Shown here one piece after another: positions 1 to 64,000 of a stretch of 64,000 nt of DNA. Below the pieces are notes generated by a model. That model ran no database searches and was not told the origin of the DNA. It was given only the letters and a program-made list of their open reading frames with translations. The DNA comes from an uncultured Candidatus Saccharibacteria bacterium (lineage in GTDB: Bacteria; Patescibacteriota; UBA1384; CAYJQE01). Position 1 is the first letter of the stretch. Every line of letters starts with the position of its first letter. The stretch covers positions 11,745-75,744 of the forward strand of contig CAYJQE010000001.1 in assembly GCA_964372245.1 (NCBI GenBank). Direction: 5' to 3'. Position numbers and translations under genes: made by a program.

Positions 1-1
1 T

Positions 2-403
2 GACAACAAGGGTCGGTTAGCCATACCGACCAAACTCCGACCGCGGTTGACTACGAGTCCGATCTCGACTCGGGGCTTTGATCGCTCGCTCTTTATCTAT
101 CCAAAGAGGGAATGGTTGGCGGTGGCGGAAAAGCTCGAACAATTTCCGATCGCCAATCCCCAGTCGAGAGCCTTTGTTCGGATGATCTTTGCCGGCGCCG
201 CCGAGCTCGAGTTTGACCGTCAGGGCCGGGTCCTTTTGCCTCAAGTTCTGCGCGATTACGCTTCGCTCAAAACGAGAGTGGTTATCACCGGGCTTGGAAA
301 AAGAATCGAGGTTTGGGATTTCGATCTCTGGCAAAAGTACAAACTCAAGACCGTTAAAGACGAAAATGCGATCGATCAGAAGATGGAGGAACTCGGCTTT
401 TGA
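2..403 (+). CDS. mraZ: Transcriptional regulator MraZ, N-terminally truncated by the window edge
   Basis: ORF open to the window start in the frame of the 47..403 ORF. It translates DNKGRLAIPTKLRPRL...RVLLPQVLRDYASLKTRVVITGLGKRIEVWDFDLW, which matches the duplicated MraZ fold. Stop TGA at 401-403. Sits at the head of a dcw-type cluster. Confidence 0.8.
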   Translation, partial: DNKGRLAIPTKLRPRLTTSPISTRGFDRSLFIYPKREWLAVAEKLEQFPIANPQSRAFVRMIFAGAAELEFDRQGRVLLPQVLRDYASLKTRVVITGLGKRIEVWDFDLWQKYKLKTVKDENAIDQKMEELGF

Positions 404-525
404 TCCCAAGTGAGGGAGGAGGGAGGGGGTCCTCTTCTCTCGCTTGGGCTCGAAACCGGCTCTTAAAGTTTCGATCCCAACTGAAATCAAGGCAATAACA
501 CTCGGGGGAGATTGGGGAGTTCGAT

Positions 526-876
526 ATGAATCTGAAACCAAAGATGGTCGCCGGCAATCGGCTTCGGGTCGGTCTTTTTCTCGGCCGGACAAGTCGGGTT
601 TTGTTTCTGGCTTTGTTTTTTCTGGCCCTTTCTTTAGCCTATCTTTTTGGTTCGACCAATTTAGGGACCGAGGCCTATCGAATCTATGAACTCGAGACCA
701 GTCTTTCCGAGCTTAAGCAAGATCAGGAGACTTTGAAATTAAAAGAGTCGGACCTCCGGTCGCTGCCAAAGATCGAGGGCGATCTTTCCGGTCTCAATTT
801 TGAAGCGACCGATCGAGCCATCCGTCTGGAAAGCGGCGAAGTCGCAAAAAGGGATTTTAGCCAGAAGATCGAGTAG
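526..876 (+). CDS. ftsL: FtsL/DivIC-like cell-division protein (short N-tail, one TM helix, coiled coil)
   Basis: 116 aa. Hydrophobic segment RVLFLALFFLALSLAYLF is followed by a heptad-like stretch (ELETSLSELKQDQETLKLKESDLRSL). Lies between mraZ and ftsI, the canonical ftsL position. No rsmH lies between mraZ and this gene. Confidence 0.5.
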   Translation: MNLKPKMVAGNRLRVGLFLGRTSRVLFLALFFLALSLAYLFGSTNLGTEAYRIYELETSLSELKQDQETLKLKESDLRSLPKIEGDLSGLNFEATDRAIRLESGEVAKRDFSQKIE

Positions 877-884
877 TTTGTCTC

Positions 885-2642
885 ATGAATCAGTCAGAAT
901 TCGAGAAAAGTCCGCTCGAAGATCTTGAAATTCGACGGCTGAAAATCATAACCGTTCTCTCGATTATTTGCTTTCTGATTCTTCTCGGCCGGTTTTTCGA
1001 CACCCAGGTCATTAAGGCCGCGAGTTTTCGGGAGGAGGCCGACAAACAACATCTAACAACTCGCGAGTTGCCGGCCAAGAGAGGACGAATCCTGGCCCGA
1101 GATTACTGGTACTCGGCCGACGATGAGGGTCGGAGAGATTCGATCGCGATTCTGGCTGACAACGAAAAGCGATTTGAGCTCTGGGTTGTGCCGAGAAATA
1201 TCCCCGATAAAAAAGCGGTGGCCGAGAGGTTGGCCAAGTTTTTGCCCGAGATCGGACAGGAAACGATCTTCGAGAAAATAAATAACGACCAGCTCTACAT
1301 TCCGCCCCTAAAGAAGGACCTGACGAAAGATGAAGCGGCCGGAATCGAGGCGGCGAAAATCGAGGGCGTTCTGCTTATTCCGAGCTCAAAGCGGGTCTAT
1401 CCGGAAGGCGAGCTGGCGGCGCAATTGATCGGTTTTGTTGACGCCGAGGGGACGGGTCGCTACGGCATAGAAGGCTTCTACGACCAAGAGTTGAAAGGTC
1501 AGCCCGGCCGACTGGTTGCCAAGAAAAGCCCCGAGGGTCAGCTCCTTGAAACCGGCGAGATCGAAGCCTCGAAAGATGGGGTTGACGTTATGCTCACAGT
1601 TGATCGGAATGTTCAGTATTCGATTGAGCGTTTGCTCAAAGAGGCGATCGAGCGCTATAAGGCCAAAAGCGGGACGATCGCGGTTTTGAATAGCAAGACC
1701 GGCGGTGTTATCGGTTTGGCTTCATCTCCGGCTTTTAATCCCAACAGCTACTCTCAATTGCAAAAGGAGCAACATGGCCGATTTTTGAATCCGGCTGTCA
1801 GCAACGTTTGGGAGCCGGGCAGCATATTTAAACCGATCGTTGTTGCCGCCGGCCTTGACGAGGAGGCGATCAGCCCCGATTCGGAAGGAGAGTTTGGCGC
1901 GGCGGTCACAATTAACGGCTTTACGATTCACAACTCGGTCAACCGGCCTTATGGTCGGGAGACGGTTCGTCAGATTCTTGAAAATTCCGATAACATCGGG
2001 ATGGTTTGGGTGGCGAACCAGATCGGCAACGAAAAGCTAGAGAAGGTTCTTAGGAAGTTTGGTTTTGGTCAAAAATTGGGAGTTGACATTCAGTCCGAGG
2101 CCCAAGGCTCTCTGCTTGAAGCCAAAAAATGGCGAGATATCAATCGGGCGACGATCGCTTTTGGCCAAGGGGTCTCGGTTACCCCGATCCAAATGCTCGC
2201 CTCTTATGGGGCGATTGCCAACAACGGTCGCCTGATTCGACCCCATGTCGTAGATCAGATCATCGGCCCCGATGGCCTTGCTCGGGAGGTGAAGCCGCAA
2301 ATTTTGCGTCAGGTGATCTCGCCGAAATCGGCAAAGGAATTGGTCGAGATGCTCGAGTATGTCGTTAACTTCGCCTACTCTCGGCGAGCGATTGTTAGTG
2401 GCTATCGAGTTGCCGGCAAATCTGGCACAGCTCAAGTTCCGCTCCCCGGCGGCAGTTATTCCTCGGACGAGACGGTTCAGTCGTTCATCGGTTTTGGGCC
2501 GGTCAACGATCCGACATTTGTCGTTTTGGTCAAGCTCGATCAGCCGAGCGAGTCCCGCTTTGCCGAATATTCGGCGGCGCCGACCTTCTCCAAAGTTATG
2601 CAATATCTTTTCGCCTACTACCAGATTGCGCCCGATGACTGA
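885..2642 (+). CDS. ftsI: Class B penicillin-binding protein / peptidoglycan D,D-transpeptidase (FtsI-type)
   Basis: 585 aa with an N-terminal TM helix. Transpeptidase motifs SxxK (GSIFKP), SxN (NSDN) and KSG (AGKSGTA) are present. Sits in the dcw cluster. Confidence 0.85.
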   Translation: MNQSEFEKSPLEDLEIRRLKIITVLSIICFLILLGRFFDTQVIKAASFREEADKQHLTTRELPAKRGRILARDYWYSADDEGRRDSIAILADNEKRFELWVVPRNIPDKKAVAERLAKFLPEIGQETIFEKINNDQLYIPPLKKDLTKDEAAGIEAAKIEGVLLIPSSKRVYPEGELAAQLIGFVDAEGTGRYGIEGFYDQELKGQPGRLVAKKSPEGQLLETGEIEASKDGVDVMLTVDRNVQYSIERLLKEAIERYKAKSGTIAVLNSKTGGVIGLASSPAFNPNSYSQLQKEQHGRFLNPAVSNVWEPGSIFKPIVVAAGLDEEAISPDSEGEFGAAVTINGFTIHNSVNRPYGRETVRQILENSDNIGMVWVANQIGNEKLEKVLRKFGFGQKLGVDIQSEAQGSLLEAKKWRDINRATIAFGQGVSVTPIQMLASYGAIANNGRLIRPHVVDQIIGPDGLAREVKPQILRQVISPKSAKELVEMLEYVVNFAYSRRAIVSGYRVAGKSGTAQVPLPGGSYSSDETVQSFIGFGPVNDPTFVVLVKLDQPSESRFAEYSAAPTFSKVMQYLFAYYQIAPDD

Positions 2643-2707
2643 TCGGCCGTTCCCCGGTCTCTATTTTCCTGATTTGACTCTTCTCTTTAAAGGGCTAGAA
2701 TCGGTTT

Positions 2708-3997
2708 TTGATCTTCGATAGCTTAATTTTGATGAAATCATCGCTTCGTTCCTTGGTCGTTTGGTGGCTCTGGTTGTGGGTCAGGAGTTTGATTTTTCGG
2801 TTTCGTCCCAAAATTGTCGGCATCACCGGCAGTGTTGGCAAAACGACTGCCAAAGAGGCGATCTTCCACCTTCTGAAGTCGGATTTTACGAAGATCGAAA
2901 AGGTGCAAGGCAATCTCAATACCGAGGTTGGCATCCCGCTCGCTCTACTCGGCTTTAAGCCCCCGATATCCGCCCTTGATTGGCTGATCACTCTCGGCCT
3001 CGTCTGCCCGAAAGCCCTTTTTCGGTTTTCCTTTCCGGCGATCTGGCTGATTGAATACGCCGCCGACAAGCCGGGCGATATCGGTTTCTTGGTCAGAAAA
3101 TTGCCACCCGACCTTGTTCTTTTGACCCGAATTTCGGAGGCTCATCTTGAGAACTTTCAGAGTCTCGAGGCCGTGGCGGCCGAGAAATTACTCCTCGCCT
3201 TAAGATCAAAGCCGGAGGCGGTCATTATTAGAAATTTTGACGATGAGCTCCAGACGGCCGATTTTGATCAGAGACCGACCTTCAGTTATGGTTTCAAGGC
3301 TGGCGATCTTCAGCTTAAAAATCTTAAATTTTCCAAGACTGGCTTCAGGGGTTATCTGACCGAGGGCAAAAAAAAGGCGTTGATCGAAACCCGGCTTTTC
3401 AATCGCGGTCTTCTCGAGTCAACTCTTGGCGCGATGGCGGTTGCCCGCCAGTTTTCACTCTCTCTCAAAACGATCGCTAGGCGAATTGGCTCGTTTCGAC
3501 CGATTGCCGGGCGGGGGAGAATTGTCCCGGGCGTCAAAAATTCGATTATTCTCGACGAGTCTTATAATGCCAGCCCGGCCTCGGTTAAAGCCGCCTGCCA
3601 AACTTTGGCCGATTTTCCTCGCTCGGGGAGAAAGGTCGCTATCCTTGGCGACATGCGGGAACTTGGTCGAGAAGCCGTCTTTCTTCACCGACTGACGGGC
3701 GAGTCGGTCGCCCATCAGGCCGATCTTTTTATCTTGGTCGGCGATCATCGGTTAGACTTTCAGGCCGGTCTTTTTTCAGCCGGTCAATCATCAAAATCAA
3801 TTCAGCTCTTTCGAACGACCGGCGAGCTAATCGAAAAGATCAAGGCAATTTTGGAGCCGAGTGATACAATACTGGTCAAGGCCTCTCAAAATAACCTCCG
3901 GTTCGAAAAGGTGGTCGAGGCCTTGATGAGAGACAAAAGAAGGGCGGCTCGGCTTTTGGTCAGACAGACCGGCTTCTGGAAGAAAAAGGCGATATAA
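2708..3997 (+). CDS. murF: UDP-N-acetylmuramoyl-tripeptide--D-alanyl-D-alanine ligase (Mur ligase family, MurF-like)
   Basis: Mur ligase P-loop IVGITGSVGKTT. MurF-type C-terminal motifs DESYNASPASVKAA and VAILGDMRELG. Position 2708 is a TTG start; the first ATG is at 2732. It is the only Mur ligase in this cluster. Confidence 0.7.
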   Translation: MIFDSLILMKSSLRSLVVWWLWLWVRSLIFRFRPKIVGITGSVGKTTAKEAIFHLLKSDFTKIEKVQGNLNTEVGIPLALLGFKPPISALDWLITLGLVCPKALFRFSFPAIWLIEYAADKPGDIGFLVRKLPPDLVLLTRISEAHLENFQSLEAVAAEKLLLALRSKPEAVIIRNFDDELQTADFDQRPTFSYGFKAGDLQLKNLKFSKTGFRGYLTEGKKKALIETRLFNRGLLESTLGAMAVARQFSLSLKTIARRIGSFRPIAGRGRIVPGVKNSIILDESYNASPASVKAACQTLADFPRSGRKVAILGDMRELGREAVFLHRLTGESVAHQADLFILVGDHRLDFQAGLFSAGQSSKSIQLFRTTGELIEKIKAILEPSDTILVKASQNNLRFEKVVEALMRDKRRAARLLVRQTGFWKKKAI

Positions 3998-4036
3998 ACT
4001 TCGAGGCGATTCGATGTTAAAAACGAAGTTTTTTTC

Positions 4037-5077
4037 ATGATAGAGACGGTTGTTTTGGTTCAAGGCGACCTGGTCCGTCTTTTCTTGCTCACCTTTCTTT
4101 CGTTCGTCATCGCCATGTCTTTGACTCCAATTTGGGCCGACCTGCTTTACGACTTTAAGCTTTGGAAGAAACCCCGGCAAGAAGCGGCAACCGGCGAGAA
4201 GGCGAAAATCTATCTTCAGCTTCACAGGGCCAAACATCGGAATATTCCGACCATGGCCGGAGTTTTGATCTGGTTCTCGGTCCTGATTGTCACCCTGCTC
4301 TTCAATTTCAGTCGAATTCAAACTTATCTGCCGCTTTTTACCCTTGTCTCCTTCGGTCTTCTTGGGATGATTGACGACCTGATCAATGTTTCTGGCAATA
4401 AAAAAGTTGGTGGTCTGGGAAATCTGGGCAAGCAATTCTGGCTTTTGACTCTTGGCGGACTTGGCTCTTGGTGGTTCTATCAAAAGCTCGGCTTTGGTCG
4501 CGATATTGGCATTCATATCCCGGGAATGGGCGACTACGCGATCGGTCTTTTTTACATCCCTCTCTTTATTTTCGTTATCTGGTTTATGGCCAACGCCGTT
4601 AATGTAACCGACGGTCTGGACGGTTTGGCCGGCGGTCTCCTGGCGGTTGCTTTCGGCGCCTACAGCTTGATCGCCTTGACTCAAGGTCGGGTTGGTCTAA
4701 GCGTCTTTTGCGGTTCGGTGGTCGGGGCGACTTTGGCCTATACCTGGTTCAATATCCATCCAGCGAGATTTTTTATGGGCGACACCGGTTCTCTCGCTCT
4801 GGGAGCAAGCCTTGGCGTTGTTGCTATGTTGACCAATACTCTTGCCGTTTTGCCGATTATCGGTCTGGTTTTTGTTGTTGAGTTTCTTTCCTCTTTGATT
4901 CAGATCGGCAGTAAAAAGTTTTTTGGCCGAAAGGTTTTCTTGGTCGCCCCTCTCCATCATCATTTTGAAGCCCTCTCTTGGCCTGAAACCAAAGTGACAA
5001 TGAGGTTTTGGGTCATCGGTTCGGTGATGGCGGTCGTAGGTCTTGGGATAGCTCTTTTTGGTCGAGGCGGCCTCTAA
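4037..5077 (+). CDS. mraY: Phospho-N-acetylmuramoyl-pentapeptide transferase
   Basis: 346-aa polytopic membrane protein with MraY signatures (NAVNVTDGLDGLAGG, MGDTGSLALG, APLHHHFE). Confidence 0.9.
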   Translation: MIETVVLVQGDLVRLFLLTFLSFVIAMSLTPIWADLLYDFKLWKKPRQEAATGEKAKIYLQLHRAKHRNIPTMAGVLIWFSVLIVTLLFNFSRIQTYLPLFTLVSFGLLGMIDDLINVSGNKKVGGLGNLGKQFWLLTLGGLGSWWFYQKLGFGRDIGIHIPGMGDYAIGLFYIPLFIFVIWFMANAVNVTDGLDGLAGGLLAVAFGAYSLIALTQGRVGLSVFCGSVVGATLAYTWFNIHPARFFMGDTGSLALGASLGVVAMLTNTLAVLPIIGLVFVVEFLSSLIQIGSKKFFGRKVFLVAPLHHHFEALSWPETKVTMRFWVIGSVMAVVGLGIALFGRGGL

Positions 5078-5083
5078 CAAACA

Positions 5084-6208
5084 ATGGCGGGGTTTGAGAG
5101 TCGGGTTCGACTTCGGAAAAAACCTGACTCAAAAATACTAATCAGCGCGGCTGCTCTCGTTTTTATCGGTCTGGTCGAGATCTATTCATCTTCGGTTGTC
5201 GTCTCTTTTGAGCGCTTTGGTTCAAATTATTTTTATATCTCCCGCCAGTTGCTTTTTCTGCTCCCCGGTCTCGCCGCTCTTTGGGCTTTTAGCAAAACCG
5301 ATTATCGGTTTTGGCGACACCATACCAAAGAGCTTTTTTTCGGGACTATTTTCCTTCTCTCAATCGTTCTCCTGATCGGTCAAGGCGATGTCTCGGGCGC
5401 TAACCGCTGGATCAGCCTCGGCAACTTTTTCATCCAGCCCTCGGAGTTCGCCAAACTGACCTTCATTCTTTATCTGGCGGCTTTTTTTGACCGGAAGAGT
5501 GGCGAAATTGCCAATTTCAAACGGGGCTTCTTGCCCTTCGCTTTGACCGTGGTGGTTGTTTCGACTCTGGTTATGCTCGAACCCGATCTCGGGACAACCT
5601 CGATCTTAGCGATTATCGCGATCAGTCTCTATTTTTTGGCTGGCGCTCCATTTCGTCATCTGGCAATCGGCTCATTCGCCGCTCTGCTTGGTTTTTTGGC
5701 TCTAATTAGAGCGGCGCCTTATCGGCTGGCCAGACTGCGAGTTTTTCTCAACCCCGATCTTGATCCCCAAGGCATCGGTTATCATCTGAAAAATGCTCTG
5801 ATCGCCGTTGGCAGCGGCGGCCTTTTCGGCCGAGGCTTTGGCCAGAGTCTTCAGAAGCATCTTTATCTGCCGTCGGCTCATACCGACTCAATCATTGCCA
5901 TCGCGGCCGAAGAGCTCGGATTTATCCGGATCTCGGTCATTCTTCTGATCTATCTCTTCTTTGTTTTAAGAGCCTTTCGGGTCGCCAGACTGGCGCCCGA
6001 TCGTTTTGGTCGGTTAGTGGCGGCTGGCATCGGAGTCTGGTTTTTCTTTCAGGCCTTCTTAAATATCGCCGCCAATCTTTCACTTATGCCGCTAACGGGA
6101 GTGCCCCTGCCCTTCATCTCATATGGCGGCTCGTCGCTCGTTGTCTCCCTTGCCGCCGTTGGTCTCTTGCTCAACATTAGTCGGACGGCTGATCGAGCGG
6201 CCGATTAA
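5084..6208 (+). CDS. ftsW: SEDS-family peptidoglycan glycosyltransferase FtsW/RodA
   Basis: 374-aa multi-TM protein with SEDS motifs (LPSAHTDSIIAIAAEELGF, LPFISYGGSS). Confidence 0.85.
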   Translation: MAGFESRVRLRKKPDSKILISAAALVFIGLVEIYSSSVVVSFERFGSNYFYISRQLLFLLPGLAALWAFSKTDYRFWRHHTKELFFGTIFLLSIVLLIGQGDVSGANRWISLGNFFIQPSEFAKLTFILYLAAFFDRKSGEIANFKRGFLPFALTVVVVSTLVMLEPDLGTTSILAIIAISLYFLAGAPFRHLAIGSFAALLGFLALIRAAPYRLARLRVFLNPDLDPQGIGYHLKNALIAVGSGGLFGRGFGQSLQKHLYLPSAHTDSIIAIAAEELGFIRISVILLIYLFFVLRAFRVARLAPDRFGRLVAAGIGVWFFFQAFLNIAANLSLMPLTGVPLPFISYGGSSLVVSLAAVGLLLNISRTADRAAD

Positions 6209-6259
6209 CTCTTGTCGGCTGGACTTTTGGTCTTAAGACTGCTTAAATGAAGACCAATA

Positions 6260-7420
6260 ATGACGGCAAGATCGGGTAGGCGAGGCCCAAGGGCCGATTT
6301 TCGATCGGAGCCTCGGGTGTTGATCGCCGGCGGCGGCAGCGGCGGTCATGTTTTTCCGGCCTTGGCTGTTGTTTCAGCCATTCGTCGTCTAAACAATAGA
6401 ACGAGATTTCTTTTTGTTGGCTCAAAAGAGGGGATAGAGGCGGTTTCTGTTCCCAAGGCCGGTTTAACGTTCGCCGCGATCCCAACCGGCAAATGGCGGC
6501 GATATCTCTCTGTCCAAAACTTTTTCGACCTTTTCCGGGTATCGTTGGGTTTGATATCGGCTTTGAGAATAATTCGGGATTTCAAACCCGATGTCATTTT
6601 CGCCAAAGGGGGGTATGTCGCCTTTCCAGTCGCGCTTGCCGGCTTTTTGAAGGGGGTGCCGATTATCGTTCACGAATCGGACGCGGTTGAGGGATTGGCC
6701 AACAGATTGATCGGTCGAGTGGCCAAAAAGGTCTGTTTTGGTTTTCAGGTCTCTCCCCTCTCGCCAAAGTCGGTTTTTACCGGCAATCCAGTCCGAGAAA
6801 AAATGATCAATTGGGCAAAACGGTACCGGCTTTTGGGGAACAAACTTAAAAAGCCCGACTTTCTTGACCAAAAGATGCCTTTGGTTCTCGTCCTCGGCGG
6901 CAGCCAAGGCGCCCATCGAATCAACTTATTGGTCGAGGCTCTGCTGCCAATGGTTGCCAAGAAGGCGATGGTTGTTCACCAGACCGGATCGAGAGAATTT
7001 GCCCGCTATCGCCAACTAAAACAACGGCTTAAGCCGGAGCTGGCCAAGAACTACTTCCCGTTTGAGTTTCTTGAGGAAGACGGACTTTCTGAACTGCTGG
7101 CGACTTCGAGCCTTATCATCACCCGTTCCGGAGCGAACAGTCTCTCGGAGATCGCGCTTTTTGGCAAACCGGTCATTTTGATTCCCCTCTCGACCGCCGC
7201 TTCCAATCATCAAGCTAAAAACGCCGCCTATTTCAAACGACGAGGCGGAGCCTTGGTCTTTGATGAGCGAAAGTTGAATCACAATATTCTCGCTCGAACC
7301 GTCCTTTCGATCATCGAAAACAAAAAAAGGGCCCGCGGTCTGGCCGAGAAGATCAGCCGACTGGGAGAAGAAGACGCGGCGCTCAAGATTGCCGAAATTG
7401 TTCTAAAAGTCAGAAAATAA
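6260..7420 (+). CDS. murG: UDP-N-acetylglucosamine--N-acetylmuramyl-(pentapeptide) pyrophosphoryl-undecaprenol GlcNAc transferase
   Basis: G-loop LIAGGGSGGHVFPALAV and a GT28 C-terminal domain. The true start may be an internal GTG near 6316, giving MKIVLTGGG-like geometry. Confidence 0.85.
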   Translation: MTARSGRRGPRADFRSEPRVLIAGGGSGGHVFPALAVVSAIRRLNNRTRFLFVGSKEGIEAVSVPKAGLTFAAIPTGKWRRYLSVQNFFDLFRVSLGLISALRIIRDFKPDVIFAKGGYVAFPVALAGFLKGVPIIVHESDAVEGLANRLIGRVAKKVCFGFQVSPLSPKSVFTGNPVREKMINWAKRYRLLGNKLKKPDFLDQKMPLVLVLGGSQGAHRINLLVEALLPMVAKKAMVVHQTGSREFARYRQLKQRLKPELAKNYFPFEFLEEDGLSELLATSSLIITRSGANSLSEIALFGKPVILIPLSTAASNHQAKNAAYFKRRGGALVFDERKLNHNILARTVLSIIENKKRARGLAEKISRLGEEDAALKIAEIVLKVRK

Positions 7421-8030
7421 CCTTAAAATGGTTGGCTGGGAGCTCTTTTTAGCCGGAAGAGACCGGCAATTTCTCAAAGCCGGCGGATCGCTGGCCGCAA
7501 GAAAATCAAGAATGTCAGGGGATCTAAAAACAGGTTCTTTAAGAGATTTGGCAGGCAGTTTTCTAGAGCCGTGCTCAAAAACTCTCTCCCCCTGCTTGTT
7601 CCAGCCGATTCTTGATTGTCCGATCGCGATCGAATGCCTTTTAGCTCGTTTGACCGAATGGCCAAAGGACTTTGCTTTGGCGGCGGTCGAGATAAGACCC
7701 TAGAATGCCAAGCTAGGCGATAGTTCTTTTAGATTTGCCGAGACCGAGACGCGTCGGCGGCGACTCTCGTGTTATCGAGGCCTTCAATGAGATCGAGAAA
7801 GGAGTCAATGACGAGAGTCTTTTCGACCAGGCCAGAGAGTATCGTTCAGCCGATTCTTGACCACCCGGAATGGTTGGTTGAGCGCGATTTCAACCCTCTC
7901 CCTGAAACCCTTGATTGCCTCATTCCCATTGAACAGATTGAGCGAAACAGTTCTAACTTGTGAGCGATCTGGTTGGTCGGGAGAGTGTTTTGTTGACGAC
8001 TCTCCTTTGTGGTAGTCTTTAAATTAGTGG

Positions 8031-8053
8031 TTTTTTAGTTCAGAACTAAAAAA
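8031..8053. promoter_or_regulatory. Perfect 11-1-11 palindrome TTTTTTAGTTC-A-GAACTAAAAAA upstream of a small membrane-protein gene (candidate operator)
   Basis: Exact inverted repeat seen in sequence, 21-43 bp upstream of the ATG at 8074. A 1-nt centre is too short for an RNA hairpin loop, so a dimeric protein-binding site is more likely. Confidence 0.4.
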
Positions 8054-8073
8054 AGAGAGAGGAGGTGGTAATT

Positions 8074-8400
8074 ATGGACACAACCCAAATCGGGAGATGG
8101 GCTTATGTCGCTGGCTTGATTTTGTCGGTTGTTCTTGGCTGGTACGCTGTTTCCGGCGCGACGACTATTTTAATTATTCTCGGCTTGGTCGTCGGCTTTC
8201 TCAATATTGGCGAGAAAGAGAGCACCTCATTTCTGGTCGCGGTCATCGCCCTAATGTTGGTTGGTTTGGCCGGAACCTCCTCGATCGCGGTTGCCGGAAC
8301 CGGCGATACCTTAGTAAAGATGTTTGACGCCTTTGTCAGCTTTTCAGCCGCGGCCGCGCTGGTAGTTGGAATAAAACAGGTCGTATCGCTCGCCAAGTAG
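8074..8400 (+). CDS. Small hydrophobic membrane protein (three predicted TM segments), function unknown
   Basis: ATG at 8074 is preceded by a strong SD (GGAGG at 8061-8065); an alternative GTG lies at 8065. The product MDTTQIGRWAYVAGLILSVVLGWYAVS... is almost entirely hydrophobic. Confidence 0.5.
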   Translation: MDTTQIGRWAYVAGLILSVVLGWYAVSGATTILIILGLVVGFLNIGEKESTSFLVAVIALMLVGLAGTSSIAVAGTGDTLVKMFDAFVSFSAAAALVVGIKQVVSLAK

Positions 8401-8888
8401 ATCGAGTCAATGACATCTAGGGACTTCCAAGCCGAATGGCTGGCGCCATTCAAATGCTCGACCACGCTCGTTTGAGCGCTTCCGATGGTTACACCTTTTG
8501 CCAGCTTTCCCGCGGGGTCGATCAACCTTTTGATCGAGATTTCATTAATCCCGAACCCTTCCGGGAGGAAGACGGGGGTGGTTTTTAGTTTTTCATTCGG
8601 ACCAACCCTTGGTCCGATAAATTTTGTCCAATCGCCATCATCTTCAAGCTGAAAAACGATCAGACCCCCGTCTTGTCTGAAGCCGATGAACCCAAGGTTC
8701 GGATCGGCTAACCCCTTGGAGAGAGCGATCGCGGACCGGTTGTTTCGAATTCGAGAAAGACTCAACCAGTCAGGGCCACTCTTAAAAACTTTTGGGTAAA
8801 ATCTTTTTCCTGCTGCCGCATGGTTTGCGGCATTTGTCAGCTTGATCAGCTTTTTCTGTTCCTTGTTCATTCCACAACCTCTTTTCAA
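8103..8888 (-). CDS. Hypothetical protein whose 3' third overlaps the opposite-strand membrane-protein gene
   Basis: 261-aa ORF. The N-terminal ~160 aa (MNKEQKKLIKL...FRQDGGLIVFQLEDDGDWTKF...) look protein-like. The C-terminal ~100 aa, antisense to 8103-8400, are Pro/Thr/Ala-rich, as expected from antisense reading of a hydrophobic gene. The true 3' end is uncertain. Confidence 0.4.
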   Translation of the reverse strand: MKRGCGMNKEQKKLIKLTNAANHAAAGKRFYPKVFKSGPDWLSLSRIRNNRSAIALSKGLADPNLGFIGFRQDGGLIVFQLEDDGDWTKFIGPRVGPNEKLKTTPVFLPEGFGINEISIKRLIDPAGKLAKGVTIGSAQTSVVEHLNGASHSAWKSLDVIDSIYLASDTTCFIPTTSAAAAEKLTKASNIFTKVSPVPATAIEEVPAKPTNIRAMTATRNEVLSFSPILRKPTTKPRIIKIVVAPETAYQPRTTDKIKPAT

Positions 8889-9001
8889 AAAATCCGAGCC
8901 CTGACTCCCGAAGGATGTCAGATACTCTTGACAGTTATTTTATCCGAACCAGCGGATCTGTCAACCACTGTTGACAGATCAGATAAATCGCGAGGCCGAG
9001 A

Positions 9002-10396
9002 TTAAACTTGCCAAAAGGCTCGGAGCACCACCTCCGAGAGCGCCGGGTGGATATGAATCGAATTGGTGATCGCCGAAATTTTCCCCTCGGCCGCTTTCAT
9101 TGCGGTTACAATCTCTTGAATCAAGATTGAGGCTGCTGGCCCTAAGATATGGCCGCCAAGGATTGTTCGCGCCTTTCGATCTATGATTACCTTAACAAAA
9201 CCGGTCTCTTCCTCGATAGCTTTGCCCATGCCGGTGTTTTTGTAGCGGCTTAGCCCGACTTGATAGTCGAGACCGAGATCGGTCGCCGCTTCCTCGGTCA
9301 AGCCAACGCCGGCCACTTGGGGCGAAGAAAAAATAGCGTGGGGCATGGCGGCATAGTCAACCGCCAACTTTTTCTCGCTGAAGAGATTGTTTCTGACGTA
9401 GACCGCTTCAAGGTTAGCCGAATGCTTAAAGGCGAACTTGCCGGCTATGTCGCCAAGCGCGAAGAGTCCTGGCTGACTGGTCTCCAAAAATTGGTCGGTT
9501 TTTATATAACCTTTTTCATCCAGTTCAATCTCGGCCTTCTCGGCTTGAATCAGATCGCTGTTCGGTCGGCGGCCGGTGGCGATAAGCAACTCCTCGGCCG
9601 AAATCTCCTTTTCGCCCGATCGAGATAAAAGGGTCGTGACTTTCAGACCGTTCTCGAGCCTGACTCGCTTGACGGTTGAGTTGAAGATGAGGTCAAACTT
9701 TTGACTGAAAAGTTCGGTAAAGGTTTCAGAAATCGCCCGGTCTTCCCTTTTAATCAGCCGATCACCTCGATCAACGATCGTTATCTTCGAGCCGAGCGAG
9801 CCAAAGAAGTGCGCCAGTTCAGCCGAGATATAACCGCCGCCGAGGATGATGATTGACTTAGGCAGCCGCTTGAGCCTTAAAGCCTCGGTGCTAGTCAGGC
9901 AGCCAACGCTCTCGAGACCTTCAATTGGCGGTCTGGTCGGTCTTGTGCCCGCGGCAATAAGGATTTTCTCGGCCCTTAATCGCTCGCCCGACTTGGTTTC
10001 GAGGGTTTTTCGACCGACAAAAAAACCTCGCTCTTTATAGAGTGTTAAATTGGGATTATTTCTGATCGCGACCTCGATTTTTTGGGCCTCGCCATCAACC
10101 TGCCGACTAGCTCGGCCAACAATTTTTTTAAGGTCTATCGAGTCGAGCTTGACATCCAGTCCAAAAAGATGAGCCCTCTTTATCTCCGTTAGGAGATCGG
10201 CTGCGTGAATCAGCATTTTTGAGGGAATACAGCCCCGGTTGAGACAGGTTCCGCCCATCGGCCCCTCTTCGATCAAAGCGCATTTCAACCCCTTCTGTCT
10301 CGCGGCGTAAGCCGCGACGTCGAGGCCAGAACCGGCGCCGATAACTATTAAATCATATTCTTTCATCCTGCCGCTCTTGCCTTTGCTTTTTATCAA
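9002..10396 (-). CDS. Dihydrolipoyl dehydrogenase-family FAD/NAD(P) disulfide oxidoreductase
   Basis: FAD-binding YDLIVIGAGSGL, redox-active disulfide GGTCLNRGCIPSK, second Rossmann fold IIILGGGYISAE and C-terminal HIHPALSE (the HxHPTLSE interface motif). Confidence 0.7.
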   Translation of the reverse strand: MIKSKGKSGRMKEYDLIVIGAGSGLDVAAYAARQKGLKCALIEEGPMGGTCLNRGCIPSKMLIHAADLLTEIKRAHLFGLDVKLDSIDLKKIVGRASRQVDGEAQKIEVAIRNNPNLTLYKERGFFVGRKTLETKSGERLRAEKILIAAGTRPTRPPIEGLESVGCLTSTEALRLKRLPKSIIILGGGYISAELAHFFGSLGSKITIVDRGDRLIKREDRAISETFTELFSQKFDLIFNSTVKRVRLENGLKVTTLLSRSGEKEISAEELLIATGRRPNSDLIQAEKAEIELDEKGYIKTDQFLETSQPGLFALGDIAGKFAFKHSANLEAVYVRNNLFSEKKLAVDYAAMPHAIFSSPQVAGVGLTEEAATDLGLDYQVGLSRYKNTGMGKAIEEETGFVKVIIDRKARTILGGHILGPAASILIQEIVTAMKAAEGKISAITNSIHIHPALSEVVLRAFWQV

Positions 10397-10468
10397 CCCT
10401 CTTAGAATCCCTGGTGGTAGGCTTTAGAGCTTGAACTTTCTCTTTAGTCTTCCTTGTCCCAATCTAGA

Positions 10469-12961
10469 TCAGCTTGGTCTTCCGACCAACCGCTCTTCTT
10501 TTTCGAGGACGATCCGTTTTTCAATTAATGGTTCTCCCTTCCGGACTTTGAAATTCAAGTTCTGGGCGCTAAATCCCGGCTTTGTGGTTGTGATCGAGTA
10601 GCTCCCCTCTTTGCTCAAAAATTGGAATCGGCCGGTCTTGTTGCTTACGGTTGAGCCGACAAGCCTTTCCCGACCGTCATCTTTGGTTAAAAGCCGAACC
10701 AGGGCGAGGGCGACTGGTTGGTCTTGTCTGGTGGCGATCTTGCCGAAAGGTCTTTTTTGAAAGAGAAGAATCAGTTCGATCAGCCAAAACAAGAGATAGA
10801 CGACGCCGAGGAGAATCATCCTTGTTGACCGCTCCGAATAGAACAAATAGGCGGCGCTTAAAGTGCCGGCGATGAGAAGCGGCCAGTGGAGAGCCCGGAG
10901 ATAATCGAACAGTCGCTGCAATCTAAAAGCCCGTCTGACCGAGGCTAGGCTGGCTTTTTGGTTTTGATTGAGGTTAACATCGAGAGCGATTCTTTGGTTT
11001 TCTCTCGCTACCTCGATCGGCTGGCTTTCAAAAATTTTAAAGTGAGAGTGGCGAACGATGATCTTGAAATGGCCGGTTTCGGCCAAAAAACCGAACCGGC
11101 CGGTCTCATCAGTTGTTGACTGTTCGACCACTCGGCCTTTGTCAAGATCGATCAACTGAACTATCGCTCCGAGGACCGGCAGCTCGGTCGCTCGATCTCT
11201 AATAGTTCCAAAAGGCTTCTTCTTTTTTCTTGTGACATAGCCCAAGGGGAGAAGATTCCGGAGCGGGGGCAAGCCAGTCAGGATGTTGGAACTCAAAGCG
11301 CCGGCGACCGTTGGCAACGAGAGGAGGCCGACGGCGGCCAAAAGAGCTGTCAGTTGGAGAGTCGCCTTCCTGACCAAGACTTCAAATGTCCCGCTCTTTT
11401 TTGATGTCTCTTCCTCGATGCCCGAGATTGCTTGACCGACGACCGACAGCTCAAGGAGGAAGTTTTGATCGGACGGTTTTCTCAAAATGAGCCGGCCGTT
11501 GAGAATCGAGCCGTCGTCTCCAAGTTGAGCTGAAAATTCGCCCTCGATTTCCTCTGAATCAAGGCGACCAGAGAACTCACCGATTAAGCCGCCGTCCTGC
11601 CCCAATCTAGCCTCGATCATTCCAGTTAAAACAGCAGTTTTGTCTTCTCCCTCTTTGAGATCGGATTGGTCTTGAGGAGTCGGGATGGCGAAAGGCAAAA
11701 TCTCGCCGGACACCCGCCCGTTCTTGAGAGTCAAGTCCGCGGTCACGCTTCCTTGACTGATCGGCGGACTCGTCTCGGTTAAAGAACTTGGTTCTTGAGA
11801 GTCAGAAGTGGCAACCAAGCCTTTCGAATCTTTGGCCGAAGATCCCGAACTCACTCCCGTTTTTGGTTTGGAATCGGTTTTAGAGGTCGATTTGATCGTT
11901 CCGCCAGTCGAGCCTCCAACCTCGACTGAACCGGCTATTTGACCTTGACCGCTCGATCCGGTTTTGCTTGTCGGACTAGAAGACCCGCTTCCGGTGGTCG
12001 AGCCGGTCGAACCAGTCGAGCCGGACCCGCTAGTCGAACCAGTCGAGCTGGTCCCGCCGGTCGAAGTCGTTTGGCCGCCTGATCCGGTCGTACCGCCGGT
12101 TCCCCCACTCGAGCTGGTGGTAAAGCTGCGTGAAGCGTAACCCTCGCTCCCAAGATCGTGATTGTCCCAGACGGAAACTCTCAACTCGTAACTTGTTCCG
12201 CTCTCAAGTTCGACCAATCTCGATGTGGCCGAGCTGGTGGTTTTTGAGGTGTCAAGAACCGTTGTTTGGCCCTTGAGCACAATTAAGCGGTAGGCCGATT
12301 GAGTGTCTGACGAGTTCGAGTCGGTAAAGACCCAGCTTAACGTATATTTGGTCTGGCCGGACGACGGCTCGGCGTAAGCCAAACTGGTTGCTTGAGGGGC
12401 CGAGTTTTGCTCAACCGTCACATTGACCGAGGTTCGGTATTGGTATGATGAAGGGCAGAGAGCTATGAACTCCATGATGTATTTTCCCGCGATTGGACTG
12501 TCGGTCGCGCTGCCGGATTTGATCGAGCTAACCTGCGAAACATTGTAGCGAACCAAGTCTTGACCTTGAGGGTCGGTGATAAAGAAATCGAGGTAGGCGG
12601 TCGAGGGGTTGTCCTTCAGGTTTGAGTGGGTAAAGGAGAAGTCGAGGGTTTCACCCTCAATAATCGTCAAATTGATGGCGTCGTCGAGTTTTTGATTCGG
12701 CGGCGGGGTATGGGATTTGGTTTGATCCTCGGCGGTGTGGCTTTTGCCGGGTGGGGCGTTGGCGCACATCTCGTAAGTCATGCCTTGAGCCGAGAGTCGA
12801 ATGATACGACGAACATCGATCGAAACCAAACCGAGGAAGATTAAAAAGACAGCCAAAAGGACCCCCCAGTGAATGTGGCGATGATATCGTCCCTCGTGCC
12901 AAAGTCTGTACCAGAGATGACGAGAAACGAGATGACTATGAATTCTTCTCATCATTGACAA
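10469..12961 (-). CDS. Large membrane-anchored surface protein: N-terminal TM, Fn3-like domain, Gly/Ser/Thr-rich linker, CarboxypepD_reg-like domains, C-terminal TM segments
   Basis: 830 aa with an N-terminal TM (GVLLAVFLIFLGLVSI). Fn3-like signature (YTLSW...YELRVSVWDNHD). ~60-aa GST low-complexity tract. Two D..TG.F.F..L..G.Y-type beta-sandwich motifs and C-terminal hydrophobic helices. Confidence 0.6.
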   Translation of the reverse strand: MSMMRRIHSHLVSRHLWYRLWHEGRYHRHIHWGVLLAVFLIFLGLVSIDVRRIIRLSAQGMTYEMCANAPPGKSHTAEDQTKSHTPPPNQKLDDAINLTIIEGETLDFSFTHSNLKDNPSTAYLDFFITDPQGQDLVRYNVSQVSSIKSGSATDSPIAGKYIMEFIALCPSSYQYRTSVNVTVEQNSAPQATSLAYAEPSSGQTKYTLSWVFTDSNSSDTQSAYRLIVLKGQTTVLDTSKTTSSATSRLVELESGTSYELRVSVWDNHDLGSEGYASRSFTTSSSGGTGGTTGSGGQTTSTGGTSSTGSTSGSGSTGSTGSTTGSGSSSPTSKTGSSGQGQIAGSVEVGGSTGGTIKSTSKTDSKPKTGVSSGSSAKDSKGLVATSDSQEPSSLTETSPPISQGSVTADLTLKNGRVSGEILPFAIPTPQDQSDLKEGEDKTAVLTGMIEARLGQDGGLIGEFSGRLDSEEIEGEFSAQLGDDGSILNGRLILRKPSDQNFLLELSVVGQAISGIEEETSKKSGTFEVLVRKATLQLTALLAAVGLLSLPTVAGALSSNILTGLPPLRNLLPLGYVTRKKKKPFGTIRDRATELPVLGAIVQLIDLDKGRVVEQSTTDETGRFGFLAETGHFKIIVRHSHFKIFESQPIEVARENQRIALDVNLNQNQKASLASVRRAFRLQRLFDYLRALHWPLLIAGTLSAAYLFYSERSTRMILLGVVYLLFWLIELILLFQKRPFGKIATRQDQPVALALVRLLTKDDGRERLVGSTVSNKTGRFQFLSKEGSYSITTTKPGFSAQNLNFKVRKGEPLIEKRIVLEKEERLVGRPS

Positions 12962-13117
12962 TTATATCTTACCATCCGGCCCAACTTTGATCACGACTGT
13001 TTTTTGAGCGGGGGCCAAACCTTACCAATCGCCCGAGTCTAAGACCATTGCCCGATCAATTTCAGTCTGTTCATCAATCGAGTAGGCTATACTCGATGTT
13101 ATTGTTAAATTGAGGCG

Positions 13118-13822
13118 GTGACAATCATGGATCGAGAGAGATTGCTTTTTGTTGATATTGAGACCTTACCGGCGGCAAAATCGCTTATGCCAAAGCTTAA
13201 AAGCTACTTTGTTGGCCGACGGAAAAGAGAGGGCAAGAGTTTCACTCAAAAAGATATCGATGGTTATCACAAAAGCAGTTCGCTTTTGGCCGAATGGGGT
13301 CGGGTATTGTGTGTCGGTTGGGCGCGTGGCGACCAGCCGGCCGAGATTATAGCTCAAACGAGTGAGGCAATTGAAAGCGATTGGCAGTCGGCCGAACGAA
13401 AGACCCTGAGTGATTTTTGGCGGCTTTTTCGTCCCGAGACGATTTTTGTCGGCCACAACATTTTTAATTTCGATCTGCCTTTTTTGATTAAACGTTCGAT
13501 TATCCATCGAATCAGACCGCCGGCTATCTCTTTTCATCGCTATCGCTCTGACCCGATCTTTGACACTATGCTTGAATGGAATCGCTGGGCCTTTCGAAGT
13601 AGTGTCAGTCTCGATCTGTTGGCTCAAATTTTTGATCTCGAATCGTCGAAAAAGGAGATTGATGGCAGCCGGGTCTATCAAGCCTTTAAGGCCGGAAAGC
13701 TTGATCTTATTCTTGACTACTGTCGAAGAGATGTCGAGCTGACGAGGGCGATTTACGATCGGCTCAATTTTTCCGATCAGTTAAGCCAAAACTCTTTCGG
13801 TGATTCAAAAAAGTGGCTATAA
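13118..13822 (+). CDS. DEDD-family 3'-5' exonuclease (RNase H-like fold, PolB-exonuclease-like)
   Basis: Exo I LLFVDIETLP, Exo II FVGHNIFNFDLPFL, Exo III YCRRDVELT. 13118 is a GTG; the first ATG is at 13127. Confidence 0.6.
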   Translation: MTIMDRERLLFVDIETLPAAKSLMPKLKSYFVGRRKREGKSFTQKDIDGYHKSSSLLAEWGRVLCVGWARGDQPAEIIAQTSEAIESDWQSAERKTLSDFWRLFRPETIFVGHNIFNFDLPFLIKRSIIHRIRPPAISFHRYRSDPIFDTMLEWNRWAFRSSVSLDLLAQIFDLESSKKEIDGSRVYQAFKAGKLDLILDYCRRDVELTRAIYDRLNFSDQLSQNSFGDSKKWL

Positions 13823-14169
13823 TCGTGATTATGAATCACTTTCCAGACGAATTCATCGCTCAAAGAAAAGCCGCTCTCTTAGAGAAGCAGAAAAATTTGC
13901 TTTCCGAAATAAATCGTCTCGAGGATGAGGAGTCGAGAGATTCTGGTTCTGACTATTCCGAGGACGACCTTTCTCAAAGAGCTCAAGATCGCTATGACGA
14001 AGGCGCGATCGAGGACCGGTTGAGAAAAGACCTCGAGAAGGTTGATGCCGCTCTCTTGCGGATCGAATCCTCAACCTATGGCGTCTGTGGCAATTGCCAA
14101 AAATTGATTGACCGAGCGAGACTGGAAGCTTTGCCAGAAGCCGGGATCTGTCTTGAGTGCAGTCGTTAA
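13813..14169 (+). CDS. DksA/TraR-family C4-type zinc-finger protein
   Basis: C-terminal CGNCQKLIDRARLEALPEAGICLEC (Cx2C-x17-Cx2C) with an acidic coiled-coil N-terminal half. Confidence 0.6.
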   Translation: MAIIVIMNHFPDEFIAQRKAALLEKQKNLLSEINRLEDEESRDSGSDYSEDDLSQRAQDRYDEGAIEDRLRKDLEKVDAALLRIESSTYGVCGNCQKLIDRARLEALPEAGICLECSR

Positions 14170-14181
14170 ATAGTTATTGAT

Positions 14182-15183
14182 ATGGTCCGAGCGACTTCAG
14201 TCGAGAGGCTGCTGAAGCAAAGACTCGGTCAGTCTTTGACAGAGAACGTTTCGCTTCGAGATCACTCGTCGCTTAAGGTTGGCGGGGTGGCCGATTACTT
14301 TTTCGTCGCTCAAACAACCGCCGATCTGACTCGGGCCATCTCGGCCGCTTTGGAGGCCGAGATTGGCTATTTTATCCTCGGCGGCGGCTCGAATGTGGTT
14401 TTTTCCGACACCGGTCTGCCCGGTCTGGTGATTAAGAATCGAGCTCGGTCGGTTGTTGTGGACGAAAGCAAGGCTCAAGTGATTGCCGATTCGGGCGCGA
14501 CTTGGGCTCAAGTCCTGCCTCAAGCCGCCTCTTTCGGACTAGGCGGCATGGAGGCCTTTATGGGCCTGCCGGGGACGATCGGCGGGGCGATTTATGGCAA
14601 TGCCGAGTGTTTCGGCCTCGAGACGGCCAGCCAGTTAATTGATCTGACCTTAATAAGGCCGCTGACCGCTCAAAGCTTAGTCCAGAAAAAAAACTTTTTC
14701 CGGCTTGTTCATCTCAAGTCGGGGGCTCTTCAGTTTCGCTATCGAAGCTCGAGTCTAAAAGAAGACCGGGCCGAGATGAAGCCGGTTATTCTAACGGCCA
14801 GGTTCCAGCTTTCTCACGCGAGGCCGGATGTGATTCTGAAGCGGATGAAAGATTATTTATCTCGTCGTCAAGCTCTTTCCCAGGCCAAGGGCCTGCCCTC
14901 GTCGGGCAGCTTTTTCAAGAATCCCGGCGGTCGAAGATTCGGGCCTTCGGGGCTCGAGCTTGAACCGGAAAAAACGGCTGGCTTTTTGATTGACCAAAGC
15001 GGCCTTAAGGGCGCCCGATTGGGTCAGGCCGAAGTCAGTCGCGATCATGCCAACTTTATCGTCAACCGTGGCCAGGCCAGCGCCGAGGAGATTAGACTTT
15101 TGGCCGACAAGGTCAAGTCGGAAGTTTTGGCTAAATTCGGTCTTAAGCTTGAGGAAGAAGTAGAATATATTGGCCGGTGGTAA
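14182..15183 (+). CDS. murB: UDP-N-acetylenolpyruvoylglucosamine reductase
   Basis: FAD-binding PCMH domain (LKVGGVADYFF, ILGGGSNVVFSD) and MurB C-terminal domain (PSSGSFFKNP). Confidence 0.8.
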   Translation: MVRATSVERLLKQRLGQSLTENVSLRDHSSLKVGGVADYFFVAQTTADLTRAISAALEAEIGYFILGGGSNVVFSDTGLPGLVIKNRARSVVVDESKAQVIADSGATWAQVLPQAASFGLGGMEAFMGLPGTIGGAIYGNAECFGLETASQLIDLTLIRPLTAQSLVQKKNFFRLVHLKSGALQFRYRSSSLKEDRAEMKPVILTARFQLSHARPDVILKRMKDYLSRRQALSQAKGLPSSGSFFKNPGGRRFGPSGLELEPEKTAGFLIDQSGLKGARLGQAEVSRDHANFIVNRGQASAEEIRLLADKVKSEVLAKFGLKLEEEVEYIGRW

Positions 15184-15259
15184 AAAGCCCAAGACTTGCG
15201 GAACTGATCTTGCCGGCTGAACATGAGAGCTTGATATAAGCTTGTTTCAATGAGGGGAG

Positions 15260-16120
15260 ATGCGCGATTTTCGAAATCAATCAAAACCGAGACGTTGGAT
15301 CCGACCGGGTCGGCTGCCCGACGTTTTCGGGCCAAAGCGCCTGACTCAAAAGCTCGTTCGGCCGAGTGGTTATCGTTTGGGTTCGGTTCGCCTCAAGACA
15401 AAACCGTTTTTTGCTCGGCCCTCTATCGCCTGGCCCTTGGTTCGTCGAGTCGTCATTCTTGGTTCGGTCGCGTTCATTCTTTACCTCTTCATTCTCTCTC
15501 CGGTCTTCAAGGTCTCGGAGATCGTGGTTGAGAATAGTAATTTTATCCCCTCCGAGCTCATTGCCGGCCGATTGCCGAGAGGAAAAAACATCTTTCTTGT
15601 CAACGGTCGCCGGATTGAGCGCGATCTTTTGGCCACCTTTCCGGTTATCTCGAAGGCGGTGGTTTTCCGGGGCTTGCCGAACACAATTAAGGTCTTAATC
15701 AGCGAGAAAGACTCAAACCTGACCTTAATCGCCGGCGCGAAACATTACAAGCTTGATGAAACTGGCGCGATATACAAGGTGGCGGAGGATGATGAGCCGG
15801 AGAGCCGACTCGTTGTTGATTTTAGGGAGAGAGAGTTTTCGCTTGGCCAATCGGTTGTGGACCGGGCGACGGTTGAATTTATCGACGAGACATTTTCTCG
15901 CTATCCGACGGTTGTCGGCGGCCCGATTCTTCGAGCCGAAATTTATGACAGTCCCTACGATATTGACTTTATTACCGATCGAGCGATCAAGATTCGGCTC
16001 GACACGACTCGGCCGCTCGAGGATCAACTTTTGGGTCTGAAAAGAATTTTTGATTTGGCTGAAGGTCAGATCAAGAAATATGTTGATCTCCGGGTTGAGG
16101 GCTGGGGTTACTATCTTTAA
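15260..16120 (+). CDS. ftsQ: FtsQ/DivIB-like cell-division protein (TM plus POTRA domain)
   Basis: Single TM helix (VVILGSVAFILYLFILS) followed by a POTRA-like KVSEIVVENSNFIPSELI. Positioned after murB, as in dcw clusters. Confidence 0.6.
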   Translation: MRDFRNQSKPRRWIRPGRLPDVFGPKRLTQKLVRPSGYRLGSVRLKTKPFFARPSIAWPLVRRVVILGSVAFILYLFILSPVFKVSEIVVENSNFIPSELIAGRLPRGKNIFLVNGRRIERDLLATFPVISKAVVFRGLPNTIKVLISEKDSNLTLIAGAKHYKLDETGAIYKVAEDDEPESRLVVDFREREFSLGQSVVDRATVEFIDETFSRYPTVVGGPILRAEIYDSPYDIDFITDRAIKIRLDTTRPLEDQLLGLKRIFDLAEGQIKKYVDLRVEGWGYYL

Positions 16121-16127
16121 CTTGGCG

Positions 16128-17822
16128 ATGGAGATTCCAAAACTCAAAACCGGGCGGAGCTGGAGGCTGGCGAAAAGAGAGTCGGCGACTTTACTCGACC
16201 AACTCCTGATCAACCGAGGCATCTCTTTGGCCGGAAAAGGGAGATTTTTGGAACCTGATTTTGATCGCGATTTCCGAGATCCCTTTGAAATAAAGGGTCT
16301 TTTAGAGGCGACGCGGCTGATCAAGACGGCGGTTGAGGCGAGGGAGAAAATCGGGATTTTTGCCGATTACGATGCCGACGGTATCACGGCTGGCGCCCTG
16401 TTTTGGCGGGCTCTCAATCGCCTTTCCGGCCGGACAAACGTTTATCTGCCGAGCCGCCGGGCCGGTTATGGCCTTTCCAAAGAGGGGATCTTGGCTTTAA
16501 AGAATCAGGGCGCTTTGCTGATTGTCGCCTTTGATCTTGGCCAGACAGCCAAAGCTGAAGTCGCCTATGCCAAAAAGCTTGGCCTCGAGGTGATTATTGT
16601 TGATCACCATCATATCTTGGAGTCACAACTGCCCAAAGGGGCGATCATCATTAATCCCAAGCAGGCTTCCTGCCCGTCGCCCTTTAAGGACTTCTCGGCC
16701 GGCGGACTAGCTTACAAGCTGGTAACCGGCTTGGCAAAAGATTTCCCTCACCAGTTGACCGGCGCTTGGTTGAAGTGGGAGATAGACCTGCCGGCAATTT
16801 CAACAATTGCCGACCTTGTTCCCCTCCTTGATGAAAACCGTCTGATTGCCCGATTTGGTCTTAAGGTTCTGAACCAGACGAGAAATATCGGCCTTCAAGC
16901 CCTGAAAATAAAAGCCGGGCTGACGGACAAGATCAAGGCCTCAAAGGTCGGTTTTGTCATCGCGCCGAGGATCAATGCCGCCGGTCGAATTGACGATCCG
17001 AAAAAGAGCTTTGAGCTTTTAATTTCGACCGAGCGATCCCAAGCGATGGCGATCGCCTCGATACTTGAAGAACTCAATCTCAAGCGGCAGCGAAAGGTCG
17101 AAGAGGCCCTTTTAGAGGCAGTGGTGGAAGTCGAGGGCTCTGCTTCGCCGGTCTTGGTTGTCGGTCGGCCGGACTGGTTGCCCGGCGTCTGGGGCCTAGT
17201 CGCGGCGAAATTGGTTGAGCAGTTTAATCGTCCGGCCTTGGTTTATGGTCTGTCTGGCGGTCTGGCTCGGGGCTCGGCTCGATCGGTTGAAGGGTTTCAT
17301 TTGGTTGAAGCCTTTTCGGCCAACCGAGAACTTTTCGAGGGTTTTGGCGGTCACGCCAGAGCGGCCGGTTTTCAGTTTAATCCGAAAGCGGTCGAGACGG
17401 TCAGGGAAAAGCTCGGCTTGCTGGCAGAAAAGCTTTCACCCCGAGGTTTTAAATCAGAACTAAAGATTGACAGCGAGCTCTCCCTTGGGAAAATTGATCG
17501 TCAGCTGGTCAAAGAGTTGTCCCTTCTTGAGCCTCACGGCCTTGGCAATCCTGAACCGAAATTTCTTTCAAAAGCGGTTCAACTCTTCGAGCCTCAACTG
17601 GTCGGTGGGACTGGCAAGCATCTTCGGGCAAAGATCTTTGCTGGCGAGACGATCTTCTCGGTTATTGCTTTTAATCAAGGCCGGTCTTTGATTGATCTGG
17701 TCAAAAATGGCCCGATTGATATGGTTTTCAGTCTCTCAATCAATCGCTTTAGAGGCAAAGAATCAATTGAAGTCAAGATCGTCGAAGCCAGATCGGCCGG
17801 AAGTTCAAGCTTTTCAGATTGA
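16128..17822 (+). CDS. recJ: Single-stranded-DNA-specific exonuclease RecJ
   Basis: DHH motifs (IFADYDADGITAGA, VIIVDHHH) and a DHHA1 domain (GGHARAAGF). ATG at 16128 lies just after the ftsQ stop; the upstream part of the 16050 ORF overlaps ftsQ. Confidence 0.85.
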   Translation: MEIPKLKTGRSWRLAKRESATLLDQLLINRGISLAGKGRFLEPDFDRDFRDPFEIKGLLEATRLIKTAVEAREKIGIFADYDADGITAGALFWRALNRLSGRTNVYLPSRRAGYGLSKEGILALKNQGALLIVAFDLGQTAKAEVAYAKKLGLEVIIVDHHHILESQLPKGAIIINPKQASCPSPFKDFSAGGLAYKLVTGLAKDFPHQLTGAWLKWEIDLPAISTIADLVPLLDENRLIARFGLKVLNQTRNIGLQALKIKAGLTDKIKASKVGFVIAPRINAAGRIDDPKKSFELLISTERSQAMAIASILEELNLKRQRKVEEALLEAVVEVEGSASPVLVVGRPDWLPGVWGLVAAKLVEQFNRPALVYGLSGGLARGSARSVEGFHLVEAFSANRELFEGFGGHARAAGFQFNPKAVETVREKLGLLAEKLSPRGFKSELKIDSELSLGKIDRQLVKELSLLEPHGLGNPEPKFLSKAVQLFEPQLVGGTGKHLRAKIFAGETIFSVIAFNQGRSLIDLVKNGPIDMVFSLSINRFRGKESIEVKIVEARSAGSSSFSD

Positions 17823-17875
17823 TCTTAAATCCGCCGGCTTTTAATCGCTAACTCCTTTCCGGTAAGATAAAAAAG

Positions 17876-18337
17876 ATGAAAGTCAAAGTCGGGGAGATCG
17901 CGCCGGACTTCTCTTTGCCCGATCAAAACAACAAAAAACATCGACTTTCCGATTACCGAGGCGCTTTCGTGCTCCTGTATTTTTACCCGAAAGATGACAC
18001 TCCCGGTTGCGCCACCGAGGCTATGACGATCCGAGACGTCTTTCAAGATTTTAAGGCGAAAAAGGTGGTCGTTTTGGGGGTAAGCGGCGATTCGGTCGAG
18101 AGTCACAAAAAATTTGCCCAAAAATACGCTCTCCCCTTCGTTCTTTTAGCTGATTCGGAAAACTCGGTTCTTGAGCGATACGGCGTCTTCGAGAAAAAAA
18201 ATCTCTTTGGCAAGAAGTCTCTCGGCATCAAACGATCGTCAGTCTTGATTGATCAGGCCGGAATAATTTCCAAGATCTACGAAACCGTTAAGCCCGAGCT
18301 TCACGCTGGTCAGGTCCTTGAAGACCTGCCTCTCTAA
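17876..18337 (+). CDS. bcp: Thiol peroxidase of the AhpC/TSA family (Bcp-type peroxiredoxin)
   Basis: Peroxidatic Cys motif PKDDTPGCATEA; 153 aa. Confidence 0.8.
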   Translation: MKVKVGEIAPDFSLPDQNNKKHRLSDYRGAFVLLYFYPKDDTPGCATEAMTIRDVFQDFKAKKVVVLGVSGDSVESHKKFAQKYALPFVLLADSENSVLERYGVFEKKNLFGKKSLGIKRSSVLIDQAGIISKIYETVKPELHAGQVLEDLPL

Positions 18338-18477
18338 AGCCGGCTCTGCCGAAAGCTGGCGGGAGGACTGGCGGCTTTTTCAATTTTTAACCCAGATATC
18401 GAACAATCGGCCGATAAAGGTTCCGGCTTGAAACGAAGTTTGATTTCGGGTTTAAGCTAAAGTGTTAGTTTGAGTCT

Positions 18478-19800
18478 ATGGCCGAAAGGCGGAAGAAAAT
18501 TCAAACTCTTTTTGTTTGCGATGACTGTGGCGAGGAGTATCTTCGTTGGCAGGGTCAGTGCTCGAATTGCCAGAACTGGAATAGTCTTCGGGAGTTTCGG
18601 CATGAATCTCCAAGGCTTAGCGGTCGGTCGGGATCTTTGGACATCAAGCAGCCGCAAAGGCTCGACTTCGGGAAAAAGGACCCGGCTGGTCGGATTAAGA
18701 CAGAGATTAGGGAGCTCGATCGGGTTTTGGGTGGGGGTTTTGTTCATGGTTCGGTCGTTCTTTTAGGCGGCGACCCCGGTATCGGCAAGTCAACTCTTTC
18801 ACTCGAACTTTCGAAATCGCTCTCGATTCTTTATATCTCCGGTGAGGAGTCGGAGGCTCAAATTTCGATCAGAGCCAGCCGGATTCAGGCTCTCGAGAAA
18901 AATCTTTTGTTTACCAGTCAGACCGATGTCAACTCGATTGTTGAAATCCTTGACCGTCTCAAAGAAAGACCGGATCTGGTTGTAATTGATTCGATCCAGA
19001 CCCTTTTTGACCCAAATCTGCCTTCAACGCCCGGCAGTTTGGTTCAAGTCCGAGAGTCGGCCGTCAGGCTGACCGAACTGGCCAAACAAAAAAATCAAAC
19101 TATTATGTTGATCGGTCATGTCACCAAGGAGGGTGAAGTCGCTGGTCCAAGGCTGCTCGAACATCTGGTTGATGTCGTTCTCTATCTCGAAGGCGAACGG
19201 TATCATAACGCGCGGGTTCTCCGGGCAGTCAAGAACCGGTTTGGCGATGTTTCCGAGGTCGGAGTTTTCGAGATGACCGAGCAAGGATTAAAAGAGATCG
19301 CGAATCCCTCAAAACTTTTTCTGGCTGAACGTCAGGTTGAAACGCCGGGCAATGTCGTCTCGGCCACTCTTTATGGCAGCCGGCCGATCTTGGTTGAAAT
19401 TCAAGCTTTGACCAATCGGACGCCTTTCGGCTACCCAAAAAGGACGGCTTCCGGATTCGATCTTTCAAGGCTGGCGATTATCGCCGCGATTTTGGAACGG
19501 AGGGCTGGGATAAAATTGAGCGACCAAGATATTTTTATCAATGTCGTCGGCGGCTTCACCGTCAGAGATCCGGCCGCCGATCTGGCCGTCGCTCTGGCGA
19601 TTGCCTCATCGGTCAAGGAGAAGGCTCTCGATGATGAGATTTGCGTTTTTGGCGAGCTTGGCCTGGGGGGAGAAATTCGGACCGTGATTCAAGCCGATCG
19701 TCGATTAAAGGAAGCCAGGCAGCTTGGCCTCAAGAAAAAAATCGAAGCCAAGAATCTTAAATCTGCCTTCTTTGAGACCGGACTGGCTACTCGATCTTGA
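18478..19800 (+). CDS. radA: DNA repair protein RadA/Sms
   Basis: N-terminal C4 zinc finger (CDDCGEEY...CSNCQNWNS), Walker A GGDPGIGKST, KNRFG motif and a Lon-protease-like C-terminal domain. Confidence 0.9.
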   Translation: MAERRKKIQTLFVCDDCGEEYLRWQGQCSNCQNWNSLREFRHESPRLSGRSGSLDIKQPQRLDFGKKDPAGRIKTEIRELDRVLGGGFVHGSVVLLGGDPGIGKSTLSLELSKSLSILYISGEESEAQISIRASRIQALEKNLLFTSQTDVNSIVEILDRLKERPDLVVIDSIQTLFDPNLPSTPGSLVQVRESAVRLTELAKQKNQTIMLIGHVTKEGEVAGPRLLEHLVDVVLYLEGERYHNARVLRAVKNRFGDVSEVGVFEMTEQGLKEIANPSKLFLAERQVETPGNVVSATLYGSRPILVEIQALTNRTPFGYPKRTASGFDLSRLAIIAAILERRAGIKLSDQDIFINVVGGFTVRDPAADLAVALAIASSVKEKALDDEICVFGELGLGGEIRTVIQADRRLKEARQLGLKKKIEAKNLKSAFFETGLATRS

Positions 19801-22576
19801 AGGTCTGATTCGGCGTCTCGGTCGTGTTGCCGCTTGAGTCAGTTGAGATCAGGCTAAAATGGTAGGTCGCGCCGACCGAAAGACCACCCAAAGTCACCGA
19901 GTGGATCGTCTCGAGACCGGTTTTTTCGATTGATTTTGAATCATAGTTTGAAGTGAGACCGTACTTGACCAGAGTTGTGGCCGATTCGTCGGTCGTCCAG
20001 GTCAACCGCCGGCTTGTCTGGCCGATCGAGACGACTCTCATATCCGATATTTTTGGCGGCGTGGTATCGCCTTTGATCTTGATTGTGATTGAACCGTTGG
20101 CCGTCTGATTTTGGCGATTTATCAGAGTCGCGGCCAAGGCGTGCTCGCCAGCTAAAAGCGAGCTTGTCTCGTAGTCGATTTTATATGGCGGCTCCGAATC
20201 TCTTCCGATCGAGATGCCGTCGATGAAGAACTCAACGAACTGGATTTCCGAAGAAGGTGATCCGGCTTTAACCGCGATCTCGATCTTGCCGCTCAGCTCC
20301 GCCTTGTCCGAGGGCGAGCTGATCTCAAGGCTTGGTTTTAGAAAGTTGGCTTCTTCTGGCTTTTCGCTTGGCGGTTTGAGATCGAGGAGGCCGTTTTCTT
20401 TTGCCCAACTTTGAACCGGTTCTTGCCAGTTGGGGTTGTTTGGCAATTCCGAACGGATCGAGACAAAATAACGATCTTCGAGATTTTCTTTCGGCGTCAG
20501 GACGGTTGCCCGCTCGCCAGTCGTTTTGTCGACTCTGATCCACAGGTGGACGTCGTCCTTTTCAGTCGGGACCTGCCAGGAGGCAAAAACATCGGTGATA
20601 ATCTCCTCGGGCGGGGTTCGCTCGCTTGGCAGCTTATTCGACAGACGATCGACGGCAAGCTCAACGATGCCTCTCGGTCGAGGGAAGTGTTCGACCGATC
20701 GGTTTTGATGAGCGGCGATCATAAAGTCTCGCCAGATTGGAGCGGCCACGACCGAACCGTCGGCTCCCTTTTTCATTGGCGAGTTGTCGTTATTGCCAAC
20801 CCAGACGACTGTCGTCATCGAGGGTGTGTAGCCGGCCGTCCAGGCATCTCTGAACTCTTGGGTCGTTCCGGTTTTAGCGGCGACCAATCGGCCCGGCAGG
20901 GTAAGATAATTGCTGGTCCCAAAAATTAGAGATCGGGCGCCGTTATCAGTCAAGATCGATGTGACGAGAAAGGCGACCTGGGGGTCTATGACTTCTGGCA
21001 ACTGATCTTTCTCATCAAAACTAAAGAGCTCTTTGCCAGAGCGATCGCGGACACTTTTGATTCCGTGAGTCTTGGCCTTTTTGCCATCGTTGGCGAAAAC
21101 CGAGAAAGCGCCGGCCAACTCGATCGGCCTTACCTCGCCGCCGCCAAGGACGAGCGAGAGACCATAGCGGTCGGGTTCGTTCAGGGTCGTGATGCCAAGA
21201 TCTTTAGCTGTTTCAAGAGTCTTATAAAGACCGGAAAGGGCGAGCATTTTGACGGCCGGGATATTGAGCGAGTTGCCAAGAGCCTGCCTGATGGTGACCG
21301 GCCCTAAAAACTTGCCATTATAATTATTTGGCCGATAACCGCCGCCAAAATCGGTTGGGAGATCATAAAGAACGTAGGCCGGGTTATATTTTCCCTTGAA
21401 AGCGGTGGCGTAAACGATTGGTTTGAAGGCCGAGCCGGGTTGTCTGGCCGCAAGGGTGACATTGACATTGCCGTCGTTTTCGAGATCGAAATAGTCTCGA
21501 CTGCCGACCATGGCTAAGATTTCGCCAGTTTTCGAATCGAGACTGACCAGAGCGGCATTATTGGCTCCGTATCGTCCTAACCGCTGGTCGCTTGCGGCAA
21601 TGGTTGATTCGGCTTTTTCCTGAAGCTCGGGATCAATTGTCGTGATGACTTCAAACCCTTCGGTCTCAAGGGCCGATTCGCCAAACTCTTTGACCAATTC
21701 TTCGCGAACCATCATAACGAAGTGGGGCGCTTTGATTGAAAGTCTTCTAGGCAAGATGTTTGGTTTTTCAGTCAAGGCCTCGGCGTACTCGCGATTTGAA
21801 ATTAGATCTTGCTCCTTCATCTGCTTAAGAACGAGATCCCGTCTCTCAAAGAGCTCCTTGGTGTTTGTCCCGTAAGGCGAGTAGTAAGTTGGTGCTTTGG
21901 GGATTGCCGCCAAAATAGCCGCCTCGCCGAGAGTCAGATTCGACGCGTCTTTATTGAAATACATTTTCGAAGCGGCCTGAACACCGTAGGCCGAATTGCC
22001 GTAAGGAACTTCATTTAAGTAGAGGGACAAAATTTCGTCTTTGTCATAAACTTGCTCGAGCTCAATGGCTAAAATTGCCTCTTTGATCTTTCGACCCAAA
22101 GTTCTTTTTCTCGAGAGCAGAGCGTTTTTAACAAACTGTTGGGTGATGGTCGAGCCGCCTTGGGTCCGCTCTCTTGGGTGAAATGTTTTTCTGACGATTG
22201 ATCGAGTGATGCCCCTGATGTCGAGACCGCCGTGCCCAAAAAAATTTTTATCTTCAATCGCAATCGTTGCTTTCTTTATCGTGTCCGGGATGGCGTTTGA
22301 CTCGAGAACAGTCCTTCGCTCCTCGCCAAAGGTTTCAAACAGCAGGGTTTTCCCGTCTCGGGCATAAATTTTTGTTGACTCGACCGGTCGTCGTTCTTTC
22401 AACCGGCTTGGGGTTGGCAAATCCTTTGAGATCCAAGCGATGTAGGCTAGAAGAAAGATGAAAAAGTAGAGACCGACCCTGGCGAGTTTTTTGACTCTCA
22501 AGGCTCGTCTGATTTGAGACAAAAATTTGAAGAAGATCTTCACAATGGGTTTTATCAGACTGGTGATTATTTTCAT
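19787..22576 (-). CDS. Bifunctional class A penicillin-binding protein (GT51 glycosyltransferase plus transpeptidase) with a C-terminal beta-sandwich extension
   Basis: GT51 motifs (IEDKNFFGHGGLDIRGI, RGGSTITQQFVKN). Transpeptidase SxxK (GSAFKP), SxN (GNSLN) and KTG (AAKTGTT). ~250-aa Ig/Fn3-like tail. Confidence 0.85.
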   Translation of the reverse strand: MKIITSLIKPIVKIFFKFLSQIRRALRVKKLARVGLYFFIFLLAYIAWISKDLPTPSRLKERRPVESTKIYARDGKTLLFETFGEERRTVLESNAIPDTIKKATIAIEDKNFFGHGGLDIRGITRSIVRKTFHPRERTQGGSTITQQFVKNALLSRKRTLGRKIKEAILAIELEQVYDKDEILSLYLNEVPYGNSAYGVQAASKMYFNKDASNLTLGEAAILAAIPKAPTYYSPYGTNTKELFERRDLVLKQMKEQDLISNREYAEALTEKPNILPRRLSIKAPHFVMMVREELVKEFGESALETEGFEVITTIDPELQEKAESTIAASDQRLGRYGANNAALVSLDSKTGEILAMVGSRDYFDLENDGNVNVTLAARQPGSAFKPIVYATAFKGKYNPAYVLYDLPTDFGGGYRPNNYNGKFLGPVTIRQALGNSLNIPAVKMLALSGLYKTLETAKDLGITTLNEPDRYGLSLVLGGGEVRPIELAGAFSVFANDGKKAKTHGIKSVRDRSGKELFSFDEKDQLPEVIDPQVAFLVTSILTDNGARSLIFGTSNYLTLPGRLVAAKTGTTQEFRDAWTAGYTPSMTTVVWVGNNDNSPMKKGADGSVVAAPIWRDFMIAAHQNRSVEHFPRPRGIVELAVDRLSNKLPSERTPPEEIITDVFASWQVPTEKDDVHLWIRVDKTTGERATVLTPKENLEDRYFVSIRSELPNNPNWQEPVQSWAKENGLLDLKPPSEKPEEANFLKPSLEISSPSDKAELSGKIEIAVKAGSPSSEIQFVEFFIDGISIGRDSEPPYKIDYETSSLLAGEHALAATLINRQNQTANGSITIKIKGDTTPPKISDMRVVSIGQTSRRLTWTTDESATTLVKYGLTSNYDSKSIEKTGLETIHSVTLGGLSVGATYHFSLISTDSSGNTTETPNQTFKIE

Positions 22577-22673
22577 CGGGATTTGCGTTCGCCTTAATAT
22601 ACTTTACCTTGTCGCCTAGTTTCTTTCGAATCGGCCGATTCTGGGATTATAGCCCGAAGTCTGCTAGATTTAA

Positions 22674-23867
22674 ATGGTGGTTAGTTCGAATCAATCGTTT
22701 TTATCGCGACGGACTGAAAAGATCATCGGTCGCGACTGGCTCGAATCGGCGATTAGACAAAAAAAGAGATTGCGAATTTATTTCGGTATTGACCCGACGG
22801 CGCCGAATATCCATCTCGGTTCGGCGGTCTCTCTCCTAAAGTTGCGCGAGTTTCAAGAAGCCGGCCATCGGGTGATTCTCCTGATTGGCGATTTTACGGC
22901 TTTGGTTGGCGATCCTTCCGGTCACGCCAGAGAAAGGACCAGACTTTCGGAGCGGGAGGTCGAGGAAAACTTGGCCTTTTATCTCGAGCAGGCCTCAAAG
23001 ATTCTTGATCCAGAAAAACTTGAAGTCAGAAAGAACTCCGAATGGTTGTCTAAGCTCACCCTCAAGGATTTTATCGGCTTTGGCTATCATTTCAACGCCC
23101 ATCAGATCGCTGAAAGGAGTCTCTTTCAGGAGCGGAAAAAATCTGGTCAAAGACTGTCAGTCGCCGAGTTTCTCTATCCTCTCCTTCAGGCAATTGACGC
23201 TTTGCGACTGAAAGCCGATCTTCAGATCGGCGGGAGCGATCAAGAATTCAACATGATCGCTGGCCGCGATCTTATCAGACGACTCGAAAATCGAGAGATG
23301 GCGATTATGATCACGCCCTTGATTCTTGGGACCGACGGTCGGAAGATGAGCAAAACCTTGGGCAATAGTATTAATCTGGTTGACGAGGCCGATGAGATGT
23401 TTGGTCGAATTATGAGTTTGCCCGATGACCTAATCTATCCCTACTTCGATTTGACGACCGACATTTCAGAAGAGGAACTTTTGGCGATTCAATCTGACCT
23501 TAAAGAACCAAAAAACCGGATGCTCGTGAAATTGAAATTGGCCAATCAGATTGTCAAACAGTTTCATGGCCGAGAACCGGCCTTTAGGGCTGAGGAGGAC
23601 TTTAAGCGGCGTTTTTCAAAAAGGGAGATGCCGCTTCAGCTAAAAAGCCTTCAAGTAAAGAAGAGGAAAGGCCGATCGCTGGTTGAGCTTTTGGTCGAGA
23701 GTGGTCTAGCCAAGTCGAAAGCTCAAGCCAAAAGATTGATAGCCGAAGGGGGAGTTAAGATTGACGGCAATCAAGTTGATGCCGATCAGACTATTGATTC
23801 CGATAAGCTCTCGAAATTTGTTCTTCAAGTCGGTCGAAGACGAATTCGAGAGATTGTATTTCAATAA
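22674..23867 (+). CDS. tyrS: Tyrosine--tRNA ligase
   Basis: HIGH-type motif (PTAPNIHLGS), KMSKS (KMSKTLG) and a C-terminal S4 domain. Confidence 0.85.
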   Translation: MVVSSNQSFLSRRTEKIIGRDWLESAIRQKKRLRIYFGIDPTAPNIHLGSAVSLLKLREFQEAGHRVILLIGDFTALVGDPSGHARERTRLSEREVEENLAFYLEQASKILDPEKLEVRKNSEWLSKLTLKDFIGFGYHFNAHQIAERSLFQERKKSGQRLSVAEFLYPLLQAIDALRLKADLQIGGSDQEFNMIAGRDLIRRLENREMAIMITPLILGTDGRKMSKTLGNSINLVDEADEMFGRIMSLPDDLIYPYFDLTTDISEEELLAIQSDLKEPKNRMLVKLKLANQIVKQFHGREPAFRAEEDFKRRFSKREMPLQLKSLQVKKRKGRSLVELLVESGLAKSKAQAKRLIAEGGVKIDGNQVDADQTIDSDKLSKFVLQVGRRRIREIVFQ

Positions 23868-24017
23868 TTTTCGGCTTGGAATTTCTCTTTCGCTTGCGGG
23901 CCGTGAGGGCGATTAGTTAAAAGTTCCTTATTCGCGAGAAGACTTTGAGGTTTTTCTCGCGGCCGGTCTCCTTTCAAACGAGCCGCGTTTTTCTTACGCG
24001 CCGGTTCAAAGAAGAAG

Positions 24018-24786
24018 TAGTATATACTATCGATCGGGCAGACTTAAGCATCAATTGACGATCCACCGAGCATACCTCAACCGGTTGAATAGTAGTATAT
24101 ACTAGTGAAAGACGGTGTTGCCTTCAGCTAAGATCTCGATTGGTTTAAGGCGGAACAAATAGCTAAAAAATGTAGTATATACTACTTTTTGCTCATAACT
24201 CGCGTTCATTCGCGACCGACTGATTAACGTCAAAAAATGAGACCGCAAGCGCGGGCAGTAGTATATACTATCGAGCGACCGCTCTGATTTCTGATCGCGA
24301 TCTCGTCTGGAACCAGACCGAGTGGTAAAATAGTATATACTATTATTTAAAGCCTCAGTTTTTTAAGGGCCGCAAACCGTTGTTCAATTGGTGGCGAGCG
24401 ACCCGTCGGAGGGCCTAACATACTCTGAACTTAACAGTCTCAATCTCGAATCATGAGTCTCTGGAAGTCAACACCCAATTTGGTTGAAATAGTATATACT
24501 ATTTTCTTTGAGTTTTATGCTGGCCGAATTGCCAAGCGGAGACACACGTTCGGCCAGTCAGGGCGGGGCGAAAACTACTTTGAGCTTTCTAGAAGGCTAT
24601 CTGGCGCAGGTGGGCTTCAATTGGCGCGACAGCCATGTAGTATATACTAGTGTTTTTTAGTCTCTCTCCGAGCGGTCGCGGCTCTGGATTTTGCCATTCG
24701 CCAGCTTGATATTTTTTGGTGATTGCCGGTCAGCAAAACGCTCGGTACCTTCAGGACCGTCTTCTTCTTCAATGTAGTATATACTA
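24018..24786. repeat. Array of eight exact copies of the 12-bp perfect palindrome TAGTATATACTA with non-repetitive spacers
   Basis: - Copies at 24018-24029, 24093-24104, 24173-24184, 24259-24270, 24331-24342, 24490-24501, 24638-24649 and 24775-24786.
- Extended form (A/T)GTAGTATATACTA(C/T/G)(T/C); copies 3 and 8 are the full 14-bp palindrome GTAGTATATACTAC.
- Spacings are 75, 80, 86, 72, 159, 148 and 137 bp.
- The region 23868-24646 has no ORF longer than 65 aa and is flanked by convergent tyrS and trmD. Copy 7 spans the trmD stop codon and copy 8 lies inside the trmD 3' end. Confidence 0.85.
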
Positions 24787-25354
24787 CCGGACGGGTATAT
24801 TGAGGGTACTCGAGGAGTCTTTTTTTTGTTTCCTCGTCTTTAATGGTGAACGACTCAATCGTTGACGATTCGGCTTTGCCGAGGCCACCGGGGGCCAAGC
24901 GAGTCAGGGCGTCAATCAAAGTCATGGCCGGCAATTCACCGCCCGTCAAAACATAATCGCCGACCGAGATCGCTTCATCAACTATTTTGTGAACCCGATG
25001 GTCAACGCCCTCGTAGTGGCCAGCGACCAGAACGAGATGTTCGTATTTTGACAATCGCTCGACTTTTTTCTGGTTCAAGAGTTTGCCCTTCGGGTCAAGC
25101 AAAATCAGGCGGCAATTTCTTTTTATTTTTAAGTTTGAAATGGCGCGGTCTATAACATCGACCCGAAGGATCATTCCCCGACCGCCGCCGCAGGGTCGGT
25201 CGTCAACGGTTTTATGCTTATCAAGGGCGAACTCTCTAATGTCTACCGCCTCGACGGAGATCGCTTTCCTCTTGACCGCCTTACCGATAACGCTTATTGA
25301 GGACCAATAACCGATGAGCTCGGGAAAAAGAGTCAGAACGGAAAACTTCTTCAC
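24647..25354 (-). CDS. trmD: tRNA (guanine37-N1)-methyltransferase
   Basis: SPOUT/TrmD motifs (VLTLFPE, DDRPCGGGRGMIL, YTRP...LLTGNH). Confidence 0.85.
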   Translation of the reverse strand: MKKFSVLTLFPELIGYWSSISVIGKAVKRKAISVEAVDIREFALDKHKTVDDRPCGGGRGMILRVDVIDRAISNLKIKRNCRLILLDPKGKLLNQKKVERLSKYEHLVLVAGHYEGVDHRVHKIVDEAISVGDYVLTGGELPAMTLIDALTRLAPGGLGKAESSTIESFTIKDEETKKRLLEYPQYTRPVVYTTLKKKTVLKVPSVLLTGNHQKISSWRMAKSRAATARRETKKH

Positions 25355-25412
25355 CCGCCAGCACTACTAAGGACCCGGCCTCCGGGCCTGATTTTTGGTC
25401 AGAAAAAACGCT

Positions 25413-25784
25413 TCAAGCCAGAAGGTCGGTCGGAACGTCGTCTTCAAGTTTTTCTTCTTTGGCCTCTTCCGCCGCCGGCTGGTCTGCCGATTGATCTTTC
25501 TGGTCGTCGGCTTTTCTCGATCCGCCTGTGCCTCCCTCGGGCTCGACTATTTTCAGGTTAACCCGGGCGTTTCGCTTAGCGCCGAAAACGCTAAGAAGCT
25601 TCCTGATTGCTTTAGCCGTGTTGCCTTCCCTGCCGATGACCGTTCCCATATCTTCCGGATCAACGTGGAGTTCGATGAGCACACCGAGCTGGTCAATCGT
25701 CCGGTCGGTCTTGACACTCTCCGGCTTGCCAACCAACCCCCTGACGATTGATTCGACAAACTCCTGATCGGTGATTTCTGCCAT
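25413..25784 (-). CDS. KH-domain RNA-binding protein (YlqC-like) with an acidic C-terminal tail
   Basis: KH GXXG loop (VIGREGNTAKAIRKL). Lies between rpsP and trmD, as in rpsP-ylqC-(rimM)-trmD operons. Confidence 0.7.
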   Translation of the reverse strand: MAEITDQEFVESIVRGLVGKPESVKTDRTIDQLGVLIELHVDPEDMGTVIGREGNTAKAIRKLLSVFGAKRNARVNLKIVEPEGGTGGSRKADDQKDQSADQPAAEEAKEEKLEDDVPTDLLA

Positions 25785-26197
25785 TGTTCTCCTTTCTTAG
25801 TGTTACTTTCCGCTTGTTTTTGAGTTTGAACTTCTGGTTCTCGCGAGCGGTCTTCGGTCGGAGCTTGGACTTGAACTGACTTATCGGCCGTTCCGTTTTG
25901 GTCTGACTTTGCCTCGGCTGAACTTTTTTTTCGGATCAAGACCTTTCGCTTGGGCGACTGAATGACCTCGTGCTTAACCAGTAGATTGTGGACCGTGTCG
26001 CTTGGCCTGGCTCCCTTTTTCAACCAGCCAAGAATCTTCTCTTGGTCTATTTTGAAAACCTTGGGCCGGGCGGCCGGCTGATAGTAGCCAACCTGGTCAA
26101 CAAAACGGCCCTTGACCGGGGCGGTTGACTCGGCGACAACCAAGCGAAAGTGAGGCTTCGACTTTCGACCCGTCCGCTTCAGTCTTATTTTCAGCAT
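25553..26197 (-). CDS. rpsP: 30S ribosomal protein S16 with a long low-complexity C-terminal extension; the 3' 230 bp overlap the KH gene in another frame
   Basis: ATG at 26197 with a GGGAG SD 8 nt upstream. The S16 core is MLKIRLKRTGRKSKPHFRLVVAESTAPVKGRFVDQVGYYQP... There is no stop until 25553, so the Lys/Gln-rich tail runs into the KH gene. This is either a real overlap or a frame error. Confidence 0.7.
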   Translation of the reverse strand: MLKIRLKRTGRKSKPHFRLVVAESTAPVKGRFVDQVGYYQPAARPKVFKIDQEKILGWLKKGARPSDTVHNLLVKHEVIQSPKRKVLIRKKSSAEAKSDQNGTADKSVQVQAPTEDRSREPEVQTQKQAESNTKKGEQWQKSPIRSLSNQSSGGWLASRRVSRPTGRLTSSVCSSNSTLIRKIWERSSAGKATRLKQSGSFLAFSALSETPGLT

Positions 26198-26247
26198 CGT
26201 TTTCTCCCGTCTTAAGTTTCTCAAGTTTAGCAAGGGAAGGCGAATTG

Positions 26248-27141
26248 TCAAGAGCCGCCAAAGAGAGTTTTCAAAATCTGATCGGTCATGAGTCTTTGAT
26301 AGCCGTTTCGAAACTCTGCCCCGCCGATCTCTTTTTTGCCTTCCGGCTTGACTCTCAAGTTAACCAGCCGGCCGGATTGGCTGTCGTAGTCGGATGAGGC
26401 GATTAAAACTCTCCGGCCGTCTTTTAGAAAAAAATAAGTTCCGGGCCAGGGATTTAAGGCCTTGATCATTCGCCAGATCTTTGCTCTCGAATCGGTGGCA
26501 AAATCAATCAGCCCGTCCTCTTTTTTCAACAACTTGGTCGCCGGCTTTTCCGTTTTCGGTTGTTCTTTAGCCTTCAGTTTGCCGGTTAAATAGAGGGGAA
26601 GGTATTTTTTTATCATTTCGGCTGACAGGTCGGCCAGCTTGGCCGAGAGCTTCAAAAAAGTGTCGTCTTTTTCAACCGCGATTTTCTCTATCGCTAGAAT
26701 TGGACCGGTGTCCATACCCTCGTCGATCAACATCAAAGAAACGCCGGTCAACCGATCGCCCTTTAACAAACAGGCTTGAATCGGCGAGGGACCACGATAT
26801 TTTGGCAGAATCGAGGGATGGACGTTGATCGTTTTGAAGGTCGGTATCTCGATCAGGTCTTTCGGGAGAATTTTGCCGTATGCCGCAACCAAAATCAGGT
26901 CAGGCTTCTCTCTTCGGATAACCGCTATCGCTTCTGGGTCCTTTTTGAAACTTGTCGGTTGGAAAAGTTTTATTCCTTCGCGCTTGGCTCTCGCCTTGAC
27001 CGGTGTGTCAATTCTCTTTAGGCCTCGACCCCGCGGCTTGTCTGGCTCAGTCACGATCAGACTCGGTCGCAGGTCAAGCTTTAAAAGCGCCTCGAGCGCC
27101 GGCAGGGCAAAGCTTGGTGTCCCAAAAAAGATGATCTTCAC
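26248..27141 (-). CDS. fmt: Methionyl-tRNA formyltransferase
   Basis: N-terminal formyltransferase domain (MKIIFFGTPSFALPAL, NVHPSILPKYRG) and a C-terminal Fmt domain. Confidence 0.85.
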   Translation of the reverse strand: MKIIFFGTPSFALPALEALLKLDLRPSLIVTEPDKPRGRGLKRIDTPVKARAKREGIKLFQPTSFKKDPEAIAVIRREKPDLILVAAYGKILPKDLIEIPTFKTINVHPSILPKYRGPSPIQACLLKGDRLTGVSLMLIDEGMDTGPILAIEKIAVEKDDTFLKLSAKLADLSAEMIKKYLPLYLTGKLKAKEQPKTEKPATKLLKKEDGLIDFATDSRAKIWRMIKALNPWPGTYFFLKDGRRVLIASSDYDSQSGRLVNLRVKPEGKKEIGGAEFRNGYQRLMTDQILKTLFGGS

Positions 27142-27162
27142 GGATGACTCTAGCCCAAAAAG

Positions 27163-27777
27163 CTATTCGGTCGTAATCGTCAGGATTGTTCGTGGATCGG
27201 CTCGCTCGATGAACAGCCGACCGTCAAGGTGATCAATCTCGTGCTGGACAACCCGGGCGGTCAGCCCCCGGAATTTTTTGATTCTCGGTTTCATTTTTCG
27301 ATCGAGAAATCTGACTAGAACCTCGATTGGTCGTCTGACTTCGGCCTCGACATCGGGAATCGAGAGACAGCCCTCGATCGCGATCGATTGTTCTCGGCTC
27401 GAGGATATAATTTCCGGGTCAATCAGAACCTCAAGATCGGTTTCCTTAAGATCTTTAGTCATCTCTCGTTCTAATTCCGGCCTGCGCTTAAAAACCGCCA
27501 GCCTCTTTTTGAGACCGACTTGAGGCGCCGCCAGACCGATTCCCCGGCGCGAAAGCATAATCGCCGCCATCGCTGGTAAAAGCTTGAGATCTTGGCTACT
27601 GGCTTTGCCAAAAGGCATGGCGGTAGACAAAATCTTGGCCGGGACGGTGACGAGTTTCAATTTCTCCTCTGAAAGTCGCACTATACAATCGCTCAAGATA
27701 ATTAGTTGTTTCTTCGACCGAGAATCGTTCGGCGGCTTTCTTTGACCCCGTCGAAAGTTTCTCTCGCAGAAGTTCAT
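27163..27777 (-). CDS. def: Peptide deformylase
   Basis: Motif I GIGLAAPQVG, motif II EGCLSIP, motif III HEIDHLDG. The N-terminal ~40 codons overlap the upstream glycosyltransferase gene, so the true start is probably internal (around 27660 or the ATG for MPFG). Confidence 0.8.
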   Translation of the reverse strand: MNFCERNFRRGQRKPPNDSRSKKQLIILSDCIVRLSEEKLKLVTVPAKILSTAMPFGKASSQDLKLLPAMAAIMLSRRGIGLAAPQVGLKKRLAVFKRRPELEREMTKDLKETDLEVLIDPEIISSSREQSIAIEGCLSIPDVEAEVRRPIEVLVRFLDRKMKPRIKKFRGLTARVVQHEIDHLDGRLFIERADPRTILTITTE

Positions 27778-28786
27778 TTTCCAGAATTATCGAGGCTCTG
27801 TCAACGAAATGGTTGAGTGAAAAGGTCGAGAGGTGGCCGGTTTCTCCATCACTGACGATCTCTCTCGGGCTAAACCGGTTGATGGCGACGGTTGGAAGTC
27901 CGGCGGTCAAAGCCTGAAGGAGACGAGTGCCTTCAAAGTCAAAGTTTGAGGGGGCGAGGAAGAGGTCGCAACCGGCAAAGGTTAGACCAAGCTGCTCGGC
28001 CGAGAGATTTTTTCGAAAGGTCGCAAATCCGGAAAGACCAAGCCTTCTTGCCGTCAGCTGAAAGTTCAGGTCCCCTCGGCCGTCGGTCACGACCAAGAGG
28101 TGATTTGCCTGGTCTTTTTGGGTCAGAGATTTGAAGGCCTCGAGCAAGAATATCGGGTTTTCGGTTGCCAAAATCGGCCCGGCGAAGAGGGAAATTTTTT
28201 GAATAATCGGGAGAGAGAGTCTTTTTCTAATCTCGATCTTTGAGGGCTGACTTTTTCTATTCTCTGATCCGAGACCGAAAGGAATGGCGAAAACCGGTGT
28301 CTTGATCTTCAAAAGCTCAATCTGTTGAGCCAATTGTCGGTTGGTGACGACCAGGCTATCGGCGCTTTCGAGCCAAGATCGGTAACGATTGATTAGCTCG
28401 CTGACCAGAAGGCTGTCGCTTGATGATTTCGATTTGAGCGGGCTTGAGTCGGTGATCGAGAGAACCAGCGGCAAACGAAATCTTTTGGCCAACCTAAGGC
28501 CGAAAAGGGAGGCAGCCGAAAAGTCAAAAGAGTGAACCAGCTCAATCTTCGAATCCTCGATCGCCCTTAAAAGTTCCGGCTGAAAAGCCTTGAGACGGGA
28601 ACGATTGACGATTGGCAATCGCCGCTTTAAGAGGATTTGATGGCTTTCGAATAAGGGCGATTCGTCGGCCGTGAAGACGATAATTTCATGACCCCGTCGC
28701 CCAAGCTCCTTTCTGCTCGCCAGTATCGGGCTTTCCAGGGGAAAGCCTGGCCTTAAGAGCCTGTTTTTGAAGATGGCAATTTTCAT
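27596..28786 (-). CDS. Glycosyltransferase family 4 (GT-B fold)
   Basis: GT4 C-terminal domain features (FLAPSNFDFEGTRLLQALTAGLPTVA, EX7E-like ENELLREKL). Inserted between priA and def. Confidence 0.7.
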   Translation of the reverse strand: MKIAIFKNRLLRPGFPLESPILASRKELGRRGHEIIVFTADESPLFESHQILLKRRLPIVNRSRLKAFQPELLRAIEDSKIELVHSFDFSAASLFGLRLAKRFRLPLVLSITDSSPLKSKSSSDSLLVSELINRYRSWLESADSLVVTNRQLAQQIELLKIKTPVFAIPFGLGSENRKSQPSKIEIRKRLSLPIIQKISLFAGPILATENPIFLLEAFKSLTQKDQANHLLVVTDGRGDLNFQLTARRLGLSGFATFRKNLSAEQLGLTFAGCDLFLAPSNFDFEGTRLLQALTAGLPTVAINRFSPREIVSDGETGHLSTFSLNHFVDRASIILENELLREKLSTGSKKAAERFSVEETTNYLERLYSATFRGEIETRHRPGQDFVYRHAFWQSQ

Positions 28787-28798
28787 CTCTCCATAATC

Positions 28799-30478
28799 TT
28801 ACCACTCGCGACCGATCTTTAGCCCGCTTCTCGAGAGTCTGGCGATGATTTTATCGAGTTCAATTTTTGATCTTTTCGGCAGACGGACGATAATTGAATC
28901 TCGGCCCTGGCCTATCGGTTCAAGGCCAAGACCGGAAATTTGCTTTTCTAGCCGAACTCTTTCCGTTTTGTTGGTTTTGAGTTCGATCAGTTTCGAAAAC
29001 GGTGGCAGAAGAAGCTCGGCCCGTTCTCTTAACAGTGAGTCAAAAAAAGGCCGCGATTTTCGGTTGAAAAGGGCTCTGGCCAAGAGGCTGTTCGGGGAAA
29101 ATGTCTGGATAATGGTTTTTCGGGAACGGCTGATTAGGCGGGCGATGTTGTAATAAATCTCCTCCTCATCTTCGAAAGAGCCGGCAGCCAAACCTTGTTC
29201 GAGGACGAGAACGATACTGTCCGGCTGACCGCCGGTTTTATGAATCATGCTGCTCGTCCCGATCAGGGCTAATTTTTCGTTACCAGTTGAATCGTCGTCG
29301 GGGAAAATTTCAATCGCTTGATTGGGCATCAATTCCAAAAGCCGGCTCTTAATCAATTGGTGATTCAGTCCGACCGCCTTAAGATTAAGTCCTTCACAGT
29401 TCGGGCAGCGGAGAATTCTGTCGCCCCGATTGAGAAAAGTCAGCTCTTGGCAGTCGAAACATTTCAAGCCCGAGGATCTCTTTCGGTTCCAGTAGATAAG
29501 AGTTTTTCTTTTTTGAACAAGGTTTGATTCCAGCAAATTGAGACTGGCGTCTGACAGCCAACTTCTCGATCGCTTGAGGTCGGCGAGCTCAATTTCTCGA
29601 TGTCCTCTCCTCGGCGTGAGCCCGATTATTTTCCCCTCCTTTTTGGCCAAAGCGGTCCTCGATTTTTCGGTCGCGTCAACCATCACCACCACTCCCCCTT
29701 CAAGCCTCGTCCTTTCAAGGGCGACTGCTTGAGTGTCGAGGTAGGGCCTCATCTCCGATCGGAAAAGTTGATGCTCGGCGTCGTCAATGATGGTCAAGCC
29801 AAGATTTGGAACCGGCGTCATGGCGGCCGACCGGGCGCCCAAAATCACCGGAAATCGGCCGAGCGCGATCTCAAACCAGTTTTCGAGTTGTTGACTGGCG
29901 GTTAGTCGGCTTGAGTAGACTAGGCTTTTGATTTTCGAGGCCTTGAGTCGTTTCTCAAGTTCTTTAATCACGCCCGACTCAAGCGAGAGCGAGAGAACGA
30001 TAACGCCCATTTTTCTGGCTCTCGCTCGCTTGATGAGTTGAAGATAAAGCTCTGGCCGGGCGGAGAAATCGGCCTCCTGAAAGTAGATTTTTGCTTGGCC
30101 GGGGGACTTAAGCTCTTGTTCTTTGAGAAGAAGCTTTGTCTCTCTCAACTTTCTCTTGGGCAGGGGCGGCAGGAGGCTAAAGACGATATCGCTGAATGAT
30201 TGGAAACCTTTCTTGTAGATCGAGTCGGCGATCGGGAAGATTATATTTGGCGAGATAACTCCGCTCGAAAGCAGGCTTTTGATGGCTTTTAGTTTTTTGC
30301 CTCTGGGCGAGAGGCGAGTTAGGCGATAGGCGATCCCAGTTCTTAATTCCCGGCCGAAGGGAACTTCGACAATCGAGCCAACTTTTAATTCGCTCAAGAG
30401 TTCAGGCGGAATCAGGTAGGTAAAGGTCTTGGTCTTTCTATCGGCCGGCTGGTTAACGACAACCTCTAGATACTGCAT
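28799..30478 (-). CDS. priA: Primosomal protein N' (PriA)-like protein with degenerate helicase ATPase motifs
   Basis: PriA 3'BD N-terminus (MQYLEVVVNQPADRKTKTFTYLIPPEL...VGSIVEVPFGRELRTGIA). It is co-linear with the PriA helicase core, but Walker A is replaced (QEADFSARPELYLQLI versus GVTGSGKTEVYL), DEEH is DDAEH, and there is a single Cx2C...Cx2C zinc knuckle. 559 aa. Confidence 0.7.
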   Translation of the reverse strand: MQYLEVVVNQPADRKTKTFTYLIPPELLSELKVGSIVEVPFGRELRTGIAYRLTRLSPRGKKLKAIKSLLSSGVISPNIIFPIADSIYKKGFQSFSDIVFSLLPPLPKRKLRETKLLLKEQELKSPGQAKIYFQEADFSARPELYLQLIKRARARKMGVIVLSLSLESGVIKELEKRLKASKIKSLVYSSRLTASQQLENWFEIALGRFPVILGARSAAMTPVPNLGLTIIDDAEHQLFRSEMRPYLDTQAVALERTRLEGGVVVMVDATEKSRTALAKKEGKIIGLTPRRGHREIELADLKRSRSWLSDASLNLLESNLVQKRKTLIYWNRKRSSGLKCFDCQELTFLNRGDRILRCPNCEGLNLKAVGLNHQLIKSRLLELMPNQAIEIFPDDDSTGNEKLALIGTSSMIHKTGGQPDSIVLVLEQGLAAGSFEDEEEIYYNIARLISRSRKTIIQTFSPNSLLARALFNRKSRPFFDSLLRERAELLLPPFSKLIELKTNKTERVRLEKQISGLGLEPIGQGRDSIIVRLPKRSKIELDKIIARLSRSGLKIGREW

Positions 30479-30568
30479 CAGTTAAAATCTAGCAGCTTAG
30501 GGGCCGAGACTTATGAGTTTTGAGTCAATTTTAAAGGCAAAACTTGGCCGCGACCTCGGTCGGCATTC

Positions 30569-31165
30569 TTAAAAGAGGCTTGAGATAATACTGATCGTGT
30601 AACGTGGCCGGGCAATTGGGCTGAAATCCTTGATGGGGAAAACAACCCGCCAGGCTCGGCCGACGACCTGTTTTTTTTCGATCGGGCCGAAAATTCGCGA
30701 GTCTTTCGAGGCTCCCCGATTGTCGCCGAGAACGAAAAACTGATTTTCGCCGAGGTTTATCTCTTTTTTCTCGAGCGGGCTGTCGCCGATCAAGGTCTTT
30801 GTCCCGTTTTGAAGGTAGCGTTCTTGGAGGACGAAGCCCCTCGATCGGTCACGATTTTTGATTATGATCTTATTGTCTTCTATCCTGACGGTTTCGCCCG
30901 GCAGTCCGATCACCCGTTTGATCAACTCGTCGTGGCTCTCGAGGCTCGGCTGGAAGACAACGATATCGCCTCGCTTGAACTCCTTGAAGAGTCGAGTCCA
31001 ACGTTCAACCAAAATGTATTGATTGTTGTGAAGTATCGGTTCCATCGAGGCGCCCTGAATGATGAAGGGTTGGACGATAAAGACTCGGATTAAATAAAAG
31101 AAAGCAACGACAAAGACAACGGTCTTCGTAAACTCCCAGATCCCCTGCAAAACCTTTGTTTTCAT
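30569..31165 (-). CDS. lepB: Signal peptidase I
   Basis: N-terminal TM helix, catalytic Ser box GASMEP, Lys box KRVIGLPGE and GDNRGASKDSR. Confidence 0.85.
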   Translation of the reverse strand: MKTKVLQGIWEFTKTVVFVVAFFYLIRVFIVQPFIIQGASMEPILHNNQYILVERWTRLFKEFKRGDIVVFQPSLESHDELIKRVIGLPGETVRIEDNKIIIKNRDRSRGFVLQERYLQNGTKTLIGDSPLEKKEINLGENQFFVLGDNRGASKDSRIFGPIEKKQVVGRAWRVVFPIKDFSPIARPRYTISIISSLF

Positions 31166-31304
31166 TTATTCACCGCTAGGGCTTTCTTTTCAACTCGCTC
31201 CGCTCGTATATGTAAAGAAAGCTCTGACCAAAAAAGTCTTCATAAACTCCCAGACGCTTTGTAAAATCCTTGATTTCACTTACTCATTCTAACGCTTTCT
31301 TTCC
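31122..31304. repeat. Imperfect tandem duplication (two ~70-bp units, period 114 bp) covering the lepB start codon region and its upstream sequence
   Basis: Unit 1 (31122-31191) and unit 2 (31236-31304) are ~80% identical (gtcttcRtaaactcccaga...gctttcttt). Unit 1 contains the lepB ATG; unit 2 carries a decayed copy (ATG AGT AAG TGA). Confidence 0.5.
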
Positions 31305-31468
31305 GGGCGAACCATCTTTGAGCACAGTCCTTCCGTGGCAAGTTGTTGACAATTCAAGCGCTTGTTTCTAGCTTCCAAACTGATGAGCCCATGGGGCTCG
31401 CCAAGCGGAAAGAGCGCTCTAGCTCTTGAGGTCGAGGCTTGGATAAATAAAATAAGTCAAGGAGAAAA

Positions 31469-31942
31469 ATGATTAACCGACTATTCGTCTTGGCCTCGGT
31501 TGCTTTTCTTGCTCTGTCGCCGATCGGAATCTCGAGAGCTTCAACGAGCGGCGGCTCCTCGGCTTCAGCCAGTCAATCTTCATCAGCCGCGGCGAGCTTT
31601 AGTTCGAAGCCCGGGCAGATGCCGGTCGCCGAAATCGCCGGCGCTTTAGCCGGGGCCTCCTCATCCGACTCGGTCGCGACAGCGATTGATGATGGCTTAG
31701 GGAGCAATTTCTTGGCCACCTCCGGCAGCGCCGCCACCTCCGGCAGCGCCTCCGCTTCGGCCTTTGGCCGAGAAGGCAATCAACCCGAGGTCAGACGCGA
31801 TGGCGCTGGCTCATCCGAATCAGTGGCCGACAGCGCGGCAGTCGTTGCTGTCGAAAGAAGCTTGAGCTCGGCCCTCACGAGTCGATCTTTTCTGCCAGCC
31901 GTTGTGGTTTTTTCACCTCGTTCATCTCGTTGGGCCAAGTGA
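31469..31942 (+). CDS. Putative secreted Ser/Ala-rich low-complexity protein
   Basis: Signal-peptide-like N-terminus (MINRLFVLASVAFLALSPIGISRA) preceded by GGAG. The rest is Ser/Ala/Gly low complexity, which could also be a GC-skewed artefact ORF. Confidence 0.3.
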   Translation: MINRLFVLASVAFLALSPIGISRASTSGGSSASASQSSSAAASFSSKPGQMPVAEIAGALAGASSSDSVATAIDDGLGSNFLATSGSAATSGSASASAFGREGNQPEVRRDGAGSSESVADSAAVVAVERSLSSALTSRSFLPAVVVFSPRSSRWAK

Positions 31943-32411
31943 TCGGCTTTGAAGGGCGAGTAAGAGAGATGGGTTGATCTCTTAAGTCAAAAACCGGAGC
32001 TAGAGCTTCGGACTCTTTTACGCAGCCCCGATCAACCGACTGGTCGAGATGGCTTTTAAGCTGTTAACACAACCAGCCCTCGTCCACTCGTTCTTTGAGC
32101 CGAGCGGCGGGAAGTCGCACCCCGCCTGGTCTTGTCGCTTTTAGTCCACGGGCAGTCTGACCGACGGTCCGATCTTGCTAAAAGTCCGACATTGCCGGCG
32201 GGGTTTTCCCTGTTTTCCCTTGGCAAAAGGCCCGGTTTTTAAGCTGGGCGGCCTAAAACTTGAAAAGGAAGGAGAATGATCAAGAAAGGAAGTTCGACTA
32301 GCTCCCATCGCTCATCCCCAAGGCGTTGCTTGGGAGGATTTTGTTGTTAAAAGCCAAGCTTTAGCTTCTGCCGGAGCCAAGCCAAAGCTCGCGCCGGGGC
32401 CAGGTTTTAGC

Positions 32412-34136
32412 TCACGCCAAAACCAAGCCCCTAAGTTCTTTCAGATGAGCCGTTTTTTGTCGATGAAGCTGGTCTTTGGTTGTCGCCGTCTTGAGAATAA
32501 ACTTGGCCTGATCTTTTGAAAAGTGATGCGGGACGATTACATAGTCGGCGCCAGCCTGGTAAAGGGTAATCGCGTCTTCAATATCAATCGCTGTGACATA
32601 AATCGGCGGCCTCGCCTTGAGGTTTTTTGCGTAGCGGATGATCGAAAGATTGTCCTCAAGTTCAGCGACCGTCGAGACCAGGATTTTTGCTCGCTCGATT
32701 GCTAGACGATCAAGAATTTCCTCGTCGGCCGCGTCGCCAAAGATCGCCTCCCGATGCTCGATTTTCAACTTTTCAACAATGGTCGGATCAACATCAACGA
32801 TCACGACATCGTCGGCCATCTTTTTTAACTCCGAAATCATCGCCGGTCCAATCCGATGGTAACCAATTAAAACGGCGTGGTTTTCGAGTTTCTCCTCATC
32901 TTGGACGGCGGCTGTCGGCGATTTTCGCTCGAAGAGGCCAATCATTGGCTTGAGGAGGCGATAGAGCGACTCGGATCGGCTGATGGTATAAGAGGAGACG
33001 AAGATCGTAATCAAAGCGACGCCAGTGATCATTGAGACGATGTTCTGGTCAATGTGGCCGAGTTTTTGGCCGAAAATGACTAAAATTAAGGAAAATTCAC
33101 CAATCTGGGAAATGGCAAGGGCGGCGTTGAAAAGGGTATGTTTGCGGTATTTCATCAGACCGAGCGAGACCATGACGACGACCGGGTTGAGAATGAGCAC
33201 CAAAAGCGAGAGTCCGATCATCGGCCAGACAAGCTCGCCCAAGGCCGCAAAATTGAGCGAGAGTCCGAGTTCGACAAAGAAGAGGCTTAAAAAGAAATCT
33301 CGAAGCGGTTTGAGCTTTCCCGATAGCTCGATGGTGTAGGGCAGAGAGGCGAGGCTGACGCCGGCCAAAAAGGCGCCTATTTCAACAGATAAGCCAAGCC
33401 AGCTTGTCAGACTGGCGAAGAGGAAAGAATAGGCGAGACCGGCTAGGAGTAAAAGTTCGGTTGACTTGGCGAAAAGTTTGAAAACCGTTGGCAGGATGAA
33501 TCGGCCGACCAAAAGGCCGGTTGCGCCAACCGCCAGAGTGGTCAAAACAGAGCGACCCAAAAGAGCGACGATCGCGCTCGCGTTTGCCGTTTGACCGAAG
33601 CTGCGAAGGACGATTAGGGCGAGAATGGCGGCTAGATCTTGAACCAGTAGAAAGCCAATTGCCAGCCGGCCATAGAGATTAGAAAGGCCGCTCCTTTCGC
33701 CAAGGATTTTGACGACAATCACGGTTGAAGAGAAGGTCAAGCCGGCGCCGATGTAGAGACTTGGCAATCGCTCGAACCCGAAGAGATAATGAGCCGTTAA
33801 AAAGCCGGCCGTCGCGGTGATCGCTATCTGGCCGATCCCCGTGATCAAGGCCGCCAAACCGATCTTTTTTAACTTTCTGGCGTCGAGTTCTAGGCCGACC
33901 AAGAAGAGAAGGATCGCGATGCCGAAGGAGGCCATGAGCTCAATCGGCTCTCGGTTCGATATTAAAGGCGAAAGATAGAGCGAGAGGACTATTCCGGTCG
34001 CGATATAACCGATCACGACCGGTTGGCGAAAGAGTCTGGCGATCATACCAAAGGCCGCTGCCAAACCAATCAAAAGGCCGAGTTGGAAAAAAACCGGCAT
34101 AGTTCTTTCAGCATATCCGCTCATCGTTGAACTCAA
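32412..34136 (-). CDS. Monovalent cation:proton antiporter-2 (CPA2/Kef-type) with a C-terminal RCK/TrkA-N domain
   Basis: ~12 TM helices followed by a Rossmann NAD-binding motif (VLIGYHRIGPAMISELKKMADDVVIVDVD). Confidence 0.8.
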   Translation of the reverse strand: MSSTMSGYAERTMPVFFQLGLLIGLAAAFGMIARLFRQPVVIGYIATGIVLSLYLSPLISNREPIELMASFGIAILLFLVGLELDARKLKKIGLAALITGIGQIAITATAGFLTAHYLFGFERLPSLYIGAGLTFSSTVIVVKILGERSGLSNLYGRLAIGFLLVQDLAAILALIVLRSFGQTANASAIVALLGRSVLTTLAVGATGLLVGRFILPTVFKLFAKSTELLLLAGLAYSFLFASLTSWLGLSVEIGAFLAGVSLASLPYTIELSGKLKPLRDFFLSLFFVELGLSLNFAALGELVWPMIGLSLLVLILNPVVVMVSLGLMKYRKHTLFNAALAISQIGEFSLILVIFGQKLGHIDQNIVSMITGVALITIFVSSYTISRSESLYRLLKPMIGLFERKSPTAAVQDEEKLENHAVLIGYHRIGPAMISELKKMADDVVIVDVDPTIVEKLKIEHREAIFGDAADEEILDRLAIERAKILVSTVAELEDNLSIIRYAKNLKARPPIYVTAIDIEDAITLYQAGADYVIVPHHFSKDQAKFILKTATTKDQLHRQKTAHLKELRGLVLA

Positions 34137-34323
34137 AAGTCAAAAAAAGCGAAAAGTCGGATTAAGAAAGGGCGAAGAATCAAGAGGTCAAGATTTTGCT
34201 CTTTAGCAGATGAACCGGCAACTACCCTCGAGTCCCTGGTTTTTAACCCCCATTTTTTTGCCGGCCCGTTGATTTTGGTAGTCTTAAATTAAGAGCCGGT
34301 TTGTGCTACCCTGAATTAAGGAG

Positions 34324-34692
34324 ATGACAATGTCGCCGATGACTCGCCATTTTGATCAACGGTTTTTGGGCTTGATGGAGAAAGCCTTGCTTGATGAACG
34401 AAACAGGCTCCAGAGCGAGGTAGGTCAAAAGGCGAAGTTCCAAAGACTCGGCGACTCGGAAGATGATAATGTTCTTCAAGTTGAGCAGATTGTCGAAAAC
34501 GTCGGTCTAACCAACCGGCTTAAAGATCTTCTTTTGCGAGTTGAACGGTCGCTCAAGCGGATTAGGTCCGGCGCCTATGGGATCTGCGTTGTTTGCCATG
34601 GGCCGATCGAGCGAAGTCGGCTTCAGATCTTGCCGACGGCCGAAAACTGCGCTTCTTGCAAACCGAAACAGGGAGAACGGGGGAGGAGATAG
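34324..34692 (+). CDS. DksA/TraR-family C4 zinc-finger protein (second paralog in the window)
   Basis: CVVCHGPIERSRLQILPTAENCASC (Cx2C-x17-Cx2C). AGGAG SD upstream. Confidence 0.6.
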   Translation: MTMSPMTRHFDQRFLGLMEKALLDERNRLQSEVGQKAKFQRLGDSEDDNVLQVEQIVENVGLTNRLKDLLLRVERSLKRIRSGAYGICVVCHGPIERSRLQILPTAENCASCKPKQGERGRR

Positions 34693-34717
34693 TCCTTTTA
34701 AACTCGGTTAGGCGGTA

Positions 34718-35152
34718 GTGGCTCGCGTCGGAGTTAAATCAGACCACGGTTTTTCCGGGGGTTGGTGGGTGGCGCTTGGCGTTTTTGGGATTGATCAACT
34801 GGCGAGGCTCGCAGTCGCCCGATTCTGGACCGACCGGCTGGTCTTAAACACCGGCGGAGTTTTTCACATCGGTCGCAATCTTTCGCCCTATTTTTGGGCC
34901 ATCGTCGGTCTAAGTTTGATTGGCCTTGTCTACCATTTTTTTTGGCCGAGGACCTCTTTTGGTTCGGGCTTGATAATCGGCGGCCTTTTGAGCCAGGCCG
35001 TCTCTCGCCTAGTCGAGGGTGGGGTAGCCGACTATCTCGGCTTGCCGCTCTTTGGCGTGGTTAGCTTGAGCGACTTGTCGATCGTCGCCGGCGTGGCAAT
35101 CGTGGTCTTCGATAGTTTTCGGAGGGGACGAAAGCCTGATTTCCCGACTTAA
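34718..35152 (+). CDS. lspA: Lipoprotein signal peptidase (signal peptidase II)
   Basis: Four TM segments, NTGGVF (compare NTGAAF) and an Asp-containing LSDLSIVAGVA box. 144 aa. Confidence 0.55.
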   Translation: MARVGVKSDHGFSGGWWVALGVFGIDQLARLAVARFWTDRLVLNTGGVFHIGRNLSPYFWAIVGLSLIGLVYHFFWPRTSFGSGLIIGGLLSQAVSRLVEGGVADYLGLPLFGVVSLSDLSIVAGVAIVVFDSFRRGRKPDFPT

Positions 35153-35418
35153 CTAAATTCAAAAACCGCCGTCATTTTGCCAGTCAAGCGGCGATTGTTG
35201 ACAACGGGAAAAGCCTTCTTTGGATGGAATCGCGATGTCTCAGGTGGGCCGCGACGACCGGAAGCAGTTGCTCTTAAGACAGGCCTTTTTAGAGACCGGC
35301 AGGCGCTTTTGGCTATGTGGGGTCTTAAAAGCCAGTGAGATTTTTCTCGGCCGCTTGCGATCTCTAAAAGCCTAGCTTGGCAAAACGAAAAAAAGCCAAG
35401 CCTTGAGACTTGACCGCC

Positions 35419-35769
35419 TCACTTTTTGGGCAGCTTTTTGACAATTTCAGAGAAGGCCTTTGGATCGTCCTTGGCCAATTCGGAGAGAACTTTTCGATCA
35501 AGCTCGATTTTCTCTTTCTTCAAATGATTGATAAATTGAGAATAATTCAGACCATATTCTCTGACGGCGGCGTTAATGCGAATAATCCAAAGCCGTCGAA
35601 AAGATCGTTTTTTAACCTTCAGATCGCGATAACGATGTTGACCGGCCTTGATTACGGCCTGTTTGGCCAGACGAAAAACTCTTCGCCTCCGGCCGCGATA
35701 ACCTTTGGCCAGACTGATGATTTTTTTGTGACGCTTTTTTTGGCCGACGCCTCGTTTTATTCGAACCAT
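35419..35769 (-). CDS. rplT: 50S ribosomal protein L20
   Basis: [17 protein letters not shown]...[22 protein letters not shown] is canonical L20. Confidence 0.9.
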
Positions 35770-35831
35770 ATCCCTGCCATTATTTTATTTTTGGCGATCC
35801 CGCTATTTCCGAAAACTCCCAGTTTCGCTCT

Positions 35832-36050
35832 CTAGCCGTAGGGCAGGAGCTGGCTTTTTCTGATTCGCTTCCGGTCGCCATGGGCGATGGCAAACTCGTT
35901 TTTGGCTCGCCGTCTGACCCGACTTGTCTTCTTCCTCGCCATCAGGTGTTGACCAGAATTGCCGGACCGGGCGAGAATTTTGCCGGTTCGGGTGACGCGC
36001 AGCCTTTTAGTCGCCGCTTTGTGAGTCTTGAGTTTCTTTTTTGTCATCAT
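35832..36050 (-). CDS. rpmI: 50S ribosomal protein L35
   Basis: KTHKAATKRLRVTRTGKI and HLMARKKTSRVRR. Lies between infC and rplT. Confidence 0.8.
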   Translation of the reverse strand: MMTKKKLKTHKAATKRLRVTRTGKILARSGNSGQHLMARKKTSRVRRRAKNEFAIAHGDRKRIRKSQLLPYG

Positions 36051-36594
36051 TCCCCGATATCTTTTGACCGTTTTTGGTGATTATCGCCGTCAATCGGTTG
36101 CCAAGATGACTGGGCGGCAGTCCAAATTTTGCTTCTTGGCCGGAACCGGAGACCAGAGCCAGGAAATCCTTCATCTTTTCGATCGCCAGATCTTTGAACA
36201 TCTGCTCCCGGCCTCTCATAATTAGGGTGAGTTTAACCTTGTGACCCTCATCGAGAAAGGCGCTTGCCCGCTTGGCCTTAAGCTGACAATCGTGCTCGTC
36301 AGTTTTAATTTTCAGCCTGATCTCTTTCAGCCCCTCGGCCCTTTTTCTCTGCTTCGATCTTTGGCGTTCCTGTTGGTATCGGTATTTGCCAAAGTCAAGA
36401 ACCTTTACAACTGGCGGCTGAGCCGTTGGATTGACCTCAACCAAATCAAGACCGGCCAGACTCGCCCTTCTTCTGGCTTCCTCGATTGAAACAACGCCGA
36501 GGGAGCGACCAGTTTCGTCAACCAAAAACACCTCTAAGAGGCGAATCGCTTGGTTGACTCTCGGTTCCGCCGGGTTACCAGCCACAGGCTTCAA
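36007..36594 (-). CDS. infC: Translation initiation factor IF-3
   Basis: IF3 N-domain (EVFLVDETGRSLGVVSIEEA) and C-domain (KEIRLKIKTDEHDCQLK...). The start may be a non-AUG codon. The 3' end overlaps rpmI by ~44 bp. Confidence 0.8.
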   Translation of the reverse strand: MKPVAGNPAEPRVNQAIRLLEVFLVDETGRSLGVVSIEEARRRASLAGLDLVEVNPTAQPPVVKVLDFGKYRYQQERQRSKQRKRAEGLKEIRLKIKTDEHDCQLKAKRASAFLDEGHKVKLTLIMRGREQMFKDLAIEKMKDFLALVSGSGQEAKFGLPPSHLGNRLTAIITKNGQKISGNDDKKETQDSQSGD

Positions 36595-36635
36595 TCATCT
36601 GACTCGCTCACTGTACTAAACGACGCCCGAATTTG

Positions 36636-37400
36636 TCAAGCGCTTGAAGAAAGAACTCTTTTGCCGACGATCAGGCGGATTGCTCTCGGCACGATTTTAC
36701 ATTCGACTGGCAGGCGAACCGTGGTCTGGCCATCAATTAACAGGTCAAGCTTCGAGAGGCTCAAGATTTCCGCCCGGCTTTCAACGATTTGACTAAGAGC
36801 GTTGTCGGGCCTGGCCCCTTTTTGATCGGAAATAAAACTGACGATTTTCTTGAATATGCCCTCTCTCGGTCGGTCGAGAAATTCGAGGACAAAGCCGCCG
36901 GCCTGACTTGAATCGGGCGGGTTGCTAAGAGAGAGACTTTCCGGTCTAGTTCTCAATTCATATTCTTTTGTTCGGATCAAGACCAATTCTCGTTTTGGAT
37001 TGAGAAGGATGGCCCGGTTGAGAGCGACCGCTTCCGGGCCAAGAGTGATGACCGATCGATCGGTCAGTCGGCGAAACCTCAAGATTTCGGCCGCCTCTTC
37101 CGCGTCCCGAGCGTTGATGATCTCGAAGTAACTGGAATTTTTTTCAAGCGGGATGATGCCAAAGGCCTGATCGGCCCTGAAAAGCTTCTTGGCCACTCGG
37201 TTGATGTGTCCGTCCGAGCCGATGGCGACAATCGTGCTATAGTCTTCGCTGATTGCCCTCTTAACCAAATCGTCAACCGATTTCGAGAGATCAACATGAA
37301 CGAACTCGCCGGCAACGCCCAAGCGCTGCAAGAGCTTTCTTTGCTGAACGATCATTTTTGAAAACTCCGGCCTTGAGCTGTCAAGGATATAGTAATACAT
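36636..37400 (-). CDS. DAGK-catalytic-domain lipid kinase / ATP-NAD kinase-like protein with a degenerate GGDG motif
   Basis: IVAIGSDGHINRVAKKL plus GIIPLEKNSSYF resemble GGDGT...GIIPLGTGNDF of DAGK_cat/YegS kinases. The first glycine is replaced (GSDG). Confidence 0.45.
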   Translation of the reverse strand: MYYYILDSSRPEFSKMIVQQRKLLQRLGVAGEFVHVDLSKSVDDLVKRAISEDYSTIVAIGSDGHINRVAKKLFRADQAFGIIPLEKNSSYFEIINARDAEEAAEILRFRRLTDRSVITLGPEAVALNRAILLNPKRELVLIRTKEYELRTRPESLSLSNPPDSSQAGGFVLEFLDRPREGIFKKIVSFISDQKGARPDNALSQIVESRAEILSLSKLDLLIDGQTTVRLPVECKIVPRAIRLIVGKRVLSSSA

Positions 37401-37636
37401 CTGCGAGAGAGCGTTTCTTACTCTTGATTTTTAACCTCAACCGTCCCGAGCGTTGGCAGGCTGGCCGGCCTTCAGGCCTATAGTCCGACTCTTCATCCTT
37501 GGTACTCCTTAATCCATAATTTTGATTTGAGGCAGCCGAGCTATTTTGGGATTTAACCCTCGACGACCGACTGGGCGATCGCGCCCTAGATCGAGGGCCT
37601 CAATTCTGCAACCGCTGGCCGCTGAAATCTGATCTT

Positions 37637-38086
37637 TTAGGCCGGCGTTGCTTCCTCGAGCTCGGCCCTGATCTGATTTTTTGCGGTTTTCGAGAGTTCC
37701 TCCGGCATCAGCGATCGACCAACGAAAATGGCGCCCGGCTTGATAATCAAGGTTTTAGCCGTCAGATCGCCGAATATTTGGCCTTTGGAGTTGAGCTCGA
37801 GCTTCTCGATCGCGACGACCGATCCTTTGACGGTCCCAGAGACATCAACATTTTTTGCCTTGACCGGGCCTTTGATCTCGGCCGTCTCGCCGACATTGAT
37901 CGTCTCTTCCGAGGCGACTTCACCCTCGACCCGGCCGTGGACATAGATGCTGCCTTTATTTTTGAGATTGCCCTTCAACTTGACATTTTGGCCTATAATC
38001 GTGTCAAAACCTTGATCACCAACCGGCGCCATAAAAAACTCCTTCATTAAACTTTGCAAATATCCTCTCTCTCTCTTCTCTATCAC
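37637..38086 (-). CDS. Bactofilin (CcmA-like polymerising cytoskeletal protein)
   Basis: Repetitive beta-helical V/G-rich repeats (VKLKGNLKNKGSIYVHGRVEGEVAS...VDVSGTVKGSVVA...) typical of the bactofilin DUF583 fold. Confidence 0.75.
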   Translation of the reverse strand: MIEKRERGYLQSLMKEFFMAPVGDQGFDTIIGQNVKLKGNLKNKGSIYVHGRVEGEVASEETINVGETAEIKGPVKAKNVDVSGTVKGSVVAIEKLELNSKGQIFGDLTAKTLIIKPGAIFVGRSLMPEELSKTAKNQIRAELEEATPA

Positions 38087-38407
38087 AGACCGATCTCAAA
38101 TGCCAAGCCAAACTTCGGTCTGGAAAACAAAGGCGGGTGGCTTCTTGCTCAAGTCATTGTAAAATAACCATTTTTACCCCAGCCAAGGAATAAGCCACTG
38201 GAACAGAGTTTCTTCATATCGAGGAGACCCTCGAGCTTGACGATCTTTGATGGCGCGTCGCCTTCTCGATCGCGGAGTTAAGAGCGCAACCCAGGCCGAT
38301 TTTATTGAGATCAGAGTCCGGCCAATATTGGTCGGCTGATAAAAAATGGGCGGGGACATTTTTCTGACCACTAAAAAGTGGCTCCAAGGGCTCGTTATTT
38401 GAGAGAA

Positions 38408-38431
38408 AAAAAGGCTCCTGACCCCTTTTTC
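38408..38431. repeat. 24-nt element AAAAAGGCTCCTGACCCCTTTTTT (copy 1 of 2 exact copies)
   Basis: Identical 24-mer at 43209-43232. It forms an A-run/T-run-flanked weak hairpin (AAAAAGG...CCTTTTT). Here it sits at the edge of a CT-rich tract upstream of uvrA. Confidence 0.6.
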
Positions 38432-38497
38432 CCCCTTTTTTCTTTTTCCCCTCTTTTTCCCCTTCCCCTTTTTCCCCTTTTTGACCCCTTTTTTTGT
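38421..38497 (+). repeat. Polypyrimidine (C/T) simple-sequence tract made of (C4-5 T5-6) units
   Basis: ~77 bp of accccttttttccccctttttt... in the divergent bactofilin/uvrA intergenic region. It generates the spurious K/G-rich minus-strand ORF 38174-38536. Confidence 0.6.
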
Positions 38498-38621
38498 GGT
38501 TGCTCGGTTGGTTTTAAACCTTGCTCTTTTTTTCAAAAAGGATTAAACTGGTCGGGACAGTCGGATGATTAAATCGTCAAAAGTGAAGAAGCGAGAGCCA
38601 AAGGGCTTTTTCGTCTAGTCG

Positions 38622-41576
38622 ATGGGGGATTTCGGCAAGGCCAAATTTGTTCGGCCAGTTAAAGCGATTAGAGTCGTTGGCGCGAGAGAGCATAATCTCA
38701 AGGATGTTGAGGTTTCTATTCCCCACAACGCTTTTGTGGTTATCACCGGTCTTTCCGGCTCTGGCAAATCGTCGTTGGCCTTCGACACCATCTACGCCGA
38801 GGGTCAAAGGCGCTACGTCGAGAGTCTCTCAAGTTATGCTCGGCAATTTCTGGGTTTGATGGAGAAGCCGGATGTTGATTATATCGAGGGTTTGAGTCCG
38901 GCGATCTCGATCGATCAAAAATCGGCTTCGAGAAACCCTCGGTCAACCGTTGGCACGATTACTGAAGTCTTCGATTATTTGAGGTTGCTTTTTGCTCGGG
39001 CCGGCCAGCCCCACTGTCCAAATTGCGGCCGAGCGATCACTCGCCAGTCGCCCCAAACGGTTGTTCTCGGGATAGAGGAATCTCTTCGGCAGAACTCTGA
39101 CCAGCGGGCTCGAAGGTTGGCGATCCTTTCGCCTTTGGTTAAAGACCGGAAAGGCGAACATAAATTGGCCTTCAAGTTTGCCCGAAAATCGGGCTTTGCC
39201 CGAGTTCGGCTCGATGGTGTCATTCTTGACCTTGACGAAGCCGAATCCTATCCGATAGAGAAAAAGTTGAAGCACTCGATCGAGGTCGTCGTTGACCGTT
39301 TGATTTTTGATCCGAAGGCAAAACTTGATAGAGAGACAAGATCCCGTCTTTTCGACTCGGTTGAGAAGGCGATCGGCCTTTCGCTTGGGACGGTGATCAT
39401 TCACGATCTTGAGTCGAAAACCGATCAGACTTACTCGGAACATTTTGCCTGTCCAGATTGCAATGTCTTTCTGCCCGAGATCCAGCCGAGAAACTTCTCT
39501 TTCAACTCGCCTCATGGCGCTTGCTCGGCCTGCCAAGGTTTGGGGACCAAGCTTGAGGTCAACTTCGATCTTGTTGTCCCGAATCGGTCCTTGACTTTGG
39601 CCGAGGGCGCGATTCGGCCTTGGGCGAGAAGCTCATCGTACGACAGTTGGTATGTCAAACTTCTCAATCAGGTCGCCAAAGCCAACGGTTTTTCCGTTGA
39701 CCAGCCGGTCGCCGATCTGTCCGAATTGGCGATTGAGATTTTGATGAACGGCGCCGGCCAGGCCATCTACCACATTGACGGTTACGAAACAGTTTTTGAG
39801 GGCTTGGCCAATAATCTGATGCGTCGTTTTAAGGAGACCGACTCCGATTATGTTCGGTCCGAAATGAGGAAATACATGGTTGAGAAGATCTGTCAAACTT
39901 GCAACGGCGGTCGATTGAAAAAGGAGTTTCTTGGCGTCTTGATCGGCGAGAAAAACATTGTCGAGGTCAACCAGATGACAATCGAAGAGGCGTTTGACTT
40001 TGTCGTCTCGCTCGACGAGAAAACGATTGGCTCGAAAGAACTTTTAACGGTCGGACGGCAAATTTTTAAGGAGCTGAAAAATCGACTCGATTTTTTGAAG
40101 TCGGTCGGCCTCTCATATCTGACCCTGGATCGGAGCGCCGCGACTTTGGCCGGCGGCGAAGCCCAACGAATTCGGCTGGCGACCCAAATCGGGTCGTCCT
40201 TGACCGGCGTCCTTTATATTCTCGACGAGCCGTCAATCGGCCTTCATCAGCGAGACAATCAGAGGCTTTTGGGAACGATTGAGGCCTTGAGGGATCTTGG
40301 CAACACGGTGATCGTTGTCGAGCATGATCGGGAGACGATCGAGGCGGCCGACTTTATTCTCGACATCGGGCCGGGCGCCGGCGAGTATGGCGGTCGAGTT
40401 GTCGCCGCTGGCGACCTTCAAACCATCAAGCGATCGGAACAATCGTTGACTGGCCAATACCTCTCGGGCAAAAAATCGATCCCGATTCCAAAAAAACGCC
40501 GTCGGCCTTCGGGCGAGTGGCTGGAGATCGTTGGAGCGGCTGAAAACAATCTTAAAAACCTCGATGTCAGGATTCCTCTTAGAAGTTTTGTTCTGGTAAC
40601 CGGCGTTTCCGGCTCGGGCAAATCGACTTTGATCAGCGATATTTTGGCCAAGGCTCTGGCGACTCATTTTCATCGTTCTCGAGTGCCGGCTGGCAAGCAC
40701 ACCGAGATCAGGGGACTATCCCAACTCAACAAAGTGATTGATATTGACCAGTCGCCGATTGGCCGAACGCCCAGATCGAATCCCGCCACCTACACCGGTG
40801 TCTTTACGCCGATTCGGGAACTTTTCGCTTCAACCAACGAGGCCAAGATGCGAGGCTACCGACCGGGCCGTTTTTCCTTCAATGTCAAGGGCGGCCGGTG
40901 CGAGAATTGCTCGGGCGACGGGGTTATCAAGATTGAGATGCATTTTTTGGCCGATGTCTATATCACCTGTGAAGAGTGTCGGGGGCGGCGTTACAATCAG
41001 GAGGCGCTCGATATCAATTATCGGGGGAAAACGATTGCCGATGTTCTTGAGATGACGGTTGAGGAGGCGCGCCAGTTTTTTGATTCGATTCCCCAGATTA
41101 GACAAAAGCTTTCCATCCTTAATCAGGTCGGTCTATCCTATATTCGTCTCGGCCAGCCGGCAACGACCCTCTCGGGCGGCGAGGCCCAGCGGATAAAATT
41201 AGCCTCCGAACTTTCTCACCGGGCGACTGGCAAGACCCTTTATATTCTCGACGAGCCGACAACCGGTCTCCACTTCGAAGATATCAGACGACTTTTGGAG
41301 GTTCTTCAGGCTTTGGTTGACAAGGGGAACACGGTTTTGGTGATCGAGCACAATCTTGAAGTTATCAAATCGGCCGACTGGCTAATTGACCTTGGTCCGG
41401 AGGGCGGGACAGAGGGTGGCCGGATCATCGCCGAGGGACCGCCGGAAAAGGTCGCTCAAGTCAAGGAGAGCTACACCGGCCAATATCTTCTGAAATTTTT
41501 CTCGAGCGTGGCGAACAAAGACCGATCTTTGATTAAGGATCAAGGCCAGCTTAAGCCGGTTCTGGCCAAGAAATAA
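38622..41576 (+). CDS. uvrA: Excinuclease ABC subunit A
   Basis: Two ABC ATPase modules (GLSGSGKSS..., GVSGSGKST...), UvrA zinc fingers (CPNCG, CPDCN, CSAC, CENCSGDG) and two LSGGE signature motifs. 984 aa. Confidence 0.95.
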   Translation: MGDFGKAKFVRPVKAIRVVGAREHNLKDVEVSIPHNAFVVITGLSGSGKSSLAFDTIYAEGQRRYVESLSSYARQFLGLMEKPDVDYIEGLSPAISIDQKSASRNPRSTVGTITEVFDYLRLLFARAGQPHCPNCGRAITRQSPQTVVLGIEESLRQNSDQRARRLAILSPLVKDRKGEHKLAFKFARKSGFARVRLDGVILDLDEAESYPIEKKLKHSIEVVVDRLIFDPKAKLDRETRSRLFDSVEKAIGLSLGTVIIHDLESKTDQTYSEHFACPDCNVFLPEIQPRNFSFNSPHGACSACQGLGTKLEVNFDLVVPNRSLTLAEGAIRPWARSSSYDSWYVKLLNQVAKANGFSVDQPVADLSELAIEILMNGAGQAIYHIDGYETVFEGLANNLMRRFKETDSDYVRSEMRKYMVEKICQTCNGGRLKKEFLGVLIGEKNIVEVNQMTIEEAFDFVVSLDEKTIGSKELLTVGRQIFKELKNRLDFLKSVGLSYLTLDRSAATLAGGEAQRIRLATQIGSSLTGVLYILDEPSIGLHQRDNQRLLGTIEALRDLGNTVIVVEHDRETIEAADFILDIGPGAGEYGGRVVAAGDLQTIKRSEQSLTGQYLSGKKSIPIPKKRRRPSGEWLEIVGAAENNLKNLDVRIPLRSFVLVTGVSGSGKSTLISDILAKALATHFHRSRVPAGKHTEIRGLSQLNKVIDIDQSPIGRTPRSNPATYTGVFTPIRELFASTNEAKMRGYRPGRFSFNVKGGRCENCSGDGVIKIEMHFLADVYITCEECRGRRYNQEALDINYRGKTIADVLEMTVEEARQFFDSIPQIRQKLSILNQVGLSYIRLGQPATTLSGGEAQRIKLASELSHRATGKTLYILDEPTTGLHFEDIRRLLEVLQALVDKGNTVLVIEHNLEVIKSADWLIDLGPEGGTEGGRIIAEGPPEKVAQVKESYTGQYLLKFFSSVANKDRSLIKDQGQLKPVLAKK

Positions 41577-41747
41577 TCGAAGACTTTTAAAAATCGCTTC
41601 TTGGTCGAGCGAGATTTTGGTGGCCCGCTTCGGCGGAGCTTGGTTGCCGGCGCCTGACAGTTGGCTAATAACACTTGGCGTCAGGGGCGAGAGAGACTTT
41701 AGCGCCCTCTTTTTCGACGATCGGAATAGAATAGAGCTGGAGATGAT

Positions 41748-42458
41748 GTGACAAGAGAGTTAAAACCGAGACCACCTTCTACGCGGGAGGAACACGGTCT
41801 TCTTCTGGCCGGTTGTGGTCCGGTTGCCGGTCTCGATGAAGCCGGTCGGGGCGCTTTGGCCGGGCCAGTGATCGCCGCCGCCGTCGTACTTAAAGATCGG
41901 ATGATAGAGGCGCTTGGCTCTGAAGGGAGCGTCTACTCGATCAACGACTCAAAGGTTTTGAAACCGGAGCTCCGTTTTCATCTCGCCCGAAGGCTCCGAC
42001 TTATCGTTCGGGATTTTGCCATCGGACAAGCGAAGAGCGGCGAGATTGATCGGCTCGGGATTGTCAAGGCGACCCATCTGGCTATGACTCGAGCGCTCCT
42101 CGGCCTTCGAGTCAAGCCGAAATATCTGCTGATCGACGGTCGCGCCTCCCCTCAAACCCGATTTACAACCAGACATCGCTATCTTGTCCGGGGCGATGGC
42201 CGATCGCTCTCGATCGCTGCCGCTTCGATCTTGGCCAAAGATTATCGTGACCGACTAATGAGACGACTAGCTAAGGGCTATCCGGGTTTTGGCTTTGAGA
42301 AGCACTTCGGGTACGGGACAAGAAATCATTTAAGAATCTTGACTCGGTTTGGCCCGACAAAAATCCATCGCCGGAAGTTTGTCAAAACAGCGATCGGGAA
42401 CTTCAAGCTCAAAGGCCGTCGAGAAGCGGACCTCAAGGGCTTGAAATTTGCCTTTTAA
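41748..42458 (+). CDS. rnhB: Ribonuclease HII
   Basis: GLDEAGRGALAGPVIAAAVVL (DEAGRG catalytic motif), DSK and the C-terminal HFGYGTRNH. Confidence 0.85.
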   Translation: MTRELKPRPPSTREEHGLLLAGCGPVAGLDEAGRGALAGPVIAAAVVLKDRMIEALGSEGSVYSINDSKVLKPELRFHLARRLRLIVRDFAIGQAKSGEIDRLGIVKATHLAMTRALLGLRVKPKYLLIDGRASPQTRFTTRHRYLVRGDGRSLSIAAASILAKDYRDRLMRRLAKGYPGFGFEKHFGYGTRNHLRILTRFGPTKIHRRKFVKTAIGNFKLKGRREADLKGLKFAF

Positions 42459-42474
42459 TAGGCTAGCTTTCAAG

Positions 42475-42820
42475 GAGGCTTGACAGGTCAAGGCTGTTGC
42501 CGACCGGCGATCGGTCGGAGGAAAGTCCAGGCACCGAAACGCGGGCAACTCATCGCAAGGCGAGCCGAGGCGACTCGAGGGCAAGTGCAACAGAAAGTAT
42601 ACCGCCAATCCCGAAGTTTCGTTGGGAGGTAAGGGTGAAATCGTGGGGTAAGAGCCCACGCGTTCTCGTGGCGACACGAGTCGGTGTAAACCCTTGTCGG
42701 TGCAAGTCGGGTGGGCGAGATCATCATCAAGCGTGGCGTTTCGCGATGACCACTCGTCCCGACGCAGAGAGAGATAACAGCCCAAAACAGAACCTGGCTT
42801 ATTGGCCTGTTAAGCCCTGG
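42475..42820 (+). ncRNA. rnpB: RNase P RNA (bacterial, type A-like)
   Basis: Conserved P4/CR-I GGAGGAAAGTCCAGGC, CR-II/III AGGGTGAAATCGTGGGGTAAGAGCCCAC and the 3' P4 strand ACAGAACCTGGCTTAT. P1 helix pairs 42477-42490 with 42803-42816. Only short overlapping ORFs occur in all frames here. Confidence 0.8.
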
Positions 42821-43092
42821 ATTGGTTTGGCGTCTTAATATCAAAAGAGCGGAAAAAGCCGGAACCGATAGGTCGGTCTTGTTTTTGGGTGTTGAGTCAA
42901 TCTAGCGGCCAAGTAATCAAAAATGGTTGCTTTTTGCTTAAAAGGGCGGACAACTTCTGGCCAGACGGGCTTTAAACCCTTAACGGCCATGAACCCTTTC
43001 GAGCTTGACTTCAGACATCGGTTTTAGGTCTGCGGTTAGAGGGAGTTTACCGACTGGCGTTTAAGCCCCTTTTTTATTTAAGATTGAGATGA

Positions 43093-43166
43093 TGCCGGGT
43101 CGTCTAATGGTAGGACGCTAGGTTTTGGTCCTAGAAGTCGGGGTTCGAATCCCTGCTCGGCAGCCA
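43093..43166 (+). tRNA. tRNA-Gln (anticodon UUG)
   Basis: 74-nt cloverleaf. Acceptor TGCCGGG/CTCGGCA, D-stem GTCT/GGAC, anticodon stem CTAGG/CCTAG with loop ttTTGgt, T-arm CGGGG-TTCGAAT-CCCTG, discriminator G, encoded CCA. U1 and G73 are typical of tRNA-Gln. Confidence 0.85.
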
Positions 43167-43208
43167 TCGTGACTTGGCTGTCGCGACATGCAGATGCGAG
43201 AACGGCGC

Positions 43209-43232
43209 AAAAAGGCTCCTGACCCCTTTTTT
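43209..43232. repeat. 24-nt element AAAAAGGCTCCTGACCCCTTTTTT (copy 2), followed by a second GACCCCTTTTTT
   Basis: Exact match to 38408-38431. Located between the 3' ends of tRNA-Gln (plus strand) and the methyltransferase gene (minus strand). A possible bidirectional terminator-like element. Confidence 0.6.
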
Positions 43233-43246
43233 ACTTGACCCCTTTT

Positions 43247-43885
43247 TTACTCCGGTTTTTCCAAACGCAAGATTAAAAGCTGGGCGATTGGCTCGAGAAA
43301 TCGGGGGAGATGGCTAAGGCCAAAGCCCCACTCGCCCGGTTGATAACCGAGCCAGAAACCGCGACAGTTGATCGCGCTCTTTGGTATGCCAACTCCGATT
43401 GCCAGCTCCGAAAGCTCTTCTCTGGTGTACTCCCGAAAATGATAGATTTCCCCTAGCGTTGGACTTCGGCCTAAAAGATGGGGGAAGCGGGTCGGTCGGC
43501 CGATCAACCGACGCAATCGTTCGACCAGCCGCAGCCGATTCGGAGTAACCACTATCGCCATCCCGCCAGGCTTTAAGACTCGCCAGATTTCTGCCAAAAA
43601 CTTATCGTCGGTTTCGATATGCTCGATCACGTCTTGGGAAAAGACTCGGGGGAACGAATGACTTGAAAAGGGGAGGGCGCAGCCATCGGCGGCTTGAAAC
43701 TTGATATTCGGTCGCTGAAAGCGCTGTTCGTAAATCGGACGAAGATCAACCGCCGTCACCCGACGGGCGACCGAGGCCACCTCAACCGTATAAAACCCGA
43801 CGCCGCAACCGAGATCAAGAACATGCTCGGCATCGGCGAAGGCCTCTCGCAGAAAGGCCTTCATACTAGTGGTCAGCTTGGGCAC
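43247..43885 (-). CDS. Class I SAM-dependent methyltransferase (Methyltransf_11-like)
   Basis: Motif I VLDLGCGVGFY, acidic motif II and motif III LKPGGMAIV. No DPPY/NPPW motif, so not an obvious DNA N6-methyltransferase. Confidence 0.7.
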   Translation of the reverse strand: MPKLTTSMKAFLREAFADAEHVLDLGCGVGFYTVEVASVARRVTAVDLRPIYEQRFQRPNIKFQAADGCALPFSSHSFPRVFSQDVIEHIETDDKFLAEIWRVLKPGGMAIVVTPNRLRLVERLRRLIGRPTRFPHLLGRSPTLGEIYHFREYTREELSELAIGVGIPKSAINCRGFWLGYQPGEWGFGLSHLPRFLEPIAQLLILRLEKPE

Positions 43886-44126
43886 ACTGTCAGAATACTA
43901 AAAACCTTAACTCCTCGAAAGCGATCGAGCCGGTTCTCCGATTGATCGGATGAAACCTCAAAAAAACGCCGTTCGGCCAACCGATGTTCGGAGATTTCAC
44001 AAAGTCTTTACGAAAAGAGCTAACTCTGCTAGAGTCCTTGTCAGAAACTTGATAATCGGTCGATCTGGCGTGGCTTTAAAGGCCTTTTCAAATTTGACCG
44101 ATCAGCTTTCAAAAAAGGGGGCGAAA

Positions 44127-44972
44127 ATGACTCTTTTACTGGCGGTCAGACCCGAACGAGCCGAGGCCTTAATCGGCTGTCAAAAAAGCTCGGCCAGTAC
44201 TCGCCTCGGCAGCAGCTGGTTGTCGGGACTCAAAATCTGGGAGAGAATTCCGGCTTTAAGGTCGGAGGCTGACTCGGTAGGCGTTCAGGCCTTAGAACAT
44301 CTGGTTTCTGGCCTCGAGTCTGAAGGTTACTGTCAGTTGGCCGATATTCAGTCGAAGACGGAGTCTCTCTCGATCGAGGATTGGTCGGTTTACCGGTTAA
44401 GTCACGAATCTTGGCTTTTTGCCTTGATCGAGACGGTTCAGTCACAAGGCGCAAAAATCGAGCTGGAAGCGAGGCGGCGACTACTCGAAAGGGTTAAACT
44501 CGTCAAGCTTTCGACTCTTCACGAAGAGGTGATCGCCGATTTTTATCCCAAGTCAAAGGACCGACATCGCCGAAATTTTCTCGGCGCGCTCGCCGGGTTC
44601 GTCGGCAACAATTTGCCCCAGCTCTTGGGGGCGGCCGACGGATTCGACCAAATGGCCGAGAAAGGCGGCTCTAGAGCCTTTCGTTGGCACATTCCGGCCC
44701 TTAACTTCAAGAAGGCCTTGTGTGTCCTCTTGGCGACTCTGCTTGAGGACGTTGAGTATTCCTTGATGAGGGAAGATGTCGGCTGGGGCGAACAGGCCCT
44801 CACGACTTTGAGACTGGATTTCGCTGGCGATTTTCCAGCCGGCGTTAGGCGGTCCTTTCATCTCATGATTGATCAGCTAGAGGAATTTTCCGAGATAGTC
44901 AGTTTAAGGGCGGACTTCTCGGACTTTCTTCAGAAATTGGGCATTGGAAGCGATCCCGGCTTTGTCCGTTAA
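44127..44972 (+). CDS. Hypothetical alpha-helical protein
   Basis: ATG at 44127 is preceded by AAGGGGG. The longer 43950 start lacks an RBS. No recognisable motif. Confidence 0.45.
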   Translation: MTLLLAVRPERAEALIGCQKSSASTRLGSSWLSGLKIWERIPALRSEADSVGVQALEHLVSGLESEGYCQLADIQSKTESLSIEDWSVYRLSHESWLFALIETVQSQGAKIELEARRRLLERVKLVKLSTLHEEVIADFYPKSKDRHRRNFLGALAGFVGNNLPQLLGAADGFDQMAEKGGSRAFRWHIPALNFKKALCVLLATLLEDVEYSLMREDVGWGEQALTTLRLDFAGDFPAGVRRSFHLMIDQLEEFSEIVSLRADFSDFLQKLGIGSDPGFVR

Positions 44973-45124
44973 GGCAAAGCCGGGATTTTGCTAAGATCTT
45001 AAGTCTCTTTTCCAACCGCTTCACTTCGAGTCTCGATCGGCTATACTGATCTTGGTTTGAAGAGAGTCGAAAGAAGTTCAAAAGACGGGAGGCGAGAGAA
45101 TTCGTTGGAACTGATAAAAACTTT

Positions 45125-45310
45125 TTGTTTCTAAAAATGATCAAGAGCCAAACATCGGCCGGTCCGGGGGAAACGATTTTTCAGTGTCAGGAGTGCGGTT
45201 TCCGCTATCGGACAATCGAGTGGGCGGAAAAATGCGAGCGATATTGTCGGGAACATAAAGCTTGCGATCTCGAGATCACCAAAAATTCGATCGAGCGATC
45301 GGCGAAATAG
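45125..45310 (+). CDS. Small zinc-ribbon protein, coupled to the downstream helicase gene
   Basis: 61 aa with CQECG...CERYC...HKAC (Cx2C-x15-Cx3C plus H/C). Stop lies 4 nt before the uvrD start. Confidence 0.45.
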   Translation: MFLKMIKSQTSAGPGETIFQCQECGFRYRTIEWAEKCERYCREHKACDLEITKNSIERSAK

Positions 45311-45316
45311 CGATTT

Positions 45317-47239
45317 TTGATGGCGGAAAAGGATCCCGATCGTTTGTTTGAGGGTCTCAACGATCGTCAAAAAGAGGCGGTTAAGACGACCGAAGGACCG
45401 ACCCTGATTTTAGCCGGCGCCGGCTCGGGCAAAACGAGGACTCTGACAACAAGAATTGCCTATCTGATCAGTCGCAAAAAGGTCTCTCCAACCAACATTT
45501 TAGCCGTCACTTTTACCAACAAAGCGGCGGGCGAGATGGCCGATCGGGTTCGGACTCTTCTCGGCGTCGAGGGCAATCGAGGGACGCTCCCCTGGCTTGG
45601 AACCTTTCACAGTATCTGCGTCAAAATCCTTCGGAGCGAGCTTGACTCGAGCCGACTTCCCCACTCTCGTTATTTTACAATTTACGACGCGAGCGATCAG
45701 CTAACGCTTATCAGACGGATTATGCGGGAAGAACAAATTGACCAGAAGCAGTACAACCCGAGAATGATCCGAGCTCAAATCTCTAGCGCCAAAAATGATC
45801 TTCTGGATCCAAAGAATTACCTTGAATCGGCCGAGAGCCGGCTCCAGGCAACCATCGGGCTGGTATATACTCGTTATCAAAAAGGCCTGGAAAGGTCCAA
45901 CGCCTTTGATTTTGACGACCTGATCAATCAGACGATCAGGCTTTTTGAGGACGACCACTCGGTTCTCGAAAAGTACCAAAAAATTTTTCTATATATACTG
46001 GTTGATGAGTACCAAGACACAAATCGAGGTCAGTATATACTAATCAAAAAATTAGCCCAGAAGAGGAAAAACATCTTTGTGGTTGGCGACGACTGGCAAG
46101 CCATCTATGCCTTTAGAGGGGCTGATTACAAAAATATTTTGAGCTTCGAATCGGACTATCCCGAGGCGAAGGTCGTCAAGCTCGAAGAAAATTATCGCTC
46201 GACGAAACAGATCCTTGACGCCGCGGCGGGCGTGATCGGACAGAATCGAGAGCGGTCGGAAAAAAAGCTTTTTACCAAGAACCGGCTTGGTCGGAAAATC
46301 AGAGCGGTTGAGTGCCAGTCGGAGCTCGAAGAGGGCGAGTTTATCGTCAATCAGGCGCGGTTTATAGAGGCCGAAGGCCGGGACAACCTGAACGATTTGG
46401 TCGTCCTCTATCGGATCAACGCTCAATCAAGGCAGATCGAAGAGGCTCTCCTAAAGGCTGGCGTCCCCTACCGGATTATCGGTTCGGTCCGATTCTACGA
46501 TCGAAAAGAGGTCAAGGACATTCTCGGCTATTTGACGGCGATCATCAATCCGGCCGATCTGGTTGGCTTTGAACGGATAGTCAATGTCCCGCCTAGAAAA
46601 ATCGGCCAAAAAACTCTGCTGGCTTATCGCCGTTCCCTGATCCTTGGCGATCCGCCGCCGCCAAAAGTCGAGGTCTTTCTCGCTCTGCTCGCCAAGCTTC
46701 GAAGATCGGCCGCCGATCTAAAACCGGAAAAGGCGATCGAGTTCATCTTGAAGTCTGTCGGTTATCAAGACTGGCTCAACGACGGGACGCTTGAAGCCGA
46801 GAGCCGACTCGAGAATCTCAAGGAGCTTCAAAATGTCGCCAGTCAACACGAGACGATCGAGGACTTTTTGGAACGAGTCGCTCTGATTCAGGAGACCGAT
46901 CTCTCAAGAGAGAGCGCTCAAGGTCGGGAGCGGACCGAGGCGGTCAGCCTGATGACGATCCACGCCGCCAAAGGACTTGAGTTCAAAAGAGTGGTCATTG
47001 TCGGTTTCGAAGAGAATATTTTTCCTCACAGTCGGGCCCGGCTTAACCCCGAAGATTTAGAAGAGGAGAGGCGACTTTGTTATGTCGCGATGACTCGGGC
47101 CAAAGAGGAGCTCTCGTTGGTTTACAGCCTCTCGCGGCGTCAATTTGGTCAATTCTTTGCCAATCCTCCATCTCGCTTCTTTGATGAAATACCAAGCCAC
47201 CTTCTCGACAATCAACAGTGGCTTGGCGGCTTGACCTAA
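45317..47239 (+). CDS. uvrD: ATP-dependent DNA helicase of the UvrD/PcrA/Rep family
   Basis: SF1 motifs: I AGAGSGKTRTL, Ia, II VDEYQDTN, III GDDWQAIYAFRGA, IV, V, VI VAMTRAKEEL. 640 aa, so lacks the long PcrA C-terminal tail. Confidence 0.85.
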   Translation: MMAEKDPDRLFEGLNDRQKEAVKTTEGPTLILAGAGSGKTRTLTTRIAYLISRKKVSPTNILAVTFTNKAAGEMADRVRTLLGVEGNRGTLPWLGTFHSICVKILRSELDSSRLPHSRYFTIYDASDQLTLIRRIMREEQIDQKQYNPRMIRAQISSAKNDLLDPKNYLESAESRLQATIGLVYTRYQKGLERSNAFDFDDLINQTIRLFEDDHSVLEKYQKIFLYILVDEYQDTNRGQYILIKKLAQKRKNIFVVGDDWQAIYAFRGADYKNILSFESDYPEAKVVKLEENYRSTKQILDAAAGVIGQNRERSEKKLFTKNRLGRKIRAVECQSELEEGEFIVNQARFIEAEGRDNLNDLVVLYRINAQSRQIEEALLKAGVPYRIIGSVRFYDRKEVKDILGYLTAIINPADLVGFERIVNVPPRKIGQKTLLAYRRSLILGDPPPPKVEVFLALLAKLRRSAADLKPEKAIEFILKSVGYQDWLNDGTLEAESRLENLKELQNVASQHETIEDFLERVALIQETDLSRESAQGRERTEAVSLMTIHAAKGLEFKRVVIVGFEENIFPHSRARLNPEDLEEERRLCYVAMTRAKEELSLVYSLSRRQFGQFFANPPSRFFDEIPSHLLDNQQWLGGLT

Positions 47240-47402
47240 AGCGAGCTCGATCTCGACTGATCACTCCCGGTTTCTTTCGAGCCGTCGAGACGGAACGGGG
47301 AGCATAGGTGAGCCGAAAAAGTTGTGATGATAGATTGTTTTTGCTAGTTTTGATCAAACCGTTGAAGGTCGGTTTAGTGGTGGTAAATGGGGTAATGAGA
47401 TC

Positions 47403-47900
47403 ATGGCTCAAGCTCGATCAAAAGTTCTCAAAACTCGGAAGGAAAAAACGCTCGAAAGAGCGGGAGAGTCCGACCGAGAGCCGACGGTCGCCGAGAAACT
47501 GGCCGAGGCCTTTACGGCGATCGGTCGAGGGGCCAAGCCCGATTCGGCCCTGTCTCTTTTTGCCGGCCTTTGCCAGCTGACTGATCTCCTTAGCAAAAAG
47601 CCGGAAAAGTTTCTTGGTCGAGAGCGAGTTCGAGAATGGCTTTCAAGAATACCGACCGGTTTTTCTCTTGAGATAGTGGCCGAAGAGGTGGTCGAGATCA
47701 AGGCCGTCGTTCGGTCAAACTTTGTTGTTAGCTCGGGCTTTGGTCGGCGGAAGGTCAAGGGCGAATTGCGGATTACGACCGACGGTCACGGAAAAGTCGT
47801 TGCCGTCAAGATCTCGCCGCCGGCTGGCAAGATCGATACCGACTCCTACTCGATTCCCCAACAGGAGGCCGATCCAGCCAAAAATGACCAGATTTTTTAA
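47403..47900 (+). CDS. Hypothetical protein
   Basis: 165-aa ORF with an RBS-like GGTAATGAG upstream. No recognisable domain. Confidence 0.4.
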   Translation: MAQARSKVLKTRKEKTLERAGESDREPTVAEKLAEAFTAIGRGAKPDSALSLFAGLCQLTDLLSKKPEKFLGRERVREWLSRIPTGFSLEIVAEEVVEIKAVVRSNFVVSSGFGRRKVKGELRITTDGHGKVVAVKISPPAGKIDTDSYSIPQQEADPAKNDQIF

Positions 47901-48004
47901 TCGATCGCGGAAGATAGCTAGATTTGCGACATGTTGGTTTATCTGGTAGAAAAACTGAAGAGGGTTTTTTCAGGCAGCTTGCATCTAAAAAGAGGCGCTA
48001 AAGA

Positions 48005-49693
48005 ATGAAAAATGTGGGGGATTTCAGGCCGGTGGTTTTGACTGTCGCAATCGCTTTTATGGTTTTTCTGACAAGCGGCTTTTTTCAGGCGACAGTTTGG
48101 GCTCAAGAGAAGACCGATCCGGTTTCCCAGTCGGAAAGTTCTGACGGTGGTCAGCGGCTGGCTGTCGCCAACGATCTTACGACCGAGACGACAATTCAAC
48201 CTTCTGACCTCTTGGTCGGCAATCCGTCAAAGATCGGGATTTTTTTCAAGCGGATCCGAAGGGCCTTGAGTTTGACCGCCGGCAGTCGGGCTCGGAGAGA
48301 CCTGGAGTTGACCAATCTCCTCCTGCTTCAAGCCGAGCGGTTCGATCAACAGGGCGAAACGGCGGCCGCCGAAGCGGCTCTTGATCAATACGCTCGGCAG
48401 CTCGAAAGCCTTGATCAGACAGCCAACCGGCTGGCGGTTGAGATTGCCGGCGGACCGTTCAGCCCGACTCTGGTCAAGCTCGCCGATGAAATTGCCGGCC
48501 AGTCGCTTTTTCGCGCCTCGCTTCTTGATGACATCAGGGCTTCAACCAAAGGCGGTCAATTGAACGAGAAGCTTTTAGCTCTCAAACTCAAGACTCTCAA
48601 GAAAACCGTCAAGCTCTTGGCCAAAGAAAATCTAAGCTCGGAGGAGCTCGACCAGAAACTCGGTCAGCTTCTGTCAAGGTTCGAATCAAGGAGCGGCAAG
48701 CTCGAAGATAAGCTGATCAAAAGGCTGGCTTTGCTTGGCGACCTCGATTTGGCCAATCGAACCGACGAGGGAGAGGCGGGTGAGGAAGGAGCCGTGGGAG
48801 AAAGCGAGGATTTGGAAAGGTTGATCGGCGACGAGTTTGAAGAGACGGTCGGAGGCTTGGCGGCCGGTGTCCGGCCGGACGGCCTTCTGATCGGTGAGGT
48901 TATTGACAAAGTTGGCTCAAACTTGAGTCGCCATCTCGCTGTTTTGACCGAACTTCACGACCGATTGCCGGAAGTCGCCAGGCCGGCGATCGCTCGGGCG
49001 ATCGAGGTCAGCTCCTCGGTTTCGGCCGAGCGACTGGTTAAGGGCGAAGTCGAGCTTTCCGAGCTTTTGCCAAGATCGGCCAAAGCGGCTATTTCGGTCC
49101 AGAAGGCTCTCGATCGGCTCTCAAAGGACGTTGCCAATCATCCCAATCGGCCGGAAAAGGTTGAAAAGGCGCTTATTCGTTTTGAGGAGGATTTCTTGAA
49201 GGCCAAAGCCAAGGCGGCGAAAAAAGCGGAAAAGGAGCTTGAGAAGGCTAAAGAGTCAAAAGAGCTTGAGTCGGAAGATGGGAAAGCGATCAATAAAGTT
49301 GAGAAAAATAAAATTGAGTCGTCTAAAAATAATGACGGCGACAATAAAAGCCGGCAATCGGACAGTTCAACCGAGGGGAAGAAGTCTGATTCGGCAAGTC
49401 TCTCCTCCGGCTCATCCGATTCCCCCGCCGTTGAGCAATCGAATCAAGCCAGTCAGTCGGAGCCAAAGACTGTAAATATCACTATCAACTCGACTGGCAT
49501 TTGTGGCGGCGCCGTTAGGGCCGAAAAAGATCAAAAGGTGACTCTTAAAGTTGTCAACGCCGGGATTTACCGTTACCGATATGAGATTGCCGAGATTGGC
49601 CTCAAGTTTTCGGTTAAGCCGGGAGAGAGCGAAGAAAAGGTCTTCGAAGCCAAAGCGGCTGGCAATTTTCAAGGCCAGTGCGCTCTTGATTAG
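48005..49693 (+). CDS. Hypothetical secreted/membrane-anchored protein: signal anchor, long helical coiled-coil region, Lys/Glu/Ser-rich linker, C-terminal Cys-containing beta domain
   Basis: N-terminal hydrophobic helix (VVLTVAIAFMVFLTSGFF), ~400 aa of helical repeats and a terminal INSTGICGG...VKPGESEEKVFEA...GQCAL module. Confidence 0.5.
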   Translation: MKNVGDFRPVVLTVAIAFMVFLTSGFFQATVWAQEKTDPVSQSESSDGGQRLAVANDLTTETTIQPSDLLVGNPSKIGIFFKRIRRALSLTAGSRARRDLELTNLLLLQAERFDQQGETAAAEAALDQYARQLESLDQTANRLAVEIAGGPFSPTLVKLADEIAGQSLFRASLLDDIRASTKGGQLNEKLLALKLKTLKKTVKLLAKENLSSEELDQKLGQLLSRFESRSGKLEDKLIKRLALLGDLDLANRTDEGEAGEEGAVGESEDLERLIGDEFEETVGGLAAGVRPDGLLIGEVIDKVGSNLSRHLAVLTELHDRLPEVARPAIARAIEVSSSVSAERLVKGEVELSELLPRSAKAAISVQKALDRLSKDVANHPNRPEKVEKALIRFEEDFLKAKAKAAKKAEKELEKAKESKELESEDGKAINKVEKNKIESSKNNDGDNKSRQSDSSTEGKKSDSASLSSGSSDSPAVEQSNQASQSEPKTVNITINSTGICGGAVRAEKDQKVTLKVVNAGIYRYRYEIAEIGLKFSVKPGESEEKVFEAKAAGNFQGQCALD

Positions 49694-49770
49694 CTCGACC
49701 CTTGACGACAAAAGGCCTTTTGAACTACAATGGGTTTTGTAGTACCTCATAATGTCAGGGAGGAGTCAAA

Positions 49771-49992
49771 ATGTCAGAAGTCACCGAGTGGGAGTTCTAT
49801 TCGGTTACCGATAGGGCGAAGGTTCGACGGCCGGTCGAGGGAAAGGTAACTTATGTGCGCCAAACTTCGAAGGGCGAGCGAAAAAGTTACGCTTTCAGGG
49901 GCAAAACGACCGGCGGCAAAAGCCTGACCGCCTTTGTTGGCGAGGATGTCTATAACCGGAGCGACGCCGGGGAACAGGTAATCCGGAAGTAG
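49771..49992 (+). CDS. Small hypothetical protein (73 aa)
   Basis: Strong SD (GGGAGGAG) 7 nt upstream. Basic, beta-rich sequence. Confidence 0.4.
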   Translation: MSEVTEWEFYSVTDRAKVRRPVEGKVTYVRQTSKGERKSYAFRGKTTGGKSLTAFVGEDVYNRSDAGEQVIRK

Positions 49993-50353
49993 AGCTTTAT
50001 AAGCGGTCAGGATAACACTCCAAGGCGGCATTCGGCTCTCTTTCTTGTTGTTGCGAGTCTTGGGGGATGTTTCGGGCTTGGAGGTTCAAGGTCGAGGTTG
50101 GCCAGTTTTTGGGGTCGCTTCTAAAGTTTGTCTTGAAGCTCCAATCGGTCTTTTGTCTTTGACCTCGATCTTTGATTTTGCTAAAAGTCATGACCACCGG
50201 CCTGGTTTTTAAAGCCCGGAAGCTTGGTCGGCAGGTAATTGAATTGAGGCCTCGAAAAATAAATTTTCCGATTGATTGGCGACGGGCCGGTCTGTCGGGT
50301 CAAAGAATTAGGTTGACATCCGGCCGCCCGGATAATAGACTTTTCGTCAGGCC

Positions 50354-51841
50354 ATGAAACGTTCGGAATTGGTTCTAGGTTTTCTCCGGTTGCCGGTTGA
50401 CATTTTGATGGTTTTTTTGGCCGCGGTCCTGGCTTATAAAGTCAGACTTGGGTTGGAGATCTCGTCAATCTCTTTTTTGAACTTAAAGCCGGTTTCGATT
50501 TTTCCGGGCGGAATAGTTCCTTATGACCAATACTTGAGGGCCGTTTTTTTTCTGGTCCCGATAATCGTGGCCCTCTTCGCTTATCAAGGGCTTTATAGTC
50601 TTAGGGCGAGACAGAAACTCATCGATGAGCTTTTCCGAATCAGTTTTTCGCTTCTTGTTTCCGTCATGCTCGCCTCGGTCGCCATCTTCTTTGGTCAAGT
50701 CTTTGATCTCTCCCGTTTAATAGTTCTCGCTGGTCTTGTCTTGGCGATAATCTTTGTCTCTTTCGGGAGGGTAGCCCTCCGATTGATCAGAAGACTGATC
50801 TACGCCCTTGGCTTTGGGACGAAAAAAGTTTTGCTTATCGGCGGCGGTCCTCAAACTTGGCCGATGGTTGAAGAGATATTGGGCGATCCGGGGGCGGGTT
50901 TCAGCCTTTTGGGCATTGTCTATTCGAGACCCGGTTTGATTGGCGACCTTGCCGGACTCGAGCGGCATATTGTCGGACGAATCGGCGAGATCGGTCGCCT
51001 GACCAAGGAATTGAAACCGGATGAGATCATCGTTTCCGATCCGAGTCTTTCCCAGAAAAAGATCAATGAGCTCCTGGAGATTTCGAGACTTTCGCAAATT
51101 GATTTTCGCTATACGCCAAACCTCTTTGACGTTCGGACGAAAAATGTCGAGCTTTCTTTCTTTGGCGGCGTCCCGCTGGTCGGCTTTCGACGGACGCCGC
51201 TTGAAGGTTGGGGCCGGATCGTTAAGCGTCTGATCGATCTTTTTGGCAGTCTTTTTTCAATCATTCTGCTCTCGCCCGTGTTTCTGGTCGTCGCCCTATT
51301 GGTCAAAGCGACCAGTCGGGGCCCGGTCATTTATAAGAACATTCGGCTAGGGCCGAAGGGTGAATTTTCGGTTTATAAATTTCGGACCATGAAGCTCGAA
51401 TTTTCGACCGGAGAGGACTACGGCGGCAAATGGGCCGAGCTTTTTGAGCGAAAGCTGATCAAAAGACAGAGCGGGCGAGCGGGCGGAATTTACAAAATCG
51501 CCGATGATCCGAGAGTTACTCGACTCGGGTTTTTTTTCCGACTGACTTCGCTTGACGAGTTGCCCCAGCTCTTTAATGTTCTTCTTGGCTCGATGAGCCT
51601 GATCGGCCCGAGACCGCATCAGCCGAGAGAGGTGAAATACTTTGCCAAGAGTTATCAAAGACTGATGGCGGTCAAACCGGGCATCACCGGTCTGGCGCAG
51701 GTTTCCGGCCGGTCTGATCTCTCAACCGACGAGGAGATGAGGCTTGAGAGCTATTATGTCGAGCAGTGGTCGCCCTGGCTTGACCTGGTGATTTTTTTCC
51801 GGACGCCAGCCGCCATTTTTAATCGCCGACGGACCGTTTAG
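50354..51841 (+). CDS. Polyprenyl-phosphate sugar-phosphate transferase (WbaP/bacterial sugar transferase family), initiating polysaccharide biosynthesis
   Basis: N-terminal TM block plus the C-terminal Bac_transf domain (LSPVFLVVALLVKATSRGPVIYKNIRLGPKGEFSVYKFRTM, DELPQLFNVLLGSMSLIGPRP). Confidence 0.8.
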   Translation: MKRSELVLGFLRLPVDILMVFLAAVLAYKVRLGLEISSISFLNLKPVSIFPGGIVPYDQYLRAVFFLVPIIVALFAYQGLYSLRARQKLIDELFRISFSLLVSVMLASVAIFFGQVFDLSRLIVLAGLVLAIIFVSFGRVALRLIRRLIYALGFGTKKVLLIGGGPQTWPMVEEILGDPGAGFSLLGIVYSRPGLIGDLAGLERHIVGRIGEIGRLTKELKPDEIIVSDPSLSQKKINELLEISRLSQIDFRYTPNLFDVRTKNVELSFFGGVPLVGFRRTPLEGWGRIVKRLIDLFGSLFSIILLSPVFLVVALLVKATSRGPVIYKNIRLGPKGEFSVYKFRTMKLEFSTGEDYGGKWAELFERKLIKRQSGRAGGIYKIADDPRVTRLGFFFRLTSLDELPQLFNVLLGSMSLIGPRPHQPREVKYFAKSYQRLMAVKPGITGLAQVSGRSDLSTDEEMRLESYYVEQWSPWLDLVIFFRTPAAIFNRRRTV

Positions 51842-51896
51842 TTGAGATAGCAATCGGCATGAAAAGCGAGACGAAAACCCTAAAAACGGCCCCTTT

Positions 51897-52994
51897 TTGA
51901 TGAAACCGAAGCGGGTTGCCTTGGTTCATGAATATTATCTCGCGGCAAAACAGGGCGGCGCCGAGCGAGTCCTTCGAGACTTTGTCGAGCTTTTCCCCGA
52001 AGCCGAGCTCTTTTTTCTGCTGGCTGACGAAGATCAACTGAAAAAAGATTTTCCAAACTCTCGCTATCGGCTCTCTTTCTTGCAGGCCAAGCCCTTTGTT
52101 CAGTCTCGGCTTGATTGGTATCGGGCTCTGATGCCAATGGCGATTGAAGATTTCGATTTCCGAGGCTTTGAACTTGTGATTTCGAACTCTCATTCCTACG
52201 CCAAAGGCATTATCACCAAACCGGAAACGACTCATATCTGCTACTGTTTGACGCCGACTCGCTTTCTCTGGCTCAATCAACAGGATCACCTTAATCGAGC
52301 CGGTTTTTCTTGGCTCGAACGGCGACTGGCCAGGCCGGTTCTTGATTTCCAACGCCGTTGGGATAAGGCTGCCTCGATGCGGGTTGATCACTATGTTGGC
52401 ATCTCGAAGGCGGTCCAGAAGAGGATCAAGGACCTCTATGATCGTTCTTCTCGTCTCATTTACCCGGCGATAGATATCAAAGAATTTCAGGCCGGAGATA
52501 AGGATGGCGACTTCTTTCTCTTGGTTGCCCGGCTCGAGCCGCACAAGATGGTTGATCTCGCTATCTTGGCCTTTAACCGACTTGGCCGACCGCTCAAAAT
52601 AGTCGGCGTCGGCAAAGATGAGGCCAAACTGAAAAGGATGGCGAAAGCCAATATAGAGTTTCTCGGTCGGGTTTCTGAACCGGAACTCAAAGAGCTTTAT
52701 CAGCGATGTCGAGCCTTTATCTTCCCGCAGGAAGAAGACTTTGGCTTGACTGCCCTCGAGGCTCAAGCCTCTGGCAGGCCAGTCATAGCCTTCGGGGCTG
52801 GCGGGGCGCTTGAGACAATAATTGACCAGAAAACTGGTATATACTTCTCACGGCAAACTTTTGAGTCGCTTATCGCGGTGGTTAAACGGTTCGAGAGGAA
52901 AAGCTGGGATAAGAAGACGATTAGAGTTCAGGCCGAGCAATTCGGAAAAAAGTCTTTCAAAAAGGCCTGGTTGAGCTACATCGCAAGCCTTTGA
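51897..52994 (+). CDS. Glycosyltransferase family 4
   Basis: GT4 C-terminal domain (FFLLVARLEPHKMVDLAILAF, EDFGLTALEAQASGRPVIA). Confidence 0.75.
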   Translation: MMKPKRVALVHEYYLAAKQGGAERVLRDFVELFPEAELFFLLADEDQLKKDFPNSRYRLSFLQAKPFVQSRLDWYRALMPMAIEDFDFRGFELVISNSHSYAKGIITKPETTHICYCLTPTRFLWLNQQDHLNRAGFSWLERRLARPVLDFQRRWDKAASMRVDHYVGISKAVQKRIKDLYDRSSRLIYPAIDIKEFQAGDKDGDFFLLVARLEPHKMVDLAILAFNRLGRPLKIVGVGKDEAKLKRMAKANIEFLGRVSEPELKELYQRCRAFIFPQEEDFGLTALEAQASGRPVIAFGAGGALETIIDQKTGIYFSRQTFESLIAVVKRFERKSWDKKTIRVQAEQFGKKSFKKAWLSYIASL

Positions 52995-53225
52995 GGCTGC
53001 CTTTGCTCAGACGCAGCGTGGAGACTCCATCCTCAAAATGGCGGGAGGGAAAGTCGCTTTAAAAAAGGAGTCTCGCGTGAAAGGATCAATCGACATATCA
53101 GCCCGACTGATCACTCTCTTGCCCCATCGGCAAAAACTGGCTGAAATCGTCAGACTTTCCTCGAAAGAACAAAGGCGATCACATCTCACTAATTACTTCT
53201 TGGCTAAAGACAACCCTGCCTTTAG

Positions 53226-53402
53226 CGGTCAAAGAACTATAACGAGAAGGCCGGGTCATGGATTGAGCGGTTTAACAACCGCCGACCCGATCAAGCCCTC
53301 AATTACTTGGCACCAAGACAGTATTTTGAGAGGCGGAATCTGTTGCTTCAGAAACAGCCCCGACACTATGTCGGGCTGTTGTTCTTCTCTTGGCTCTGCT
53401 AG
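53226..53402 (+). pseudogene. C-terminal remnant of an IS3-family (rve integrase-core) transposase
   Basis: Frame-0 translation ...NYNEKAGSWIERFNNRRPDQALNYLAPRQYFERRNLL... matches the conserved rve/IS3 OrfB C-terminus (W..YNN.RPH.ALGYL.P.E..). Only ~58 codons remain, bounded by stops at 53223 and 53400. No inverted repeats were identified. Confidence 0.45.
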
Positions 53403-54039
53403 TTTAGTTCAAGTGGATTTTTCAGAATATCTAAAGATCTTTCGAAAGAGCCGTGGTTTGGTTTTGGGTCTGTCTTTTTGCGGTTTGCTTCTCGCTCTTT
53501 TGCTGACCGGTTCGCGACCAGATTTTTTTGAGACGGCAACGACTTTGACTCTCAACCGAACCTCGACTCTTGATCAGCGGGAGGTTGATTACTACCTTTT
53601 TGACAACTACTATGGCATTCAATCGTCCGGCTTTTTGGCCGACACCGTTGTCTCCTGGTTGGCTTCGCCGCCGGTTGTGACCGAGATTTACGAGCGGGCC
53701 GGCCTGGTGGTCCCGAAAGTTAACAGCCCCTTTAAGCTTGGGAAGCTTTTTAAGGCCAGAAAGATCATCCCGGCGACGGTTCAGATCAGCTTGCGCGATC
53801 CCGATTCTGAAGTCTCAAAGAAGCTGGTCGCCTCGGCGATTGAAGCGATTAAGGCCCGGACGGAAACTTTCAACAAAGCTGGCGAGCAGACAGCCTCGCG
53901 GTTTCAGGTCTTTGCCGAAGATCCGGTGACTCTCAAGCGCCAGAAGCCCTATCTCCTAAACGGCCTTTCGACTCTGATTGTCGCTTTCGTTGTCTCCATC
54001 CTCCTCGTCTTTGTCAAAGCTTATTTCCCGAAAAATTAA
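53368..54039 (+). CDS. Wzz-like polysaccharide chain-length-determinant protein (two TM helices flanking a periplasmic region)
   Basis: N-terminal DFSEYLKIFRKSRGLVLGLSFCGLLLALLLT and C-terminal LSTLIVAFVVSILLVFVKAYF. The upstream part of the 53038 ORF is a non-coding extension across the IS remnant. Confidence 0.55.
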   Translation: MSGCCSSLGSASLVQVDFSEYLKIFRKSRGLVLGLSFCGLLLALLLTGSRPDFFETATTLTLNRTSTLDQREVDYYLFDNYYGIQSSGFLADTVVSWLASPPVVTEIYERAGLVVPKVNSPFKLGKLFKARKIIPATVQISLRDPDSEVSKKLVASAIEAIKARTETFNKAGEQTASRFQVFAEDPVTLKRQKPYLLNGLSTLIVAFVVSILLVFVKAYFPKN

Positions 54040-54088
54040 GGTCGTCTTTGAACTTGGGCTAAAATAGAGTTCGGAGGTCAGGCTTTCG

Positions 54089-56236
54089 GTGAGAGGCTAT
54101 CTTGATTTCAAACCGATCAGGCGACTTGATAAGGGCGAGCCGCTGCCTTTTGTCGTGACTCCAGTTCGGCCGGTTGAGGAAAAAAAACGGTTTGAAGTTG
54201 ATCAGCTCTCGGCTCTCGGTCGTCGGTCCAAACCGGTTGCCAAAAAGAGCCAATCGGCAATCTTCGTCCTTGGCCCGTTCATTAGTCGGCTGATCTTGGC
54301 GATGGCGATTGTCGGAGTCTCGGGCTATATTTTTGGTCTCAAGGGTGAAGCGGTCGTCTCAAAAGTTCAGCTCAAAACGGCCGACGCCATCGAGACCGCG
54401 CTCTCGGCCAAAGATTCGCTTCTAAAGGGTTTTGATCAACTTCAGGCCCTAAGGCCTGATCTGGCCGAACCTTATTTTCGAGAGAGCCTTGAAGCCTCGA
54501 GCCGGTTAGACAAACTTCTCCTTCACGAAGGCCAGAGGCAAGATTTTCTGACCCTTTTGTCGGTTCGCGGCTCGGCCGTTCTCTCGGCCGAGGAGTTTGT
54601 CGAGTTGGCCGAACGATCGGCTAAGCTTGGTCAGCAGACGGCCGAGGTCCTCAAAAAACTGGCCTCGGTCTCGAAAACCCCGATCAAAAAAGATCCGGCC
54701 GATCAGTTCGGGCCGATTAACGAACGACTCGGCCTCCTGACTTTAGAGTTGAGACCGTTGGCCGCCGAGCTTGGCGCTTTGAGACGGGAACTTTTTGAGC
54801 TTGAACGACTGACCGATTCGCTCGCTCGAAAATTCCCCGAGGATCGCGAACTGGCCGATCTCAAAAAGAAGATATTGGCGGCGAAAAAACTCTCCGGCCA
54901 AGTTTCGGACGGTCTGGTCGCTCTGCCCAAAAGCCTCGGTTTCTTCGGCCGGAAAAAGTTTCTCGTGATGTTTCAAAATAATGCCGAGCTTCGACCTTCG
55001 GGCGGTTTTTTGGGCAGCTTTGGCCTAATTGAGCTTGAAAAGGGGAAAGTCAAGAATCTTAAGGTCGAAAAGAATATCTACACTCTTGACAAGGCCTTTG
55101 CTCGTCGGGAGCGGATCGAGCCGCCCTGGCAGCTGAAAAAGAGCTTAAAAATCGGCCGCTTGACATTGAGAGACAGCAACTTTGACATCAACTTTCCCGA
55201 CGCGGCCAAACGGGTGATCTGGTTTTATGAGCGAGAATCGGGTGAGGCGGTTGACGGTTTGATCGCGATTGACACTACGACAATCACCGAATTGATCAAA
55301 TTAACCCGGCCGATTGAGCTTCCGGACTACCAAACGGTTATTACGGACGAGAACTTTGTAACCGAGTTGGCTTACAAAATCGAACGAGAGTATTTCTTCA
55401 AAGAAGAAAACAAGGTTATCAATCAGCCGAAAACGATTCTTGAAGATATGCTGCCGGCGGTTATCGAGCGACTGACCGAGCTCGAGACTAAAGACGCCGA
55501 TGGCTTCAAGAAATTTCTGACCGAACAGGTGAGGACAAAACATATCTTGGCTTATCATCCCGATCAAGCGATTTTTAATCTTCTCGACCTCTTTCAGCTC
55601 TCCGGTCGGTTGAGAGGCGAAGACCAGCCAACTCGAGCGGGAGAGGCCGACTATCTCTATCTCTCAAACGCCAACCTAAACGGTAAAAAATCGAGTCTCA
55701 ACATCGATCAGTCAATCAGCCTTATGGCGACCGTTGACCCTTCCGGTCGGATTAAAAACTCTCTTTCGATTCGGCGAAGGCATTTAGGAACCGGTCAATG
55801 GCCGGACGGCACGAATAACAACTATCTTCGGGTCGCCTCTCCCCTTGGTTCAAAGCTGATCTCCTCCAGTCTTCAAGGCGAACGTTACGATCGGGCGATA
55901 GAGACGACCGAGGAGGCCGGAATGACGATCTTTGGCGGTTTTGTCAACACTCCGCCCGGCCAAGAACTGGAGCTGAAAATTGACTACCTTTTGCCCGAAA
56001 GATTCAATCTTTTAAGGCGAGGGACGGCGGTTGAAAGGCTAAAGGACCGGGTTTTTTCGACCGCCGAACAAGGAAGGAAAAGCTATCAAATTTTGGTCGA
56101 TCAACAACCCGGCAGTCGGCCGTCGGATCTGGCAATCAGTTTCGTTTTGCCCGAGGGCTGGTCAATCGAGCCGAAAAGTTTGACGGCGAAGCTCGATTCC
56201 GATCAAATCTTCGATTTTCAAATCGCGGTCCCTTAA
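54089..56236 (+). CDS. DUF4012-domain protein (large membrane-anchored protein associated with polysaccharide loci)
   Basis: DUF4012 signature FLVMFQNNAELRPSGGFLGSFGLIE. N-terminal TM (IFVLGPFISRLILAMAIVGVSGYIF). 715 aa. Confidence 0.7.
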   Translation: MRGYLDFKPIRRLDKGEPLPFVVTPVRPVEEKKRFEVDQLSALGRRSKPVAKKSQSAIFVLGPFISRLILAMAIVGVSGYIFGLKGEAVVSKVQLKTADAIETALSAKDSLLKGFDQLQALRPDLAEPYFRESLEASSRLDKLLLHEGQRQDFLTLLSVRGSAVLSAEEFVELAERSAKLGQQTAEVLKKLASVSKTPIKKDPADQFGPINERLGLLTLELRPLAAELGALRRELFELERLTDSLARKFPEDRELADLKKKILAAKKLSGQVSDGLVALPKSLGFFGRKKFLVMFQNNAELRPSGGFLGSFGLIELEKGKVKNLKVEKNIYTLDKAFARRERIEPPWQLKKSLKIGRLTLRDSNFDINFPDAAKRVIWFYERESGEAVDGLIAIDTTTITELIKLTRPIELPDYQTVITDENFVTELAYKIEREYFFKEENKVINQPKTILEDMLPAVIERLTELETKDADGFKKFLTEQVRTKHILAYHPDQAIFNLLDLFQLSGRLRGEDQPTRAGEADYLYLSNANLNGKKSSLNIDQSISLMATVDPSGRIKNSLSIRRRHLGTGQWPDGTNNNYLRVASPLGSKLISSSLQGERYDRAIETTEEAGMTIFGGFVNTPPGQELELKIDYLLPERFNLLRRGTAVERLKDRVFSTAEQGRKSYQILVDQQPGSRPSDLAISFVLPEGWSIEPKSLTAKLDSDQIFDFQIAVP

Positions 56237-56518
56237 ATTTCTAATCCGATCTTCGGTTCAGGGAAGGAAATTGTCGGTCGTCGGGTTTTGGCGGAGATTT
56301 GGCAGAGGGATTGCTCCCGAAAGTCTTAAAGGCCCGTTGGGCTTTTAAGTCGAGAGTTTGGGTTAAGACTCGGGGAGAACGAGACTGGCCTTCGGCTGAT
56401 CTGCCGAGCGCTTTTCGCTTCCTGTCGTCGGTCGAACCTCGACGGAAAAAAACCGGCGTCCGGGACTGGCTTCGGATTTTTGCTCGAGCTCTCAAAGTTG
56501 GCTAGACTAGAGAATCAG

Positions 56519-58582
56519 ATGACAGAAGAGAAAAAACCAAAGCCGACTCGCTCTTCCTCCGACTACTCGGCCAAAAACATCTCGGTTCTCGAGGGCCTTG
56601 ATCCGGTCCGAAAGAGACCTGGGATGTACATCGGCGGCGTCGGCGCTGATGGTCTTCATCATCTTATTCGCGAGGTGGTTGACAACGCGATAGACGAGGC
56701 TTTGGCTGGCGAAGCTAAAACGATCAGTCTGATTTTGGGGGACGACGATCTGGTCGAGGTTGAGGACGATGGTCGGGGTATTCCGGTTGATCTCCATCCT
56801 CAAACGAAAAAGAGCGCTCTTGAGACGGTTATGACCACTCTTCACGCCGGCGGGAAGTTTGGCGGCGGCGGTTATAAGGTCTCGGGCGGTCTGCATGGCG
56901 TCGGCGTCTCGGCCGTTAACGCCCTTTCCGAGTGGACGAGGGCTGAAGTCTATCGCGATGGTAAAATTTATGCCCAGGACTATCGTCGAGGAAAGCCGGA
57001 AGAAGTGGTCAAGGTGGTCGGCAAAACCGAGAAGCGAGGGACAAAAATCGCCTTTAGACCAGATCAAAAAATTTTTAAGACGATCGAGTGGGAGAGTCGA
57101 AGGATCCTTCAATACCTTCGCCAGCAGGCCTATTTGACACAGGGGGTCAGGATTTTTTATCGCGACCTTCGTTCCAATCGTCCGACCGAGTCGCCGGCCG
57201 ACTACGGTTTCTACTTCGAAAGTGGGATTAGCTCCTATGTCTCTCATCTCAATCGGGCCAGAGTCAAACTTAACTCCCCGCCTTTTATGGTCAGTCAAGA
57301 AATCGAGTCTGAAGGCGAGAAGTATCTGGTCGAAGTCTCGATTCAGTACACCGAGGATTTCGTAGAGCGCGTTTTCGCTTTTGCCAACAATATTCACACC
57401 GTTGAGGGCGGAACTCACCTGACCGGCTTTCGGACGGCTCTAACTCGAGTCCTCAATGATTACGCCAAGAAAAACAAGCTCATAAAGGAAAGCGACAGTC
57501 TTTCCGGCGATGATGTTCGCGAGGGACTGACGGCCGTCATCTCATTAAAGCTCTCGAATCCTCAATTTGAGGGCCAGACCAAGTCAAAGCTCGGTAATCC
57601 CGAGGCCCAGTCGGTGGTCAACTCTGTTCTGGCCAAACATCTCGGTTACTACCTTGATGAAAACCCCTCGATCGCCAAGCGGATCATGGAAAAGGCCGCC
57701 CTCTCCCTTAAGGCTCGGCTGGCGGCCAAGGCGGCGAGAGACACGGTTTTAAGGAAGGGCGCTCTCGACGGCATGACTTTGCCGGGCAAGCTGGCCGACT
57801 GCTCCGATCGCCGGCCGAGCAGATGCGAGCTCTATATCGTCGAGGGAGATTCGGCCGGCGGTTCGTCAAAACAGGCTCGGGACCGGAGTTTCCAGGCGGT
57901 CCTGTCGCTTCGAGGGAAAATCTTAAATGTCGAGCGAGCGCGGCTTGATCGGATGCTGACTTCGGACGAAATCAAAGCCTTGATTGTCGCTTTGGGCATT
58001 GGCATCGGCGATCAAATTAACTACGATAAGCTTCGTTACCATCGGATCATTATCATGGCCGACGCCGACGTTGACGGAGCCCACATCCGGACCCTTCTTC
58101 TGACCTTTTTCTACCGAAATTTCCCGGAATTGATCAGTCGCGGTCATCTCTACATTGCCCAGCCGCCGCTTTTCTTGATTGAAAAAGGCCGCCGGAAAAT
58201 TTACGCCTACAACGAAGCTGAAAAAGAGCGGATTCTTGCCGGCTTGGCGAAAGAGCGGTCAGGCGAAAAGATTGAGCCGGCCGCGCAAGGATCGGAAAAA
58301 TCACCCGAGGACCAGGGAGCGGCCGAGACGGAAACCACCGTTCCTTTCGAGCTCGGAATCAAGGGCGTGAGCGTGCAGCGCTACAAAGGTCTGGGCGAGA
58401 TGAATCCCTCGCAGCTTTGGGAGACGACTCTTAATCCCGAGAACCGAGTGCTCCTCAAGGTTTCGGTTGACGACGCCGAACAGACTGACGAGCTTTTCTC
58501 AATGCTGATGGGCGACGAGGTCCCGCCTCGGAAAAGGTTCATCCAGACTCACGCCAGGACCGTCAAAAACCTCGATGTTTGA
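56519..58582 (+). CDS. gyrB: DNA gyrase subunit B
   Basis: GHKL ATPase (LHHLIREVVDNAIDEALAG), TOPRIM (YIVEGDSAGGS) and GyrB C-terminal motifs. ATG at 56519 (MTEEKK...) rather than the upstream TTG. Confidence 0.95.
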   Translation: MTEEKKPKPTRSSSDYSAKNISVLEGLDPVRKRPGMYIGGVGADGLHHLIREVVDNAIDEALAGEAKTISLILGDDDLVEVEDDGRGIPVDLHPQTKKSALETVMTTLHAGGKFGGGGYKVSGGLHGVGVSAVNALSEWTRAEVYRDGKIYAQDYRRGKPEEVVKVVGKTEKRGTKIAFRPDQKIFKTIEWESRRILQYLRQQAYLTQGVRIFYRDLRSNRPTESPADYGFYFESGISSYVSHLNRARVKLNSPPFMVSQEIESEGEKYLVEVSIQYTEDFVERVFAFANNIHTVEGGTHLTGFRTALTRVLNDYAKKNKLIKESDSLSGDDVREGLTAVISLKLSNPQFEGQTKSKLGNPEAQSVVNSVLAKHLGYYLDENPSIAKRIMEKAALSLKARLAAKAARDTVLRKGALDGMTLPGKLADCSDRRPSRCELYIVEGDSAGGSSKQARDRSFQAVLSLRGKILNVERARLDRMLTSDEIKALIVALGIGIGDQINYDKLRYHRIIIMADADVDGAHIRTLLLTFFYRNFPELISRGHLYIAQPPLFLIEKGRRKIYAYNEAEKERILAGLAKERSGEKIEPAAQGSEKSPEDQGAAETETTVPFELGIKGVSVQRYKGLGEMNPSQLWETTLNPENRVLLKVSVDDAEQTDELFSMLMGDEVPPRKRFIQTHARTVKNLDV

Positions 58583-58642
58583 TCATCGGCAAGCGAACGA
58601 GGTGATAAAAAGACCAAAATCTTTGATAAAGGTTGTATAATT

Positions 58643-58933
58643 TTGATTATGATCGAGGAAAAGGGAAGAGAGTCTCTGACCGAAAGGGAAGAAGAGCTAG
58701 CCAAGAGGCTCCTCCGGCAGCTTTTCAGTGAGCGTCAGGCCCCTTGGCAGAAGAGGATTCTTCATTTGAGAGTTGTCGGCCCGCTTTTGGTTGGTCTGGG
58801 CGTTGTCGCGACCTTTTATGGCTTTGAAAAAATTCTTGACTCTACGAGTCTGGTCAATCATCCCTGGCTGATGCTGGCTTTTGGCAGCCTGATTTTGATT
58901 TTGACCGGCGCTTTCTATAACATCGTGAAATAA
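58643..58933 (+). CDS. Small membrane protein inserted between gyrB and gyrA
   Basis: 96 aa. Charged N-terminal helix followed by two hydrophobic helices (VVGPLLVGLGVVATFYGF, WLMLAFGSLILILTGAFY). Confidence 0.45.
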   Translation: MIMIEEKGRESLTEREEELAKRLLRQLFSERQAPWQKRILHLRVVGPLLVGLGVVATFYGFEKILDSTSLVNHPWLMLAFGSLILILTGAFYNIVK

Positions 58934-59192
58934 AAAGGCTCCCAAATGGTCTCTCAACTTTCAAGCCTGGTCTCTTTGGTTGTTTGCTCTTAAAGCCAGG
59001 TACCTCATTTAGCCGCTCGGTGTTTTGAGTCGGGTCTTGGATTTCAAAAGGTCGGCTATCGGTTGGCGATTGCTCGGCGACCTTTCCGCCAGTTGGTTGC
59101 CGATGCCCGTTCCGGCATTTGCCAAAACCGCGAAAGAGGCGGTAGAATAAGGTCTGGCGGTCCTGTTTAAGGCTTTTTAAAAATATTTTTTT

Positions 59193-62027
59193 ATGGCCGA
59201 TCAAGAAGAATTAGACGAAGCGGCGAAGGCGCCGGCCGAGTCTTCTCGCCAGACGGAGAAGACCGAGTTTGGTTTGATTGCCAGACGCTCAATCGAGCTC
59301 GAGATGCAGGAAAGTTATCTCGACTACGCGATGTCGGTCATTGTCTCTCGAGCGCTCCCCGATGTTCGCGATGGTCTGAAGCCGGTCCACCGTCGGATCC
59401 TTTTTGCCATGGACCGAATGGGCATGCGTCATAGCGCCCGATTTCGAAAATCGGCTGCCGTGGTCGGTGAAGTCTTGGCCAAGTATCATCCCCACGGCGA
59501 CGCGGCCGTTTATGACAGTCTGACGAGAATGGCCCAAGATTTTTCGATGCGGATGGTCCTGGTTGATGGTCAAGGCAACTTTGGCTCGATGGACGGCGAC
59601 CAGCCGGCGGCAATGCGTTATACCGAATCGAGAATGACCGCTCTGGCCGAGGAGATGCTTGCCGATATAGAGAAAGAGACGGTTAATTTTCAACCCAATT
59701 ATGACGGCACCCAGACTGAACCGAAAGTTCTGCCTTCAAAGATTCCTCAACTGCTTCTAAACGGCTCGGTTGGAATTGCCGTTGGTATGGCGACCTCGAT
59801 TCCGCCTCACAACCTGTCAGAGCTCTTGGATGGCCTAATCGCCTTGATTGAGAATCCGGCTCTTAAAATCGAAGGCCTTCTCGAGTTCATCCAGGGGCCG
59901 GATTTTCCGACCGGTGGCAACATTTATGATCTCGAGGAGATAAAAATGGCTTATACCACTGGTCGAGGCAAGGTTTTGATTCGTGGTCAGGCCGAGATTG
60001 TCGAGCGGAAAACGGGTGGTTTTCAAATTCTTGTGACCGAGATTCCTTATCAGGTCAATAAGGCGACTCTGGTCGTTCGAATTGCCGATTTGGTGAGAGA
60101 TAAAAAAATTGAAGGCATCAGCGATCTCCGCGATGAATCGGATCGAGACGGCGTCCGAGTCGTGATAGAACTTTCGAAAACCGCCTACCCTCAAAAAGTT
60201 CTTAACCGTCTTTACGAGCTGACACAGCTTCAGACAGTTTTTTATGTCAATTCTCTGGCTTTGACTAAAGACCTTCAGCCGAGGGTTATGAACTTAAAGG
60301 AGATGCTTGAGCATTTTATCGAGCATCGAAAGGAGGTTGTTCGTCGGCGGACGAAGTTCGATCTCGCTCGCTCGAGAGAAAGAGCTCACATTTTGGAGGG
60401 TTTGATCATCGCTCTCAATGCGATCGATGCCGTGATTAAGACAATAAAAGAAGCGGTCTCTCGAGATGAGGCCGGGAAGAAATTGGTCAAAGGGTTTAAG
60501 TTGACGGCCGGGCAGGCGACGGCGATTCTCGATATGCGTCTCGCTCAACTCGCGGCTCTGGAGCGAAAAAAGATCGAGGACGAATATCAAGAAATCCAAA
60601 AGATGATCCGATATCTTGAAGAACTGTTGGCTTCAGAACCAAAAGTGATGAGACTGATTAAAGATGAACTTCTTGAGATCAAGGAAAAATATTCCGATCC
60701 GAGAAAAACTCGAGTTCATCGCCAAGGGCTCAAGGATTTTTCGGCCAAAGATTTGATTCCCGACGAACCGACGGTCCTGATGCTGACTCACGGCAACTAT
60801 ATCAAGCGGATGCCGATTGATACTTATCAGGCTCAAAAACGCGGCGGCAAGGGGATTATTGGCATGACTACGAAGGAGGACGATCAGGTCGAGCATGTTC
60901 AGGTGACAACGACCCATGACGACGCCTTATTTTTCACCAATCTTGGCCGGGTTTTCAAAACCAAAGTTTATGAAATCCCGGTCGCGTCTCGTCAGGCCAA
61001 AGGTCAGGCTTTGGTTAACATTGTTCAACTGGCGCCGACCGAAAAGGTGACGAGCATTGTCTGTCTGACCGAAAAAAAATTAAACTCCGAGAGCTTTCTC
61101 TTTATGGCGACCGAGTTTGGCCAAGTCAAGAAGACTGCCGTTTCGGCGTACGCCAACGTTCGGAAAACCGGCATTATTGGTTTGAGACTTAAGGACGGCG
61201 ACCGGCTTTTGTGGGCCAAGTTGACTTCGGGTAAAGATCGGATCTTTTGCGTCAGCGCGGCCGGTCAGGCGATCCTGTTCAAAGAAAAAGACACTCGCCG
61301 GATGGGACGGGGTGCCAGCGGTGTCAGAGGAATGCGACTCCGGTCAGGCGACCGGCTTGTTTCGATGGCCGTCCTGTCCGAGGAAAATTCCGAAGCCGAT
61401 CTTTTGGTTGTTTCAGAGAGAGGCTTTGGCAAACGGACCCGGGTCAGTTTATTCAAGGACCAGAGTCGAGGCGGGATTGGCACCCGGGCGATGAAGATCA
61501 CCGAAAAGACCGGCCAGTTCGCCTTTGCCTCGGTTGTTAGCGATGATCGGGCCGACCTGATCATTATCTCGAAAGCCGGTCAGACGATCAGGTTTGCTCT
61601 AAAGTCGGTTAAGCGGCTTGGTCGAGACGCCCAGGGCGTGACCTTGATGAGGCTTAAAGGGAGCGACCTTGTCGCTTCGGTGACGGTGGTTTTGCCCGAG
61701 GAACCGGCGGGAGATAATTCTGGCGACAGGACCGAACCGCCGGCTGGACCACTGGCCGATAAGAAAAAAGAGCCGTTTGTTGATTCTCGCCTGAAAAAAA
61801 CTGACCGGAGGGCTAAGATAGGGAATCGGCCGATTTCAAAAAAGCCTTCTGATTCGGGGAAAGCGACTTCAAAAGGGGCGAAAAATAATCATCGGTCAGC
61901 AGACGAAATTTTTCAGACCCGACCGATAAAGTCTAATTCGAGAAGAGGAAAAAGCGATAAGCAAAAAAATCTTGGCGATCGGTCTGATGTTAACTGGTGG
62001 GGGGCGACGAAAAAGAGGATCGTTTGA
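59193..62027 (+). CDS. gyrA: DNA gyrase subunit A with a Lys-rich C-terminal tail
   Basis: Catalytic Tyr region (VSRALPDVRDGLKPVHRRILFAM...AKYHPHGD), GyrA beta-pinwheel repeats and ~100 aa of basic low-complexity tail. 944 aa. Confidence 0.95.
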   Translation: MADQEELDEAAKAPAESSRQTEKTEFGLIARRSIELEMQESYLDYAMSVIVSRALPDVRDGLKPVHRRILFAMDRMGMRHSARFRKSAAVVGEVLAKYHPHGDAAVYDSLTRMAQDFSMRMVLVDGQGNFGSMDGDQPAAMRYTESRMTALAEEMLADIEKETVNFQPNYDGTQTEPKVLPSKIPQLLLNGSVGIAVGMATSIPPHNLSELLDGLIALIENPALKIEGLLEFIQGPDFPTGGNIYDLEEIKMAYTTGRGKVLIRGQAEIVERKTGGFQILVTEIPYQVNKATLVVRIADLVRDKKIEGISDLRDESDRDGVRVVIELSKTAYPQKVLNRLYELTQLQTVFYVNSLALTKDLQPRVMNLKEMLEHFIEHRKEVVRRRTKFDLARSRERAHILEGLIIALNAIDAVIKTIKEAVSRDEAGKKLVKGFKLTAGQATAILDMRLAQLAALERKKIEDEYQEIQKMIRYLEELLASEPKVMRLIKDELLEIKEKYSDPRKTRVHRQGLKDFSAKDLIPDEPTVLMLTHGNYIKRMPIDTYQAQKRGGKGIIGMTTKEDDQVEHVQVTTTHDDALFFTNLGRVFKTKVYEIPVASRQAKGQALVNIVQLAPTEKVTSIVCLTEKKLNSESFLFMATEFGQVKKTAVSAYANVRKTGIIGLRLKDGDRLLWAKLTSGKDRIFCVSAAGQAILFKEKDTRRMGRGASGVRGMRLRSGDRLVSMAVLSEENSEADLLVVSERGFGKRTRVSLFKDQSRGGIGTRAMKITEKTGQFAFASVVSDDRADLIIISKAGQTIRFALKSVKRLGRDAQGVTLMRLKGSDLVASVTVVLPEEPAGDNSGDRTEPPAGPLADKKKEPFVDSRLKKTDRRAKIGNRPISKKPSDSGKATSKGAKNNHRSADEIFQTRPIKSNSRRGKSDKQKNLGDRSDVNWWGATKKRIV

Positions 62028-62080
62028 GATTGTGAGCCGATTCACAGCCCAGTCAGCCTTTTAGCGTTATCCGGTTTTAG

Positions 62081-62611
62081 GTGTCAAAGATTATCGTCAT
62101 TCAAGCCAGCCTCAACCGAGGCTCGAGGACCGCGATTGTCGCCAAGGAGGCAGAAGCTCTTCTTCTAGAAAAAGCCGTTCAGACCGAAACGATTGATCTG
62201 CGGGAGTTAAAACTTGAGTTTGCCGACGGCCGAAGGATTGAGGACTATGGTCGAGACCTGAAAACTGTCTACCGAAAGCTTGCCGTCGCCAAGGGCTTTG
62301 TGTTGGCCTTTCCGGTTTATAGTTTTTCTCATTCCGGCGTTGTCAAGAACTTCATTGACATTGTTTGCGGGGCGATGCAAGGCAAATTTATCGGCCTGAT
62401 TGAAAACTCCGGCGGTCGTCTTTCCTATCTGGCGGCCGCCGAAATGATGAAGCTTTTGGCCTTTGATTTCGACATCACGACCGTTCAGCCAGTAGTATAT
62501 ACTAGTTCTATGAGCTTTGATAATGGCAAACTGGTCGACCAGAAGGCGTTCGAAAAACTCGACAAAATGACCGACCGGTTGCTAGAATTTGTCGAGAAGC
62601 TCTCTAATTAA
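62081..62611 (+). CDS. NAD(P)H-dependent FMN reductase / flavodoxin-like-fold oxidoreductase
   Basis: GTG start. FMN_red-like MSKIIVIQASLNRGSRT...FVLAFPVYSFSHSGVVKNFIDIV. Contains an exact copy of the TAGTATATACTA palindrome at 62493-62504. Confidence 0.7.
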   Translation: MSKIIVIQASLNRGSRTAIVAKEAEALLLEKAVQTETIDLRELKLEFADGRRIEDYGRDLKTVYRKLAVAKGFVLAFPVYSFSHSGVVKNFIDIVCGAMQGKFIGLIENSGGRLSYLAAAEMMKLLAFDFDITTVQPVVYTSSMSFDNGKLVDQKAFEKLDKMTDRLLEFVEKLSN

Positions 62612-62620
62612 GGAGGAAAA

Positions 62621-63226
62621 ATGGTCTTTAGCCTACCCGAGTTGCCCTATGCTTTTGACAGTCTGGAGCCTTTTATTGACGCTCAAACGATGGAGATCCA
62701 CCATGGCAAACATCATCAGGCCTATGTTGACAATCTGAACAAGGCCATCGAGGGCCATCCCGAGCTGGCTTCAAGGACGATTGAGGACCTGCTTTCCGAC
62801 CTTGACTCCTTGCCGGACGAGATCAAGGCGGCGGTTCAAAATAACGGCGGCGGCCATTTTAACCACTCATTTTTTTGGCCCCTGATGAAAAAAAATGGCG
62901 GCGGCGAGCCGAAAGGAGAACTGGCCGAGACGATAGCTAAGAGTTTCGGGAGCCTAAAGGAGTTTCAGGCGAAGTTTAACGATGCCGGGCTTAAACGTTT
63001 TGGTTCTGGTTGGGCCTGGCTTTCTGTGACCGGTTCTGGCCAGCTTGAAGTCGTCTCGACCGCCAACCAAGAGAGCCCAGTCTCAAAAGGCCTGAAACCG
63101 CTCCTTGGCCTTGATGTTTGGGAACACGCCTATTATCTGAAGTATCAGAATCGTCGGGCCGACTATATCGCGGCTTGGTGGCATATCGTTAACTGGGATC
63201 AGGTCGAGGAAAACTTTGGGAACTAA
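62621..63226 (+). CDS. sodA: Fe/Mn superoxide dismutase
   Basis: Metal ligands and signature ([23 protein letters not shown]). Strong SD AGGAGG. Confidence 0.9.
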
Positions 63227-63298
63227 TCCTCGCCAAAGGGCGGAGATTCGATCTTCGCAAAATCTAAAAATCGCCGGAGTTTTTTCTGGTTGGAATCT

Positions 63299-63317
63299 CA
63301 AACCGACCGGTTTTTTT
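63299..63317 (+). terminator. Weak candidate intrinsic terminator after sodA
   Basis: AAACC-GACC-GGTTT stem-loop followed by TTTT (caaaccgaccggttttttt). The stem is only 5 bp and AT-rich. Confidence 0.3.
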
Positions 63318-63499
63318 ATCTTCAGAAATCTCGGTCCTTAAACGCCCTGTCGTTTTTCTCGGTCGGAGGACGGAGGGACGGGTCAATTCGAGCTTTCAAA
63401 GGGCGGGGAAAAAACGCGAGATGCCAGCGGCGGCGCTTGGCAGTCTGGCAAGGGCCGTTTCTCAATCGGGTTTTAGAGTCTGTTTGAGCTATACTTTAA

Positions 63500-64000
63500 G
63501 TGGTGTTTGATCTAGTCAGTTTGATTAAGGCCGGCGGTCTTTTCGGAGTTTTTGCCATCGTTTTTGCCGAGTCCGGCCTCTTTGTCGGTTTTTTTCTGCC
63601 CGGCGACTCGCTCCTTTTCACGGCCGGATTTTTGGCTTCGCAAAATCTCTTGCCAATTGTCCCGCTTGCGGTCGGTTCCTTTATCGCCGCCGTCCTTGGC
63701 GACAGCTTTGGCTATTTTTTTGGCAAGAAGACCGGGCCGGCGATCTTCAAACGTCGAGATTCCCGATTCTTTAATCGGAAAAATATCGAGAAAGCCAGAG
63801 ACTATTATGAAAAACACGGGCCGGCGACAATTTTTCTTGCTCGATTTATACCGGTTGTCCGAACTTTTGCTCCTATTTTGGCCGGTGTCGGCGAGATGAG
63901 ATATCGGACCTTTCTTTCGTATAACTCGATCGGCGGTTTGGTTTGGGGCGCCGGTCTGCCGCTTTCCGGTTATTATCTTGGCCGCCTGATCCCCGATGTC
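63500..64000 (+). CDS. dedA: DedA/VTT-family membrane protein (3' end truncated by the window edge)
   Basis: Open frame from GTG 63500/63503 to the window end. It encodes ...FAIVFAESGLFVGFFLPGDSLLFTAGFLA...GYFFGKKTGPAIF...ARFIPVVRTFAPILAGVGEM..., typical of DedA. It is not in the ORF track because no stop lies inside the window. Confidence 0.75.
   Translation, partial: MVFDLVSLIKAGGLFGVFAIVFAESGLFVGFFLPGDSLLFTAGFLASQNLLPIVPLAVGSFIAAVLGDSFGYFFGKKTGPAIFKRRDSRFFNRKNIEKARDYYEKHGPATIFLARFIPVVRTFAPILAGVGEMRYRTFLSYNSIGGLVWGAGLPLSGYYLGRLIPDV

Follow-up and report, generated by a model that had tools for sequence, protein, structure and literature searches.

Several described DNA elements gather multiple copies of a short protein-binding site at a single locus. 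The sopC locus of the F plasmid consists of 12 repeats of 43 bp that each contain an inverted repeat of 16 bp; like EBV oriP FR, it presents numerous identical, regularly spaced palindromic protein sites, serves maintenance and conserves the whole repeat unit. Type Ib centromere-operators (e.g., TP228 ParG/parH, pSM19035 omega/parS) are made of short, AT-rich inverted sub-sites that occur in multiple copies, are read by a dimer and build one complex; these sub-sites are contiguous, with a register of 7-11 bp, and immediately precede parA. Chromosomal parS/ParB clusters contain perfect clustered palindromes, with in-gene copies accommodated by codon choice, and have an architectural rather than a regulatory role. 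In E. coli, datA is a non-coding block of ~1 kb between housekeeping genes where a high-affinity cluster of DnaA boxes is found with unrelated DNA between the sites.

The genomes of CPR/Patescibacteria are tiny and encode few recognisable regulators, genetic systems are lacking for the group, and its cis-acting chromosome elements are almost undocumented. The palindrome array described here, which was detected in a 64,000-nucleotide stretch of chromosome from an uncultured, deep-branching member of the group, analysed as a whole (hereafter the window), is a clear and reproducible example of such an element. While known centromeres and operator arrays are built of contiguous or fixed-period repeats, the palindromes of this locus are separated by unique spacers of 60-147 bp.

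The palindrome array at the tyrS-trmD junction

The 12-bp palindrome TAGTATATACTA occurs nine times in exact form in the window, eight times within positions 24018-24786 and once at 62493, and a single additional copy with one mismatch is present at 46031. The first-pass annotation had reported eight copies in ~770 bp and nine in 64 kb; both counts were confirmed, and none of 100 dinucleotide-preserving shuffles of the window yielded a copy. The word is built as two inverted TAGTA half-sites, and its central TATATA is identical in all eight array copies. The 8-bp core GTATATAC was observed 12 times in the window against 0.02 expected, an excess which is in part explained by the depletion of TA, a dinucleotide heavily under-represented in this genome (rho 0.46). 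All but one of the 15 TATATA hexamers of the window lie within the TAGTATATACTA motif or its near variants. Outside the array, only four cores were found in 63 kb of the window, and none in the 29 kb to its left, including 5 kb beyond the left edge of the window. The palindrome array is a real feature of the chromosome, and the excess of its motif is extreme. A literature search for the motif string TAGTATATACTA returned nothing relevant.

The array is flanked by the convergent genes tyrS and trmD, both transcribed towards it (Table 1). Previous placement of the array in a convergent tyrS-trmD gap holds as far as the convergence is concerned, but the array is not wholly intergenic since palindrome 7 runs into the stop codon of trmD and palindrome 8 falls within this gene. 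Elsewhere, the window consists of housekeeping chromosome, with mraY, ftsW, murG, murB, genes for PBPs, recJ, radA, rpsP, khpA, fmt, def and priA, along with uvrA, rnhB, the RNase P RNA gene, tRNA-Gln, uvrD, an FMN-reductase gene, sodA, and gyrB and gyrA, the latter two located 32-38 kb from the array.

Table 1. Positions, in window coordinates, of the array palindromes, the flanking genes and the copies of the word found inside genes
Feature	Positions	Strand	Remarks
tyrS (tyrosyl-tRNA synthetase), left flank	22674..23867	+	Pfam tRNA-synt_1b (1.2e-71), S4, SYY_C
Non-coding gap	23868..24646		779 bp, longest in window; holds palindromes 1-6 and most of 7
Palindrome 1	24018..24029		TAGTATATACTA
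Palindrome 2	24093..24104		Unrelated 12-bp palindrome TCAACCGGTTGA 4 bp upstream
Palindrome 3	24173..24184		Extends to 14-bp GTAGTATATACTAC; A6 and T5 runs at flanks
Palindrome 4	24259..24270		TAGTATATACTA
Palindrome 5	24331..24342		Extends to 16-bp AATAGTATATACTATT
Palindrome 6	24490..24501		Extends to 18-bp AAATAGTATATACTATTT
Palindrome 7	24638..24649		Final three bases form the stop codon of trmD (TAG, minus strand)
trmD (tRNA m1G37 methyltransferase), right flank	24647..25354	-	Pfam tRNA_m1G_MT (1.5e-47), residues 24-228 of 235
Palindrome 8	24775..24786		Inside trmD; V-V-Y-T as GTA GTA TAT ACT; extends to 14 bp
10/12 copy TGGTATATACTC	45861..45872		Inside uvrD/pcrA; encodes L-V-Y-T
TA-run variant CTATATATACTG	45988		Third in uvrD/pcrA
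11/12 copy CAGTATATACTA	46031..46042		Inside uvrD/pcrA
10/12 copy TGGTATATACTT	52835..52846		Inside glycosyltransferase gene
Exact TAGTATATACTA	62493..62504		In FMN-reductase gene, 128 bp upstream of sodA; conserved V-V-Y-T, rare codons

Start-to-start distances within the array are 75, 80, 86, 72, 159, 148 and 137 bp, which matches the ranges of 72-86 bp for the first five copies and 137-159 bp for the last three given in the first-pass annotation. Its conserved core of 14-16 bp was not confirmed: only the 12 bp are invariant, the preceding base being G in six copies and A in the other two, and perfect palindromes longer than 12 bp (14-18 bp) are found at four of the eight positions. Nor does the spacing appear to be independent of helical phase, as had been proposed. 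Phases of the array copies cluster at the 10.5-bp helical period (R=0.73, the maximum over periods of 9-12 bp), with p ~0.01 if 10.5 bp is fixed a priori and ~0.1 if 10.2-10.8 bp is scanned, and six of the seven adjacent spacings deviate by no more than 0.19 turn from an integer. This clustering is suggestive, though not proof, of an array whose copies lie mostly on one face of the helix. Palindrome 8 keeps the array spacing going inside trmD, 137 bp from palindrome 7. Together with the use of the trmD stop codon by palindrome 7, this indicates that position outweighs the gene boundary.

The array is 100% identical in the Logan assemblies of runs ERR3478686 and ERR4904391, whereas the assembly of ERR4904390 shows a G>A change at 24640, inside palindrome 7, as the sole difference over 4.4 kb. 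In the assemblies of all three runs the unique flanks of the array run on into tyrS and trmD. The first-pass annotation had asked that the assembly be verified; with the same array in three independent assemblies, one base aside, the array is not an assembly artefact, and as nothing was found in favour of an assembly or sequencing error, we regard its probability as next to nil. The mutated palindrome 7 of one strain (ERR4904390) implies that single copies are dispensable.

The same three assemblies bear on site-specific recombination. In a shufflon- or cassette-like array, the palindromes would serve an invertase or resolvase as crossover sites, allowing inversion or excision of the intervening segments. 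Identical sites with unrelated segments between them would suit such a system, perfect identity is typical of crossover cores, and a palindromic site permits both inversion and deletion. Yet the order and orientation of the segments are the same in all three independent assemblies, and the segment between palindromes 7 and 8 contains the last 42 codons of the essential trmD. Moreover, the known sites of tyrosine and serine recombinases are typically longer than 12 bp, and no gene for a recombinase was detected in the window. We consequently hold recombination to be distinctly unlikely.

As claimed before, the spacers are unrelated to each other: their mean pairwise similarity corresponds to a z of 0.47, and a single pair out of 36 exceeds 2.5. 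An old tandem duplication was rejected, as the spacers retain no residual similarity. Some pairwise similarity of the flanks is seen for copies 1 and 4, 2 and 5, and 6 and 7. The GC content of the spacers (0.48) is ordinary for intergenic DNA of this genome. A blastn search of the spacers against 50,697 phage and 72,556 plasmid records gave no match, and they share no similarity with the rest of the window, with the viral contig L094 described below or with the other loci fetched. The absence of a plausible ORF from the gap was likewise borne out, the longest being of 65 aa without a Pfam match. No hidden gene, L19, pseudogene or RNA was found in the gap, and neither was a tRNA or tmRNA. A search of the gap against Rfam gave no hit at gathering score and only chance-level matches at E up to 10, which disposes of the covariance-model explanation that had been named for the region. 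The region is devoid of coding or structured-RNA signals.

A function at the RNA level was considered as well. The palindromes would then belong to a 3' extension of the tyrS or trmD transcript and would pair with one another or be cleaved to yield spacer RNAs, as with CRISPR or ToxI. The repeat-spacer layout and the unique spacers would be compatible with such an array, and in a fold of the whole region the palindromes do pair with each other (z of -3.9 and -5.6 relative to shuffles). However, a favourable z arises automatically when eight 12-mers are complementary to each other, and hairpins of single repeats are weak (-0.6 to -5.0 kcal/mol). In addition, no cas or toxin genes were detected using Pfam, the spacers lack phage or plasmid matches and are of uneven length, and both the in-gene copies and the helical phasing point to DNA. 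An RNA array is therefore highly improbable.

Scanning the array for promoters and terminators revealed nothing beyond chance, and no terminator at any palindrome. A cluster of -10-like elements, binding RNA polymerase or giving rise to short bidirectional transcripts, with the in-gene copies as internal promoters, is very unlikely in our opinion. The word does offer TAGTAT, TATATA and TATACT, which overlap on both strands and are among the few -10-like words of this TA-poor genome, its copy at 62493 precedes sodA, and a spacing of ~75-86 bp is close to the footprint of RNA polymerase. Against this, a -35 partner is found in one of 16 orientations, as expected by chance, the apparent promoters of real genes in this DNA are of the TTGACA type with TAnnnT and do not use this word, and most copies have no downstream gene.

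Copies of the word inside genes

The copies located in coding sequences allow the DNA word to be distinguished from the peptide it encodes. GTA represents 3.1% of the Val codons in 35 genes of the window, and the exact copies of trmD and of the FMN-reductase gene are both written GTA GTA TAT ACT. All three V-Y-T tripeptides in these 35 genes are written GTATATACT, and the core GTATATAC is carried at 5 of the 17 peptide positions able to accommodate it. We compared the in-gene counts with 2000 synonymous-codon shuffles in which the protein sequences and the pooled codon usage were held fixed. The core was observed five times against 0.21 expected and the 12-mer TAGTATATACTA twice against 0.001 expected, and all shuffles stayed below both counts.

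The V-V-Y of TrmD aligns with a conserved x-x-Y/F after YTRP (alignment A1), while the QPVVYTS of the FMN reductase is common to a 47%-identical homologue (alignment A2), the DNA of which reads GTG GTT TAT ACC and hence encodes VVYT without the palindrome. Based on these two alignments, the V-V-Y-T peptides are ancestral and not insertions, and a 12-bp insertion into the genes was rejected. Since the in-gene copies are written with rare codons in a TA-poor genome, the motif is selected as DNA and not as protein or RNA. The in-gene copies are under DNA-level selection, and this selection is strong enough to override codon usage in essential genes.

These copies also bear on the REP/BIME-like element family suggested by the first-pass annotation, a family of mobile palindromes that would be spread by a RAYT-type HUH transposase. 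The convergent junction is of the intergenic kind, and six of the eight array copies start with GTAG, as do REP heads. REPs and BIMEs are nonetheless confined to extragenic DNA; they are imperfect palindromes, GC-rich and 20-40 bp long, that form a stable hairpin, are present in hundreds of copies per genome and come with a cognate RAYT transposase, whereas the array word is 12 bp long, AT-only, weak as a hairpin and partly intragenic, with copies in the trmD, uvrD, glycosyltransferase and FMN-reductase genes that result from codon choice and not from insertion. As no RAYT or other transposase gene is present in the window either, nor a RAYT gene in the 5 kb to its left, this explanation seems extremely improbable.

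The way in which permissive codon positions are filled is also reminiscent of uptake-sequence drive. If the 12-mer were a word preferred by a competence receptor, uptake and recombination would fill permissive positions with it, and the array would be a hotspot or by-product of the process. Such words are known from Neisseria (DUS) and the Pasteurellaceae (USS), have a length of 10-12 bp and accumulate in permissive reading frames, which is also true of the array word given its use in every V-Y-T tripeptide, its occupancy of permissive coding positions and its excess over synonymous shuffles. Two to three copies moreover lie in uvrD, a genome-maintenance gene, and CPR bacteria are believed to rely on taking up DNA. 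However, known DUS and USS occur at ~1 per kb on both strands and form no phased multi-copy array, and to our knowledge none of them is a palindrome, while cores outside the array are as scarce as reported above and absent from the 29 kb to its left. Drive alone would not be expected to produce a phased array of eight copies that continues into a gene. We consider an uptake signal unlikely; it would be the first such signal in the CPR/Patescibacteria.

Relatives of the locus and the same word in other genomes

Searches with TrmD and TyrS in 5.8 billion proteins and in JGI metagenomes retrieved nothing between 54% (TrmD) or 47% (TyrS) identity and 100%. The nearest named relatives of the two proteins are from Patescibacteria (Berkelbacteria, Levybacteria and others), at ~45-54% identity. 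None of 80 distant trmD loci carries a comparable array.

Among 185,579 species genomes (one genome per species), two copies of the word 55-85 bp apart were found at nine unrelated loci, none of them from this species. Five of these or of matching viral loci (L006, L007, L008, L010 and L105) correspond to one mobile element, which is also present in gut contigs deposited in GenBank as 'Bacteriophage sp.'. In this element, two TAGTATATACTA copies lie 70-140 bp upstream of parA, amid densely packed TAGTA/TACTA pentamers; parA is followed by a gene coding for a ParG-like ribbon-helix-helix (RHH) protein. Both the position and the style of these copies are those of a classic type Ib partition centromere-operator, as in TP228 ParG/parH and pSM19035 omega. 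The phage element thereby provides a lead that a small protein acting as a dimer may recognise the TAGTATATACTA word, but no evidence of homology with the tyrS-trmD array, and tblastn searches of the window with the ParA and RHH proteins of the phage gave no match.

A Prevotellaceae MAG contains six AGTATATACT palindromes with a 22-bp period and unique short spacers in a convergent gap, and in a Sphingomonas MAG (68% GC) a pair of the word, 67 bp apart, likewise occupies a convergent gap. No informative neighbours such as a transcription factor were found at the Sphingomonas, Dehalococcoidia and Salinivirgaceae loci, leaving the parA-RHH element as the only informative case. Viral contig L094 bears ten dispersed copies, mostly intergenic. 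It was rejected as a phage of this organism, as it shares no sequence with the window and its tetranucleotide composition is uncorrelated with that of the window (r=-0.16). Matches in Campylobacter-type phages were also discarded, since the word there lies within true tandem repeats of 73-85 bp, which are a different thing.

Proposed function and comparison with known systems

On balance, we favour the interpretation of the array as a cluster of high-affinity sites for a putative dimeric DNA-binding protein, with a centromere-like or titrating role. The array would be a cis-acting DNA element offering eight identical sites to a putative sequence-specific protein, which would bind each 12-bp palindrome as a dimer or a dimer of dimers. 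Bound copies, ~7-8 helical turns or twice that distance apart, would lie mostly on one face of the helix and could be joined into a single large nucleoprotein complex where the 3' ends of tyrS and trmD meet, while satellite sites would be provided by the weaker or isolated copies that codon choice has placed in genes. Such a complex may serve as a centromere-like or organising landing pad, or as a titrating store for the protein. Protein binding, its dimeric mode and the function of the complex are our inferences. An architectural role is most likely, and fits better because both flanking genes end, rather than start, at the array; regulation of tyrS and trmD is less likely.

The first-pass annotation had likened the array to sites of dimeric proteins, a view which gains support from the in-gene copies written with rare codons and from the 12-mers of the parA-RHH element. 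Pfam searches found no HTH, RHH, ParA or ParB protein among the ORFs of the window as a candidate binder. Binding sites are seldom as uniform as the eight copies, which are perfectly identical down to the central TATATA; such identity would also fit a copy-paste mechanism or the target of a nuclease or methylase. A bolder proposal, which we regard as doubtful, is that the array forms the core of a novel, non-parS chromosomal system of centromere-like or organising type in a deep-branching lineage of the Patescibacteria, possibly with an RHH dimer occupying the eight phased sites and the satellites. Should the locus prove centromere-like or titrating, it would reveal a non-canonical chromosome organisation in a major uncultured radiation.

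The array was also compared with other repeat and site families. Like CRISPRs, it alternates identical repeats with unique spacers. CRISPR repeats are however at least 23 bp long (range about 23-50 bp) and, as a rule, have conserved ends or form a stable hairpin, as opposed to 12 bp and an unstable hairpin in the array, and CRISPR spacers are near-constant in length, some matching mobile elements, unlike those of the array. The array word is also present inside genes, and no cas genes were found near the array, Pfam scans of the window ORFs returning housekeeping genes only. With its 12-bp repeat, uneven spacers and lack of cas genes, and with repeats that are not in tandem, the array was rightly described as unlike both a CRISPR and a tandem repeat. 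Intrinsic terminators combine a GC-rich stem with a U tract, in contrast to the weak stems of the array.

Several of the families first put forward for the array did not withstand closer analysis. Iterons were dismissed, as the array is palindromic and not made of direct repeats, is variable in spacing without a fixed short period (~22 bp being typical), and has no rep gene. The spacers, judging by their GC content, do not provide the AT-rich unwinding element typical of origins. A terminus-associated array is at odds with the cumulative GC skew, which climbs from 0.09 to 2.79 over the window without a turn; consequently, the array is neither an origin nor a terminus. As for a parS-type site, the 16-bp consensus TGTTNCACGTGAAACA has no match in the window at up to three mismatches.

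The remaining systems are those in which palindromic sites are read by proteins. The sites of Noc (NBS), SlmA (SBS) and MatP (matS) are, similarly, palindromes of 12-16 bp often located in genes; they number tens per genome, and we know of no eight-copy array of any of them within 1 kb. The sopC and EBV oriP FR arrays share with the tyrS-trmD locus the multiplicity and regularity of their sites, but conservation at this locus is limited to the 12-mer, and its spacers are unrelated. Type Ib centromere-operators come close in the nature of their sub-sites. Nevertheless, the array 12-mers are isolated, 72-159 bp apart, with only one TAGTA pentamer in the array outside of them, and the array is chromosomal, flanked by tyrS and trmD, with no parA, parB or RHH gene in the 64 kb. 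The datA locus has the same layout in a similar setting, although both the motif and the protein are different, and a DnaA-box cluster was rejected because matches are below chance. Chromosomal parS clusters are comparable in their clustered perfect palindromes, their codon-chosen copies in genes and their architectural role, but have an unrelated sequence and are far less dense than this array with its eight copies in 0.77 kb. The array fits no known family, and its nearest kinds are arrays of protein sites, namely partition centromeres, parS clusters and datA.

Strain variation and gene order at the array locus, and composition of the window

Over 4.4 kb, the window and the corresponding locus of a second strain (L003) differ solely by a G>A change at window position 24640, which falls within palindrome 7 of the TAGTATATACTA array. 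Two genes commonly found with the neighbouring trmD operon (24647-26251, order rpsP-khpA-trmD) are missing: rimM, and rplS, which as a rule comes directly after trmD. That position is taken here by the array.

TA is strongly under-represented across the whole window (observed/expected ratio, rho, 0.46). Outside the array, 30 perfect palindromes of at least 12 bp were counted vs ~16 expected at random, an approximately twofold excess; one example is TGACCGATCGATCGGTCA at 37049. Rare codons are present in all three motif-like elements clustered inside uvrD/pcrA.

Coordinates of the features discussed, in the window and in other contigs
Feature	Location	Remarks
Three TA-run, motif-like elements (TGGTATATACTC, CTATATATACTG, CAGTATATACTA)	window 45861-46042	within uvrD/pcrA
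Recurring sequence AAAAAGGCTCCTGACCCCTTTTT	window 38408-38493 and 43208-43251	
51-nt direct repeat	window 31122-31172 and 31236-31286	78% identity
Two further gaps, 600-660 bp	window 49694-50353 and 58583-59192	
TAAGAT/TATAAT-like boxes	window 17863-17876 and 12961-12975	
Six AGTATATACT palindromes	L011:7369-7489, also contig end of L005	Prevotellaceae MAG
Ten copies of the array palindrome TAGTATATACTA	L094 (IMGVR_UViG_3300031933_000066), 3473-12445	phage contig
TAGTA/TACTA pentamer run	L007:4560-4716	also L006, L008, L010, L105; GenBank MT836705

Other repeats, gaps and start-codon boxes

The 51-nt direct repeat, whose units are 114 bp apart, covers the 5' end of a signal peptidase gene and the region preceding it. 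TGACCCCTTTTT, found four times at the positions listed for AAAAAGGCTCCTGACCCCTTTTT, neighbours a long polypyrimidine tract 5' of uvrA and also occurs directly 3' of tRNA-Gln. The two further gaps contain no convincing genes, only small ORFs, none of which has a Pfam match; the RNA search covering them was an Rfam scan at gathering score. In several genes (ahpC, an 830-aa ORF), a TAAGAT/TATAAT-like box is located at most ~15 nt from the start codon, a proximity that hints at leaderless mRNAs.

Palindromes in other genomes

The AGTATATACT palindromes of the Prevotellaceae MAG recur with a period of exactly 22 bp, are separated by spacers of 10-12 bp, each unique, and sit 3' of ubiE in a convergent gap. 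In layout, this array is iteron- or centromere-like. On the phage contig, whose composition is unrelated to that of the window, the TAGTATATACTA copies follow one another at ~1 kb, mostly between small genes, and probably serve the phage as a stoperator-like or early-promoter-like regulatory site.

The pentamer run is hosted by a gut phage or phage-plasmid element, which is 100% identical among Bacteroides, Prevotellamassilia and Acetatifactor MAGs. There, TAGTA/TACTA pentamers are densely packed immediately 5' of an operon encoding ParA and a ParG-like RHH protein, and the run includes two exact copies of TAGTATATACTA. The run probably constitutes a type Ib centromere-operator not described before.

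Follow-up and report, generated by a model that had tools for sequence, protein, structure and literature searches.

A 12-base palindrome, TAGTATATACTA, lies within the gene of an FMN reductase, and the same palindrome is repeated eight times at another locus, where it runs into the end of trmD. This raises the question of how one DNA word came to occupy the coding sequence of two genes. An inserted repeat and a DNA site that has been written over a gene by the choice of codons look alike in the raw sequence; here, the two are separated. We analysed a stretch of 64,000 nucleotides (hereafter, the window), which is part of the chromosome of a candidate-phyla-radiation (Patescibacteria-like) bacterium. 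Its gene content includes the dcw cell-wall cluster, radA, recJ, uvrA, a uvrD/pcrA-like helicase, gyrB and gyrA, and its RNA genes include RNase P RNA and a tRNA-Gln.

The palindrome is the top over-represented word of the whole window, with nine copies compared to approximately zero expected from shuffled sequences. When up to two mismatches are allowed, 12 sites are found compared to 0.09 expected. Eight of the perfect copies are clustered at 24018-24786 and the ninth is located at 62493-62504 in the FMN-reductase gene; this is the only solitary perfect copy in the ~63 kb of the window outside the cluster, and a further 4.9 kb of flanking contig on the left contains no copy of the motif. The motif can be extended to the form (R)TAGTATATACTA(Y), and the conserved unit measures 12 to 14 bp, with flanks that are unrelated between copies. 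Imperfect sites are found in two additional genes. The uvrD/pcrA-like helicase gene contains a near-copy (CAGTATATACTA, 11/12 matches) at 46031-46042, which encodes Q-Y-I-L, and a weak copy (TGGTATATACTC, 10/12) at 45861-45872 in the V-Y-T frame (CTG GTA TAT ACT CGT), and a glycosyltransferase gene contains a weak copy (TGGTATATACTT, 10/12) at 52835-52846 in the third frame (T-G-I-Y-F). The same copies recur in three contigs of the same organism that stem from independent assemblies of other runs (L002, L003 and L133; 99.96 to 100% identical), and an assembly artefact is thus excluded. One population variant was detected, in contig L003, where G24640 is replaced by A and copy 7 of the cluster is broken. 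Therefore, not every copy of the palindrome is under strict constraint.

The cluster is located between the convergent genes tyrS (22674-23867, plus strand) and trmD (24647-25354, minus strand). It occupies the whole 780 bp that separate their 3' ends and then runs into the end of trmD, whose 3' 140 nt hold copies 7 and 8. Copies 1 (24018-24029), 2 (24093-24104), 4 (24259-24270) and 5 (24331-24342) lie between the genes, as do copy 3 (24173-24184), which has an A-tract on its 5' side and a T-tract on its 3' side, and copy 6 (24490-24501), which extends to an 18-bp palindrome, AAATAGTATATACTATTT. The last three bases of copy 7 (24638-24649) are the stop codon of trmD (24647-24649; TAG, minus strand), and copy 8 (24775-24786) covers the trmD codons V190-T194, where the perfect palindrome is the 14-mer GTAGTATATACTAC. 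The copies are spaced by 75, 80, 86, 72, 159, 148 and 137 bp from start to start, with the last three distances corresponding to approximately 15, 14 and 13 helical turns. This arrangement, with eight perfect sites within 770 bp and convergent genes on either side, is unlike ordinary promoter control. The array shows no enrichment of promoters or terminators (one promoter-like site compared to 1.6 expected), and it contains no tRNA genes, no credible small ORFs and no Rfam match at E up to 1. Furthermore, its DNA has no similarity to the phage and plasmid collections that we searched.

The gene with the solitary copy (62081-62611, plus strand) matches the Pfam families FMN_red and Flavodoxin_2 and encodes an NAD(P)H-dependent FMN reductase or flavodoxin-like protein. 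As an earlier sequence-only reading of this DNA had reported, the exact palindrome is present in frame, spanning codons P137-S142 (CCA GTA GTA TAT ACT AGT, P-V-V-Y-T-S). The same reading had described its flanks as identical to those of array copies 2 and 7. This holds for copy 2, with which the reductase copy shares the 16-mer AGTAGTATATACTAGT (62491-62506 and 24091-24106), but only in part for copy 7, where 15 nt are common and the first base is T instead of A. Among 5.8 billion proteins, the closest FMN reductase is 48% identical to that of the window. The best homologue for which DNA is available (P0123 on contig L001, 47% identity) has the same residue count, aligns without gaps and contains QPVVYTS in the same place (TTLQPVVYTSKH compared to TTVQPVVYTSSM in the window). 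P0123 encodes this peptide as CAG CCG GTG GTT TAT ACC TCC (CAGCCGGTGGTTTATACCTCC), and the palindrome is absent. An alignment of orthologues had been proposed to look for the presence or absence of a 15-18 nt segment; the outcome, an equal length and the same peptide without the palindrome, is the one that the sequence-only reading itself had set against an insertion. A full HMMER search yielded 590 relatives of the reductase, and in an alignment of the best 79 of these 590, we observed no indel at the palindrome site. The columns under Q-P-V-V-Y-T-S contain P/Q, P (38/79), V/F/I/T, V (57/79), Y/H/F (58/79) and T/A/S (56/79), and the pattern of the wider family is [QP]-P-x-V-[YHF]-[TAS]. Judging from these alignments, QPVVYTS is an ancestral motif of the FMN-reductase family.

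For TrmD, the closest among the 5.8 billion proteins is 54% identical. The location of copy 8 inside trmD, encoding P-V-V-Y-T-T, was confirmed, and the coding strand reads CCG GTA GTA TAT ACT ACA. It had further been noted that this protein has 16 residues between YTRP and VLLTGNH instead of the canonical 10, which agrees with our finding of 10 residues in 103 of 120 aligned TrmDs. The idea that a deletion of VVYTTL would return TrmD to its canonical form did not hold up. YTRP is invariant or nearly so in 119 TrmD homologues, and 116 of them have a Tyr or Phe three residues further on (YTRP-x-x-[YF]); the deletion would take out this conserved aromatic residue. Of the homologues, 31 have Val and 14 have Ile as the second residue after YTRP, and seven have Val as the first. 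As V-V-Y of the window protein is aligned to the conserved YTRP-x-x-[YF], it occupies canonical positions, and x-V-Y is, by this alignment, ancestral in TrmD. The conserved x-x-[YF] columns account for nine of the 14 bases of the 14-mer, and inserted DNA could hold at most its last five bases (ACTAC). The six extra residues, plausibly TTLKKK or LKKKTV, sit in an indel-prone loop after the Tyr. Between Tyr and VP, the window protein has a loop of 10 residues, compared to four in 103 of the 120 aligned TrmDs; 16 other homologues also carry insertions here, of 1 to 10 residues, which bring the loop to 5 to 14 (e.g. EVYTAVSTKVQKKLKVP).

The peptides at both sites are thus accounted for by their families, and what distinguishes the window is the choice of codons. 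GTA makes up 3.4% of the 1176 Val codons in the genes of the window, and GTA GTA is used in both perfect in-gene copies. Based on the codon usage of the window, the probability of the 12-mer is 4e-5 given VVYTS and 1.5e-4 given VVYTT. The V-Y-T tripeptides that occur in the window proteins are spelled GTA TAT ACT in three of three cases, with a probability of ~0.0045 each. We also performed 1000 synonymous-codon shuffles in which the protein sequences and the codon pool were preserved. Perfect 12-mers were observed twice in coding DNA, these two being the only perfect in-gene copies in 64 kb, compared to zero in the 1000 shuffles; copies with one mismatch were observed once compared to a mean of 0.018, and the core GTATATAC was observed five times compared to a mean of 0.23 and a maximum of two. 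The codon choice at the in-gene palindromes is beyond what codon usage can explain. In the frame of the near-copy at 46031, a perfect motif would start with an in-frame TAG stop; the near-copy deviates at that base only, with C in place of T, and it uses the rare codons ATA (10.6%) and CTA (4.5%). The codon statistics and the shuffles support strong selection on the DNA site that acts independently of coding, which the sequence-only reading had raised as its second possibility.

That reading had also stressed that the copies in the reductase gene and in trmD encode the same peptide in the same phase. This is true of the two perfect copies, but it carries little weight, as it is dictated by the genetic code and as weaker copies occur in other frames. 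Since the motif is palindromic, it offers the same three frames on either strand: one contains TAG, one encodes S-I-Y-[Y] and one encodes [L/I/V]-V-Y-T followed by a codon that starts with A, so that only two frames are open. Furthermore, the DNA of V-V-Y-T-T is GTnGTnTAyACnAC, in which 10 of 14 positions are self-complementary before any wobble choice. The shared V-V-Y-T peptide can thus be explained by the closure of one frame through TAG and by the near self-complementarity of V-V-Y-T-T DNA. Since two frames are open, two perfect in-gene copies would share one in half of all cases. The Pro before V-V-Y-T is conserved independently in the FMN-reductase and TrmD families, and the weaker in-gene copies at 46031 and 52835 occupy the two frames other than that of V-V-Y-T.

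Taken together, the palindrome is probably a functional DNA site under selection at the DNA level, most likely as the site of a putative homodimeric, sequence-specific DNA-binding protein. A dimeric protein is suggested because the palindrome is perfect, short and AT-centred, because its flanks are unconserved, and because it forms a cluster in non-coding DNA and is also imposed on coding sequence. We infer both the DNA-binding protein as the selective agent and the importance of the cluster density. The eight-site cluster at 24018-24786 would be the main locus of putative binding sites. The in-gene copies would be the result of point substitutions, most of which were synonymous, in stretches whose protein sequence was P-x-V-[YF]-[T/S/K] to begin with; coding stretches for V-V-Y-T-T would be pre-sites in which a few wobble changes could complete the palindrome. 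Adjacent trmD codons may have been recruited because the density of the cluster would matter. Candidate roles of the cluster are a centromere-like or nucleoid-organising centre, a bank of operators, and local control of sodA.

The last of these roles concerns the solitary copy, which might regulate the downstream gene sodA locally and in cis, as an operator or as a promoter component. Such a role would be a sub-case of a selected DNA site and not an alternative to it. sodA starts 9 bp past the stop codon of the reductase gene, a gap so short that the control elements of sodA have to be located within the reductase gene. The centre of the palindrome is located ~120 bp upstream of the sodA start codon (ATG). 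A promoter-like sequence, TCGACA-N18-TAGTAT, overlaps the palindrome, another one, TCGACA-N18-TAGAAT (10/12 matches, with a TG extension), is found at 62559-62588, and the region contains four promoter-like sites compared to 0.9 expected. However, the evidence for promoters consists entirely of consensus matches, the array copies have no association with promoters (again, one found compared to 1.6 expected), and at the homologous locus L001, the reductase gene is not followed by a sod gene. We thus regard a local role in sodA control as possible but doubtful.

A mutational origin in the absence of selection appears improbable. Here, the in-gene copies would result from the 'correction' of a quasi-palindrome by template switching or from short-patch conversion by array copies. 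DNA that encodes V-V-Y-T-T is by nature quasi-palindromic, with 10 of its 14 positions self-complementary, which would favour the former, and the flanks that the reductase copy has in common with copy 2 would fit the latter. However, template switching would lead to any of eight perfect palindromes and not specifically to that of the array, and the mutational origin leaves the near-copies in the other two frames and the stop-avoiding C for T at 46031 unaccounted for. Furthermore, we know of no mechanism for conversion tracts of 12 to 16 nt across loci that are 38 kb apart.

Even less credence can be given to an element at the RNA level, where the palindrome would act as a hairpin, either in mRNA or in an array-derived non-coding RNA. 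The array region folds better than shuffled sequences (z = -3.4 and -5.2), but this signal consists of palindromes that pair with one another, such that the z-scores are uninformative, and a single motif is limited to an A/U-rich stem of 4 to 5 bp. The copies are found on the sense strands of genes of both orientations and in DNA between convergent genes that does not look transcribed, and the absence of an Rfam match at E up to 1 also speaks against a known RNA element.

The explanation first proposed for this locus, an in-frame insertion of a mobile mini-palindrome of 15 to 18 nt that resembles the longer RPE or Correia elements, is contradicted by the alignments and hardly tenable. It would fit the six residues by which the TrmD segment exceeds the canonical form and the 16-mer common to the reductase copy and array copy 2. 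However, the reductase has no extra residues and its QPVVYTS is also present in the palindrome-free P0123, whereas the V-V-Y of TrmD falls on conserved columns, with 9 of the 14 bases on the aligned x-x-[YF] and the aromatic residue lost if VVYTTL were deleted. We found neither target-site duplications nor terminal repeats, and no transposase in the window. In addition, 12 to 16 nt is, to our knowledge, far below the size of any known mobile element. Just as hard to maintain is a coincidence, in which the ordinary coding sequence of a common peptide would match the array motif. It would fit the ancestral P-V-V-Y-T of the FMN-reductase family and the ancestral x-V-Y of TrmD, but two consecutive GTA codons of 3.4% usage are needed, all three V-Y-T sites share the same rare spelling, and no perfect copy appeared in the 1000 shuffles.

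With the palindrome read as a selected DNA site, a nucleoprotein centre would best explain the recruitment of trmD codons, by analogy to parS, sopC or KorB-type clusters. In a further-reaching version, the cluster would be a chromosomal cis-element of a non-canonical type in a Patescibacteria lineage that is almost unsampled, with a centromere-like or nucleoid-organising function and a dimeric protein possibly of the TrpR family, and selection on its sites would reshape housekeeping proteins. We put this version forward tentatively and consider it rather unlikely; if true, site selection would override codon bias and reshape tolerant residues (TrmD E/K/G to V/T/T). A Pfam search of all ORFs of at least 100 aa in the window, which included a permissive search of ten unannotated ORFs, detected no TrpR, GntR, ParB or other HTH gene, and tblastn detected no TrpR-like gene in the window. 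The tyrS-trmD cluster provides a concrete target in the search for the binding protein. More generally, the 12-mer can credibly be regarded as a functional DNA site, in a candidate-phyla-radiation bacterium for which the best matches to the two proteins in the databases searched are 48-54% identical.

We scanned other genomes for similar arrays. Among GTDB representatives, the scan resulted in nine matches, which are unrelated; in metagenomes, it resulted in more than 120 matches, mostly eukaryote-like satellites or tandem repeats; and in viruses, it returned low-GC phages of ~180 kb with tandem repeats of 73 to 85 bp. The informative matches were the phage-like contig L022 and the YerC loci described below. 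In L022, the same 14-mer occurs 10 times at dispersed positions, mostly between genes, and its flanks are not conserved. Its two copies within ORFs are located in a single ORF and use exactly both open frames, namely A-V-V-Y-T-T-E (VVYTT) and P-S-S-I-Y-Y-S (SIYY). We rejected L022 as a virus of this host, since there is no tblastx similarity and the tetranucleotide correlation is 0.29 compared to 0.8 within the window. The idea that the phage copies serve as decoys is unsupported.

Several known systems share features with the window motif. CRISPR spacers are regular and 26 to 72 bp long; a CRISPR array was rejected here, as the repeat has 12 to 14 bp compared to 23 to 47 bp, the start-to-start distances are 72 to 159 bp and no cas genes were found in the window. 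An origin of replication (oriC) was also rejected, with no dnaA gene, two DnaA-box-like sites compared to six expected and no GC-skew switch in the window. RPE, Correia and REP/BIME elements are palindromic and repeated, have a length of 20 to 150 nt, are imperfect and vary in presence and absence, and RPE and Correia elements that lie in frame add residues. In contrast, the window copies have 12 to 14 nt, are perfect and add no residues; with this unit of 12 to 14 bp, they also do not belong to the RPE/Correia/MITE-like class (elements of ~100 to 150 bp that have terminal inverted repeats and a target-site duplication). REP/BIME clusters resemble the array in that they also occur between convergent 3' ends, and the REP head GTAG begins five of the nine perfect window copies. 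However, REP/BIME are imperfect extragenic palindromes of 20 to 40 nt that go along with a RAYT (Y1 transposase) gene in the genome, whereas the window copies are shorter, perfect and in some cases located in genes, and the Pfam search of the window found no transposase.

A likeness in sequence was found with operators of regulatory proteins. Four Patescibacteria metagenome loci (L014, L103, L120 and L131) contain a TrpR-family YerC/YecD gene inside the dcw cluster (Pfam PF01371, E = 4.5e-14), and 28-bp palindromes of the sequence TAGTAyCATAGTATATACTATGrTACTA lie on either side of this gene. The centre of these operator-like palindromes is exactly the window 12-mer, and the palindromes of a pair are 69 to 75 bp apart, similar to the distances of 72 to 86 bp between array copies 1 to 5. 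The upstream palindrome overlaps a TTGACA-N17-TACTAT promoter. The window copies lack the outer arms of the 28-bp operators (CA...TG plus TAGTAT/ATACTA), and the palindromes found at the same positions near YerC orthologues of 70 to 77% identity differ in their centres. We take the likeness to this and to the following operators as leads and not as tests. TrpR-family sites are ~20-bp palindromes whose consensus is lineage-specific (PMC9413887), and the site of E. coli TrpR is GTACTAGTTAACTAGT (PMC2811016). The latter has TAGT/ACTA half-sites as in the window motif, with a spacer that is 2 bp shorter. The window core GT-A-TA-T-AC also fits the operators of the GntR/HutC regulators, a resemblance that is limited to the core. 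Rigali et al. 2002 are said to have described the pattern GT-N-TA-N-AC for operators of the HutC subfamily. A predicted example is the NagR (dre) site of S. pneumoniae, AAACAAGTATATACTGTTTT (PMC5110562). GntR/HutC operators are single or paired at promoters, whereas the window has an eight-site array and no GntR gene.

In the way that the motif shapes genes, it resembles DNA uptake sequences (DUS/USS), which are non-palindromic and occur approximately once per kb genome-wide: in both cases, a fixed DNA word occupies permissive gene frames and shapes the local choice of codons and peptides. A DNA uptake sequence was rejected based on frequency, with one solitary perfect copy outside the cluster in ~63 kb and none in the further 4.9 kb. 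The sites of the parS/ParB, sopC/SopB and KorB systems are short perfect palindromes bound by dimers, and their in-gene copies are kept by selection at the DNA level, whatever the gene. Like the window motif, these sites have clustered copies with irregular spacing, some of which are embedded in coding sequence. The sequences are unrelated: the canonical parS, TGTTNCACGTGNAACA, a 16-bp palindrome, has no match in the window at up to three mismatches, and the window contains no ParA or ParB gene. With eight sites in 770 bp between convergent genes, the window cluster is denser than typical chromosomal parS clusters. The palindrome reveals no new kind of mobile element. The mode by which a DNA site is maintained within genes is known from parS and from uptake sequences, and what is specific to this lineage is the sequence itself, its putative binding protein and the dense cluster between tyrS and trmD.

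The palindrome array in the window consists of eight copies of the 12-mer, located between tyrS and trmD and in the end of trmD. Array copies 1 to 5 are spaced 72 to 86 bp apart. For copies 5 to 8 (24332-24776), we observed start-to-start distances of 159, 148 and 137 bp, that is, an arithmetic series with a step of 11. These three distances correspond to approximately 15, 14 and 13 helical turns.

At copy 7 (24638-24649), the array meets the end of a gene. The terminal CTA of this copy is the trmD stop codon (TAG on the minus strand), and thus the array overlaps the end of trmD as well as its codons 190-194. The same copy is affected by a variant. When comparing the window to a 4.5-kb contig of the same organism from another sequencing run (L003, run ERR4904390), we found a single difference, G to A at 24640, by which copy 7 becomes TAATATATACTA. 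This population variant disrupts one of the palindromes. The trmD gene is the last in a minus-strand operon (24647-26251) that comprises rpsP, a KH (KhpA-like) gene and trmD. At its C-terminal end, the S16 open reading frame (25553-26251) carries a long extension, which runs over the KH reading frame (25413-25784) in a different frame. The usual gene after trmD is rplS; downstream of trmD in the window lies the palindrome array, not rplS.

The second most over-represented word family across the window is TCGGCC / GGCCGA adjoining A- or T-runs (e.g. TCGGCCAAAAAA, AATCGGCCGA and TTGGCCAA). These words are probably intrinsic terminator hairpins. There is an overlap between the RNase P RNA gene (42480-42817, plus strand, 186 bits) and the 118-aa reading frame at 42491-42844 (minus strand), and the latter is almost certainly spurious. 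The reading frame at 20-592 (minus strand) likewise overlaps the MraZ gene, which is called on the plus strand in the database contig L157. The window also encodes two small DksA/TraR-type zinc-finger proteins (13813-14166 and 34324-34689).

Copies of the 12-mer also occur in phages and in other bacteria. A 16.4-kb phage-like contig (IMGVR_UViG_3300031933_000066; L022, identical to L135), with tail and virion proteins by PHROGs, contains R-TAGTATATACTA-Y in 10 dispersed copies with unconserved flanks (5554-14515). These are mostly intergenic, 5' of plus-strand early-type genes, and the structural module contains none of the 10. We detected no relation between this contig and the window organism. 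In large low-GC phage genomes from IMG/VR (L144, L146 and L148-L152; 176 to 183 kb, 22 to 29% GC), the 12-mer is present in every 73- to 85-bp unit of tandem arrays, where conservation spans the whole unit, beyond the palindrome alone. Furthermore, contigs of different genera (Bacteroides hominis, Prevotellamassilia and Acetatifactor; L006, L007, L008 and L010) share an identical AT-rich segment with two 12-mer copies, located a short distance 5' of a gene for a ParA-like ATPase. The shared segment probably belongs to a mobile element.

In Patescibacteria, the dcw cluster holds a TrpR-family YerC/YecD gene in the order murC, yerC, ABC transporter, murB, and 28-bp perfect palindromes lie on either side of yerC (L014 3404-4304, L103 5511-6320, L120 111-777, L131, L153 9922 and 10532, L155 1392, L156 5540 and 6212). 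Among YerC orthologues with 70 to 77% identity, the palindrome centres vary (GTATATAC, GACTAGTC and CCCTAGGG), and the recognition-helix residues vary too (GKNTVANVARW, GKATVVNVARW and GKSTVAGVARW). This looks like a regulator co-evolving with its putative operator.
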